Below, one piece after another: positions 1 through 64,000 of a DNA stretch of 64,000 nt (positions are counted from its first letter, which is position 1; the number at the start of each line of letters is the position of its first letter). Source of the DNA: Paragordius varius (Eukaryota > Animalia > Nematomorpha); contig OZ176054.1 in the NCBI GenBank assembly GCA_964247055.1, positions 1,674,001-1,738,000 of the forward strand, read 5' to 3'. Under the pieces are notes generated by a model that made no database searches, was not told where the DNA came from, and saw nothing but the letters and a program-made list of their open reading frames with translations. The position numbers were made by a program, and so were the translations under genes.

Positions 1-2111
1 GTACCTGGGTTTTGAGCCTATTACAATAATAAAATGCCTTAATTTTTGTTTACATTATTTGATTTTTTGGACGATCTCAATAATTTTCAAGAAACAATGA
101 TTGAATAGAGAAAAATGTGTAATGATGCAAATAAGCTCAAAATTGTAACAAATTATTAAAGTTGGAGTTTTGCACACCTCAAGATTATTTTTTTCTTTTT
201 TTTGAAAGTTTAAAATCTATTTTCATTGGAGAATTACACATTACAAAGTAATGCTTGATTTAGATTAACGATTAAATTACAATTTTTGATATCTAATCAG
301 ACGATGGGTAAATAAAAAATTATATAAAGTAATTATATTGTTGCCAAAATGGTAAATAATAAACTTTTTTCCGCCTAATCACTTATCAGAAGTTTGGCGA
401 ACAAACAATTGAGTTATACATTTCAAATTAATTTTTGTATACAGTAATTAGCTAGCAAGTATAGATTTATAAATAATTCAGGAGAATTGGATTTATATTA
501 CAATGTTTACTAAATCGTTGAAAAAAGAAGAACGCTAAAAATCAAACAAGATAATTTGGTCGTAATGTTTGAGAGTGTTTGTAGGAAGAAAATAATTTCT
601 ACCAAAGCAAAATTACAGGAATTTTATTTAGACAATGAGTCACGTAATTGGTTCTTAAAATTGTCCAGCTACTAAGATTGTAACGATAAAAAAAATAAGG
701 CAATATTTTAAAAATATAATCAAAGTAGCCCAGAAATCCTAGAACATATATATCACAGTACACCAAACTGGAGACACAAATATTAAGCTTGATCTAACAT
801 AATATATGATGTTAGAAAAATCTACCACTTTTGGATATACAAATAGATAAAATCGAAAAGTTCCAAATTTAGCGCATATTATGCGAAATTATTTTTTTAT
901 TTTTATATTCTCGTTACATCTGCCTATTTAATCTACAGGACTGAGTGAGATTGTGTGATGTTTAAATGAATGTATGATAAATAATTAACTTCGAACTGCT
1001 TTGTTTTTAGATTTAACATAATATTTTGAAATATCCTACTACCGGTATTAAAATACCATAAAATGTATAATATTTAATGAATAGAAACGAATTTAGCATT
1101 AATAATTATATATTTTTTACTAATACATGCTCAAGAAAGAGCAAATTCATTATAAAAATAATTGATTTTAATATTAAAACATTAGCGATCAATTCTTTTT
1201 TGGGTTTGTTTAAAGAAAACTAGTCCATTTTAGCTGATTTAATCAGCTATTTAAATAATAAATATTGATTGGATTAACCCGATTTTAAACCAATACCTAT
1301 AAAAATGATAATTTATATATTACGTTTCAATATTTTATACATCTTAAAAGATACAAAAATATATTTTTCTTATAATTCCAAAAAATAAAATATATATTAA
1401 TAATATTTATAATAACACAACTTTTATAAGAGTTTCGTAAATTAAATGTCAATCTAAATTTATGTGGATAAATTGGATCCTCCATAATTCAAATAAAAAA
1501 TAACCAAAGAAAATATTTTATCGTGAACAATCTAATATTCAAACTCCCAAAAAACTATTAAATTCGATTGTCTACTGGGAAATCAATGTAGTAATTTTAC
1601 AATTACTTTATATAAATCAATTTTTAAATATATATATATATATATATATATATAATTGCTTTTATATCTATCGGAAATATAAAACGTTATCATTAAATAT
1701 CTAATTTAAAATATAAAAAAATTAACAAGATATCCAAGATGCAGTCCCTGAGCAACTCACTTTGGCGGGCAAAATTCAAAAAATATATTTTTAAAATGAT
1801 CTTTGACTGTTCATTTTATTTTATTTTGATGTATATATATATATAACCTAACTTTAATAAATATTTAAAATATTTTATATACCAGTGAAAAACGATTGAT
1901 CGCGAGTATGAGAGTTATGTGAATAAATTGCTTTAATATTATAAGCATAACAGTTATTTTAAACAAAAGCATGAAAGATATCATCATATAAAAAACTTTT
2001 TAAATAAAAAATTTTTAAAAGTCTTTGAATGAAAATATAATAAGCCAATAAAAAACTCTTTGCTCTCTATCACTAATCTTAGTAAAAAACAATGTGCCGT
2101 ATCTTATAAAT

Positions 2112-2394
2112 CAGTGATGTCCAACACAAATGGCTTCACGACATGTGCATTTTAAACCAAAAAATACAACGGGTCGCATTTGAAATATATATATGGACAT
2201 CCATAAATAGTTTATACGATTTTAAATAAAAGCAAATCATACACAAAATACAATTTCTTTTAGTTCTTGCCAATATCAAAGAGACTGAAAATTTTGCTAA
2301 GATTTGGTGAGCATGTTTTTTCAAATTATGGATTTCCAAATATTTCGTGGGTCGCACACATAAAGTCATAAGAGCCGTATGTTGGACACCCCTG
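2112..2394. mobile_element. hAT-type MITE family A
   Basis: TIRs CAGTGATGTCCAACA / TGTTGGACACCCCTG; degenerate 8-bp flanks with central TA (ttaTAaat / ctcTAact). Related copies elsewhere in the window. Confidence 0.8.
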
Positions 2395-2420
2395 CTCTAA
2401 CTATATCAAAACAATTTGAA

Positions 2421-2652
2421 ATTATACGGACAAAACGTAAAAAATAAAAACATTTTTTTTCAAAAGAGGACAACTTATAGTTGTTTTAAATAAATCTCAA
2501 ACTTTTCAAGCTATAAATTAGAGATGTATTTTTGTAAAACAATCAATTTTGTATTATACAATCATTATATTAAATAGTTTATATAGGAAAAATCACGAAA
2601 AGGTATGGTTGTTTTACCAAAAAAATATTTGTCTTTATTTTGGTCTGTATAA
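2421..2652. mobile_element. MITE family D (ATTATACGGACAAAAC TIR)
   Basis: Left ATTATACGGACAAAACG; right AAGGTATGGTTGT...GGTCTGTATAA; matches 59062-59301. Confidence 0.7.
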
Positions 2653-5465
2653 ATTCAAATTTTATTATATATGCGAAAACAATATTTTTTACACCACAAA
2701 GACGTCCTTTTTATAAACACATAATCTGTTTGATATAATAACTTTTTAACAAAATTGCATTTATAATAAACGACTTAACCCATATACGGCCGCACTCAAG
2801 TATAATATTTTAAATAATCACACAATACTCGATTGTTTTAAGATTCGTAATAAAAACAAAACTGTTATGTTCTAAACTTTTAATTCAACCATATATTTTA
2901 TACGAATAAATGAAGAATTTAACAAAGATAAAACAGAGATTAACGAGTAAAATAATTTTGTGCGGACCTGAGGATTTTTGTGGTTGGACAACCCGAATAT
3001 TAAATATTAATACGTGTAAGAAAAAAATGAAAGCTACAAAATACATTTATTAATAATATATCAAAAAACGTTTTTTAAAAAGCAAAAAATCTTATATAAT
3101 AATATTAAAATGTAGAGTATACTAATTTAAATTAAATTAAGAATGGAAACAATAAAAAAGTGACGTGAGTGAGACTTTATGGACATTTAATTAGTGTAAT
3201 GGGGAAAAAGGCACGAAAATTATATATATATATATATAATATAAAATTAAAAGTAATAAAATGTAATATATTTTTTTTTGAAAAAATTTATAATTTTACA
3301 TTTTTTCACATATAATAATTCTCAATATCATTTTGAACACTTCGCTCAAAAAAGGAATAATGGACCAATTTTAAATATTTGTATTACTTGAAATATCATT
3401 ATACTAAGTAACTTGGTAGTTGACAATTTCCTAGATAAAAATATTTTGACCAAAATTTATGATTCCTTGAAAAGTCAGGTAAGTTCCCGTCTTTAATCGG
3501 CAAACAGGGGAAGATATTGTAAAAATTATACCCATTTATGTTTAACATTACAATAAAATTGAAACTTAACAGGTGATGTGGTAATCATATATTTCATATA
3601 GCGATTATTATTTAATTTTTATAAAAAATTATTGTTACATTGTTATTTCGAATTTTAAACAACGATACCATTATTTATATTTTTATAGTCAAAGAGTTAA
3701 AAGCCACCTATTTAGAGCATAAATTGGGACCGGGTCGGTTTTTTGAAAAATTCGCAAATGCATTAGGAGTTTAGAGAAAAAGGAACCGTAGCTTTTGGAA
3801 TGAGTTAATTTAATAAAAATCTACAAAGTCACAATATATGTATGATCTATTGGCGGAATGAAATTATTGATTAAAATTACTGTCAAATTAATCTAATATT
3901 GTATTAACATTTGAATAATATAAGTTATGTTCTTCTAATGTACTGCGTAACAAATTCCACCCCTAAAGTGTATATAAATCAAGTATATGAAATATATTAA
4001 AGCAATAAAAATCGCTCTAAAGGTAATAACATTGATGTATCGAAATATATAAAACTATTTATTCAAGACTTGATAGCCTTTATGTTTAATTAATTGCTTG
4101 TAAACCTAAAAACACAATAAAAAAAAGTTTTGAAATAAAAATGGCGTTGAAAAAATTTTGGGCGAAAAAAAATTTTTTGAAATATATTTTAGATTTATAA
4201 GTTAAAGCAGATAAGTTTAATAGGGCCGTCCTCTATAGTAGCTTTCATTTCAATTATTTAAAATTAGCCTATTACCCTATTCAGGCTAAAATGGCATTTG
4301 TAAATTCATAGTTTAGATTTGTCGCTTTTAATAATATTTACGCTTAATATAGAGAAAATCAAAACATTAGTATGATAAACTATTATTTCTATGGAGAGAA
4401 GAAAACCTAAGACGGTTAATATTAAATTTTAAGTCAAATAAAATTAAACCTGTGATTAAGTTATTTTAATAAAATTCTGAGTTACAAATTACTGGCTAAC
4501 CCAAATATAAAAGTTATATAATACAAGTATATATTTATATCAAATTGAAAACTTTCAATAAGTATCATGAATGCGAATTATTTTATGTTTTGCCTAAGAC
4601 TTAACATTAAGTTGAAAATTTATATATTTTGAAAATCATACCTTAAATGCAGGAATTACATTTTGTAACATTAAATAAATTATGAAGTAAAAGCTTAAAC
4701 TGTGTGAGGTTTATGGATCTTCGATAAAGAAAAGGGAATTATATATGCAGGCAAAGAGTATATAAGTTATGGTTAACATCAAAATTATGTTAACTGTTAC
4801 AACCTTACAACTTTAAAAAATGTTTATTTAAGTTTTAAAGTCATGCCTAAGTCATTTACAATCTTCCGTTTTAAGTATGCATAGATACATTACCTTATTA
4901 GACAATGCACAAATAGAGCAATTCTAAAATTATTTCAAAATTTTTCATTTATGCCTTAAATTAAATAAATTAATAAATAATCTAAAATTAAATAAAAATA
5001 AAGCCTTTTCTATATCCCATTTGACATCCCTTAAAATAATATTTATAAATAATTTTATTTTGTTTTTTTGTAAAAATTATTAAAATAAAAACAAAACATA
5101 AAAACGTTAAGTACAAAATTTTTCTCAAAAAATGACCAATTTAAATGTCAATTCTTTATTTCCTCAAAACAATAGGTAGCAAGTTTTAAGATTTCGACTA
5201 TTAACTTTTTGTTTTTATATATTAATTAATGTAATAAGGTACTTTTGGTACTTGTGTAAATTAAACTTTGGGGAGGTTGACCTACCAAACTCAGTATTTT
5301 TTTATATTCACGTTTTTTGACAGAAAAAACAAAAACAAATTATAAACAGAATAATTATGAATAATTTATGATATGTATGGGATATAAAAAAATGATTTTA
5401 ATTATTAATAAAAAAATGACTTTACGCAGGTAATTTAGTATATATATATATAATCATTTATAATT

Positions 5466-6120
5466 AAATTTCACCCTTTAACAATTCAAATTCATTCTCG
5501 AACAATTCAAATTCACCCTTATTAATATATTATGTGTTTTCTGGCTAATATAACTCATTATTAAAAAAATCTTTATGGCTTATTTTATAATTTTTTTAGC
5601 ATTATTTTAATTATAAACAAAATTTCTTTTTTTAAAAATATAAAAATTATAGGTAATACAGGGGCGTACCGAGGTGGGGGCAAGGGGGTGCATCATGCCC
5701 CGGGCGCCGTTATTTAGGGGCGCCTAAATGATTTTTAAAATTAAAATTTAATTATGCAAAAATAATAAGAAAATTTTTCAGCAATAAATCCCTATAATAT
5801 ATACTCTATTATGCACCTAATTAGTACCATTGAATAAATTTAGTATTTTTTAAATATATATATTTAATAGATTTAAAATTTATATGAATGTGCTGTCTTA
5901 TATAAGGTCCTAAGGTTACAACGTTTGTATTTTTTTTACTGATTTGTTTTATTGGCTTTTTTTTAAAAAAAGGGGGGGGGGGGGAGGGGGGCGCCATAAA
6001 AGTTTTATGCCCCGGGCGCCGCAAATGCTTGGTACGCCACTGAGGTAATATGTAATTTTAGATAACACATAATTTATTTTAGGGTGAATTCGAATTGTTT
6101 AAGGGTGAAATTGAAGTGTA
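5466..6120. mobile_element. MITE with AATTCAAATTCACCC TIRs, interrupted by the 5659-6042 hAT
   Basis: Left TTCACCCTTTAACAATTCAAATT and right AGGGTGAATTCGAATTGTTTAAGGGTGAA are inverted and match the element at 21248-21460. Confidence 0.7.
5659..6042. mobile_element. Non-autonomous hAT element with perfect 8-bp TSD
   Basis: TIR CAGGGGCGTACC / GGTACGCCACTG (11 of 12 match); TSD AGGTAATA at 5651-5658 and 6043-6050; GC-rich subterminal GCCCCGGGCGCC motifs. Confidence 0.92.
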
Positions 6121-7239
6121 GCTATCAATACCGACATAATTGAGTTTATACTTGTGTTATTTATATGTTAATGGTATTTAATGGAATCTAATCTGTATAC
6201 TTTCAATTTTAAAATTGAAAGTCCAAATTTCTAATTTATATGAAATTTTATAATTACATAACGGTCTGCCAGGGTTATTAAAAAAATTAAAAATAACTTC
6301 TTTGATAATTATTTAGCGATTAAAGGGTTATTGCTAATTATCATAATTTTATTTCAAATTTACAGAAAATCGATACAAGGCGACATAGAGACCAGGCTAA
6401 CAAACAAAACCATAAAATTTTACTTAAAAAGGGTTATGCTATCTCAAATTACACAAATGTTTTAACATAACTAAACTAAATTATCCAATCAGTTAAAGTG
6501 TTAATGATATATTATTATTTATTTTTTGCAAATTAATTCAAATGTTTACTATTTTTTAATCTTAATCATATTACATAACATGATTTAACAATTTTAGCTG
6601 ATATTCTCTAAGAATGAGTACAGCCATGGCCTGAAAATACAGTCAACTTAATTTTAACGGTTAACCTCAATCCTAATTTAAAATCTAACAGTAAATTTAA
6701 CATTAGCAAAATGAAAGCAAAACATTAAATATGGAACTAATTAAAATTCCAATGATACAGAGGATGATAGGATAGATAATATCACAAAAATCATGCTAGA
6801 TAGAAATAACGACAAAATTAATTTAGAAGATTTTTGAAATACCCAACCATATATTTGAAACCTTGAATAGGCTTTGGCTTTGGGCTCAGTAACACAAAAG
6901 CTGAATACATTTTAAATTTTAATTTTAGAAATATTTTATGTAAAAATAATAGAAAATATACCTTTTACCGAATATGTATGAAATGGTTGTTCCAACAAAA
7001 TTTTATTTTAAGCAAAATTATTTATAATAATTACATAATATATTTAATGATTAAATTTATACAATAAATTATTTTAAAAGCCGTTGATTTTTATTTTTAT
7101 AATTATCATTGAGGCAAAATTATAAAACAGATAAATTAATGTTAAATGCATTACATATACATCTTAAAAAGTATATATGTATATATATTATATATATATA
7201 TATACGATATAATGATATATTGTTTTCATGTGATTCAGC

Positions 7240-7275
<36 letters not shown>

Positions 7276-10200
7276 CTTTATAAATCATTTGTAGTTTTTG
7301 ATAATAATAAATACCGTAGTGTAATTAAAAATTTAAATATAACAAAAAAAATGTTTTCGATATAAAAATAAATCTCTTCCATTTCAAAACACCTTTTATT
7401 GTTAAAATCTCCCTCTGAATTAATTAAACTGTGTTTACAATTTCGGACTGTATGACGATTTTACAAAAAAAACTAATCACAACTTGAAATTGTTGTTTTT
7501 ATTTAAATCTTAAAAAAAATCTTTTAATTGAAAAACAAAGTCTTCCAATAGGGGATTATTCAAAACTTTTCCCCACCTTAGAATAATATTAGGAAAAAGA
7601 TACTTGAATTATAAAAAAAATTATATACGCTCCTATCCTATAATAGAGACAGTTGACATTTTGGAATTTATGAAAATAGTAGGTTTTAGTAATTTGGTTA
7701 TATTATGAGACAAAGATTACCTTTTTAGTATGCATTGTTGTTTACAAATATTAATCAAAAAATATCATAAAAACATAGTTGTAATATATCTTCTAAAATG
7801 CTAGTCTCCATTTATTAATCTTTATAGTTCCTTTGAAAATAGATTATATATGAATCCCGATTATTAGGCCCTAGTAAGTTATAATCGTTTTAAGTTAAGT
7901 TAAATTACTACAAACTTACAATATTTTTTAAATTTTTCCGAATTTAGTTTAGTATAGTTGAATATCAGTTCTATTTATTAAAGACATTAAATATTTGGTA
8001 AATCATTTATAACTTTTAAAGTATTTTAAAAGATTTTTAGTGATAAATTGATTGATTTCAAGCATGTTTTAAGATTCATTTTTGCATTGCAAAACATCTG
8101 TTTGTCACACAATTTTAATTCATATGTTGTCAAAAATGTCTAAAATCTATTCTCTATTGTTAAAATAGTGGATTTCCTCTTTTTAGCCATTTTTGAATAA
8201 AACTAATATTTATATAAAAAAAATTGTTAAAAAAAAATAAATAGTTTTATCTATATTTAATTCTGTTTTGGGCCCCTAAATTCAACAGTGATATATAAAT
8301 AGTGCCATTTCGAAAATCATCAAAAGTTTGATAAACTTATCTCAAAAATATAAAAAAATAAAATACTTCATAAATCAGATCTCCATCACATAGAATGATT
8401 TGTGATTAAAATATAATTTTTGATGTAAATAATAGCAAGACTAAACTTAAAAGTTTTAAAAATATTAAAATTAATTCAAATTTACTGGAAAACAGTGAAG
8501 GGGGACTTTCCAAAAAAATGTTACTTATAAAACTAATCATTTAAATAAAGACGCTTTACATTAAAGGATTATTTTTCTCATATAATTTCGTTATGATTTT
8601 TGAAAAGGACACAAGCTATAATATATAGAGATAAAGTTTTTTGTTTAAAGATAAAAAAGGGATTTTTCCTCAAAAAATTATTTTGAAATGATTGGATTGA
8701 TAAGACATAGCTTAATTACAATTTTTGAGAAATTTGAATTACAAAAATCAAAATCTATATAAATTTTATAATATTATTAACAATACCATATAAATCAAGA
8801 TTTTGATTTATATAACTATAAATGTAAATGTTTCTCTTCTAGTAATGCGGATTTGATTTTTCGCATCTGTGCAAATAATTTTAAGGTTGGGTGATGGTGG
8901 TTAGATAAAATATATATATATTAATTATGGCGTAAAGTTTTATCGATAATGTAAATGATATTTGTGTTGAAATTTCATAATTCTAGTTTTATAACAACAC
9001 ATGGGTATTGATTATACATTTCATCAAAAGCAAATCAATCAATTTTGAATTAGTTCATAAAACTTTCTTAACCAAATTATACATAATATCGTGTGCCTTT
9101 ATATCCATATTCTGACATTTCATCTTGTGTAGGTGTTTTCAGTCCTTTCATACCAAATACACAAAAGAGAATTAACTATTTTTAACCCAAAAAGAATTTA
9201 TTTAATCATATGAAGCTAAAATCACAAGCTTGAATCAAATTTAGTTAAGTATTAAGACTGTTTTAAATATTCAATTAATCAGTGTATAGATTGATAAATA
9301 TAAATGTTCTTTTATGGAATTAAAGATAAAAAATGGTGGAGGCTAGTATGTGATTGGTCGCAATAAATTAAACATTTAGATATAATGTTAAAGCCTTATA
9401 ACTGCGTAAGTTTTAAAACTTCCTACCCTGCCCTATAAATGACATATTTCGTATATTTTATAAAGTTTCATAAAAAATTTATACGTCAATATTTTAAATT
9501 TTTTGATAAATATAGATGCAAAATATTACTTTGTTATATGAATCATTGACCATAAGCCCGTGTAAAATGATTTTGTGATATATATCATAAAATAACTCCA
9601 ACTCTGGTATTTATAGTATAGTATATGTTACATAAAAAAGGAAATAACCAAAAATGATTGTGGGATATATAGGATTTTAACTTTTCACTAATTGTTATTA
9701 ATTATGTTTATGTTGTAACATTTATTTTAGGATGTTGATGCGTCTTAATATATATATATATATATATAAGATATATGATTTTTCCCATAAATCAGATAGT
9801 AAATATATTATTGATAATAGATATACAGAGAGTGTAATGCGATGAAAGCTATTAATTTTCTTTTTTAAGGTAGCTTAGCTATAATTTTATAGGTATGACG
9901 GAAATCTTACTCCTAATGTACACTTTTTCAAAACATTGAAAAAAATCTTTGAACGGTAGAAACTAAATTTTTCGGATATAATTTATAATTACATAAATAT
10001 ATATATATTCCAAAATCAAAATCTAATTCCCAACACAAAACTGAGTATCTAAAAAAGCTCCAACTAACATAAATTATTATACAGAAACAACATATAATTT
10101 AAAAATCAATATGTCATATAGGGTTGGATGGCTGGATAGATAGATAGATTACTTAACTTAATTAGATCTCACATTTTATCATAGTATATATAGATTATAT

Positions 10201-11600
10201 AAATGGTTATTAAAGTTACATCACGTATGAACCATATAAAAAACAAATTTATTTTATCTCCTCTACATTGTTGGTTGCTTTCAATATGAAATTCGTGACA
10301 CCTATTTTTTATAAATAATTTTATTAATGGGTCTTTGGGTTTCTAAAATGTCCTTTACATGTTCTATATATTGGAGTATCGAGACTTATGCTATCTGGAT
10401 ATGTGGTATAAATGATACAAAAAACAATTAAAGCACTATCGATTTTTTTCAACACCTTTGCGTGGCGTGGTCATTTTTAAAAATTAATTTTGTTTTGCAA
10501 AATCTGTAAGATATTTTTTTAATCATTTAGCTAAGTCTGATATCGAATTACCTTTAGTTTTCTAAACGCATATCAATAGCATTCTTTAATGAATTGGTTT
10601 ATAAGTAACAGTCTAACTAAAAAACGATTAGAGTATTGCAGATTAGTGTAGAAATATTTCAAAAGATTAGAAAAGGTGTTAAAAGTATCATTTCACCTTC
10701 AAAATAAAACAATAAATCCTTTAAAATAAACCATTTGTATTGATGCTTTTTGGATAAACATATTATCACATATATGACTTTTAATTTAAATTAACATGCA
10801 GAATTCTCTACTATGTTATAGTTTTCGTGAGCTTTCTTCAATAAACATCTTTAAGACAGGAGCTAACTAAGGTTGTCACTATTAATCATTGTGTGATTTT
10901 CACACTGACACCACACAAATTACGCATAGTTCGTAATTAATGTCACACGATTTATTTTTCTTCAAAAAAACATTAAAAATCAATAAAATAACGAATTTCG
11001 GTGCAAAAAACATATATGATGAACAAACCTTAAGGTAACCTCAACGAATTAAAAAGATAAAAAAACTTCATAACAAAATACGTTTATTAGTTTTGAATAA
11101 ACTTTTACTTTTAAAAAAATGCTGCGTCAAGCGTCAAGTACAAAGTAAATATTATATTATATTTTATCAGAAAGTTATAAAAATATTAGAATTTTTATTA
11201 GAATATTATTTTAAAGAAATTTCAATTTTCCGCAACATTGATTTTTGTGTATGCTTTATTTAATTTCTTTTAACAAAGTCATTGAATGGTTTTTTAAAAG
11301 TATTTTTTGAAAAATATCTCAAGTTTTATTTTATAGTGCTATATATAAATGCATATAAAATATTTTATAACAAAAGATAATATATGATACATGAAAAAAA
11401 ATGATTTCCTTTATACATTTAGAGGCCATTTTTTGACAAAAACTTTGCGGTTTTAACGCCATAAATGGTAAATTAAACAAATATGAATCAAACAGCTGAT
11501 TGACAAGGGTTAAATTATTTACAAATTTAACATATATTTGTATTAACAGGATAAAACTGGTTAAAGATTTTGTAAAATATTCATTTATACTGACATAGCG

Positions 11601-12086
11601 TACCATTTGCACTTCAAGAGTGTCCTTGTACACTTCAAGTTGGTTCTTAAAATTTTTTGATTTGAATTCAACAATAATTTTTGCAGTATTTTTTTATTTT
11701 ATTGTTCTTCATTTATATATTTAATTTAAAAATAATTTTTTTGTCCAAAAACCACTTTTTTTGTTTCAAAATATTTTTTTCCAAATAAATAAAATTATTC
11801 ATTTATGAATGTTTTCAATAAAAAATTGGAAATAATAATACATTTACATATTTTTTAATTTCATGTTAAAATCTTATAAATATTTTTTTTAAATATAAGA
11901 AATTAAAAAAGGTGTACGGTATCTGAATGATATAAAGTTGATATTGATTTGAAGTTTTTCAATATCGAAAATAGATTAAGATAAAATAGATGAATGACAG
12001 ACGATTTGATTGATAAAAGTTAACAAAGCAAAAATGTTAAAGGCCAACTTAAGGTGTACAAAAACACTCTTAAAGTGCAAATGGTA
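11601..12086. mobile_element. MITE family C (TACCATTTGCACTT TIR, about 50 bp)
   Basis: TACCATTTGCACTTCAAGAGTGTCCTTGTACAC ... GTGTACAAAAACACTCTTAAAGTGCAAATGGTA. Confidence 0.82.
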
Positions 12087-12423
12087 TATTAAAATCTAAA
12101 TTTAAAGTAAAAACATATATAAATACTACGAATATAAATGTATTATAGTTTATCTACCCTATGAATTACTTTTTACAGAAAGCATCTATATCGACGCTCC
12201 CAATTTTTATAATTTTAAAATAATTTAAATTATGGTCATAAATAATAAAATTAAAATACTAAAAACCCTAATTATATTAAGTTGTAAAAATATATGGATA
12301 AATATATTAGAAAACCTTCTTTAGAAATAAATTTAAGTTAATATCTTGTAGAGACACATATAAGAGAAATTAATAAATTTTATTAGCTAAAAAACAATGT
12401 ATTTTACCAACTCAACAAATTTA

Positions 12424-15030
12424 TTATGATAACAAAGTTTTCAATATGGATGATACAACAGTAACATTTACACTGTTTCCCAATAGCGCATATCGTTGTC
12501 GTGTCGTTATTTGAGATGGAAATTCTAAAATAGCAAGAAATAAAAAATTAATTCAATTAATATCATAAATAAAGAGGATCAATTTATAATAAGCGAATAT
12601 TATGCATTAAACTAGAGTATTTTGCACTCATGACTTTGTGGGCTGTTATATTTTTAGCATTTTAATGTAAAACAATTATCTAATACTAAATTATCATATT
12701 AAATTTTTCATTTTAAACATACGAAAATTGAAGAGTGTACTAAAAACATCAATGCGGGCCGCACGGTGGACATCACTGCGTTAATATGTTTAAAATTTAT
12801 TATACTATAATATGCCAACCCAATTCAATCAATTTCTTTTAGATATTTTTATTTAGCATAATGTTCCCAAGTTTAGTTAAAGAAGAATGTTAAATTAAAC
12901 TAGAATTGGAGTTAATAATAAAACTAATAATATCTCAAAATTTTATATACTAACAACGTAAATATTTAATAAAACCGAATTTACAAAAATATTAATAAAA
13001 ATAATAAACAATTAAAGTTTAACCAAATGTTTCAGGGTATCCAAGTAAAGATAAAATTTCTTTCGGCGTAAAAAATCGAACATAAAAATCATGCCCATAT
13101 GAAACAAGTGATTTTGTTTTTTGTAAACTCAATAAATAAATGAGCATATTTCCAGGAGTGTCATTATCTAACTTTTCATGATCGATTTCAATTCCATGTT
13201 TGAATTTGTTAGAATCGTACATTAATAGCAAGGATCCGGTTCCTTTGAAATACCGACCATAGCTATAATATATGAGTTTATATGCATATATATATATTTA
13301 TATATATAGTTATTTTTTTGTATTTCAATATTAGACGTGGGTAATTGGATTTGATAGGGTACAATCAAAAATTTAAGAATGAAATAGTTAAAAATTTCAT
13401 GTAACTCTAAAAATAAAGTAGTTGACTAAGAAAACAACTCTTTCATTAATAAAATAACATATTTTATTATATTCGATTATACAAATTGCCCTTTTATATG
13501 TATTATTAGGATGATGTTTGAGCACATACGATTATCACTTCATGCAATCAATATAATGCATTCTTAATTTAAATTTTTAAAATTTTTGAAAAAAACAGAA
13601 TATGACGCATAAAATAATGGATGAGAATTAAAGGACAGGATTGGAACCGGAACCGTTTGTAGTTCCAGGTTTTCATAAAAATTTTGGTTCCGGTTCTATT
13701 AATTTTTTGGTGAAAAATTTCGGCTTTAAGTTTGAATTAACCAATAGTACACTTCATAAAATCGTGATAGTAATTATAATATTTTGATAATGCAACTTTT
13801 CTCTAAAAATTATAAAAAATAGTTTACTTTCATTTGAACGATAAAAAAATGATTAAAAAGAGGGGGGAAAAGCTTAAAATTGTAAAAAAATAAAAATGGA
13901 ACCGTAGATAGTTCCAAAACGGTTCCGAAAATAAACAAACGTTTTCGGTTCCAATCCCCGTTAAAAAATAAAGGAAAAGACAAATACACGCTCTTTGATT
14001 CAATAAAAAATAAAAATATATGAAAAATTTACAGTGGCATATGGCATAAGACAATATTAGTCCATAAAAGAATAAAAAATTGGTTTTTTTAAAAAAAACT
14101 TGTTTCTATATAGACATATCCATAATATCTCCCCTTGTTTTTAAATAAAACATTTTTTTTACTTCTTTTATCAACTAATTTTGTTTAATGCCATACGCTA
14201 CTGTATTTGCATTAGAAACAAAAACAAACTTTTTTGTAAAACAGCAACTGGATGTTGAATCCATGGACACAATATCAACAACGTTAATATTTTTTTCCAA
14301 AGTTTCCAGAGGTAATATGTAGCTATGATTTCTACATTTATCACCGACAAATAAATCTGTCTGCATGTATTTTCCTAACGAATGATAAGTTAAACAAATG
14401 GCCACGTTTGAATGGCTATTTGGAAAATTTTCAAATATTTTATTAAAATCTTTTTGAGCAACCATATAATATCTTAATCTTGAATTAGGTATTAAAAATT
14501 CTGAGGAATTAACCAAATTCTCCTAAAAAGAAATTCCTTATAATTATGTACCTTAAAAGTATATCCGCATTGTGACAATGTTTGAATCAATAAATTGTGT
14601 GCAAGTGATGATTCAAAACCTTTGACATTTTCAACAAATATATATTTTGGAGAAAATTTCAATCTATAAACCTTTATATTGTACTTGGGGAAAATGGACA
14701 ATATATGCTTCAAAGCTTCACACCTTTCATCCGTAACATCAAGATTTTTACCTTGGCGTGTAAAAGGTTGACATGGTGGACTCATCATAAGCAAATTTAT
14801 TTTCCACAAATCTATTTGATCGGCAGATAATTTCAAATAATTATTTAATTTCTTACCTGAATGTTATTTTCCATAATTATAGCGTTAGGAAAATTTTTTT
14901 GTGAAACAATGTTGGCCAAAGGATTTATATCTACAGTTATAAGCTTAAAGTCTTGCAAATTTTTGCTAAGTGCAAATACATTTCCACCAATTCCATTGAA
15001 AAGGGATAAAACTGTAAACTGTTCTACCAT
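12424..15030 (-). CDS. TRDMT1: DNMT2 / tRNA (cytosine-38-C5) methyltransferase, 6 exons, about 355 aa
   Basis: Exons 14857-15030, 14685-14833, 14552-14663, 14230-14522, 13024-13262, 12424-12524 splice in frame (1068 nt). Motifs: I FNGIGG, IV SPPCQPF, VI ENV, VIII PNSRLRY, the DNMT2 signature CFTKNYGRY, RFFTPKEI and X LLGNSVNV. Intron 1 requires a TG acceptor. Confidence 0.93.
12630..12778. mobile_element. hAT MITE family A, partial copy in DNMT2 intron 5
   Basis: Right end GCGGGCCGCACGGTGGACATCACTG matches the family A terminus; left boundary approximate. Confidence 0.5.
13636..13960. mobile_element. hAT-type MITE family B (GGAACCGG-rich ends) in DNMT2 intron 4
   Basis: CAGGATTGGAACCGG ... 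CGGTTCCAATCCCCG; flanks ttaaagga / ttaaaaaa (6 of 8 match). Confidence 0.72.
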
Positions 15031-15399
15031 AGCACGTTATTTTTGTTACATACGATTGAACAACTGTTAACACTTGGATACAACACATTCATTTTAGTCC
15101 TTCGATTATTGGGGTAGTACCCAGGCCTGTTTAAAATTAAATTCTTGGAATCGAAACCATGGCAAAATTTTGCACTTATATAACATTAATAAACCGAAAT
15201 ATATAAAAAAAGTTTATTTAAAAATTCTTGATTTTACTTATTTTTAGCTAAGCCCCAAAGGTAAAAATTTAGTCAACGAGACATGTCTGCAATGGTAAAA
15301 TTGCAAAATATTACAAAATAAACCACTTTATCTATTTATGACAATGTTAATGTAATTTAAATAATAAATTTACTCTTATTTTACCTATAAAATTACATG

Positions 15400-15620
15400 A
15401 AGACGATATTTTGCAAAAATTTTGTAAAATAAAAATGTCGTCGAAGTAAGATGAAATTTTTTTAAAACAAAATTTTATTTAGATATTTTGGCTTATTTAT
15501 ATGATTTTTATTAGGATAGAAGGATAAATTTATATTGGGACCGTTTCCTTCAGTAATTTTTTAATACTAACTTTAATTAAGTCTGGGCTATTTAGATACC
15601 CCGATTTGAATCGAAGTGTT
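15400..15620 (+). repeat. Dispersed repeat also present at about 55590-55815
   Basis: Shared ACGATATTTTGC...AAAATAAAAATG(T/G)CGTCGAAGTA...TATTGG(G/A)ACCGTTTC...TAGATACCCC in the same orientation. Confidence 0.7.
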
Positions 15621-17032
15621 CAGGTAAATATAATGTATAATAAAATTTTTATCAAATAATCCATACTTCTTTGCCTTTTTTGTCCTAGTGTACCTTTTGT
15701 AGTCGGTATTATATCCCAGAGCTCATGTAAACTACAGTTCTAAGAGTATTTTAGTAAAAAAAATTTTCAAACATTGTTCTCATGTCTTAGACAAAAGGCT
15801 TATATTTTATTAGTTTTTGAGTTGTGGAGTCTAAAATTGAAGTTCCATAACACAATTGAAAAAAATAGTTTATTTCAAAATAAAAATAAATCAAGTTTTT
15901 GATATAATATAGCCTAAAAGCTTTTTTAATTTAATTATTTACATTTCTAACCATACAATACATCAATTTGCCTGATGCAATAATATTTAAATAAATTTAT
16001 GAAAAAAGCGGGGAAAAAGTTTATAGCAATTTTTAACATGAATGTTAAAATTTTTGTATAATGCGCCTAAAAGGCAAAAGAAAGCATATGATTAAATTCG
16101 GATTAGTTTAAATACTTTTTAAGATATTCAAATTTCAAATCGCTCTCGAATTTAAACTACCCCAAAAGGCAAAGTGTTAATTTTATATACAGGTATAAGG
16201 AAAGGGTGTAATTGGTTTTTTTCGCTATTTTCAGAAGGAAAATCCTTGTCGTATTTTCACTGTCTTAAGATAAAAAAATTATCAGCACATCACAAAATAA
16301 AAAATACCGATGCTACACTACATTATTGAAATAGTCTTCATTTTTTATCCATCCACTCATAAATAAACAGAATTTTATTGGTGCTTTTAGGTTTCGAAGT
16401 CAAAAGAAAAGTATATCCATTTTAAATAATTGAACTATATATATAATACGCAAATTAGCGCACATTGCCCTAAAAATAATTTTTAACAATGCTAAATTTA
16501 GAAGTTTTAATTTTATATTATAAATTATATTTTGAAAGCAAGCTATAACTATATTCATAAGAAAGTTCTAAATTTTCACATCTTTGGAACAGGCTATTAT
16601 ATAAAAATCAGAGCCGAGATTATACAATAAGTTTGGTATAATATCTGAAAACAAATATAAATTTTCAATATCATTAAACTGGAAAATTTACTGTTGGAAT
16701 GTAAATGCATTCTAGAGTGTTTTATAGTATTTAATCCATACTTGCTGCTACGATTGCAAAAAATAGTAACACGGAAAAGGAGTTTGGAAGGATCAATAAT
16801 TTTACTTTAAACATATATATTTTTAATCATGAGAGTAGAAGGCTAAAGAGAGTATACAATATCTTAACTCGGTTTCGAATTGACAAGCCCCCAAAAATTA
16901 CAAAAGGGGGTAAATAATTTTTTTTAGCAATTTAAAATTCGACGAATTATTTTAACCAAATTTCTTTTTTTTCAGATTAAATGCTCTTTTTAACAATCAA
17001 ACTTTTAGAAACATAAATTTAAAACTATATGA

Positions 17033-17635
17033 CAGGGCTTGGAACCTAACCGGAACCAGCTCGGTTCCGGTTCCACTTTTATTATAAAAATTTTATTTTT
17101 TTATTTAAATTTGATTGTACCACTACATATTAAATACTTCAAATTTCAAACCTAAAACTAAATGCCTAATATTATATTAGTGATACTCTTTCTCAGTTTT
17201 GGGTGATTCGGCTGTTCTAAAAAAACTAATAGTCATTCAAGTTTATTTATCATACACATGTTAGTATATATTGGTCTCCGTTGAAAGGAGTTTTTTCACC
17301 CTTAATTTTATATAGAAAGACCAGAGAAGCAGTTTGACCATCCTTTTGCTTGGTGCAATACTTTTTAAATTAAATAAAGGATTTTTATATGCCATACTTA
17401 GTGTACACTCATTATATATCTTTGTACTTTTACATTTTCCTATTATATTTTTATAATTTGTTTCATTTATTATGCTACACCATGTTTCCTTTACTATACA
17501 TTTGGCAATTTATATATTTGTTAATATTTTTTGGATTATTATTATAATAGTAATTTTGTAAGAAAATTATAAAATCAAAAGTCAGGAACCGACTCGGTTC
17601 CGGTTCCACTTTTTTTGAACCGGTTCCAAACCCTG
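17033..17635. mobile_element. hAT-type element family B, 603 bp
   Basis: TIR CAGGGCTTGGAACC / GGTTCCAAACCCTG; TSD ctatatga / ctatgtga (7 of 8 match). Confidence 0.85.
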
Positions 17636-17926
17636 CTATGTGATATAAAAATTTTGTAACTTCAACAACAGTGGACTTTGTGTTTACATCCCTAATATAA
17701 AACTGAGCCCTATATTACTTTCGAATGGCAAAAGCTGTTGAGTTCCCTATATAAAAATATTGAAAAGAAAAAGAATCTTTTTGTCCCATCATTCGGTACA
17801 CTATCATTAATAAATCTATGAAATATATATATTTATTGAGATAAAAAGGCCATCATATTGCAATTTTGATGTTAAAAAGAGGTTTGGGTTATTTTGAAAA
17901 ATTTGGAGCAAAAGAAAATAATAGTT

Positions 17927-20660
17927 TTATATTCTTCTCATGTCCTCCACTACAACATCCAAATCCGGTTCCAAAGAAATATGCTTACATTCCTAACAAA
18001 TGTATAAAATACGGTAAAAATCAAAAGTATAAAGCAGCAATACTTATTGAAACCTTAATTAGTTGGAATATTACAGTGAAATAGAGAGTGTGTTACCAAT
18101 TCAAATATGTATTCCTAGCAACCGATAAGCTTTACAATAAATCAAGATTCAAATAAAATATTTCTGCCTTTTAGTTTTTACCCTTTGTGGTTATATAATT
18201 ACAATTATTATCGTATATACAAATAAATATTGTTTAAAAAAAAACGTGGAAAATACCTCATATAAAGGGGGATTTTGTGAATGATAATGAAATCCCGTTT
18301 CGCGACAAGTTGCCAAAATATTGATTCCCAAATCGGGGGTCAATGTAAAATATTTTACCCTAAAAAATTAAGGTATATTATTTATTTAATAATTTAATTA
18401 TATATATCGAGAATAAAATATATTTATAAATGTGCTTTTTGAGTGATTTCATACATTAACAATAGCGTATGATATAAGACATATTTTGTCCATAATAAAA
18501 TATACAAATCTAATGTTTTGGGTAGGAATAAAATTATTTAATTTTAACCATTTGTTGTTTTTCACTCATATGCTACAGTATTGCCAATTGGCCAACATAA
18601 ATGTGCGCACTATATATACATGCATGCTTATATTTTTGTGCCACTTTATTATTTGAATCAAAACCGTTTTAATTTTTGTTAGAACGTTAGTTGAAACCGG
18701 ATTCTAAAACGATTCCGGTTTTCTGGTTGTTATAATACACACTGAATATAGATAACAAAATGTTAAAACGAGAGGTCTATAGCGCCGTTGTCCAACACAA
18801 TTGGCTGCATGGGCCACAATCACAAAATATATGGGCATTAACGAGTATTTTACTCAGATTTTAGATATAAGACTGAAATTACTGTTTATATTAACACATT
18901 TTTTGTTAGTTCTTTGCCAAAATTTAGAGAGAGAAAGATTAATTCAGAATGTTAGTTTAACAAAATCAATTTCAATAAGATTTCGTTAAATTATTTGATT
19001 CTCGCGAATTATTTTACAGGGACGACCCTGATCTACTAGAGTATATTGGGAAAAGGAAGGAAAAATGAAAAGGCTTACGATAATTATTTATTTGTTTGAT
19101 TTATAATATATTAGATACAAACCTTTATAAATTATTATATCAAGCTTTTTATCCATTGAATTTTTAATTCCATCAAACTAAGTACACTTTCAACAGCAAA
19201 TTCCAACAATTCTGCACAAGATGATGTAAATGCTAACTGTGAATCAAATCTTTTATTGCTGATCAAAATAAAAACTGCACAAAAAATCAAATTATTCTTA
19301 CAAAAACGATTATTGGAGCTCCAATTCAGGCTGATGGAATTAAAAATTCTAAAAGAGAAGAATTTCATATAATAATTTATCACATTTAATCATTGGTAAA
19401 ATTTGTATCTAATTTATTTAAAATTGCACTAAATAAATTAATAATCAATCTTATCCCTTTTTATAATTCCTTCTTTCAATATACTCGAAGATTGTGATAC
19501 TTCAAAATCATTATCATTATTCTAATTCTATACTATGTTATCAATAAGATATTTGGGTTGTTGCAAAGTAAACATCATACAAGAATTAACTTGGGAATTT
19601 TTATAAATTTTATTGGATCTCTGCATTTAAATTGACCGAACAACATTCTCTCTCTATAAAAATGCGTTTGGAGCTGTTAAATATGGTTTTTTCTTTCACA
19701 TATAGCATTTTAAAGGCTTTAGACAGGGTCATATTGGATATCCATTGTTTTCATGCAAACATCCAAGCACACCCCATTAAACTTTTTAATATCTAGCAAA
19801 GTTTTGTCATATCCTGAAATGGTCAATTCGAAACATTACATGTTAATTCCTCCAAACGATACATGTCAATTTATTGAATTTAAGAGTCCTTAACATTGGG
19901 TCGGTTCAACTCTTTCAATCAAATGTGAACAATTCATAACATCAATAAAATTGTAGGCAAGTATTTTAATCCTAGAGTTAAACCATGCCATTGTTTTGGG
20001 AAATTTGATCCATTGGAGACTGAATTTTGCAACATTTTTGTCCAAAACGTTAGGTATTAATATGCAAAAAGTTATGTAATAAATACCAAAATGGCGAGTT
20101 ATACCGATATAATGCAAGAATATTTCGATCTCCATTCTAGGGAATAATTTCTCACCTCTGGTCTCAGAATTATCTTCCGAAAGATAATATAATTTATAAT
20201 AAGGTCAATAGATGAAGTCAAATCTCAATAGTATTTTACATAAATTATCTGGAATGTAAGATCGTGGTTTATAAATTTTTTCATTTCCAAGATTTTTAAA
20301 TCCATTTTATTAAAGAAAAATATAAATTGAAATTTCTCAATTGGATCGATTTTTGTGTATAGTTTAATAAAAAAATTCAAAAATATAAAAATTGGAAAAA
20401 ATTAAAACTAGCCTGAGCTAGTCTCGTGCAGAGCAAAGTGAAATAATCCAGTATATACTATGTAGTTTTGGCAAAAAAAAATTCAACTAATGTTTCTAGT
20501 AACTATTTTAAACCTAATAATATTAGTAGATATTTTTAGAAACAAAAACTTTTTATTCAATCGATATGTACAATAAATACTAGGTAGTAGGTGCAAAATT
20601 ATTTTGTTCAATCGAACCTAAGTAAATATATTACCTAGTTTTAGCATTTAACCATCATAT

Positions 20661-20693
<33 letters not shown>

Positions 20694-23600
20694 ATTCAGG
20701 ATATAATTAAACAACCAAATAAAACTATATAATACCATAGCTCTCTTTATATTTATATTTACTTATTTTATATTTTATCGTTTTTTTCAAAGTAAATATT
20801 TATTAGAGAAAAAAAAGCCTTCTTACTGTTTATGTTTAGGGGCACAAACTATTGCAATGTATTCCGGTAACAGCTGTTGATTTGGGAATTGATTATGTAA
20901 ATCTACGCTTGAAAGAAAAGCCGTTTGTGAAGGATGTGTCTGTATGTTGCAAAACAAAAAAAATGAAATTATTATATATAATTCAGCAAAAATTATATAA
21001 ATTTATTATAATATAATATTTCGATTACTACAAGTAATCTTTGTCAAACGTAAAAATAAAATTAAAATATAAACTAAAATTAAATAATTTAAATTTTATT
21101 TTTACGTTTGACAAAGATTACTTGTAGTAATCGAAATATTATATTATAAATAATATTTATATAATTTTTGCTGAATTATTCCATATATAATAATACAATC
21201 ACACTTCAGCGTAAACAATATCCAAAAAGGAAATATTTGCTATATATTACCATTTACAATTCAAATTCACCCTTAACCAATTCAAATTCACCCCTCAAAT
21301 AAAAATTTTGTTTAAAATTTAAATAATATTGAAAAAATAATAAACTATGCCATAATGATATATTTCTCATTAATAATAAGTAATATTAGTTCGAAAACAC
21401 ATAATTTATTTTTAGGGTGAATTTGAATTGTTCGAGGGTCAATTTGAACTGTAAATGGTATATATAAGAGATTATAAGCTATTTTTTATTAATCATTTGC
21501 ACGCCATTTTCATATAACAAAATTATGAATAATATTAATTATTATTACTTTTAAACACGATTTGGGGTAAGAGTAGTATTTTTTGATAATAACCAATACT
21601 TAATTTGATATATAAAAGAGTTTAAGATATTACTAAAAATATGTCCATCGTTTTTTAGTGTTATTTTAATTTATTGCATGTGAATATTTATTGGTAAACA
21701 AAAATAAAATTATAATCCAATAATCCAAATAAAATATTATATTTAATATTCTACAGATTACTCTAAAATATTCGAAAAAAAAATTATTATTTTATTTTTT
21801 GCCTTTAGCTCATACAATAAGTTGGTTACCAAGTAGAATTGACTTTAAAGAAAGTTATTTAATTATTTTTTTTTCATTTTTCACAAAAAACATCCTTTAA
21901 TAGAAGAAAATTAAATTGTGATTTTAATCGCTGAGAGATTCTAAAATATAAGAGAAACATTTTAACAGGCAATATATAAAGCTTATTAGGTAAATAAGGG
22001 AATTCTAATCCATGGTTTTTAAAAAATTCCAATTATTTTTTTGATATACCATTTACAGCTCAAATCCCCCTTCGAACCTCTGAAATAAATTACGTGTTTT
22101 TAAATATATATAAAATTACCTAGGTTTTTTACGTTGTTTAATAATATTATACTGGAAGAAATAATAGCCTATCCTTAAACATATAATTCATGTTAATAAT
22201 GAGTTATATTAGCCCGAAAACAAATTTTTAGGTGAAAATGGTAATATTAATCTATGGCCCCTTTAAATTAAATTTAGAAATTACTGCCTCTTATATAAAA
22301 AAAAATACTTAAAAAAATTCAAAAAATAACGATCAAGTAATAATTTTATTACAAACATCAAAGTTTTTTTGTGCATTTATATTTATAATTTAAAAAATAT
22401 CATTTAAGCGAGAAGCGCGATAAGAAAAAAAATAATACATCAATATAATAAAATGGCAAAATAAAAATTAATAAATAATTATTTGTGTAATTAAACATAT
22501 TATTTTACATGGATCCATCCCAGCGTAAGCAGATTTTTCGATTCCTTAAAATATACCATTTCCTCTTCGTTTACGGCGGAAAAACTGTCAGATTTACCAG
22601 TTTGCTTCGGTATTACCAAATGCGTAACCGTAAAAATATTTTGGCACTAGGAAAAATTTTTTTAAAAATTTTACTTTTTTAAAAAATTGATTTTTTTGGG
22701 TTTTGGATTGCGATATGGTGATCAGAGCTATATATATTAATTGGTAATAAACCAATTATATAACATTTAAAACGAAATTAACTATATGGTTAAGGCAGGA
22801 AATCAAGCTTTTCAAAAAGTATGGTTGTCTTTGTATAAAAATATTTAATTCTGTTAAAACTCATTTTGTATATATATATATATATATTAACATTTAATTA
22901 TCACTGTCTAAAAACAAATACCATTTTTCAAATGATTTAAATTTAAACAGAAAATAATTGTGAAAGCAAAAAGCATGACAATACTTACCAATTTACCAAA
23001 AAGATGGCCCCCAGTTTCAATATTTTTATCGGTATTGGATTCGGCTAATGATAGAAAGATTGGGACCAAATTTTTAGGCACCAACATTTTACGCAATCTA
23101 CGGGTAAAGAAAATCAAATTTTTAAGCTGTAAAGTACAAGATTAAGTAGGAATTCTTAAAATAAAAAATCAAATTTGTACAAAAAAATCACAATTATTTT
23201 TGTATAATTAATTTGTTTTTTTATTTTTTAAACTAGTATGATTGTAACAATAATTTTCGTTATAAAACCGATTTCTTATGGACCATATTCAATCGTACTA
23301 AAAAATAAAATAAAATCAAGCGAAAACGCCGAAAATTATACTACATTTTACATAAACGCTATTAAAGTATCTAACCCATCAGTTGGTGAGGGGGTAGGTG
23401 ATTCTATTAAATTTTTAGGTTTCAGTTCACGAGAAGGTATATTGAGATTTTTAGCCTGCAGATTGCTTTCAGGAATTGAATCAGCATTAGAAGGATTAAT
23501 AATTTGATTTGAAGATTGTGGTGATTTGATAGGATGTTCATTATTGGCTAATATATATTTAAATTTAAAAACTATGAAAGAATTAGAAAATTAATTGGTA

Positions 23601-24229
23601 GTACACGCACTTTTATTGTCAAATCATGAGTGTGAAAAAAATATAGATGAAAAAATAATTTTATAATATATATACAATAACTGTTGCTGTATGCGGTTGA
23701 ATAATGATTTTCATTGGTATATAATGATTGATTAGGAGTCTTTGAGGTTACATTTTCATAAAATGATCGTCGTTTCAAATCGCGTTCACGTTCAATCTAA
23801 TTTTTACAATTTTATAAAAACCTGTTGATGAATTATGACTTCCTGTTCTTGAGCATATTTGTTCAGAATTTTAGTTTTTAAAATTTCGGCTCTCGGCAAA
23901 ACATCCTTAAGAGCCTATAAAAACAATTAAATATACTATTTAACGCACATTTTTTACAATATTTTTTTCAATGGTTGGAATATCTTTGTAGGAATGATGT
24001 TCAGGAATTTTTTCAAAAAATAAGCTAGATAATTGAGTAAAGTATACGTAATATATTTATAGTAAAGCATAAAGGCTTTCTCGACGTCCCCTTCTTTTTC
24101 ATATATTTCGGCCATTGAAAGCATCTCCGGACCGGACCGAAAATATTTTATCAGCGTAAATTGAGGTTGGATTTCAACTTCTTGAAAAAGTTGCCTAAGC
24201 CGATATTCTGGATTTAGTGGATCATCCAT
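17927..24229 (-). CDS. STAMBP: AMSH/STAMBP JAMM deubiquitinase, 10 exons, about 390 aa
   Basis: Exons 24048-24229, 23949-24024, 23822-23914, 23676-23796, 23376-23547, 22989-23097, 22509-22646, 20827-20939, 18257-18359, 17927-17992; all GT-AG and phase-consistent. N-terminal [21 protein letters not shown] residues IETGG and [16 protein letters not shown], second Zn site DLH / C / GFHYH. Confidence 0.95.
18783..19030. mobile_element. hAT MITE family A, degenerate copy in a STAMBP intron
   Basis: TGTCCAACACAATTGGCTGCATGGGCCAC start and GACGACCCTG end; interior similar to 2112-2394. Confidence 0.6.
20979..21179. repeat. Near-perfect inverted repeat (about 85-bp arms, about 28-bp loop) in STAMBP intron 7
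   Basis: TAATTCAGCAAAAATTAT...GATTACTACAAGTAATCTTTGTCAAACGTAAAAATAAAATT is followed by its reverse complement with one small indel. Confidence 0.92.
21248..21460. mobile_element. MITE with about 45-bp TIRs (TACCATTTAC...) in STAMBP intron 7
   Basis: TACCATTTACAATTCAAATTCACCCTTAACCAATTCAAATTCACCC versus the reverse complement of GGGTGAATTTGAATTGTTCGAGGGTCAATTTGAACTGTAAATGGTA; TA-rich flanks. Confidence 0.8.
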
Positions 24230-24286
24230 GCCAAAAACTATTTTGGAATATTTTTAAAAAAAATCATCATATTAACTTTTGAATGA
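24230..24286. promoter_or_regulatory. 57-nt spacer between divergent start codons (putative bidirectional promoter core)
   Basis: STAMBP ATG at 24229 (-) and ANAPC16-like ATG at 24287 (+). Contains a small inverted repeat CCAAAA-acta-TTTTGG at 24231-24246. Promoter function is inferred. Confidence 0.5.
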
Positions 24287-24646
24287 ATGACAACCCAACT
24301 CCCTAAACCATTTAAAATTCCATCTACATCTTCCTCAACATTAAATTCTAATAATTTAGAACCAAATACACCAACTAATAACGTGAGAAAGTGTTTGTTC
24401 AAATCCCCAACAAGTTAATCGTTTATTTATTTTTTACAGATATAAAAATTGTCAATCAAGAAGCCGACAAAGCAGTAATTGAAAGATTTATTAAAAGTAT
24501 TTTTTTATTTATTATCTAAAGATCGTACAAATAAAAACGTGAAATTAGTAAAACAGGCTATTGAATCATTAGCTGAAGACGATTGGTTATATACACCGAC
24601 TCAAAAAATATCGCAACCCTTAATTCATAACCAGTTCAAATTTTAA
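24287..24646 (+). CDS. ANAPC16: APC/C subunit 16-like small protein, 3 exons, 102 aa (not in ORF track)
   Basis: Exons 24287-24413, 24440-24496, 24522-24646 with 26- and 25-nt GT-AG introns give one open frame. Ser-rich N-terminus, VRKCLFKSP (recalled human PRKALFTYP), IERFI (SERFL) and AIESLAEDDWLYTP (LVEELEADEWRFKP). Confidence 0.8.
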
Positions 24647-24648
24647 TT

Positions 24649-27600
24649 ATGGGCAAAAAAGATATATTGAAATTTGAGGGGAGTAGTTTTTTTCGGCAAA
24701 GAATTGTTTTAGCCACGCTATCTAATCAACCAATCAAAATTACTCACATGAATTCTTATGATTTAGAGCCTGGTATCAAAGATTTCCAATTATCTTTGTT
24801 GCGTATGATTGAACAAATTTCAAGTGGTGCTTTGATTGAGTTAAATGAAACAGGTAACTATTACAAAACACTAAATATCGTAATTTATGGCGTGGAAAAT
24901 AGGCTACCATTCTGTTAACATTTGTTTTTATTTATAGATGCTATAATTTTAAGATTTGTTATGGTTCATTGGTTTTCACGTAAGAATTTTTAACATTTTT
25001 TTAATCAAAATCTGGGAAATTAATACAAATGATGTAAATGCTTAGTTTTCGAATGGACGATGATTATATTTACCCATTACTCATATGTTGTAATATATTT
25101 TTTTTGTAAATTATTAATCCGGTGGTTTTTCTCGAATTCGGTTTTTCCGAATTTAAAAATGGAATCGTAAAGGTATAATTCAACTGGTGTGCTTTGTAAC
25201 TGTAATTTTGTATTGCTTTCGTTTTCCCCCATTTTAAAATTTGTGAAAAAAATAGGCAAAATTTTCCATTGACAGAAACGTATGACTTATTTTCTCATCA
25301 TGACTCTTTTTTGAGATAAAATATAATTAATTTTATATAGAAAAACTAAATTTTATTTTTAGTTTTAGGGCTCCAAAATACCCACAAATAGTAAGATTGT
25401 GGGAAGATATATTCAACTTGAAACGTAATTTTACCTTAAAAAATAGGATTGAACCGACTTTATTTTGAAAACAAAAAACTGCATTATCATCAACACATAT
25501 ATTAATTAGTTTATATGCACGCTATATTTACTTTGAAAGTTATTATAGAGTAGGATTAATTTTAGGCATATATATATATATGGTTTTTTTGATTGTCTCT
25601 TGTTAATTTTGATTCTCATGGATTATAGCGACAGATTTATACTATAAACCGGGCCTTTTAACTGGTGGTGCATTTGAACACGGATGCTGTATTCAACGGT
25701 CTTTGGGTTACTATTTGGAAGCACTTTTGTGCCTTGCACCCTTCGTTAAGAATCCTATTAAAGCTCGCCTGTTTGGTATAACCAATGATAATGTCGATCC
25801 TTCGGTTATTTTTTTCTTTCTAAAACAGCTAAAATTTTTGAAAAATGATAAAAGTTTTGATTAGGTTATAAAGCAACGTTAGATTTGGTTTAAATAGTAA
25901 TGAAAAAAAAACTATAAATTAATCAATCTAAAACGACTTTAAGATTTTAACCCAAAATTTGATCAAATTTTCGGGAATTAAAATAAAATTCAAAATGATG
26001 GTTGATATTATCAACGAGAAGTAAGTAAGTAATATTTTATGTGATAATAATACAATTCTCGTGTAAAGTTTAATTAATGATAATATCAACATGGGTGAAA
26101 TATTGCCTAAAGGTATAATATTGATAAAATAATTAAAACTAAATATGTTCAAAGAAAACTGCAGTATATCAATATAATATCCTTTTTCATTTTCATTTAC
26201 ATCTACTTTTATGTCCTAGGTCGATGCAATCAAAGCTTCAAGTTTACCCATAATTAAACGTTTTTTACATTGGGATGATGGTGATATGGATGTGCCAAAT
26301 AAATTGCAGCATCCTTTAATTCTTGATATACGCATAGTTCGTAGGAGTTTTCCTATTATCACAAAAACATCTTTAAACAATATGAATGAATCTACAGTCA
26401 CGATTGATCGCAATAGTAAATTGGGTGAAATCTTATTCACTTGTCCTGTGTATAGGACAAACCTTATCTCCATGTATAATCCAATCAATTTAATTCCCAA
26501 CGCGACAAAGTCTACTCTTAATGATGGTATAAACTCTTTAACAGAAGAAATAGATGCCATTAATGAACCATTTTCTGGTCATAATGTGGATGAGAATGAA
26601 AATGAGAAATATTCGGCAAGGGAGAAAGGTGTAGACTCTTGTGATTTATTATCTTTTAAATTGATTTGGAGACAGAAATTCTACAACATAAAAAATTATG
26701 AATTGGTTGGTTCGTTAAAGCGTTTTTGAATACATTAAGTATGTTGGCATCGGTCAGATGTAATGTAATGCCTATATAATTATGTATGAGTTGAAAAACG
26801 AATAATAACAATAATTAAATTTAAATTTCAGTATATGTTGGTAGAGGATTTAAAAAAAATTTACATTTTTTTACCCTTTTGACAACAACCATCTATCTAT
26901 CGTGTATCAAACATACGTAGTTTTTTAACTGGTTATTTTCAGCGATTAGACTTCATGGCGATAAATACAGTTATCGGTCAGATTTAGCCCTTATTATAAA
27001 CAACATTCTGTTTAACACAACATTTATTTATGAAAACTTACGTATAGAAATTTTTGTAATTTAATATTGTACTTGCAAAACATAGCTATCTTAGGGAAAA
27101 TATTTTTTCTAAAATAGGTTTAAAACCTATTATTTCATATAATTGCTAAATTGGGAGTGTCTAACTATTCTTAATTATATATTTTGATAACATTCTTTAG
27201 CAAACTTTTTTTTGCAGAACGAACAAAATATAATCAAGGGTTTTAAAATAAAGAAAAAAGCAGGTTTTTAATTTTCAAATTCTTTATTTATGTGCAGAAA
27301 TGAAAATATCTGGGAAAGAAAAGATGAGACAACGTCTTAAATCAGCGGGGACAGGACCGAACGCATATAAAATTGTAAAGATTCGTGGGATAGCATATAC
27401 TGTACGTACCTCGCCCGCCATAGCTAACCGCATAATTAATGAAGCACAAACTTTGCTTAAGAATCATGGATCTACCAACAATTACATACGTGTCGATAGT
27501 TATAAAAGTTTGTTCTTTATTTTTTTTCACTTTTTACTTTACCGGGGAAAAATGTGAAACCATAAAGATATGTAACGTTTAAAAACTAAGGACAAATAAA

Positions 27601-30600
27601 TATTTTATAATATCTATATAAGGAGTTATCCTTATTTAAACCTTGATTTTCTATACATAGACCGACCATATCATAAAACTATTACAATCTATAATTGGTA
27701 TTAAGTATAATACCAATTAACAACTCCTTTTCTTAGGTTTTATATATTTAAAAAAAACGATGCTTAAAAAATGGTTTGTCTTTTCATTCAATGTTAATAA
27801 AATGCATTGCTATAATTTTACAAATAGCATATTGCCATACTTGTCATTTATTTTGGTGTTTTATCATTAAATTATTTTCATACAAATTTAATTGTTATTC
27901 CTTTAACATAGTTATTGGTAACAATAATTTAGCATTCTTAATGTATTGCAAAATATCCACATGCGCTGTGAAAAAATATTTTTTAAGCTAACAATTGGAA
28001 TAATTAATTAGCCCTTTTCCAATTATTCATCAAAAAAAGACAATACTTTTTCCAAAGGGGAACATTAATATAAATTATTTCAATAATTTAATATTACGAT
28101 GAAAAAAAAATCAAGATTTAATCATTATAAATGTAAAATTAACAATTTAATGCTAAAAAATTATTTTAGCAGTGGTGTATAATATGGTGACTTTGCTTGC
28201 CGCATTTTTGATAAAAAACCAACGGTCTAAATTCAAAAATATATGAGCATTAATAATTTTTTTTATTTGAGAATTTTCCTACTAATTTCTTCCGGGCTAC
28301 ATGTTGGGCATCCCTGATTTAAATTTTAGTAAATGAAAAAAAAACAAATTTTCGGTTTGAAAAATCTTGAAGATAATGGTTGCTTATTTCTTACACTATA
28401 GTTGGAACTAGGATTGTGCATCTGACTGCTTTTTCAAAAAAGTCCGGTCAGACCCGGTCATGACCACTTTTTTCTTAAATTAATATCATGCGATATTGGA
28501 TAAAAATAATGTTCAAACGATACTTGCGTTTCACTAATAATGTTATGTTTTTTCTTAAAAGTTTGTATTATACATTTTTTATATTTATATTTACAAATAT
28601 ATTCAATCAAATTTAATCAAGATTTTGTTTTTAAATGAATTTTGCTACATGTTTATGGCCTTTCTAAATCTTCAAATACATTGTTTTTAATACTGGATAT
28701 TTTGAATTTTTATACTTAGTTTGTTTTACGCTTTCTTTCATCCATGAATTAATATCCAATTATAAGATTTTTTTTGTTTTATTGCACATTCACATATATA
28801 GAATAATTGCATATTTTGCAAAGTGCTCGATTGTTTTGTGTTTTGTAACAATCGTATATGCTTAAATGCTAATTTTATAAGGATGCATGTTTAACAATTT
28901 TATATTGTCAAATTAGCATATTTAAATATTTATTTTATGATAAAAAATGTATCAAAAACAAACTCCTCCTATCTCTTTTTCATTACGACCAATTTTTCAA
29001 AAAACAGCTGTTTTTTAAAATGTTCATGGTCAAAAAATAAATAGTCACTGACCTGGTCATGACCCGGTCAGCACAACCTTAGTTGGAACACTAGTTAGTG
29101 TATTGAAAAAAAACACAAAACTTTGAATAAAAAAAACAAAGTACTGTAAGAAAGGAAAAAATTGTTTATTCCACATTTTGTTGTTGTTTTTTACCTTACC
29201 TTACACTATTGTGTTACAAATTGACCAACCAACTATAATAGTGGGATTTATGCAATTATTAAAATCCATGAAAAAAAATTTTTTTTCTAGAAAGTCAAAG
29301 TGGGCCCACCCCGGGATTTGGTTTATGCCTGTATGCTTACACCTTGAATGGATGTGTTTATTGTGCCGAATATGCTTCATACGCCACTGATAAATCAAAT
29401 AATAATGAGAATGAAAATGAAAACGATCAAAATTATTTGACTAAAAAGACCTTTCAATTAGCTACGCCTGAGGAAATTGCTCAAGCCACAACTTGCCAAT
29501 TATTTAATGAAATCTATATGGTAGGTAAACATTTTTTTGTGTGAGACTTAATATTAATTACAATAAATTTTTATATAATTTTATAATATTGTCCAAAGAT
29601 AACTAGAATATTTTAAAATTAACTCATATTTCAGTTATTGATTCGGATTTTTTATGTGTTACTTGTGCCCATTTTTTTAGTAATTCTGTTGTTTAATAAA
29701 TTAATTATTGTACTTTCATACGAGTTCTTACTGGCTAAATAATTTAAAATATATCTGTGTATAATTTGTCCAATAAAATTCTTGCTAGCCATGATTTTTT
29801 GGGAATGTTTTTTTGTAATAAATAAATCTACCCCATTTTTACGCAAGGAGGGGGGGGGGTCTAGATGAGCGCTTTGGTTTAATCTAAGTCACCGAAATTA
29901 TAAATTAATGAAAATTTACCACTTTTAAATTTTTTAAATTGCCCCAAAGCCCATTTTTATTAATATTCAGATTTATAAATGACATGTTTGTGATACTTTT
30001 AATTCCCGATATCATATAATCCATTCTTTAACAATTGCAAGTCATGATTGTAAATATCTGCAATTTTATAAATATTATCATTATTTTTTCATCTACTTTT
30101 AACTTTTTTATACATTTAACATTCTCATGTACGTCGTGAATATGGGAGACAATAAAAATAAATTTATTAAAATATCAAATTTTTTGCACTCAGGAATTTT
30201 TTATAAAATAAAGTTTAAAATAAAGTAAAACAATTTATTCTGTGCCGCCTTTCAGCTTTATATTTAAATTTGAAAAATATTTTTTCATTATTATTTATAA
30301 TAATGTATTTTTAAATCATTTTTAGTTTTTCTATTCTGTTTTTGTCTTTAGGGCGGTTCAACCGATTCCTGGAATCAAAGCTTGGCTCTTCTTTACATGG
30401 CTTTGGCGTCAAATAAAATTACGCGTATTATGTCAGGCCCATTTACCCCATACACCCTAAAAAATTTGAGATTCATCGAGGACATATTTAAAGTAATCAC
30501 ATATTTTTGCACCTATCTAAGAATACGGACAGAGTATCTTGCTAAATAAATTTATTTTGAGTTAAGTATGTTAAATTGGGCCCTTTACCAACCCCATAAA

Positions 30601-31424
30601 TGAATTTGAATGTCGGTAAATTAGATGATTCATTATCCGCTTGGCTTAAAAAATGAATTTAATTAAATATTTATGATCTAAATTTGATTTAGTATGAAAT
30701 ATCAATTAAAATGAAATATAGGTATTGATAAAAAATAATGATTGAATTTACCCACGAGCTTGTAAGTTGTGAGAATGTATATTTCAAAAAATGATAATAA
30801 CTCAAAGTTTAGGTAGGGCCTTATAATGAAATTAAAAAGTTTTGAATGCTGTTTTTAAAAACTCATCATAAGAGGAGTCTATTGCATAGATCAGGGATGT
30901 TCAACACAAATGGCTTCGCGGTCGCATATATATATACATATATATATATATATATGGGCATTCATAAGGAATTTATTACAGATTTTAAACATAAAACTGT
31001 CAAATGCAAACACAATATAGCAATTTTTTCCAGTTCTTGCCGAGATTGGATAGACTTATTTAAAAAAATTTTTTGGAGGAAAATTTTAAGCATATTTTTA
31101 TAATTTACGTACGGGTTTGTAAAATTTTCTGCATCCTGCACATAAAGTCACAGAAGGCCGCTGACCCCTGATGTAAATATTTTCTTCATAAAGATTGACT
31201 AAATATTGATTGATTCCATAATATAAAATTTATATTCGTTTGCATTTTAGATAAAATACAAAATTGATCGGTATCAAGATGTATTTGAAAGCGAACGCGA
31301 TACTACAAATAATAAAATTCTAAATGATTATTCCAATAATTGTAAGCAAGAATGCCGTCCCGTCAAATATGTTGTGAGTTGTTTGGGATCCGGATTTTAT
31401 AATATAAATAAAACATTAAAATAA
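24649..31424 (+). CDS. RCL1: RNA 3'-terminal phosphate cyclase-like protein RCL1, 7 exons, about 514 aa with insertions
   Basis: Exons 24649-24853, 25629-25804, 26220-26628, 27298-27507, 29291-29520, 30352-30492, 31251-31424 are phase-consistent (1545 nt). Motifs: FFRQRIVLATLS, LGYYLEALLCLAPF, GITNDNVDPSVD, KIRGIAYTVRTSP, PGFGL, GGSTDSWNQSLALL, SCLGSGFYNINKTLK. Confidence 0.95.
28170..28316. mobile_element. hAT MITE family A, short degenerate copy in RCL1 intron 4
   Basis: CAGTGGTGTA start and CGGGCTACATGTTGGGCATCCCTG end. Confidence 0.5.
28409..29081. mobile_element. Non-autonomous hAT-type element with perfect 8-bp TSD in RCL1 intron 4
   Basis: TAGGATTGTGC...GAC / GTCAGCACAACCTTA imperfect TIRs; subterminal CCGGTCATGACC repeats; TSD GTTGGAAC at 28401-28408 and 29082-29089. 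Confidence 0.88.
30892..31170. mobile_element. hAT MITE family A in RCL1 intron 6
   Basis: CAGGGATGTTCAACACAAATGGCTTCGCGG ... CATAAAGTCA...GACCCCTG; TA-centred 8-bp flanks. Confidence 0.8.
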
Positions 31425-31458
31425 ATATACATAAATATTCTCTCCTTTATGATTAATA

Positions 31459-31994
31459 TACCATTTGCACACTTCAAGAGTGTCATTGAACACTTTAAGA
31501 TGATCCATGAAATTTTTAAGTTTTGATTTAACTATAATTTTGAAAGTATTTTTTATTTTATTATTTTTAACCTAATTTTCTTTATTTACCATATATTTAT
31601 TCATTTAGAAATATTTTTAAATAAAACTACTTTTTTTTGTTTCAAACTAATATTTTCCACTTCAAAAAAATTGATATCTTATTTATGTTTTAATAAAAAG
31701 CTATAGTTAATAGCCTAGAAAACTTGTATATTTTATTACGTGTTAAAATTCTATAAAAATATAAAATAAATTTTGGAAAATTAATAAAGATATACGGTTT
31801 ATTAATTAAAAATTGGTATTGATTATAAGCTTATGTTATATTTAGAAAATAGGTTGAAATTGATAAATGATGATACACAAAGTCAAAAACAAATCAAACA
31901 GTTAAAGGGCAAACTCGAAGTGTTCAAAGACCAACTTGAAATGTTCAAAGGCCAACTTAAAGTGTTCTAGAAATCTCTTGAAGTGCAAATGGTA
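31459..31994. mobile_element. MITE family C, second copy, 34 nt after the RCL1 stop
   Basis: Same TIRs and a similar interior to 11601-12086. Confidence 0.82.
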
Positions 31995-33166
31995 TATATG
32001 ACTTGGACTTTATTTTATTCGTTATAAAGAGATTGGGAGCTGAAATTAAAATGTTATTAAATTCCGACGTTTTCATGTGTAAGCCAATAGAAAAGAACCG
32101 CAAACTTGTATTAAAATAAAAACAACAAACAACTTCAAATTTTATTAATTGCAAATTATTCTGATACAGCAAAAGAGGGTGTTTTTTTACAAATTTTTGA
32201 TATTTTGAAAAATTTTACATTTTTCGCTCTTCCATGAAAGATAGATAATCCAGATGTATTTTGAATTATTACATAGGTATGTGGTTTAAAAATTGATTTA
32301 TCAATATAAAATTAGATCAAATATATATTTCAAGAGTCATTGGTTTATTTATTTTGGATTGTTCATTCATATTTTTTTATACCATATCACTATTAAACCC
32401 CTTTTTAAAGTCCTTATCTCATAATAAAATTTCCAAATTTAATGTTATATACTTTATAAATCAACTTTATAAAGATAAAAAATGTTGTTTCCAAGCATTT
32501 TAGTGTGTATCATACTAACACCCATCAGGTATTGGAATTGAAATGCTTTTTGAAGCGGTTTAATAATTCATTTTTTTATTTTTAATTACAAACGCCATTT
32601 TATGCTGTCTTTTATTTAATAATGTTAGGGTCTAATATGGATTTTCTGAGAGAGCGTGACAATATGAAACCATCAAAAACAATTAAATTCCTTAATAATT
32701 ATCAAATATAGTTAAAAAAGATTTTATTTTAATTACTGTAAAAATTGAAAATATACAGACAAAACTCATAGACAAATATTTTTTTCTGAAAGACAACCAT
32801 GCTTTTTAAAATCTTGCTTTTTTAATTATAACTAATTTTTTAAACTGCAATATGTAATTTATTTTTATGCGTATAATTTCCATTTATGCTGTGAAATGAC
32901 ATCTACTCTATATGCATATGAAATTTAAATTATAAGTTATCTGAAATAAATATACCTTGCTTCTTATATATGGACACAATGTATAAAAAGACGTAATAGA
33001 CAATAGTTTGTCAATTGCGTTAAAAAGACAAATATTTAACAAACATACAAAGGTCAGATAAAGGTTTAATGTAAGTAAAGTAGGATAAGTATCACAAATA
33101 TAAATTTATTGCCAAAATCATGAGTCATTCATAATATGAAAAAATAAATTATTATATATATAATAT

Positions 33167-34606
33167 TTATGTTGAGCTTTTTTGTTTCCTGATTTTTTCC
33201 AAAATCAAATTTTTGACGAATTCAAAAGTTATCATAGGATCCATAGTTCCATCAATGTATTCTAAAAAAAGAAAATTATATGTTAAAATTATCAATGTTG
33301 TCCAAATTTGTACAAAAAAAGGATATTTTGCGTACGATTTGGCCCGTGATCGAATGTAATTTAATAAATATGGATTGTGGATTAATATAAAATATGATAA
33401 TAATAAGTAATTCAGAGGATAAACCAGGCTTAATTCCAATTTAATTCTCTATCTTACATCTGAGTCGTCTCATCGTATGTTAAATAATGTGATATTTATG
33501 ATTATTAAATAGGATAAGGTGATGATAAATAGCCACAATATAATGATGACATATGAAGTCACAAAAATTATTTTATGATTTTTTTTAATTTAAATAAAAT
33601 ATGTTTCAAATCATCCACCCCCAAATATCGTAATTTATAAACGTAGGATCCGTAACCGGTTTAAACGACAGCATAAAAGTGTCCTTATAATTAAATTATC
33701 TTTGATTATTTTCACTCTTACAATTAGTCAGTTAAAATCAATCAATGTTTCGATTATAAGTCTTTTCGGGAAAATTTTACGCAAAAATTTTAGGGATATT
33801 GTCAATCTTATTTCATGATTTTACGGTTTAAATTTGGATTCCCAAGCCAATCCAAGTGGTATGTATATATCCTTTTATAAAATTAATAATTTTTAGATTT
33901 TTAAAAATGCGTCATTTAAGTAGGACAAAATAAAAAATAAAATAATTTGAAAGATATATTATTTCATCTACAAACCAATATCGTTTGATTCTGGGCATTC
34001 AATATTCTTAGCTTTGAGATCATTAAGGTATTTAACATATTGAGGCCAAACATATTTATCAAAGTTTTCGGGCGGTTCAGGTGGTTCATATGTACGCATT
34101 CTAATTTATAAGAAAATATAATATTTTTTTAACGGATATTGTAGTAAAATTCCTAAATATTTAAAATTTACCGGCGGCGTCTTCGACATTCATAATAATT
34201 TAGGGTTAAAAAAATTTTAAGGTCAAATATTGACGTCAGTGAAGATTGAAATAAAAGAATCCCTTCGATAATTAAAATGAATGACGTATTTTGGAGATTC
34301 GAACAACATTCGTCGACATCCGTTTTAAGTTTTTCCCAATCAAAAGCATCCAATTCTAATAATATAAAATAATAAATTAACCATCCCAATTGTGATAACA
34401 AATTGTGTCATCGTATTTAAGAAGATTAATATCCTGTGATTTTAAAAAATCTTACTTTATAATAATGATCAACACTAAATATTTTTGAATTCACAAAGTT
34501 TTTTTGCAATTTTTCTGCCAAACACGATTTTCCACCATTTGTCACTCTTAATTATAAATTATTTATATTACCCACTAATGCCAATTATTAAAATTGGATT
34601 GTACAT
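33167..34606 (-). CDS. NMRK1: Nicotinamide riboside kinase, 6 exons, about 193 aa
   Basis: Exons 34572-34606, 34456-34546, 34382-34433, 34172-34355, 33976-34100, 33167-33261; introns 25, 22, 26, 71 and 714 nt. P-loop IIGISGVTNGGKS, ILIIEGILLF, ECRRRRMRTYEPPEPPENFDKYVWPQY, YIDGT. Confidence 0.93.
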
Positions 34607-34630
34607 ATATAAGGAAAGAAGGACATCATT

Positions 34631-34809
34631 TCACCTTACTGAGGTGAATTTATATATTGGCGCCTGATCATATAAAATGATTCCCTGATGTTTTAAATAT
34701 TTTGCAGGTAACCAATCTTTTTCTTTCCAATTTTTGGGAGAATAAATAATGTGGAGAAGTAGGTCTTCCATATTATTGCGGTCTACTCCAAAGCATAATT
34801 GAGTTAAAA
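34631..34809 (-). CDS. Probable terminal exon of an unidentified gene (upstream exons possibly up to about 36661)
   Basis: Canonical acceptor TTTTAAG at 34810-34811, then an open phase-1 frame LTQLCFGVDRNNMEDLLLHIIYSPKNWKEKDWLPAKYLKHQGIILYDQAPIYKFTSVR*. Candidate upstream exons with GT-AG boundaries at 35708-35807, 36016-36106 and 36514-36618; their linkage is unresolved and no family was recognised. Confidence 0.45.
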
Positions 34810-37009
34810 CTTAAAAAGTATAGCGGATATTAAAACAAATATAAGTGACTTCTATGGCAGGGGATCATAAAAAATATTTTTGGCATATTTTGAAAATACC
34901 CGATATCTCTGAATTGCAATTTAAGTTAAAACTTTTATATTATTTATTGCATTTTGAGAGCGATAGATTATAGTTGGCAAAATTGACCGTTTGAAACTCA
35001 ATATTAGATACTTGTTGCGATCGAAGATATATAAAATAACTCATCAAAAAATGTTATTAAGGGCTCACTGACAATATTTACTTTACTATGTATTCGTTAA
35101 TATAAAAGTAAAAATTAATAAAACTATTTAATATAGAAATTTATGCATATTATATTAATAAGAATCATAAAACTACTAATAATAACAATTTGATTGCCTG
35201 GTAAAGTTTTAAAAATCGAATATATATATTACGTAAAATTGGGGAAAAAAATATCCTGATAAATTTATATTGTTATATGTTCTGATAGATAAATGTATGA
35301 GGATTTAGGTAATGCTTTTAATTTAATGCCTTAAAAGTGACATAAGTAAGTTATTGAAGCTTTTGTGATATCTGATTCATATAAAAAGTGTCAAAATTCG
35401 CGCAGCTAATCTATTTTTTCGGTAAAGGACAAATGTTTATTGCAAAAACAATCATTCAAACATATTATAAACTACTTATAAAAATAATAAAATATTTTAG
35501 TAAAATTTTCATTTTGAAATATTGGGCTTCTAAAGCCCAAAATTAATCGCCCTAGAATCGGCTAGTTTTTAATATCAACGCAAAAATTCCGAGTTAGCGA
35601 TAATTTTAAATCTATTTGAATTTGGATATCAAATACCTACACCTCACAATATTAATTAAAATACTTTTTATTAATCTTTATGTTTATAATTTCTTTCAAA
35701 AATTTACTTAATAAGCAAACGAGCCTATAGTATAAAATTCTCAAGTGGTACCATTGTTCAGCATTATTGAATGATGGAAATATTTTAGTTCGAGACTTTT
35801 TTTTTATCTAAAAATCAAAATTTTATACAAATACTGCTTTGCCATTTGCATTAAATTATTATGTATTTTAATACTCCATGAGCTGGGATGGTTTACAGAG
35901 CGATTTGAAATAATCTCAAGTATTTAAGGTATTAAAAAAATATGCTTTCTTAAGTTTAAACGCATTATACAAAAATTAATTTAAAAGTAAAACTGTAATA
36001 AAATTCATCTCAAACTTTTTTGCCGCCTTTTTTATATAAATTTTGAATCGTCAATGCAACAGGCAAATCCGATTTTGGAAAAATGTAAATATTAAAACAA
36101 TTCAGTCTATATTCTACCAGCAAAAACTTGATATATTTTGATTTTAATATCAGTTGTTTGTTTCAATGTTTTGGAGTTGTGCTAATTTTAGACTTTAGGT
36201 CACAAAACTGTAAAAAATATAAGTTTTTTTATCTAATAAATGAAAACAGTGTTGCCTAAATATTTTTGTTAAACAAGTAGTAGCCCAAAACCAAAAGCAC
36301 TTTGAAACTCCTGATACATTTTTTATGGGAAAATATACATTTATTTAAAAAAATGTGCGTATTTTGTAAAGCTTTAAATTTAGACGTTAGAACAATTCTA
36401 GTTAAAATTTAAATTTACCATGCATTTTATTTTCATCAAAAAATTAAATAAACAACACCTATAAATTTTCATTCCATGCCATATAATAATTTGGATTTTC
36501 CATTTCATCATACCTGTAGTTCCCATATGAATTTTTCTTTTCCCATATTAAACTTCCCAATTTTATCTGAAAAACCAGAATAAGCCAAAATTATCTTGAA
36601 TGTGGGTACTTTTGCTACCTATAAAGTTTTTTGCTTTGCTCTTTAACACAGAGGGCCCCATCAAAGTGAAAATAATAAGACCCCTCTCAAAAAATCCAAG
36701 ATAAAAATGTAAAAGGCTTCGCTGTGACGTAGTCTCACCGATAATTATTCTTAATAATTTGCAATATATAGAGGTAATGGAGAGAAAATAAAGAAAAACA
36801 TATTAAATAAAAAATGTCTTTAATTATTCTTTTACGGGTTTTTGCATAAGCTCAAATATTGTTTACTCGAAATTGACAATATTTAAACTGTCCCTTATGA
36901 AAGTTAATATTCAACTATCATGGATTTATTTTAAGATTTTTGTTTTATTATGGTTAAAAGTTTTATTTTGAAATTGTGTTCACACAGCTGGGATCAAGGG
37001 ATATAAAAA

Positions 37010-40000
37010 GTAACTGATTTTTAGTCCCTTTTTAAAAATGTGTTTAACTGAACTCGTATGTCTTCTTAAGTTTTTTTAATCAGCTCCAAAACCACGCCAT
37101 TTTTGTATGGCGTCTCAGTTTTAAACCGGTAAACCCCTACCCATAGATCTATATGGAAAAGCGCTGAGTTAAATTCTTTGAGAACAAATATTTGGAATCA
37201 TCTTTGATACCATCGTCTCATGGGGTTTTCGAAAAAAACCTCAACACTAAATAATCGTTATTGATGGATTGGAAGCATAACGGCCCTAAATTAAAGGCTG
37301 ATTAAAAAAGGCCAGACCTTAATTTTTATCCAGTTACGGGTAATATTTCAAGCTCTTAATGAACATATATGGCTTCATAAATTTTCTGTAAATTAGTTCC
37401 AAAATAACGCAATTTCCATGTAGTGGGGCAGTTTTTGGCGGGTAGCTCCTTACCCAGGGGGTAAAAAAAGCGTTGGACAAAATTGTTGTCTTTATTTGGG
37501 GAATGTCTGGAATTATCATGGATTCCATACGTTCCTATTAGATACATAGGTTTTCCGAAATTCGGCTCCAAAGGCATACTGTATTGATATGGTGTCGCAG
37601 TTTTATGCGGGTAGTAACCAGGGGCGAAACAAAAAACGCTCGATTAAAATTTTTGCCTTAATTCAGGTATTACCTGGAACTAATTCAATATGCTCTCGTG
37701 GGATTTTCGGAAATTTCCAAACCAATAAGTCATTCTATAGTGGTGTATTTTTCCAAGGGCCTAATTAAGGGGTAATTTTATAAAACCTACTTGTATTTTT
37801 ACCTTTTTGCAGGTAATATTTTAAGCCGTTATAGAAATCTTATGGCCTGATAGGTTTTCTAAAATTTGCCTCCAAAGGCATGCTGTATCGATATGGTAGT
37901 GCAGTTGTAGGCACCCCTACCCAGAGGCCAATATAAAAAAGACGTTCGATAAAAAATTTGCTTTTATATGGGAATTCCTGGAATCATCATTCATTCCATA
38001 TGTTCTTAATAGTTTATGAAAGTAGGCTTCAAAACTAAATAATAGTTCAATGATAGCGCATTTTTAGGGCTGAAAGGGCCTAATTAACGGCTAATCAAAA
38101 ACCGCTCGACTTAAATTTTTGTCTTTTTACGGGTAATATTTCAGGCCCATATTAAATTTATGTGGTCTGATAAGTTTTCTGAAAATTAACTCCTAAACAA
38201 CAATTTATGGGGGCGCAGTTTTAGGCGGGTAACTCCCTACCCAGAGATTGATACAAAAAAGCGCTTGATTTAAATTTTTGCCTTTTTACGGAGAATACCT
38301 GGAATCATGATTTATTCCATATGCTCTCATTAGTTTTGGAAAAGCCTCAAAATCATTCTATGGTGGCGCATTTTTCAGGGCGAGAAGGGTCTAATTAACG
38401 GCTAATTATAAAACAGTACGATCTAAATTTTTGCCTTGTTACGGGTATTATTTTAAGCAGCTATTGAAATCATACGGCCTGGTAGGTTTTCTGAAATTTA
38501 GCCCCAAAGGCACGCTATTTCGATTTGCCGGGTCAGTTTTTAGCGGGTATCTTCTTACCCAACAGCTATCATCCAAGAAATGCTTGACTAAAATTTTTGC
38601 CTTTTAACAGGAAATACCTGGAATCCTTATTGAAATTTAACAGTCTCATACCCTGGGCGAAAAATAGATTAAAAAAATTGTTTTGTGGACTTAATTTTTT
38701 GAAAAAAGTGGATTTTACGGGGGGGCGGGTAAAAAGAGGGCCTATATTAAAAAAGCCTATGTTCGGCGCAATCGAAAATAAGTAAAAAGAAAACCTATTT
38801 GAAATAAAATGGTCCAACACGCTTTCCGGAAAATTGTCTAAAGTACACGATTTTTGTGGACTTCTGTTTTCTAAAAAACCGTTTTTTACACGACCCGTCA
38901 TATCGAAATAGCGTGCCTTTGGGGCTAAATTTTAGAAAACCTATCAGGCCATATGAGTTCAATAGCTGCTTAAAATATTACCCGTAACAAGGCAATAATT
39001 TGGTGCGGTTTTTCAAATTGGCCATTAATTAGCCCTCCCCCCGTAAAATGCGTTACCATAGAATGACTTTTTAGATTTGATGCAATTTTTCCAAAAATTA
39101 ATAAGTGCATATGGAATTAATCATATTCCAGATATTCTCTTTAAAAAGGCAAAAATGTGATTTAAGCGCTTTTTTTGGATCAGCATCTGGATAGGGAGCT
39201 ACCCGCCTAAAACTGCGCCACCATAGTTGTTTAGGAGTTAATTTTCCGAAAACCTATGAGGCTATATAATTTTTATAAGGGCCTGAAATATTACCCGTAA
39301 AAATGCAAAAATTTAAGTCGAGCGGTTCTTTTAATTTACCCCTTAATTAGGCCCTTGCCTTGAAAACGCCACCATAGAATGACTTTTTGGTTTTCAGCAA
39401 CTTTTCGAAAATCCCACTAAAGCATATGGGATCAATCATGATTCCAGGTATTACCCGAATTAAGGCAAAAAATTAATCGAGCGTTTTTTTGTTTCGCCCC
39501 TGGTTAGGGGGTTACCCGCGTAAAACTGTGTCCCCATATCGATACAGCATGCCTTTGAAGCCAAATTTCAGAAAACTTATGAGACAATGTGAGTTAAGGG
39601 CTTAAAATATTAATACTTACCCCTTAAAAAACAAATATTTTAGAATAAAGGGTTATTTCAATGAGTCGCTAAGAAAAGTTTTACGCCCTGAAAAATTCGC
39701 GGCCATAGAACAACTTTTTAGTTTTGAAGCAGTATTTCCAAGAACTTATTGGAACATATAGACATTATTATAATTCCAGATATTCCCCATATAAAGACAA
39801 AAATTTTGCCAGACGCTTTTTTATACCCTCTGGGTAAGAAGCTACTCGCCAAAAACTGCGCTACTATATAGAAATTGCGTTGTTTTGGGCCATATGAGCT
39901 CATTCAAAGTTCGAAATATTACCCGTAACTAGGTAAAAATTTAGGTCAGGCGTTTTTTATTAGGCGTTAATTTGGGACTTTTATTATAAAGAAATACGCC

Positions 40001-40260
40001 AACATATAACGATTATTTAGTTTTGAGGCATTTTTTCGAATAACCCATGAAACGATGGTATCAAGGACGATTCCAATTATTTTCCCTATAAAGGCAAAAA
40101 ATTTAACTTAGCGCTTTTTCCATATAGGCCTATGGGTAGGGGTCTACCTGTTTAAAACTAAGACGCCTTACAAAAATAAAGTGGCTTTGGAGCTAATTTT
40201 CAAAAAGAAGCCATACGAGTTCAATATAGGCTTTAAATATTACCCATAAAAAGGTAAAAA
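37010..40260. repeat. Large foldback structure: two inverted arms of tandem about 310-320-bp units around a spacer of a few hundred bp
   Basis: 38460-38560 is the reverse complement of 38890-38975, and GAACTCGTATG (37050) pairs with CATACGAGTTC (40212-40222). Unit markers GGAAT recur at about 37195, 37509, 37676, 37980, 38301, 38620, and ATTCC at about 39125, 39441, 39773, 40069. Outer ends approximate. Confidence 0.88.
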
Positions 40261-41600
40261 TTATAGTGCGATTTTTTCCGTTAGCCGTCAATTTGGGGCC
40301 TTCACACCAGTAAACAATATATTAGTATGAAAGCACAATTTTGAAACTTATATGAAGCACCGTTTTTAAAATCCTATATGATCATAGCTATTAAATAATG
40401 TTTCGAAATAATCCACATATATGGATCATTTTGTTAAACCCTTTTTTCAAATAGCGCCCCCTCCCCCCACCCCAAGAAGTCCAAAGGATTTCCTCAGCTG
40501 CGTAGCAGCACGAGATTTACGCTAATATATTATAAAAATCCCAATCAATGAGATCTATATGTATGCAAGTTTTGAAATATCTTTTCCATATCGGTGACAA
40601 ATTTTAATAATTCGCACCTAAAAACCTCCAATTTAATTCTAGTTTTATTTTTAAATTCAATTTATGCCTCCTTTTTGGGAACCACTGCTTTAACATAATA
40701 CTTTTTACAGCAAAATGGTGATTAAATTATTTCCCATGCACTTAACCAATGTATATGTAGAGGTTTAAAATTTTACTGTGTGATCAATGAAAGTTAACTA
40801 GTGAACTTTATAACTAATACCATTGAATTAAAAATTCAATATACAGTAACAAATGCTTAAAAACAACAAATGGATAAAATTAAACATTTCCCCATTCTTT
40901 TAACATAACCTTATTTGAAAAAACATTCTTTAAAGTCATACGCTACTGTAATTACAGCTTCCCCATTACACAACCACCATCTTAAACATATAAGAAGGCA
41001 CTAATTGAAATACCAATAAATTATAGCAAAATTAATAACTATAACACTTTCTCCCACACTAAATCACACTAAAATAAGGGGGTTTAGAGTCAAAATCAAA
41101 ACGCATTTAAACATAATCATCGTATATATATTACATTTCTACTATATTTTCAGTTGCAGGCATTAATTTATTAGGAGGTAAAAATTCTGAACTTAGTTTT
41201 TACCCTAATAAAGAAAAACGTGTCAAGCAATTAATTAGTTAGTTAAAACTAATAATAATTGGAAAAATTATTTAAAGAGAGAACTAAAGATATGGATGAG
41301 AAAACTCAGGTTATATATCTGATATATATAAAAAAAAGATTAGCGTTTTTCTGTCAATAAAATAATCCCAAACTATTTTGTTTAAAACTAAAAATTAATA
41401 ATCGTTTCAAATTGGATGATTAAAACAGTAAATATATATTTTTTTGGAATTACCCTATAATTTTAGATAGAGGCTCATACATTTTTAATGTTATAATTTG
41501 GGAGAAAGGACATTCAATGTTTATTACAACCTAAAACGAGTTTTTCTGTAGCTTTTTTTATATCTGATTCTTATACTAACCGTAACACCGGTGTTTTAAC

Positions 41601-41853
41601 CAGGGGCGTTCACCACAAATGGCTTCGCGGGCCACATTCGAATATATGGGAATTTATAAATATTTTATTAGATTTAAAACCTAGGAATGTATAATGCCAA
41701 TACATTAAACAATTTTTTCTAGTTTTTATCGCTTGGGTAAAATCAAAATAAGATTTTATTTAAGAAACATCAATTTTACTAAGAATTTGAGAGCATAATT
41801 TTGCAAATTATGGATTTCCAAATTTTTCGCGGGCCGCGTGTTGGTCATTCCTG
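41601..41853. mobile_element. hAT MITE family A
   Basis: CAGGGGCGTTCACCACAAATGGCTTCGCGGGCC ... GCGGGCCGCGTGTTGGTCATTCCTG; near-TSD ttttaac / ttttagac. Confidence 0.8.
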
Positions 41854-42358
41854 TTTTAGACTGAATATAAATATAAGGCATTTTTAATAATATTTTTTAA
41901 GTCCGAAATCCAATATATCTTTCATAAATAAAAAGCGGAATCCCAAATTTTTATAAGACTAACGCTTTTATTATAATGCCAATACGCTAATTGAACAGAA
42001 AAAACCGGCCACATTTTTATTGTTCTCTAATATGCGAACAAACAAACAAAATATTGGTTTTGAATTACATTTTTTACGTTTAAAAATAAAATATTCAATA
42101 CATAATATTATATACATTGTATAACAAACGAACGACAACACACACTTATAATAATGTTGTTAATCTTTCTCTAATTTAATCAATATAATCCATCTTAAAT
42201 ATAGCTAAATATGCGTATGAATTGGTATAATTTTAAGTTTCAGCTGAACAAATACAATGGTATATAAAAATATCTTATTACACTTAACGAAAAAAATATT
42301 TTAATCAAAAAACAAACCAAATAATTTTTAAAATACTAATTATTAAATATAATTTTTG

Positions 42359-42396
<38 letters not shown>

Positions 42397-42645
42397 CGAT
42401 TGAATCAGAAAATATGGCATCTACTCTTTTCTGGGACATATTTATAATTGAAATTCTTTTAACGAAACCAATAATATATATATTTATATTCGGCAAAAAA
42501 ATATTAATTGAAAAAGATGAAAAATGTATTCATTTAACAAAAAAAAACTATATACTTTAACCAAGCTATAAAAGTACTATTTACGTGTCTTATGAAATTA
42601 AATTTTTGGATATGTCAAAAAGTTTTTATAATTTACAGTATGAGT

Positions 42646-42826
42646 ATGTATACATTGCTAGAAAGTTATTAATTATTATTGCCAAATAGTAAATGAAACC
42701 AAAGGGCAGTATTATTGGCTTATGGTTATTTTTTTCACTTTTTACTATTATTAGCCAATAATACTGTCCTTTGTTGTATTTACTATTTGGCAATAATAAT
42801 TAAACACTTTCTAGCAATGTAGACAT
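42646..42826. repeat. Inverted repeat (about 75-bp arms, 32-bp loop) upstream of the GPCR
   Basis: ACATTGCTAGAAAG...GCCAAATAGTAAAT...CAGTATTATTGGCT at 42646-42720 versus its reverse complement at 42753-42826, with few mismatches. Confidence 0.9.
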
Positions 42827-44302
42827 TTTTTTGATAAAAAATACCAAGTATTATAATAACACTATATTGACATGATAACATTTTATACTAGTATTTAAAT
42901 TTCCTATTTCCTTCCTCTAAGCATTTCCATTCTTTAAATCCTGAAATGTCGAAATAAAAAAAATAAAAAATAAAACTATTGATAATTATTTATATAGATC
43001 AATGCATGCAAATTTTATACATGCAATTTTATATTCATAACATGCGTGTGCAATTCATAAATATATGATCAATATTTTTATATATACTAAATCTTAAATA
43101 AATATATATCTTGATGATAATGTGCGGTTTAAGTAAGGAGGATGGATAATTATATCATTCCCTGATAGTCTTATAATTACCCTCCATATAAATTATTGTA
43201 AATAAAAATAGTTTATCTTATATTTAAAGTTTAAGATTTCTAGTTAGTTATTATTTTATATGATTTTGTTTTAATTGGCTATTGTATGATGAGATATAAA
43301 TATATATATTTCAATTGTTTCGTAGCAACACTTATTGATTTTGGTGTGTGAAAAAAAATCAACTTAAATTATTGCAAATATGTTTAAATATATATATATA
43401 TATTATCAATTGTTCAAAACATATTTTCTAGATTTTTGGTTAGGAGATAAATATCAGTTAAAATTACATCAATTATCATAATTTCCGTGTCTATTATTAT
43501 TTACTTATTATTTAATATACAAAAATAATGTATATTTATCTATTTTCTTTATTCATCGGTTGTTTTTTTACAAAATTATTGCTAATTTTTTATTTTTTTT
43601 AAACAAAAAATACCTAATCTATAGAGAAATCCACCACCTATGAAATGATAATATGATTACGATTTCTCTTTCCTTCACAAATTCAAATGTTTATTTTTTA
43701 ACAACAATAATTATATAATATAATTTAAAACTCTTCAAAACCAAAAAATTTAATATATTTTTAATTAATTCCAAATTTAAAGATATTGATAGTTAGTTAG
43801 TTTTGCATTTAATAATAATAGTAATAATAATAAATATCATTAATATCATTATTTCTTTTGATTAATATTTAATTTCCACATTTGTTAAGGTACATGACCA
43901 CATAAAGATTCGTTTTTCCACACAAACATACATTTGTTTAATTAAATTTTAGTTTATGGGAACAAACATAACATAGAAAATAGATCTATCCCATTGGAAT
44001 TCATTCCTAAGCAGCAAAAATGTTAAATATCATCTCCACAAGTGTGTGTCCTAACGTATTCCACTATTCGAATTGATTTTTGGATACAACAAATTTTTAT
44101 CAAAAAGCTTGTAGATACTAAATATATCTATATTTTTTTGAATGGGGTTTTGGAAATTATTGGGAAGCGAGATGCGATTGGGAAAATAAACTTCAATCAA
44201 TATGAGCTGCTAAAATAGAGATATTAACAAAAAGGCATATATCCTTATACCTAAATACCTCAAATTCATGGATAATTAATTGTATGGCCAACAACTCTTA
44301 CC

Positions 44303-47300
44303 ATGAATTATAGTGGACATATAACATATTTGAGCGTTAACACGCAGCCTAGTGTATCCTTAAGTTCCGTTAGTGATATAACAACCGATATGGCTCAATC
44401 AACCACATCCTCGGAATCCTCCTCAAACAGTTTTGAACTAAGTCTGTCGATGAAAATTGTCATGATATCAGCCTATTTGATTATAACAATTATTGCTTTG
44501 GTGGGTAACGTTGCTGTTTGTTACATGACGTCCCATAGGATAGGGACCAAAACACGCTTCAGTTATTCCAGAGCTACTACGATCAAACGCAAAAATAATG
44601 AAAATAATGAAAATAGCGTTGTCCTACAACAACAATCTATTTACAAGAAAAAGCTCTTCCCAAAAACCAATCATAGTAAGACGGTGAATTTAGCTTTGCT
44701 AGGGGGAAGTGAGAAGGAGAAGGTGTTAACATCAAATGTTACCAAAAGACGTGGGCTATCTATAGGGGGGCCTTTCAAACGGAGCCGGACATTTAATTCT
44801 ACCCTAAACTTTTACAGGGGTATCAACAACAATAACAAGGGTGAAAATTGTATCAGCGACAATACTAATAATAATAATAATACAAATCAAGTAAAAAACC
44901 ATAACGAACGATTACTTTCAAACATTAGTGAAACCGAACTACTTTCAGATGAAGAGCAAAAAACAACTAGGAAGTATTGGTTTAGTGAAGGTTTAATGCG
45001 TTTAACCAAAAATCATTCCAAAGAAAGAAATACCATTTTAAAAAATAGTCAAAGTAATACCCTATTGCATTCGAATAATATTGCTGTAAAGCTTGAGAAA
45101 GATGTCGCATTGACACCCCTTCATAACACCAATGGCCACAATAATGTATGTCCGAATCAAAGTTTAAACATTTCAAACATTTCAAACACACAGCCTTCAA
45201 AAGTTAATTTTATGGACAATAAATGCTTTAAGACTACGAAATCTCTTAAGATCAATACTAATACTAATTTAACCATTAGACCGGGATGCAATCTCGCCAA
45301 ACATCCAAGTAATGTTTCACATGTAAGCGGAATATCTTCTAGTACCATTAGCGCTAACGACAAAACTGTGACAAACTTATTCATTTTCCATCTTTCGGTG
45401 GCGGACGTCCTTATGGCATGCCTGTGTATCCCATTCTCTTTTGTTTCCGATCAAATCTTAGGTTACTGGCCCTTTGGACGCTTGATGTGCCCAATCGTAA
45501 GTTTTAGCCAGGCCGTGAGTGTTATGATTAGTGCTTACATAATGGTGGCCATTAGTGCTGATCGATTCCGTGTGATCATGTTTCCGCTAAAACCTAAGCT
45601 GTCATATCATCATGCCCGTATAACAATAGCTCTCATTTATGCTTTTAGCCTTGCTATCCCACTACCCATTGCTATTTTGTCTCGGCTTACAGGTGTGGAA
45701 AGTGGTTCGGAAGAAGATACTACAGACTCCACCTTACGTAATAATCATGATGCGGTAATTCCAACTACACTCACCAATAAAACAATGCAAACATTCCCCT
45801 ATAATTTTGATAAGGTGAAATCGTCGGTCCAATCATCCTCATTATCAACAATAAATAAAACATTGCGCATGACAACTAAATTTGTAACTATAAGCAATGT
45901 TATATCACACACTGATAATCCATATTATTCTACCGAGTTTGCTAACAATAAAACTTCACCCATTAAATCTATTCATGACAACAGGTTTAATTTATATATA
46001 TATATGCCTTTTCAATGATCAATTATAGAGAGGTTTTTCAATCGGAATACATATATTTTATCCCGATTTTGTCCCCTATCTAATTTAGAAATTAATAATC
46101 TTGTTGGTTAGTAGCGGGAGAAAGTACATATAATTTTAGCAAAATCATGTAAAATCATATGTCATTTCAATTTTCGTGCTTTTATTTAAAAAAAAGGCTT
46201 TTGATGTGAATGATAACCCATGTATTTTGACCACAATCGAGGTTCACTGTATCATATAAAAATGGCCATCATATAAAATTTAGTTTTTTTGAAAAATCTA
46301 ATTTCATTTTTTCCTAAACACCATTTCTTTATTATAACGGTTCCAGTGTTAAAATTTATAAGGTTTTGAAAATTGATAGACTAGATTTCTACAATTTAAT
46401 TCATATATATATATATATATAATTTTTATGATTATCCTATTTTATTTAATTAAGAATATAAAAAATTATCTGAGTGATTCGATGCGATGTTGAAATATCT
46501 TTTTATATATGTATATAATGTGTAAATACAAAAATCCCAATATTATTTATAATTAGCATAAAATATTTGATTAGTTATCGGTTTCACCCTGAATATTTGT
46601 CTTTGTCATACTATACTTCGTAATTAAATTTCAAAAATACTGACTTATTCATATTATTGATAACAAACGTAATATGAATTATAATAACAGTTGTAAAATG
46701 CGTAATATAAAGATAATCGAACATTAAATACAAAATTATTTGAAAGATAATTATTAGCAAAAATTATTAACCATATGTGAAACCCTTTCGTCAATAGTAA
46801 TCGTAGACTAGATTCGTGCTTGTTAGCATTCAGTACTACACAACTATTTGACTTGGGGTTTTCACATATGGGTTTTGTATATATATCCAACTTTGCAATT
46901 TTGGTAAAAATGCAGTTGGTTATACGAATTTAAATTAAAATTAATGGACATTCATGAAAATTAAACTGAAAATTTGAAAATTAACTTGAATATTTTCTTT
47001 TGATACAATTTGATGAAATTTGTATAACAACTTATTATTAAAGTATTAATCCAAACTTTATCTTTTAATCTAGCTTTTCTGTGTCTGATTCGGACAGATT
47101 AAAGAGAATTTTAAATATATTATATATTTTATTCTGAGTTCTCAAAGAGCATAAGAATGTGTGTAAATTTTACAGACTGATTTTTTGGTTAAATAACTTG
47201 AATTTTAAAATCTTGATAATTAGTAAATGTGTTTTTCAAACTCAATAAAAAGTTTTAAATATAAAATAAAAGTTAGTCTTATCTTTGCAAACACAAATCC

Positions 47301-50300
47301 AGTTGCCTTACACTTTTGACACGGCTTAAGTCTTTGTTAAATTGCTAACTATTGACAGTTAAAAAAATTTTGTGTGTAAAATAGTTTTTGTATTTCGTCT
47401 GTTTTTGTTAAATACCTTGACAAAAATTATCCGTTTAATATTTTTTGTATGTGCTTTGTTCAATAAAAAACAAATTATGTTTATGCTTCAAAAGATTTTT
47501 AATTTTAGCCTTACTGTTTTAATCAATATTAAGCTTGCAATCCCTGCTTTGTTACTGTTAAAAATATTTTGGCTCCTCTAATCAAGCCATTCGTTATGCC
47601 TTAAATTTTTTTAGCGCTATCCTAATATATGTTTGATTTTTAAAGTTAGTTTAACATAAAATGTGGATAATAAGACAACTGGAAACCATTTTGTTAATTG
47701 GATTTAATGGATAAAATCACAGAAATTGAAGTAATTAACGGTGTAACCATAAAAATTCAATTCCAGTAAAAGATCAATTATCATTAACAATATTTTTCCA
47801 TCCAACATTTAACCAGGGGAGATTTTACCTTAGAAGTTTTCAGATTAATCTAAAAACTTTATATAATAGAAAAAAACTTGTCTGGATATTATTAATACAG
47901 GCCTTACAACATGATTATATTTTTATTTTTAAATTGATTTTGTCATATTTTATATGGTATATTTTGCAACATTTTGTTGAACAAACGCATCCAGCACAAT
48001 CTTGGTTTGATTTTAAATGTAATAATATTACCTTTGATTTTTGTTGTTTAAAACACTGGAATACAAATCATGTTCATAAGTCTCTTCATATAAATTGGGA
48101 TCGTTCACTGTCTCAGCCTGTTAAAATAATATGTTTCTAAAAAAACATGTTTTAAATTCTTTTAAAAATTTTGCACTTATATAATAATGATCGACAATAC
48201 TAACATATAAGGAAATCCACCCAAAATAACTTAATATTTCTAATTTATGATTTAAAGTGAAGGTAAAAATTTAGAGAGCAGTAAAAAGTCGCGTGAACTA
48301 AAATGAATATTTCGCTATTCACTCTTTTTCTGTATTTTTTCTGTCCCAATTTTTAAGCAGTGTATTTACTTAAGATTACTTAGATTTTAGCCACTCTAAA
48401 ATCACGATATTTTCCTACATGCTTGAAATAAATTGGTGCCGAAATGGTTTGATATGGTTCTTTTTTCATTAAAATATTTTAAAAATTTTAACTTATTTTT
48501 ATTAAGATAGAAGCATGAATTAAAATTTATATTGCTCGATTTTTTAGTTTTATAATGATATCTTTTGGAAGTCGGCCGGGGGTAAAATGCCGTTTTAAAC
48601 GAAAAAATGTTGCGTTAAATTAAAAAAACTTAGTCTTTGTTTGGAAAAGCCGCGTTTTAGTATAATAAAGTAAGGTATATAACAAACTCTGATAACTTCT
48701 TTTTATAGTTTACAATTAATTTTAATTTCACAACCTTTTTATTTGCTGCCAATTTTTTTAGGTATAAATGTATTGAAACTTGGGATTCCCACAAACACAG
48801 AAAAGTATTCACCCTGTTACTCTTGTTTATTCAGTATATAATTCCCTTACTTATTCTCACAATAACGTACGGAGGAATATGCTTTCGCATTTGGGGCAAT
48901 CGGACACCGGGCGAGGCCGAAGCCAAACGTGACAAACACATCATGAAATCAAAAATTAAGGCAAGTAGTTTGCATAGTTATAGACTTAAACTATATATTA
49001 AAAAGATTGTTGATGAAGGAATCGTTTTGAGCAAATTTATTTAATCCAAAAGTAATTGATTAATCATTTGAGTAGTGTGACTCTTTAAATAGCTTTTATA
49101 TAAATACTTTTTTGACATTAAAAGGAATCTTCGTGTATGTAGAATGTATTCAAAATTTTATTTCCTTTTCTTAAAACATTTTTCCTACAATTTATTTAAA
49201 TTAATATTTTTGACAAACATGTATACATAATAAAAGATAATAAAAGATAATGTGCTCCATTATTTTTTCCAAGTGTTATTTTCCAAATAAATCAATTTTT
49301 TGCAAAAAATGTCCTACCTAATCTACTACACATTTGATAACTTAAACAAAAAATATCCAATAAATATGCAAAAATTTGTTGGTTTTTATAGTGGTGTAAT
49401 ACACTAAATTTACTACTGTTGTAAAGTGTAGATGTAAATGTTAGCTGTTTTAGATAATAATTTTGAATATTAATTATCACAAAATGTAGTCTTAAAAACG
49501 AGTTAAACTTTCCATATATGCACACACACTTGTTATTCCTCCTAAAACGACATGTAAAAACGGTCTAACTTTAAATCTTATGTTGGACTTTTTACATAAA
49601 AAAATAATTAACTGCAAAGTTTGTAGCGCTTTAGCGTTTTCATTAACAATAAAATATAATTTTGCCTTTGTCTTGTAACAACATAACATTTTTTAAAATT
49701 ATTTGATTAAATTTAAATGCCCGATTGTAGGAAAATACTTAGCCCATTATCCGCATCATGACCCTTTTTTTTAAAAAAATATATAAAATTAAAATTTTTG
49801 ATCTAAATAAAAATAATATTAAATATTATATATACAATAATTGATTACATTAGAAACTTTTGAAAAAAATCACAATAGGAAACGTTTTAATGAATTTTTG
49901 ATTATTTGACTGATTATACTGGACAACAAATTTTTCTGCCACTCGAGTTTTTGGCATTTTCTGATATTTACCATCATTTTAACAGTAAATCTGAAAAAAT
50001 GTTATAATTCCTCCTAAAAATTTTGTATAATAATTTAATTTTTTTGATTATGCGTTATTTTTGTCAAAATTTTACTAAAAAATGTTTTCCTTTGAAATAC
50101 AAGAAATAATATATTATTTGAAAGAGTAATGAAAACTCTATCAACTATTGTGTTTTGCATTGATTGTAAATATTGGAGATAGGAAGCGACAAACCTCGCG
50201 AAGCGAGAGCGTTTTTCTTAATTAATATATTTTTAAATGAAAAATAGCTCAAACTTTGTCTAGATGGCAATGAATGTCTAACACAAGAAAGTTTTTTTGT

Positions 50301-52735
50301 AACATTTATTTATTGCTTTAACGCTATTTAAAACAGCCATTTTTAATATTTTTGTTTTTTTAAAATTACCATCTCATCAATATTAATTTTTTCTTTGGTT
50401 GGCTCATATAAATATTTTAAAGACTAAAAACAAGTTTTAGGGTATTTTTAGTAATTTTAACGATTATGTAAAAAATTTACAGTTATAAATATATATATTA
50501 ATATCCACTAGGTAAAATAATTTTGATAAAGATAATTTTTTAAAAAAAACCAAATGCTTCTATAAAGATTTTTTTTAAATTTTATACTCAACCCTAATAA
50601 TTACATTAAAATAATATATATGATTTTTAATCTAGTTAGTATCTGTAAAATTTTTTGACTTACTTTAGGGTTGAAAAATTTGACTATATAAACCCATTTT
50701 ACATCAGATTGATTTAAATGACTAACTACCTTTCAAAAGATACAGTTTTTTGAGCTCTTTCGAATGATATAAAATACATGGCTTTATATTTAAAACTTTT
50801 AATTTTAAAATTTCGAATTTAATATTAAATCGGATGTGTTAGACCAATTTTTTTTCAGAAATACTAATGTACTTTAATGAAATAAATTTTAAATTTACAA
50901 GAATGGCAGTTAAAAAAAGTCAAAATTTGCTGTCAAATGTTATGAGTGTTAAATAATGCCCAAAGGCCAACAAATTAGCATTTTCACGCCAAGTGTTTTC
51001 AACTTTAAATTACAACTTTAAGTTTAACTAATATATAATTATCAAACATTATAATAATTCTTTTATATGGTAAAAAATAAATGCATTTTAAATTTTAATC
51101 ACAAATGTCTCTTTATGTGCCAGCCAGTATTTTTCACGATTATTTTAGAGGAAAGATAGATGATTAATTTCAATTGCTATTGTATACCCAAACTAAGGTA
51201 ATATACTTGATACAATATATAAGATTATTGGACTGAAAATAAAAATATTTAGCTTTAAACCTGTGCTATATAATATTGAACAAATATTTTTATGTGATGT
51301 AGTAAAGTTAATTTTTTAAACCCTTTAAAAACGATATTATATAGTGGTAAAAATGCGATCAAAAGATGGAAATTTCAATTCTTTTTTAAAAACAACCAAA
51401 AACCATATTGGGCGGCAGTTCATAAATGGCGATTATCAAATATGTACATATCATTTTTATACACCTTATATTTGTGGAATTATATTTATCTAGTAATCGA
51501 ATATTTTTAATCAATAAATACGTTCCAAAGTAGACAGCCTAAAATTTATATATGTGTAAACTTTAAATAATAACGACCAACCAATAACCATCAATCCATA
51601 TGAATGATTAAATTAAAATTGTTTTTTTATCTTTTGCTTTGTGTAGACGTCATCATTGCTACTTGTACAGTTTATCTTCACACCTACTCTGTGTAATAAA
51701 AAATATAATTAGATTTCAAAACAAAAGTGTTATAACACTTTAATGATTGATGTTCTTGTAAAAAAGAATTAAAATAACGACTGTTACAATATAATTTAAT
51801 TAACATGTTTTCGATGACCTAACATAGTTAGAGAATGACTACTTTCTCAGCATATTAATATTATTTTTATGCATATATGCAATTTCTAATTAAAATTTAA
51901 ACATACAACAACCAAAAAACTCGCACCTATGAGAAATGATTCTTTTTATTACCAAGTTTTGTCGTAGTAAGTAAAGAAAATAATTTTTCTACTATACATA
52001 AGGATGGACGATACTTTTGCCTTTTTTTCCTACAATATGATAACTGTAATAAATAGCACAGAGAGGTCATAAAAAATATAGTTTTTACCGCGCATTAGTT
52101 TTCATATTTTTTACTTTAGTTGAAGCAGTTATGGACAAATTATTTGTAATTTGTAAAATTAAAGAGAGAAAACTTAAAAAAGGATATAATTTTATTAACC
52201 CTACCTTTTAAACCTTAATTTTTCCCACATAAACTATATGATTACAATTTGGAAATAAATACAAATTAAGTGTGCTACCAATTTACATCTCTATTTCTTA
52301 TTTTGCGATGCCAAACGATTAATTTAAAATAAAGAAGTTAAGGTTTAAGAAGTATGGTTGTCTTTTAGTTTTTACGTTTTGTCTGTATAATTTCCTTTTT
52401 TAGTGTATTTTATATTTGTTTTGTGGCTTTTAGATGATAAAAATGATGATAACGGTAGTTATCATATTTGGCATGTGTTGGTTACCTCTCAATGTGCTCA
52501 TCCTTTTAGCTGATTATTACCCTTCAGCTTTTTTCTACAAACATATCCATTACATTTGGTTTATGTGTCATTGGATAGCTATGTCTCACAGTTGTTGGAA
52601 CCCATTTATTTACTGTTGGATGAATCGTAATTTTCGACGCGGTTTTCTCCACCTTTTTTATAGCCTTGTCCATTGTGGAGGTCTATGTTCATTTGGGTGT
52701 TGGACGAATACAAAGGAACCCGAAACTAATTTGTG

Positions 52736-52736
<1 letters not shown>
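44303..52736 (+). CDS. Rhodopsin-class neuropeptide GPCR, RYamide/luqin-receptor-like, 3 exons, about 727 aa
   Basis: Exons 44303-45984, 48762-48960, 52434-52736. TM1 ALVGNVAV, TM2 TNLFIFHLSVADVL, GYWPFGRLMC, ISADRF, CIETW, RIWGNRTPGEAEAKRD, KMIKMMITVVIIFGMCWLP, HWIAMSHSCWNPFIYCWMNRNFRRGF. Intron 2 has a GC donor (AAG|GCAAGT). Confidence 0.92.
52131..52391. mobile_element. MITE family D, degenerate copy in GPCR intron 2
   Basis: Right end AAGTATGGTTGTC...TTTACGTTTTGTCTGTATAAT; left end decayed. Confidence 0.6.
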
Positions 52737-52738
<2 letters not shown>

Positions 52739-52775
<37 letters not shown>

Positions 52776-52895
52776 ATACTATAAACATGCATTCATTTTA
52801 CTTATACCGAGAGTGATTTGGATTCGGTAGATCCAACCAAATTTAGCTAGCACTTATACCCTTCTTTTATATGATGATTCCAATTATATATATAT

Positions 52896-52932
<37 letters not shown>
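52739..52932. repeat. (TA)n microsatellites directly after the GPCR stop codon
   Basis: TA runs at about 52739-52772 and 52885-52932. Similar runs at about 1628-1653, 7243-7272, 20670-20693 and 42362-42392. Confidence 0.9.
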
Positions 52933-54879
52933 ATATTCATTTATTATAAAAATGAAATAAATTATCTATATTTAATATATACATTAAAAATGACCACCAT
53001 TAAATATAATTTTATGTTTAAAACGGCTAATAAAGTCGATGGTAATTTAGCAGAATAAGTTTAAATTACAATTATATAATTGCTAAAATTATGTATTTAT
53101 ACAATGTAAATTATAATTTGATTTGTAACGATTTAGTTGTAATATTTTTGGCATGGTCTGTGACTATTCATAACTATCAGTTTTTAAATTTAAATTTGTA
53201 TGCTTCAAATAATACCACTAAATATAAAATGAATTAGGCGATAAAACATTAAACTTAAAAATACGTTTGATCATTCTACCGTATAAATTATTTGATATAC
53301 CATCATCATAATCATTATCAAGTTTTGAAATTTGAACACACATAAATAAAAGTTAGTTTTATGGGATGACAGTTATAACCGTCAAATAAATTATTTATTT
53401 TTGGTACCAAAAAATGTATTTTTTTTCATGCCTTGGCTTGCTTAAATTATTTTCCCAAATCTCCTAGAAGCAATATTTCATTTAAATGGTAATCATTCAA
53501 CTGTTATTTGAAAAAAACGCTTTGAAAAAAAAAGCAAAACTCAATATTTTTATACAAGACGCATACTATATAAATCTAATTTCATCATACTTAATCTGTT
53601 TTTACGGTGATAAATATATTGCGTGTGACAGCAACTGCGAAGTATTTGTAAGTAAAACCAATCATTCGATTTTTTTTCTAAAAGTAGTATGGAAATAAAT
53701 TACAAAACATAATATAATTTGCAATTATGATCCCTTTGAGAATATACTAAGAGTTAATGAATCAGAAATTTTTTTACCAATTTCTTAAATGACACATTTG
53801 CAAGAGTTATATATGTATATATATAGGAAATAACTGTATCATAAACAGTCAACTACACTTGTAAAGTATATCATAAGTAAAATGGTTAAAGATATATTTA
53901 TGTTTGTTTGATTGTGCAAAAATGATTAAGGATTTTTTTTGAGTCTTAGTAAATGAATAATTTTATCGAAATATATTAAGGAGGAGACATTTGCAGCAAT
54001 AATGTCAACCTTGAAACTTTGTCAATTTCTTTCTCCAATATATCCATAAGAATACAAGTATATATATAATATACATGACGAATTGCAATTCCCATTATTG
54101 TGAAAAAAAACTTGAATCAAGTTAACTCAAAAAATCTATATAAAAGCTCAATAGAAGCACCTATGCTCTAATCCAAATAATTTTTGATTTTACTACAAGA
54201 TAACTTTATTGAAGTTAGTGTGCTATTTAAGGGAGGTCAAATCATAAATATAGATATATATATATATTGACTTTTAAATTAAAAATATTTGAACTTCGTA
54301 AATGTCGTTATATAATTATAAAAAAATGAAAATAATTTTTTTTGAAAAATATTTTCTTAGCTATCTGCATATTATTCTTTATATCAAATAAGATTATCAA
54401 ATTCAATGGATACAGTAAAAATTAATGCGAATAAAATATAAATCGCACAATATTTTTTAAAAAGAGGTAACTACTCCTTTTATTAAATTTACAATTTTGA
54501 TTTATGTAATGAATGTACTAGCAACTTATATTTCCATTCCAACCAAAAGGATAATTGATGAAATCAGGATTATAGAATAGAGTTGTCGTTTAGATTTTTA
54601 CTCATGGTAGGATCGACAAACTGATATTAAGATTACTAAAATCTATTTATATTTGTCAAAATATTGCTTTATGAAATTTAATGTTTTGATACTTTACTTA
54701 ACCTCATAAAAATCAATCAAATATGCTTCTCATTTTTATATAAGATTTCGTGCTTCAAAAAAAACATAAAGTGACGGTTAAATTATAACCGACAACCGTG
54801 TTTTTAAGTAGCCTAACATCTTTTCAATTACTATATGAGATTTTTAATGAAATTTAAATTGAATAAGACATCGACACAT

Positions 54880-55260
54880 TGTCATGAGGTGCACATATAA
54901 TTATATGTCCCAAAGTTCCAGGACCAATGTCACTTTGTGGGATGAAAACTGTATTTTTTAGGCTTTATTTAGATGGAACAATACTAATTTTCATTTTTTA
55001 ATACATGGGATTAACACTTGGATATACATATTTATTTGAGAGCTCCGATTCAAATTGTCCAAGGGGATCTCATGCCTGTTTAATAAAACTATTGCAAAAG
55101 TTTGCACTTATATAACGATGATGCACCGAAATATAATGAAAGATTCATTAAAAGAAAACTTAATATTACTTATTTTATGGACAAACCTCAAGGTAAAAAT
55201 CTAATCACCATGCCATATGTACATTGGCTAAATATAAAAATAATGCTAAATGAACCACTT
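54880..55260 (+). pseudogene. Possible decayed Penelope-like reverse transcriptase C-terminal fragment
   Basis: Frameshifted pieces RLYLDGTI, YLFESSDSNCPRGSHACLIKLLQKFALI and YNDDAPKYNERFIKRKL...LITMPYV recall the FLD..I / YL..S.HP / NGYP..FI...I.LPY order of PLE RTs. Weak similarity. Confidence 0.3.
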
Positions 55261-55273
55261 TTTCTGTTTATAT

Positions 55274-55555
55274 CAGGGATGTCCAACACAAATGGCTTTG
55301 TGGGCCTCATTTTTTGGATCGAGAAATATATGAGCAAACAAATATTTGATTTGATTTTAAACATAAGAATGTAAAAATTACTATTTATTTAACAATTTTC
55401 GCTAGTTCATTCCCAAAATTTGGAAAAACTTAATCGGATGACTTGTTTAAGAAAATCAAATTTACTGAATTAAGTGAAATTTTGTATTTGAGATTTCTCG
55501 CGGTCTGCCATATTTTGGAGGGCTGCATTTTAAACAAATGTTTGGATTTAAATGA
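55274..55555. mobile_element. hAT MITE family A, right end decayed
   Basis: CAGGGATGTCCAACACAAATGGCTTTGTGGGCC left end; right boundary approximate. Confidence 0.65.
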
Positions 55556-56606
55556 AGAATTAGCTTTAATTTTAGCGTTAGATTCAAAAATAAACGATAT
55601 TTTGCTGAAATGTTATAAAATAAAAATGGCGTCGAAGTAGTTTAATATGAATCTTTTTTTTATCAAAGCTAAAATTTATTCAGATATTGTGGTTATATAA
55701 TTTTTATTAAGATAGTAGGCATAAACTTGTATTGGAACCGTTTCTTTTGGTAGTTTTTCAAAAATATCCTCTTAAATATAGTTGGTCTCTAGATACCCCA
55801 ATCCGAATTGAAGTGATTATATTTTTTCAATAGCTTTTTAAAAAATAAATTTTGAAAAAGTGCCCCATATGTGTTGGAGATTTTTTATTCTACGTCACTG
55901 GTACTTGTCAAAAAAAGTTTGAAGAACTGAATAAAATATTTTTTTTCACAAGGGTCGTGTACCATAAATTACCGACAAATATTGCATTGTTTATTGCAGA
56001 TAACTATAATATTCTAAATACCATGAAAATGGGCCCTGATTTGAGTATTACTGATTTATATTGTATTAACTGTGAAATCCAACTTAACAATTGATACAAT
56101 ACTTCATCTTTCCAAAGTGTTCAAAACTATAAATTATTGTTGGAAAACGGTTTTTTTGTAAAAATGGAACATAGACAAAAAACTATACGTCTGTCCAGTC
56201 TCACTTGGCAAATACTTAATTTATGTCTTTTGATAAAAACGTCAAATTTAGTGCATTAAACAAATATTATATCGTTTGGTACAAAAAACCCGTTATTTAG
56301 GAACGAATCCTGAAAAAAATCGTTATATATATATATATATATAATAAATAAAAAACAGTTTATTATGATTTATCAATATTAATAATTATATTTTTTTTCA
56401 GTACGCACAAATAAATACTGTAGCCAAAGTTATTTCATATTTTAATAGGATGAAAATATGTCTCACATGACCGTTTACACTAGGACACCCTTGATACAAT
56501 TAATATTAGTGTCTTGAATATTATTTCGTATCAAACGCCTTTTTATTATTATGTTTACGAACAATTTTTTCCCTCAAATTTTTGCACATCAGTTAAGCAT
56601 ATTTTT

Positions 56607-58685
56607 TTATTTTTGTATGCGTTTTTTAGGTGTAGCACCCGTCGAAGTATTTAAAACTTTGGTTAAAAGCATATTCTTCCAAAATTGACTCATTTGAGCA
56701 CCGCGCTCTTTCACATATTCCATGGTTCCTATCTTAGCTTTGAGTATTATCCATTTTTTAAAGGTGGGAAACTCAATTGGTTGGTAGTCAATTTCTTTAT
56801 CTTTGTTGGGAGTTGAATTTGGAAGCGTAGTTTTTTTGCTACTGCTTGAAACACTTTTTAAGTTTGGTGAAGATGATTCAATGATATCACAGACTGGAAA
56901 TATACAGGATCCAATATTTTTGTTTCGACACATGACTTCCATTTTGATGACTAAGTTATCGGGTTTTTCCTGGTAAATCTTATAAGTAAACGCCTGGTTT
57001 TCAAAATATAATACATTGTATGCTGCTATTGGGGTACTACCTATTGACCGGATTAATTTAGTGCTTTCGTTAGTTTCATCGGAGGAACTTGAAGTCGTTT
57101 GCTCCAAACTTTGGGCTTGAAATCTATCCTGATCATTAAGTATTGGTGAAATTTGGTTTAACTTACCATCTCCAACATCTAAGACATTTTTAGCCAATAA
57201 TGAATCTATAACGGTACCATAAAATTCATTGAAAGTTTCAACGTTTGTTAAGGGGAGAATGCGAACCAATGATAATTTTTTCGTAGCCAATACCTTAGTA
57301 CTCTCTTTACGTGAACATGTAATGTTTACACTGATATCTGTAGCTTTGAGGCCAATCCTTTTTACAGGTAGTTGAATGTTTCGAGCCAAGCAAAGACCGA
57401 TAGTTATTAGGCGAATATCTTGATCATATCGGCCACATATCAATACTTCACCCGCTATCTTTTCCCTATCACTGAAATCCACCAAAGGCACAGTAAAACG
57501 ACGAGGTATCTCATCAAGTTGAACCATATCTTTTAACAAATGGTTGTTTGTTTCCTTGCAGGGCGAATGTTTTAATTCATGTTTCACCTTTTTACGGAAT
57601 GCTTTAGGTAATGCCTATTAATATGGATCTTTTATAAAATATATGATTTTACCTTTAATTTAACACTAGGTAAACATAAAAAGAATCAGCATTTTATTTT
57701 AAATTTTTAAGGTTACTAAAAAAAAATGCCAAAAATTGAAAGAATGCATGCATACCAAATTTAGTGTGTTTAGAAATAAAGCACCTATTGGATCATCTGC
57801 ACTCAACATATCATGGTCATAGATGCGAAGTTCCAACAAATTTTGAGCAAATACATGCATAGGTAATGGTTGAAATCGAAATACTTGAAAAAACAATGGA
57901 CACTGTTGCTGATTTGCAACTTCCGATTGATAAAAATGGCCAAATTTTATGCTTCCTTCGGGCCAGAGACCAAGCTTAAAATAAGGGTCACAACTGCCCA
58001 AAATATCCATTTTAGGGAGTGCATTTATACTTATGAGTTTAAACACGATAGTTTCATGGATATCGTATAACTGTAAAAGCGAATTCCCTTCAAGTTCTGA
58101 TGATAATGCACCCTTTCTGCGCCTTTCAACTTCGGACAGTTTTCGGATTTTGTATAAATTTTTTGAAGTTAGTGAGCCCAATCGCTTGTTACGTTTTACA
58201 GCGCGGGTCCATATCTTTTGCATGACATTGGGTATTTTAATTTGTTGACCCGGTAGCAGGTCAATTGCTTTTCGTTTTTCCACATAGTTCCAATCTTTAT
58301 ACAATTCAAAAGTTATCGAAGGCTGAGCCTTGGGATACTGCGTAACCTTATAATGTGACCAAAGATAAAAGGATAAAATGGTATTGATCGCAATAACAGC
58401 GGCATATATACCAAGTTTAAATGCAATATAAAAGATATCTATGGGATTCAATTGACTTTCGGGACTGCTTAAACGCCATTTATCAAACCAATGTTTGGGG
58501 CGTTTGTGATGCTTTCTTGTTTTATGTCTGTAACCAAAATCTCTGTCTGTATCCTGAACAACTGTAAAATTTGCTATTTGAAACACTCTAGGTATTAGCG
58601 TAAAATTTGATCTATTTGATGGGAACGTATTATGATCCTCATTTACGTTCAGGTTGAGTGTTGATTTTAGCGTTGTTACTAGCAT
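56607..58685 (-). CDS. Divergent synaptotagmin-like protein (TM + C2A + degenerate C2B), about 645 aa
   Basis: Exons 57756-58685 and 56607-57614, with a 141-nt GT-AG phase-0 intron. Hydrophobic helix IFYIAFKLGIYAAVIAINTILSFYLW; C2A loops PKMDILGSCDPY and YDHDMLSADDPIG; C-terminal QFWKNML resembles the synaptotagmin HW.DML motif. The start codon is uncertain and an upstream exon is possible. Confidence 0.75.
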
Positions 58686-58748
58686 AGAATTTAAAGATAA
58701 AATATCTGATATCTTCAACAAGTATGTTGAAATATTTTAATTTTTTTA

Positions 58749-59014
58749 ACCCTTTTCCGTTAAAATATAAATCTAATGCCTACAAAACAAAAAACGGTAT
58801 TTTTATTTTGCCATGGCGGCTTTGTAGTTTAGCTCTGATGCCAGAAGGCAATAAAATTTAAAACTTTAATTATTAATTTACCCTTTTCCGTTAAAATATA
58901 TTTAATCAAATGCTTACTAATTGCTAAAAACGGTATTTTTATTTTGCCATGGGGGCTTTGTAGTTTAGCTCTGATGCCAGAAGGCAATATAATTTAAAAC
59001 TTCAATTATTAATT
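58749..59014. repeat. Direct tandem duplication, period about 131-135 bp
   Basis: ACCCTTTTCCGTTAAAATAT...CGGTATTTTTATTTTGCCATGG(C/G)GGCTTTGTAGTTTAGCTCTGATGCCAGAAGGCAAT occurs twice, starting at 58749 and 58880. Confidence 0.92.
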
Positions 59015-59061
59015 TGTATTGTTGCGAGTATAAATGTTGAAAATCATACATTAAAATTGAG

Positions 59062-59301
59062 ATTGTACGGACAAAACATTTTTAAAAAACAACAACCATA
59101 CTTTACCAAACCTTAATTAATCGTATCAAAACCATTCACTAACAATCTTAAAATATGTAATTGATTGTGTTACCCATATACATCATTATTTTATACTTTT
59201 TTGTTCTAAATATGAGTTATATTAAAAAAATTAAGATATTAAAAGTATGGTTGTCTTTAAAAAAATATATTTGTTATATTTTTACGTTTTGTCCGTATAA
59301 T
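59062..59301. mobile_element. MITE family D
   Basis: TIR ATTGTACGGACAAAAC / GTTTTGTCCGTATAAT with subterminal CAACCATACTT / AAGTATGGTTG. Confidence 0.8.
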
Positions 59302-60551
59302 TTTAATTTTTACTGTAAAAATCATTTTATTTTTTTGAAAACCACTATTAAAAGTTCACAAATTTCAGAGTTAAAATACCTGCAGTGCTAATATTTCCGC
59401 TATTCCGTGTCCATAATGGTACCTCAAAATGAAAATGTGACACCCAACATACTTTATAGATAATGATTATGGTATAATACAGGATATACATACAGCATAT
59501 ATTTGATTTAATAAATAAATATAGAACGGTGGTAAAAAAAACGTTATATTCTATTTTATTTGATATCAAATAAAGGACAAATATTTTTTAGCAAAGTATA
59601 ATCCAATTTTAATTTGGTTCAAAGCAAAAAAATAATAAATTATAATTCATTTAATTAATTATTTTACTTAGATGAGAACTTATGGTGTTCAACAACCCTT
59701 TTTTCACAATTTTATCATCTGTCAGCCCTAGGCAGCTAGGTGTTAACTCATAGATGAGTTACAAATTAGGTCTTTATACTTGTGTAAAAAAGGAAAAGGA
59801 GATTTTTGAGAAAATTTGGGATAGACAGGATACTAAATTAGTTCAAATTACGGTTTTTATCAATTTTCGACCTTTGTTGTTAATTCAGATATTTGTGAAC
59901 ATTTTTTACATAAAAAAAATTGCTTTAAACAATTTATACCACATTCATTTATATTATTTATGATATAAGTAACTTATATCACCAATGTATTTATATATAT
60001 ACATTTGAATATTACTAGCATTGACAAAAAAATAAAATTATCTATAAATATTTAGTATTGGAAAACATTTTTTTAGCAAAATATTTAAAGTTAGCTACTG
60101 TACTGTAAAGTGGCGACAAAATTTAAGCGACACATGCCCAAAGGAATAATTTAACATTAACATATATTAATAGTTCTCTGCTTGCCCTTTTGATCAACCC
60201 CAATAGGAATTATCGTATCTTTATTAAACAAGAAGCGATTGGAACTTGGTGCAAAAGAATAATTTGTTAAAATAAGTCAATATTTTAATACATTAATCTG
60301 TAAATACATATAAATACCCCGTTTCCATTAATAATAATTCAAAATGCAAATAAATCCAAAAGGCGAATCGAAATAATGTCGCGTCAAATTGGGTAGACAC
60401 CAAAATAAATTCGGGAAGCATTTTATTCAGAAGTATTTTATGCTGAGATTTTTGACGCCTGTCTCGGATTGGAAACTATATATAGGATTAGAAAAAAGTC
60501 AATATTTAACTTTTAAGTAATTAAAGGACACATTTGCCTCTAACTTTTACA

Positions 60552-63309
60552 ATGCTTATTCTGTTTAAGTGCCTAAATTTATTTTTTATTATCCTAACTA
60601 TAGTTAAACTAAATGGAATATTTTCAAGGAACATCCCTTTAAAGTATGAACCAATCAATGCCTTAAAATTCAAGCGATGGAGTTTTCTACTTGATATATA
60701 CAATAATGATTTCAAAACATTGGATAGCCTATTTGGCAGGAATTATAATTCGGAAATTATCGAAATATATCCAGGTATTAACCTGCATACATTTATAAAT
60801 ACAAAACATTTCTTTCCTCTTTGTTTTTGTAAAATAGATAGCGTAAAAAACGGTGTCTCAATATTTAAATCCAATAATCTCAAGATACCTCCCATGGGCC
60901 ACATCAAATTGTTGTGTAAGCGTAAGCAAGCAAACTTTCATCAATTAACAAATCGTATTTATTTGCAAATCGATTTCATATTCGAACATGGGGGGACCAT
61001 TTTAAATCATCCTAAATCATATATATGGCCATTGGAATATGAAATTATTACAACCAACAATTCACGTTACATTCAAGTCGATCTGACACCGATATTAATC
61101 AACTCATCAAGCACAATAATGGTGCCAGAATTCTTTGGTTTTAAAAAACAAAATTTTTAATAATTAGGATTCACGATAAAAAATGTGTCATGCTCTCCAA
61201 ACCTAATGATGACACGCACTAATATAATAAATGAGATATTGGAACAAACAATAAAACGTAAGATGATTGATTATTATTTTTGTAAAATCGAAATATAAAT
61301 TAATATTTTTTTTGCAATACCAATAATATAATCCTTGACATATTTTTAACAGCACACATAAAGTCCGTTGGTAAAAGATCTATCCAGAATGGGTTTTCCA
61401 ACGTTATTGATCCTCTGAATGATAATACATTTTGTCAAAAGTATTTTATATTACGCAAAGCTTAAAACTTTAAAATAATTGTTTAAGATTTTGAAGACTA
61501 GTTTGAAGTCCTAGATAAATAGCTAATAACTAAATAAACTTTGAAATAATATTTCGGATTGATCAAATATTAATTATATAAAATAAAAATAGAAATACGA
61601 CTATAAATAAACAATAATTAATTATAAAAATTAAAACAGTTTGCTATTTTTCATTGCGTAATAAATTTATTTATTTTATAATTTTAATAAATTTATTATT
61701 TTTACACGAGTTATTCACAATTTGTTTAAAATTATTGTTAAAATTGAAACTAAAAAACGTTTCTCCAACTTGCCGGTTATTTTGATAAAATCGATATATT
61801 TAAAATCGCAGTTTAAATCAGTTATCCAATTTTCCAGTTTCGGTTTTGGCCCTAACACACGTCTTCAAAATTATGAAGTAACCGCTTTTTGTGGTTTAAT
61901 AAACTCTTTTTCATTAACATACATTTACACATCAATGAAAATTTTAGGTACATATTGAAGAGATAACATTTTAAATCAAAATAAATATTCAATAAAATTT
62001 TTTTTTATGATTTCAACATAATTCCAAGCAGTAAAAACTTTAACTTACAACATTGACCATTCTTTAGATACGATATGATGGTAGATTTCGAAACGCTAAA
62101 TTTTCTTGATCCTGATTATTGGATTATTGCACCGACCAAGTTTAATGCTTATTACTGTGACGGTGTGTGTGACCCCTCTTCTTTTGGCTTACATCAGAAT
62201 CCTACAAACCATGCAACTTTGCAAGGGATGGTTTACATTGATATCAAGAACGTTGCTTCAAGTAATTTATAAAATTCTTCATTTAGTTTAACTCAACAAC
62301 AATTTTATAATCGTTAAGAGCATAATTATATGATTAAATAGTAACCGTTACTATTTGAAAATATATATGTTACATAAATATTTAAAATATACAATAGTTT
62401 CTGAGCTGAAAGTAGTTCGAATTCCAATTCTCCCGTCATTTTTAACTAATTTTAATAAACAATGTTGCTAACGTCATATCAGAAAACCCAAAATATTATT
62501 TGAAAAAAAGATTAATAGTATAAAATTATCATATAAAACGAGAATTTAATCTGGAAAACGGATTTTTCTTCAAAATGCAAAAGACAGAGATTTACAAATT
62601 TATATCATTCATTTTTGAAATTAGCATGTGTTTCCTAATAAACCATAATGAAATAATTTTGAAACCAGCTGAATTATAAGGAAATTTTTTTAGCCAATAT
62701 CATAGTAAAAATTTATTTCGTTGACAAAGTAAATGGTTTTACAAAAAAATTAGGATTGTTTATCCTTTTACACAAACAATATCTTTTAAATTAAACAAAT
62801 AATAGTCTATTTTTATTCAGTGAAAAAATATTATTTAAATTTCAAAACATTTCAGTGCGGTATTTAAAAATTTTTTTTGTTGATTGCAATGGAATAAAAT
62901 ATCTTATTTCACTATTTACTGATTAAAAACAATTGTTAAATAAAGAAATATATACTGAAGGCCAAAATATTCAATCTCTAAGATTTTAATCATTAATTTT
63001 ATTTATTACATAGATCAAATACCTAAAACTATGGACAATACAACAAACACATCTTCTTATGCGTCGTCCGTAAATTATGCAATTCCTTCAAATAAAAGTC
63101 ACCCAATTAATAATCCGGCGGATAAAATAAACGATTTGAAGTCCCAAAAATTGAAACCTGAAAATCTTTCAATACCATTAAAACCGCCCCTTCCATGTTG
63201 TGTTCCCAGCAAATTAGAACCTTTAACGGTTCTCTATTACGATCGGCAAAGAAATGTGGTCCTTAAAACTTTCCACGATATGATAGCTTCAAACTGTGGA
63301 TGTCAATAA
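60552..63309 (+). CDS. TGF-beta family BMP-type ligand (ADMP/BMP-like), 4 exons, about 387 aa
   Basis: Exons 60552-61137, 61353-61440, 62068-62261, 63014-63309 are phase-consistent. Signal-peptide-like MLILFKCLNLFFIILTIV; seven cystine-knot Cys in FCQK, YYCDGVCD, PCCVP, NCGCQ; WIIAP, PTNHAT and NVVLK..DM motifs. Confidence 0.9.
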
Positions 63310-64000
63310 ATTTTCATTTAAATATTGTTTATATTTATATTAACATTTCACTTCATTACGTTTTCGCTTTTTTGAACGCGTTAACATCGTGAGAGGTAGT
63401 TTTTTAGTCCAGAGCTTAAAGTAGTAAAAAAACTACTGGTTCAAAAGTTGTTTTGGTCAAAATTTAATCATCAAACCCTCTTTCCTTGTATTAGATATTT
63501 ATATTTTTATAGTTTTTAACTTCTATAGCCCCGAATTCGGATAGCTTTAAAAAGAGTAAACAAACAGTTGGTGTTAAAATCAATGACTATCAAATGTTTT
63601 CTGGTAAATCCAATTCAAAACCTATATAAAGTTAAATATTTTTAACCAAAATACCCATTTGTCTATAGTATAGTAATAGCAAATCAAAAATATTTATGAA
63701 AAAAATGATGGGGAAAAAGTATGAGATGAGTTTCTACAATTTTATATTTTTTTAGAAAATTTTTGCATCTTACTAAAGGCTAAAAATGGCATACTTTTAT
63801 AATGACCTAATGCTATAAATATATTTTAAAATATTTTATTTTAAAAGGCCCTGGGTTATAAACTACCCAAAAAGTAGCGAAGCGTTAAATTCCGCTTCTT
63901 TGAAATATTTCAATTTTTTACACATAGATATATTTTCTATCAATCATCGCGATTTGGGAAATAAAATTTATTTAAATATTAAATAATTTGCCCCAATCAC

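Follow-up and report, generated by a model that had tools for sequence, protein, structure and literature searches.

We analyzed a window of 64,000 nt from the hairworm Paragordius varius (contig OZ176054.1, positions 1,674,001 to 1,738,000) that contains predicted DNMT2, STAMBP, ANAPC16-like, RCL1, and NMRK genes, together with GPCR and BMP genes. An Rfam search of the window returned no RNA genes. Four of the genes carry candidate micro-introns, 11 in all, with lengths from 21 to 34 nt (median, 25 nt) and AT contents of 74–92%; the positions and sizes given for them in a preliminary description of this DNA were all exact. GT forms the 5′ end in all 11 and AG the 3′ end in 10, the exception being DNMT2 intron 1 (GT..TG). 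The splice motif is otherwise reduced, with A at position 3 in seven of the 11 and little other conservation. Excision yields complete reading frames of 355 aa (DNMT2), 390 aa (STAMBP), 164 aa (NMRK), and 102 aa (ANAPC16-like), and the predicted spliced products are full-length and contain conserved motifs. If retained, 10 of the 11 segments would break the frame, nine of them with a stop within 1-57 nt. By the features of U2-type GT-AG introns, the segments have the terminal dinucleotides, DNMT2 intron 1 excepted at its 3′ end, and their removal restores a continuous homologous frame, with homology at the junction for DNMT2, STAMBP intron 1, and NMRK introns 1 and 2. RNA runs checked with sampled sequence words gave zero matches. 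The host genome is very AT-rich.

The DNMT2 gene, on the reverse strand, begins with intron 1 (14834-14856, 23 nt, phase 0), intron 2 (14664-14684, 21 nt, GT..AG, phase 2), and intron 3 (14523-14551, 29 nt, GT..AG, phase 0). Introns 4 (13263-14229, 967 nt) and 5 (12525-13023, 499 nt) occupy 12525-14229 together with the intervening exon 5. Using abalone (Haliotis) and horseshoe crab (Tachypleus) loci as outgroups, we found that all five introns match Haliotis introns by alignment column and phase; the position and phase common to orthologs, another feature of U2-type introns, hold for three of three micro-introns and two of two long ones, introns 4 and 5 both lying at orthologous positions. 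The Haliotis counterparts are 673-3129 nt long, and four of the five introns are matched in Tachypleus. Intron 1 shares column and phase with a 1084-nt Haliotis intron and an 18573-nt Tachypleus intron, the ortholog of intron 2 is present in both outgroups, and intron 3, which an ab initio path search also finds, matches a 1149-nt Haliotis intron in place and phase. Because they coincide with outgroup introns, the tiny DNMT2 introns would be old introns that have since shrunk. Neither outgroup gene has tiny introns at its 5′ end: the Haliotis introns (1068, 1084, 673, 1149, 3129, 2917, and 836 nt) show no polarity, and those of Tachypleus begin with 4414, 18573, and 4700 nt and end with 295 nt.

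Two DNMT2 micro-introns are unusual. For intron 1, no AG gives the length of 2 mod 3 that the frame demands; only GT-TG or GG-TT borders work. We rejected an intron 1 ending at AG, since the sole downstream AG gives a 45-nt segment and a broken frame. Intron 2, at 21 nt, is the only one of the 11 with a length that is a multiple of three. It has no in-frame stop, and the seven amino acids it would encode are missing from homologs and from the Pfam profile.

The nearest DNMT2 matches are from mites, a mermithid nematode (Romanomermis), Tachypleus, and Haliotis, with no flatworm among them. A full representative search with the DNMT2 exons returned distant DNMT2s alone, with identity of at most 56%. 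Loci of relatives, sought with a DNMT2 exon ORF, a 345-aa C2-protein ORF, and STAMBP exon 1, gave no matches, and searches of public collections with the DNMT2 exons, the C2-protein ORF, and STAMBP exon 1 found no protein of the source genome.

STAMBP, also on the reverse strand, starts with three GT..AG micro-introns: intron 1 (24025-24047, 23 nt, phase 2), intron 2 (23915-23948, 34 nt, phase 0), and intron 3 (23797-23821, 25 nt, phase 0). Exon 1 aligns through residue 68 of human STAMBP and exon 2 from residue 69, while introns 2 and 3 were placed by frame restoration and the ab initio path; the ab initio splice-path search found all three. Introns 4-9 and the intervening exons 5-9 occupy 17993-23675 and comprise intron 4 (23548-23675, 128 nt), intron 5 (23098-23375, 278 nt), intron 6 (22647-22988, 342 nt), intron 7 (20940-22508, 1569 nt), intron 8 (18360-20826, 2467 nt), and intron 9 (17993-18256, 264 nt). 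The Pfam JAB profile spans the 1569-nt intron, matching at profile positions 43-92 and then 91-117.

Two MITE-like foldbacks lie at 20994-21460 within intron 7, one at 20994-21161 with 75-nt arms that are 93% complementary and one at 21248-21460 with 66-nt arms. We measured word depth over 19860-25859 in four genomic DNA runs (X1, X3, X5, and X6), which were colinear through the long introns. Depth in the foldback bins was 1.3e5 to 4.2e6 versus ~300-500 elsewhere, and MITE-like foldbacks at 1e3-1e4-fold depth are confined to long introns. The earlier statement that later introns carry MITEs is borne out only in STAMBP introns 6 and 7, through their depth spikes and, in intron 7, also through the foldbacks; the 71-, 128-, and 278-nt introns are without a high-copy repeat. 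As BLAST of the long introns within the window gave only TA-rich low-complexity matches, the evidence for MITEs comes from STAMBP only, from its read depth and its foldbacks.

On the forward strand, the ANAPC16-like gene contains intron 1 (24414-24439, 26 nt), whose removal gives the 102-aa ORF, and intron 2 (24497-24521, 25 nt), placed by frame restoration only; both are GT..AG and phase 1. Pfam and PDB searches returned no match to ANAPC16 (atlas lead, 0.63), and we assign the 102-aa protein to ANAPC16 only weakly. The adjacent RCL1 gene has a different beginning. Its intron 1 (24854-25628, forward strand, 775 nt, phase 1) starts 205 nt into the CDS, and the exons on its two sides match Pfam RTC positions 2-56 and 63-134. 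This intron, absent from the preliminary description, is an exception to the tiny introns found near starts and argues against "first introns are tiny" as a simple rule.

Between the first long introns of STAMBP and RCL1 lies a compact island of 1178 nt (23676-24853) in which all introns are micro-introns. It runs from STAMBP exons 1-4 across a divergent spacer of 57 nt and the entire ANAPC16-like gene to RCL1 exon 1, which a spacer of 2 nt separates from the ANAPC16-like gene. Measured from the ANAPC16-like ATG, RCL1 intron 1 starts at 567 nt; measured from the STAMBP ATG, the first long STAMBP intron starts at 554 nt, making the island symmetric about the divergent spacer. Contigs from other samples (n = 2) had zero gaps over 23744-24870, versus 3-18 gap letters per 230-410 nt in the adjoining long-intron DNA of the same two samples.

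NMRK, on the reverse strand, also begins with three GT..AG micro-introns. Intron 1 (34547-34571, 25 nt, phase 2) interrupts the P-loop between GISG and VTNGGKS. Exon 2 corresponds end to end to residues 11-40 of human NMRK1, and intron 2 (34434-34455, 22 nt, phase 0) begins exactly where this match stops. Intron 3 (34356-34381, 26 nt, phase 1) was placed by frame restoration, and the exon downstream matches NMRK1 residues 93-129. Intron 4 (34101-34171, 71 nt) is the shortest outside the micro class. The gene upstream of NMRK has a 24-nt candidate at its 3′ end, which did not pass the frame check; a 40-nt candidate (34810-34849) is without homology.

The 24 modeled introns fall into two size classes, 21-34 nt and 71-2467 nt (13 introns), with none between. 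As first described, tiny introns lie at gene 5′ ends and long ones follow in the window, and the range given for later introns was recovered as 71, 128, 264, 278, 342, 499, 967, 1569, and 2467 nt. Rough estimates for the other RCL1, GPCR, and BMP introns run from hundreds of nucleotides to about 3.4 kb. All introns of ≤34 nt are 35-479 nt (genomic) from an ATG and within CDS positions 35-435; introns farther inside genes than this 35-479-nt zone are each at least 128 nt. Intron length increases with CDS position (Spearman rho, 0.74). Micro-introns form runs of two or three from intron 1 onward in all four genes, and they all precede the long introns in the three informative genes, the only genes on which the polarity statistics are based. 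The chance of this arrangement is 1/10 x 1/84 x 1/4 = 3e-4 if order is free, and p = 0.125 (1 in 8) for a 5′ cluster in three of three genes under a clustered, two-block null.

Of the earlier interpretation, the bimodal, 5′-polarized layout is supported in the window, with the tiny class in the first ~0.5 kb, but the argument for filtering by NMD does not. A single multiple of three among 11 lengths is not significant (p = 0.075) and, as the 21-nt intron has no in-frame stop, NMD could not police its retention. ORF-joining and codon-score dynamic-programming scans found STAMBP introns 1-3 and DNMT2 intron 3 again; for further micro-introns, reversed-sequence controls scored about as high as the real strands. 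A candidate 30-nt intron lies in the BMP gene, ~586 nt from the putative ATG.

Similar layouts have been described in Platyhelminthes, in Opisthorchis felineus and other species (Ershov et al., 2019; PMC6530080) and in Gyrodactylus salaris (Hahn et al., 2014; PMC4040987). As in our window, flatworm intron lengths show two modes in a genome that is rich in repeats and also contains kb-sized introns, microintrons adjoin one another in clusters and prefer the neighborhood of the transcription start site (TSS) or 5′ end (in Gyrodactylus, ordinal positions 1-2) without any known special motif, and gene pairs are tight and possibly polycistronic (PMC6530080, PMC4040987). However, the short mode in flatworms is 32-37 nt, with an extra 90-bp peak in Opisthorchis, versus ~25 nt (range, 21-34) here, and by its best DNMT2 matches, from ecdysozoans and a mollusc, our host is not a platyhelminth. 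The flatworm work also has genome-wide statistics and RNA support, whereas our gene models are from DNA alone. The window thus has the two size classes, the adjacency, and the 5′ location (measured from the ATG) without the 32-37-nt mode or the platyhelminth host: the same kind of pattern, in another lineage and at another size.

Ultra-short introns are also known from Dicyemida and myxobolid Myxozoa (Hadjez et al., 2026; PMC13644364). These have a median of 22-27 bp, splice signals close to GTa...AG, and conserved ancestral positions, and short introns lie beside short introns, with clustering in Henneguya (PMC13644364). Our median of 25 nt and reduced splice motifs agree. In those animals, however, nearly all introns are tiny and genomes are compact (PMC13644364), whereas in our window they form a minority tied to position, alongside introns of 0.1-2.5 kb carrying MITEs, and high-copy repeats are present. 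A 5′ bias of ultra-short introns is not described in the main text of PMC13644364. The background in the preliminary description was incomplete, as flatworm 5′ microintrons and myxobolid introns of <30 bp were already published (PMC6530080, PMC4040987, PMC13644364).

The window appears to show a known layout, that of flatworm 5′ microintrons, in a new animal lineage, with a short class below 30 nt. To our knowledge, animal introns of <30 nt have been published for two lineages only, dicyemids and myxobolid myxozoans, and we know of 5′-clustered microintrons only in flatworms. Both features in the repeat-rich genome of another lineage would show repeated evolution without genome compaction. In practice, the default minimum intron lengths of gene finders and read aligners will break precisely the 5′ ends of such genes, so that some of the gene losses reported for genomes of this kind could be annotation artefacts. 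The hairworm genome report that we consulted gives a BUSCO completeness of 71.6% and nowhere mentions introns.

With slightly better than even confidence, we propose that all 11 segments are true spliceosomal introns that occupy ancestral sites, shrank to approximately minimal length, and survive only near promoters. Ancestral introns would shrink to about the minimum (median, 25 nt), and such minimal introns would persist only in a promoter-proximal zone of ~0.45-0.8 kb. The compact promoter-proximal zones have intergenic spacers of 2, 24, and 57 nt and no repeats. Outside the zone, introns would be longer, some of them inflated by high-copy foldback transposons. The cause is most likely selection on DNA near the TSS combined with intron-definition splicing: purifying selection would act against insertions and length change near the transcription start, and minimal introns there would be spliced efficiently by intron definition. 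The zone could equally be a splicing requirement instead of selection on DNA.

One version of such a requirement, possible but doubtful in our view, is a cap- or promoter-proximal splicing mode in which introns of ~25 nt are spliceable only near the cap and initiating RNA polymerase II. Shrinkage to the minimum would then be tolerated only in the first few hundred nucleotides of the transcript, the constraint being on RNA processing and not on DNA. Unbroken runs from intron 1, confined to CDS positions 35-435, fit this mode, and intron definition at 5′ ends is the preference proposed by the flatworm authors (PMC6530080). It leaves the minimal spacers (2-57 nt) of the same zones unexplained, however, and beyond the zone introns grow gradually (128, 278, and 342 nt) with no jump to a second optimum. 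Co-transcription of RCL1 from the ANAPC16-like promoter (stop-ATG gap, 2 nt) would reconcile its long first intron with the mode; if RCL1 has its own cap, that intron contradicts it. A reading that we consider unlikely is that intron size is set by distance from the promoter, not by ordinal position or the gene's own start, such that only minimal introns and spacers are tolerated up to ~0.55 kb from a (bidirectional) promoter in both directions, even across cistron borders (ANAPC16-like into RCL1). If true, it would point to a promoter-proximal processing or chromatin domain, convergent in flatworms and an ecdysozoan-like lineage, and to a floor below 30 nt for spliceosomal intron length in an animal whose genome is not compact.

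It is also quite unlikely that the polarity is an artefact of sampling and reading, with micro-introns distributed along whole genes genome-wide and the pattern produced by ATG-first reading, clustering, and the use of three genes. The two-block null (p = 0.125), the low power of the unbiased scans, and the possible 30-nt BMP intron at ~586 nt would all be compatible with this. Against it, 5′ polarity was measured genome-wide in flatworms (PMC6530080, PMC4040987), the free-permutation probability is 3e-4, and the downstream exons of DNMT2, STAMBP, NMRK, and RCL1 align as single unbroken blocks with orthologs or profiles, so these genes have no hidden micro-introns. That the segments are not introns, being instead retained coding or frameshifting sequence of decaying genes or assembly errors, is very improbable. 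One segment does end in TG, the 21-nt one preserves the frame and contains no stop, and the public protein collections that we searched yielded no protein of the source genome. Yet 10 of 11 segments break the frame (in nine cases a stop follows within 1-57 nt), the three DNMT2 segments fall exactly on ancient intron positions, the predicted products of splicing are of full length and retain conserved motifs, and the STAMBP and ANAPC16-like segments have the same length in independent DNA contigs from other samples.

The usual eukaryotic rule is that first introns are the longest. The genes in our window resemble this rule in that intron length depends on position, but the sign is opposite. The Tachypleus DNMT2 gene obeys the rule: its first introns measure 4414 and 18573 nt and its last 295 nt.

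We scripted complete gene models for four loci from the sequence of the window, which has a GC content of 21-36% per 2-kb bin, mostly ~25%. DNMT2 (15030 to 12424, minus strand, 355 aa) contains introns, in 5′ to 3′ order, of 23, 21, 29, 967, and 499 nt, and STAMBP (24229 to 17927, minus strand, 390 aa) contains introns of 23, 34, 25, 128, 278, 342, 1569, 2467, and 264 nt. The ANAPC16-like gene (24287-24646, plus strand, 102 aa) has introns of 26 and 25 nt, and NMRK (34606 to 33968, minus strand, 164 aa) has introns of 25, 22, 26, and 71 nt. Eleven of these introns are 21-34 nt long: 14834-14856, 14664-14684, and 14523-14551 in DNMT2; 24025-24047, 23915-23948, and 23797-23821 in STAMBP; 24414-24439 and 24497-24521 in the ANAPC16-like gene; and 34547-34571, 34434-34455, and 34356-34381 in NMRK. 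All 11 coordinates in a preliminary description proved exact when we re-read the loci, and the gene models returned the same extremes, 71 and 2467 nt, for the later introns. Ten of the 11 micro-introns are bounded by GT and AG. The exception is DNMT2 intron 1 (GT..TG), for which no AG-ending alternative preserves the reading frame. Micro-intron AT content is 74-92%, and the 5′ splice signal extends scarcely beyond GTa. Sequence and homology confirm the 11 segments as predicted spliceosomal introns.

The DNMT2 gene is intact, with every catalytic motif kept. When the exon 2-3 reading frame was used as a query against 1.84 billion representative proteins, all matches were distant (≤56% identity; mites, the mermithid Romanomermis, horseshoe crab, and abalone). 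Nearly all homologues were 6-7 residues shorter over the stretch that holds the 21-nt segment, and the Pfam profile revealed the same 7-residue excess there. We mapped the exons of the abalone (Haliotis) and horseshoe crab (Tachypleus) genes exactly and aligned their proteins with the window DNMT2. All five window introns share column and phase with abalone introns (1084, 673, 1149, 3129, and 836 nt, respectively), and four of the five are matched in horseshoe crab. This sharing indicates that the 23-, 21-, and 29-nt segments, including the one ending in TG, are ancient introns, as judged by alignment, that have since shortened. Since the segments lie at orthologous intron positions, insertions, errors, and coding sequence are ruled out as explanations. 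The gene lacks two introns common to abalone and horseshoe crab: the first ancestral intron (phase 1, alignment column 39) and a phase 0 intron at columns 365-367.

The evidence is thinner for the other three genes than for DNMT2. STAMBP exon 1 matches the human protein as far as residue 68, the best PDB match of exon 2 is human STAMBP from residue 69, and a codon-score path search independently found all three micro-introns. NMRK exon 2 corresponds end to end to residues 11-40 of human NMRK1, with only NMRK1 among the matches, and exon 4 matches residues 93-129. The ANAPC16 identity of the 102-aa product is weak: it had no match in Pfam or PDB, and the first named atlas cluster has the ANAPC16 family (score 0.63). 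Its two introns were placed solely by frame restoration.

As the preliminary description stated, the tiny introns lie near start codons. All 11 are located 35-479 nt from the ATG in genomic distance (CDS positions 35-435), while all introns at CDS position 472 or beyond are at least 128 nt long; the 71-nt NMRK intron is at CDS position 362. Intron length correlates with CDS position (Spearman rho 0.74). Each downstream exon of DNMT2, STAMBP, NMRK, and RCL1, the plus-strand gene 3′ of the ANAPC16-like gene, is one unbroken match to orthologues or profiles and thus contains no hidden micro-intron. If order within a gene is free, the probability that the micro-introns all come first is 1/10 × 1/84 × 1/4, or ~3e-4. 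Tiny introns are reported to cluster together in Henneguya (PMC13644364), and if they merely cluster, the fair null is a coin flip per gene (p = 0.125). The DNMT2 orthologues of abalone and horseshoe crab exhibit no 5′ polarity of intron length.

Genes with long first exons had been described as free of micro-introns. In the GPCR, C2-domain, and BMP genes, whose first exons span at least ~0.6-1.7 kb, none was confirmed, but the BMP gene holds an unverified candidate (61138-61167; 30 nt, GT..AG, 90% AT, with an in-frame TAA) ~586 nt from the putative ATG. With it, the first exon would gain ~30 codons and end at a GTAAGA donor near 61258. The BMP prodomain had no Pfam match, and the candidate is without homology support. 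The proposal that nonsense-mediated decay (NMD) filters micro-intron lengths is unsupported. One of 11 lengths is divisible by three (one-sided p = 0.075), and the one in question, the 21-nt DNMT2 intron, lacks an in-frame stop, contrary to the prediction of an NMD filter.

The micro-introns of STAMBP and the ANAPC16-like gene fall within a compact island of 1.18 kb (23676-24853) that comprises four STAMBP exons, a divergent spacer, the entire ANAPC16-like gene, and RCL1 exon 1. As the divergent start codons are just 57 nt apart (24230-24286), extreme shortness is required of the bidirectional promoter and of both 5′ UTRs. The first long intron begins 554 nt from the STAMBP ATG and, on the other side, 567 nt from the ANAPC16-like ATG. 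The latter, RCL1 intron 1 (24854-25628; 775 nt), is the exception among introns near starts, lying 205 nt into its CDS. The RCL1 ATG is 2 nt past the ANAPC16-like stop (24644-24651), an arrangement that is operon-like or bicistronic; if the two genes are co-transcribed, this long first intron would be ~570 nt into the transcript. An AG is present 18 nt upstream of the RCL1 ATG.

The NMRK ATG similarly follows the stop of an upstream minus-strand gene (34631-35040; no Pfam or atlas match) by 24 nt. In that gene, a candidate 40-nt GT..AG segment (34810-34849) would link two open frames at the 3′ end; if genuine, it would place a very short intron at the 3′ terminus of a gene, beside its neighbour's promoter. 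Chains like this junction also occur in reversed-sequence controls.

The sequencing runs that contain window DNA are genomic, and their contigs are colinear across micro-introns and long introns alike; words sampled from the window were not found in the listed RNA runs. Across 23744-24870, contigs of two other samples carry 5-12 base differences and no gaps, whereas adjoining long-intron DNA carries 12-22 differences and 3-18 gap letters per 230-410 nt. Contigs from all four samples break or diverge at ~23744-23765, within STAMBP exon 4, a low-complexity linker, and indels of 6 and 18 nt lie nearby (23565, 23678). Neither word-index protein searches nor the full representative search found a protein encoded by this genome or by a close relative; the loci may thus lack public gene models or have broken ones.

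The later introns had been described as carrying MITEs. Two long introns do contain very high-copy repeats (depth 1.3e5 to 4.2e6, where the baseline is ~300-500), and depth spikes in STAMBP intron 7 (20940-22508) fall on the foldbacks 20994-21161 and 21248-21460 (arms of 66-75 nt), but the 71-, 128-, and 278-nt introns have no high-copy repeats. Word depth over segments 20860-21659, 22060-22259, and 22660-22859 exceeds the local baseline 1e2- to 1e4-fold in the DNA of four samples, which marks them as very high-copy repeat families.

Together, the island layout, the indel contrast, and the repeat placement favour a promoter-proximal zone with a length constraint. Such a constraint could reflect selection on the DNA or a splicing requirement, both raised in the preliminary description; the same facts fit either and do not separate them. 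The preliminary interpretation is supported in part.

Flatworm papers describe 5′ microintrons, and a 5′-polarised two-class intron system is therefore of a kind already published. In Gyrodactylus, a 32-bp mode predominates at intron ordinal positions 1-2, and the short class favours gene starts, as in the window (PMC4040987). The novelty lies in which lineage carries it and in how small its short class is. Among 51 animal genomes surveyed in 2026, introns <30 bp were reported solely from myxobolid myxozoans and Dicyema, and nematomorphs do not figure in the main text of that survey (PMC13644364). In composition, the window fits the assembly of Gordionus montsenyensis, which has 26.9% GC, a repeat share of 64% dominated by DNA transposons, and a BUSCO completeness of 71.6%; introns go unmentioned in its genome report. 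In the window, a GC-richer segment at 37000-40100 (31-36%) is internally repeated (3-6 copies by self-BLAST), carries long open frames in both orientations, and resembles clustered transposon remnants.

Follow-up and report, generated by a model that had tools for sequence, protein, structure and literature searches.

Two nucleotides between a putative APC16 gene and RCL1 in the horsehair worm Paragordius varius: a candidate bicistronic mRNA

How is a gene expressed when its start codon lies two nucleotides beyond the stop codon of another? The question is raised by a locus in the AT-rich genome of Paragordius varius, within the 64,000-nt stretch of DNA analysed here, referred to as the window. 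A short upstream open reading frame (ORF) on the forward strand ends with TAA at 24644–24646, two T residues follow, and the ATG of RCL1 occupies 24649–24651 in a different frame (offset 2). This arrangement, first described in a sequence-only reading of the window, is reproduced from the sequence. An assembly artefact at the junction is ruled out, since an independent DNA contig from another individual (sequencing run X5) covers 24599–24870 and shows that there is no assembly join. The upstream ORF reaches 102 codons when its three exons are joined over two GT-AG micro-introns, and is truncated if either is kept in. The coordinates of the locus are collected in Table 1.

Table 1. Features of the junction between the upstream ORF and RCL1 (positions in the window)
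Feature	Position	Strand	Remarks
Gap between AMSH and upstream-ORF start codons	between ATG 24229 (-) and ATG 24287 (+)		57 nt; no + strand AG
uORF	24283–24306	+	7 codons; out of frame, overlaps start of 102-aa ORF; weak context (-3 T, +4 A)
Upstream ORF exon 1	24287–24413	+	weak start (-3 T, +4 A); Ser/Thr/Pro/Asn-rich N-terminus, then RKCLFKSP
AUG-free stretch	24290–24648	+	all three frames; 359 nt genomic, 308 nt spliced
Upstream ORF intron 1	24414–24439	+	predicted 26-nt GT-AG micro-intron, phase 1
Upstream ORF exon 2	24440–24496	+	
Upstream ORF intron 2	24497–24521	+	predicted 25-nt GT-AG micro-intron, phase 1
Upstream ORF exon 3	24522–24646	+	predicted helix, EDDWLYTP motif after helix, TAA end
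Spacer	24647–24648	+	TT, 2 nt
RCL1 exon 1	24649–24853	+	strong start (-3 A, +4 G); in-frame stop 21 nt upstream
RCL1 intron 1	24854–25628	+	775 nt
RCL1 exon 2	25629–25804	+	followed by 415-nt intron
RCL1 exon 3	from 26220	+	
Further RCL1 exons	near 27.3–27.5, 29.3–29.5, 30.35–30.5 and 31.25–31.42 kb	+	inner boundaries approximate
RCL1 stop	31422–31424	+	

The downstream gene is identified as RCL1 by Pfam matches to RTC and RTC_insert. Its first exon retrieves yeast Rcl1 (E = 7e-16) and the human protein (3e-14) from PDB, all five matches being of the Rcl1 type. RCL1 seems to bear long Asn/Glu/Ser-rich insertions (26286–26630, 29380–29450 and 31251–31350, + strand); the yeast and human proteins used for comparison measure 360–410 aa. 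Other individuals carry deletions of 3 nt at 26372 and at 26384, which is what a coding region would lead one to expect. An intronless RCL1 on a metagenome contig (L001:890–2100), in which TAA and TAG are apparently sense codons as in ciliates, was of no use as a synteny test.

The first point to settle is whether the upstream ORF is a gene. When up to two T-rich GT-AG introns of 21–34 nt are permitted, only 2 (0.2%) of the 906 ATGs taken from control stretches reach at least 102 codons. The ORF also shows coding-type conservation. Within its exons, runs X1 and X5 are listed with five substitutions (24340, 24400, 24613, 24619 and 24634), all of them third-position and silent, against 21% of possible changes expected to be silent at random, the count having been taken from 40 of 276 variant rows and one of the five lying within an indel pair. 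X1 carries compensating indels, +1 at 24618 and -1 at 24626, which preserve both frame and stop; X5 has a -1 indel and a second gap. Divergence is 1.6–2.2% in pieces over the upstream ORF versus 5–8% in intron pieces, and recognition by a protein language model scores 2827, where 2300 is reached by 9% of shuffles. The two ORFs do not overlap, and each is under coding constraint. From its sequence features the upstream ORF is very probably a real gene.

The contrary reading holds that there is no separate working gene here, only a chance ORF in the RCL1 leader or a segment fused to RCL1 by splicing. It can call on the exon-by-exon homology searches described below, which found no homologue for pieces of 18–42 aa, and on splices that are in frame on paper, from the phase-1 donors at 24414 or 24497 to the acceptor of RCL1 exon 2 at 25628. 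Chance origin is opposed by the control rate, the silent substitutions, the compensating indels, the lower divergence and the language-model score. Fusion would delete RCL1 exon 1 and the C-terminus of the upstream protein, and with them the first 68 residues of the RTC domain of RCL1. We regard this reading as extremely unlikely. The earlier statement that no splice joins the two frames thus holds for a 28-nt GT..AG intron over the junction (24634–24661), which is out of frame and whose GT is lost in X1 and X5, but not for the skips to 25628. Readthrough from the upstream ORF into RCL1 is rejected, as the frames differ and an in-frame stop precedes the RCL1 ATG.

The upstream protein is probably APC16 (ANAPC16), as the sequence-only reading had suggested. 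The resemblance was noted by eye: a length of about 100–110 aa, a low-complexity N-terminus and, in the same order, three motifs which we take to be characteristic of APC16, namely RKxLF..P, ERF and a C-terminal helix ending in acidic-acidic-W-x-aromatic-x-P. The middle part looks shorter than in the human protein. In the family, the C-terminal helix binds the TPR arm of the APC/C, with which APC16 co-purifies. No tool returned a match to this label when the exons were searched singly as pieces of 18–42 aa: Pfam, PDB sequences, 1.84 billion representative sequences, a word-index search and two ESM Atlas searches were all blank, the one match among the representatives, to an ankyrin-repeat protein, being dismissed as a chance match. 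Modelled by itself, exon 3 is predicted as a single helix (pLDDT 69), for which fold searches gave no structural match, the piece being too small to be informative. The blank searches say little, because the query pieces comprise only 18–42 residues. In most animals, similarity searches have led to APC16 being scored as absent (PMC3195147). Were the assignment right, a small conserved gene that 25-nt introns conceal would have been recovered, and this would bear on that apparent absence.

Does RCL1 share the transcript of this gene? A single mRNA for both ORFs is likely, to judge first from the sizes of the introns. The length of RCL1 intron 1 and its distances from the RCL1 ATG (205 nt) and the upstream ATG (567 nt), which the sequence-only reading had reported, are confirmed. 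In AMSH the introns lie at the following distances from the ATG, with lengths after the stroke: 182/23, 281/34, 408/25, 548/134 and 854/278; in DNMT2 at 174/23, 346/21, 479/29 and 801/967; and in NMRK at 35/25, 151/22, 225/26 and 435/71. In these genes the six introns that lie less than 300 nt from the ATG all measure 22–34 nt, and the three beyond 540 nt all measure 134–967 nt, in models that were made by hand and frame-checked and that form a small sample of three genes from one window. Counted from the upstream ATG, the introns of the locus fall at 127/26, 210/25 and 567/775; counted from the RCL1 ATG, the long intron falls at 205/775. As the sequence-only reading had argued, RCL1 on its own breaks the micro-intron pattern and conforms only when distances are taken from the upstream ATG, which favours one transcript.

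A second indication is that AATAAA is missing between 24530 and 25982, so that the first copy beyond the upstream stop, at 25982, lies 1,336 nt away; the mean spacing of the signal in the 64-kb window is 281. NMRK too has no AATAAA near its end, and its start is also weak (-3 T), so that neither signal can be strict in this genome.

A third comes from run X6, which bears the same species label and is clearly diverged. At the RCL1 start 56 of 65 bases match, and the codons after it read AALTGQPIKIR in X6 and ATLSNQPIKIT in the window. An 825-nt X6 contig includes 119 nt upstream of the RCL1 ATG at a depth of 214; as the X6 contigs total 29 Mb, a depth of this order suggests that X6 is probably RNA. 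A search for RNA runs from the species itself found none, and runs X1, X3 and X5 have contigs that cover introns and show no splice joints, marking them as DNA. The 30 letters before the RCL1 ATG in X6, examined by hand, contain no ATG, and the RCL1 frame is closed in them. One possible translation, I-Y-N-V-N-N-L-stop followed by 5 nt, aligns in register with I-H-N-Q-F-K-F-stop followed by 2 nt in the window, whilst a second frame is likewise open. The contig is suggestive of an upstream ORF and a shared transcript in the relative. The proposal of a common transcript thus gains indirect support, through the intron-size pattern, the absence of a nearby canonical poly(A) signal and the relative's probably-RNA contig over the junction.

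The X6 contig can also be read in favour of separate, overlapping mRNAs. It begins 119 nt before the ATG, and exon 3 begins 127 nt before the ATG in the window, as though transcription of RCL1 began separately within the upstream gene, for example near intron 2 or in exon 3, with an AUG-free leader, the 3' UTR of the upstream gene extending over RCL1. The micro-introns that closely follow the ATG of NMRK agree with such an arrangement, as does the finding that at most dicistronic loci of flies one or both of the genes also have a monocistronic transcript (PMC4528330). However, contigs of the X6 type end at branch points, for example at a retained 25-nt intron, so the end of this contig need not be a start site. 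Separate mRNAs would leave unexplained both the absence of ATG from exons 1 and 2 and the long first two introns of RCL1, and the upstream mRNA would have no canonical poly(A) signal within 1.3 kb. This explanation is considered unlikely.

Given a shared mRNA, the distribution of AUGs bears on how ribosomes would reach the second ORF. No ATG occurs in the AUG-free stretch of Table 1, where 2.9–6.8 would be expected (P from 0.03 to 0.001 under four nulls). Codon shuffling gives an expectation of 2.9 (P = 0.027), base shuffling 3.6 (P = 0.019) and the rate in the coding exons of the window 6.8 (P = 0.001), whilst 359-nt windows lacking ATG make up 0.3–0.5% window-wide (P 0.003–0.005). Of the trinucleotides missing from the stretch, ATG has the highest expectation, and each of the five other permutations of A, T and G is present. 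For exons 1 and 2 alone the deficit is modest (P about 0.02). The AUGs at 24283 and 24287 share the same weak context, and the start of RCL1 is strong, with a purine at -3 as in AMSH, DNMT2 and the GPCR gene. The marks of leaky scanning, a mechanism that the sequence-only reading did not name, are present, the first start being weak, the second strong and no AUG intervening; together these features favour leaky scanning over trans-splicing.

On balance, we favour a single mRNA from which the upstream protein and RCL1 would both be made by leaky scanning, with or without reinitiation after the short uORF. We infer that one capped, spliced and polyadenylated mRNA carrying both ORFs would start in the gap beside AMSH, a minus-strand AMSH/STAMBP gene with a Pfam USP8_dimer match. 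The gap is presumed to act as a bidirectional promoter common to both. Its being common with AMSH suggests very short leaders, and short leaders favour skipping of the first AUG. Initiation at the weak AUG at 24287 would yield the 102-aa protein, probably APC16, while ribosomes that bypass this and the other cap-near AUG, at 24283, would meet none for some 310 spliced bases before arriving at the strong AUG of RCL1. Alternatively, the uORF would be translated from 24283 and scanning resumed to the RCL1 AUG; whether the uORF is within the transcript depends on the transcription start site. The 2-nt gap would then be a by-product of compaction and not a needed signal.

Another route on a shared mRNA is termination–reinitiation, which the sequence-only reading had envisaged: ribosomes finishing the 102-codon ORF would restart at RCL1 and make most of its product, the 2-nt distance from stop to start providing the coupling. 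TURBS motifs comprise an 18S-complementary UGGGA core in structure upstream of the stop. There is no TGGGA core in exon 3 upstream of the stop, and the folding of the leader is not unusual (z = -0.5); in place of a motif of the TURBS type, the locus displays the marks of leaky scanning. Reinitiation would require neither 300 nt without AUG nor a weak first start. An adjacent, out-of-frame stop and start do recall viral reinitiation sites, and the relative in X6 may retain a short gap (5 nt) in the same register, but reinitiation after long ORFs usually requires extra RNA elements (PMC10275272). As the principal route to RCL1 it appears distinctly unlikely.

The remaining proposal, an operon resolved by spliced-leader trans-splicing, would suit the tight packing of the genes, but encounters difficulties with its acceptor. 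The nearest AG upstream of the RCL1 ATG ends at 24634 within the upstream coding sequence, just as had been reported. It is also T-poor, with a T fraction of 0.27 where the acceptors of the two micro-introns have 0.68, and in the deeply sequenced runs X1 and X5 every contig that covers it reads AA instead. The only candidate left for leader addition is the cis acceptor of intron 2 at 24521, which is rich in T and whose use would give RCL1 a leader of 127 nt free of AUG. Near the starts of the upstream ORF and the GPCR gene there is no AG, and in NMRK and DNMT2 the AGs lie only at -30 to -35, so no general pattern of an acceptor before the ATG is apparent. The 2-nt gap has no room for a 3'-end signal, and none lies between the genes. 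No literature linking Nematomorpha with spliced leaders was found in a search that misses many journals, and an Rfam scan of the window, a weak form of evidence, gave no match. Trans-splicing at either AG thus seems very improbable, and leaky scanning on one mRNA remains the preferred explanation.

Several other features of the window were recorded. AMSH/STAMBP (-) and the upstream ORF (+) stand head to head at 24229–24287, so that a single very small promoter may serve three genes. In contrast to RCL1, NMRK (33968–34606, -) appears to have a start site of its own, to judge from its micro-introns (+35, +151 and +225) and from the ATGs that lie at -20 and -23. Intron 1 of DNMT2 (14834–14856, -) is predicted as a 23-nt GT..TG intron with a non-canonical acceptor, the frame being open through the gene. 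An AMSH intron holds a MITE-like hairpin at 20994–21161, with 75-nt arms that are 93% complementary and an 18-nt loop. A GC-richer foldback-like element of about 3.2 kb, whose nested inverted arms have their centre near 38,700, spans 37071–40296, and a short high-copy repeat lies at 22794–22850, its summed contig depth exceeding 20,000 in X1 and X5. Run X3, which carries another species label, covers 22600–28400 at approximately 3-fold depth with many pieces identical to the window, and could be a host or a mixed sample containing P. varius. Finally, between the GPCR gene and a C2-domain gene, 55040–56260 (+) contains a cluster of 50–95-codon open stretches of no assigned family, which may be a gene with micro-introns or else an old mobile element.

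It is tempting to look beyond the single locus. The pair might belong to a genome-wide class of zero-gap pairs, new for the phylum, and might itself use a start switch of three tiers, formed by the 7-codon uORF, the weak start of APC16 and the strong start of RCL1, to divide ribosomes between a subunit of a cell-cycle ligase and a ribosome-assembly factor, its layout being kept across distant horsehair worms; this is a doubtful extension, rather on the unlikely side. A stronger form may even involve general stop–start coupling without RNA elements of the viral type. In a literature search that misses many journals, no report was found of an APC16–RCL1 pair, or of bicistronic units or spliced leaders in horsehair worms. 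Should the favoured explanation be right, one more animal lineage would have two-gene mRNAs without trans-splicing, and an AUG-free first ORF combined with a long 'first' intron in the second gene would serve as a mark of shared transcripts in tight pairs of this genome.

A number of parallels can be drawn with known systems, and the mechanism of bicistronic mRNA is itself already known, this pair being a candidate for a further case. The spliced-leader operons of nematodes and tunicates likewise consist of tightly packed housekeeping genes on the same strand, but here no usable acceptor or 3'-end signal lies between the genes and the nearest AG is polymorphic. Also comparable are the dicistronic loci of Drosophila, another ecdysozoan, of which 159 pairs have been catalogued (PMC4528330) and in which two genes share one spliced mRNA with an AUG-poor upstream ORF; the fly loci stoned and Snapin are cited in PMC11892635 as cases of leaky scanning with the same marks. 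The present pair is absent from the text of the FlyBase supplement, where Rtc1, CG11130, APC16 and Rcl1 give no matches. Among 14 human bicistronic transcripts, MIURF-MIEF1, PYURF-PIGY, ASDURF-ASNSD1 and STREMI-SLC35A4 similarly place a complex subunit of about 100 aa before an unrelated main ORF, although the genes are different and ANAPC does not appear in the text of that study (PMC13303939). Bicistronic mRNAs read by leaky scanning are also known in green algae (PMC7896298, PMC11892635). There, as here, a short conserved upstream ORF with a weak start and few or no internal AUGs is followed, after a short gap, by a strong downstream start, the genes are unrelated housekeeping genes and trans-splicing is not, or in the present case very probably not, involved; one algal pair even includes a putative APC15 subunit. 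The horsehair worm locus differs in belonging to an animal, in being known from sequence alone, in its gap of only 2 nt, in the micro-introns of its first ORF and in its additional, overlapping 7-codon uORF.
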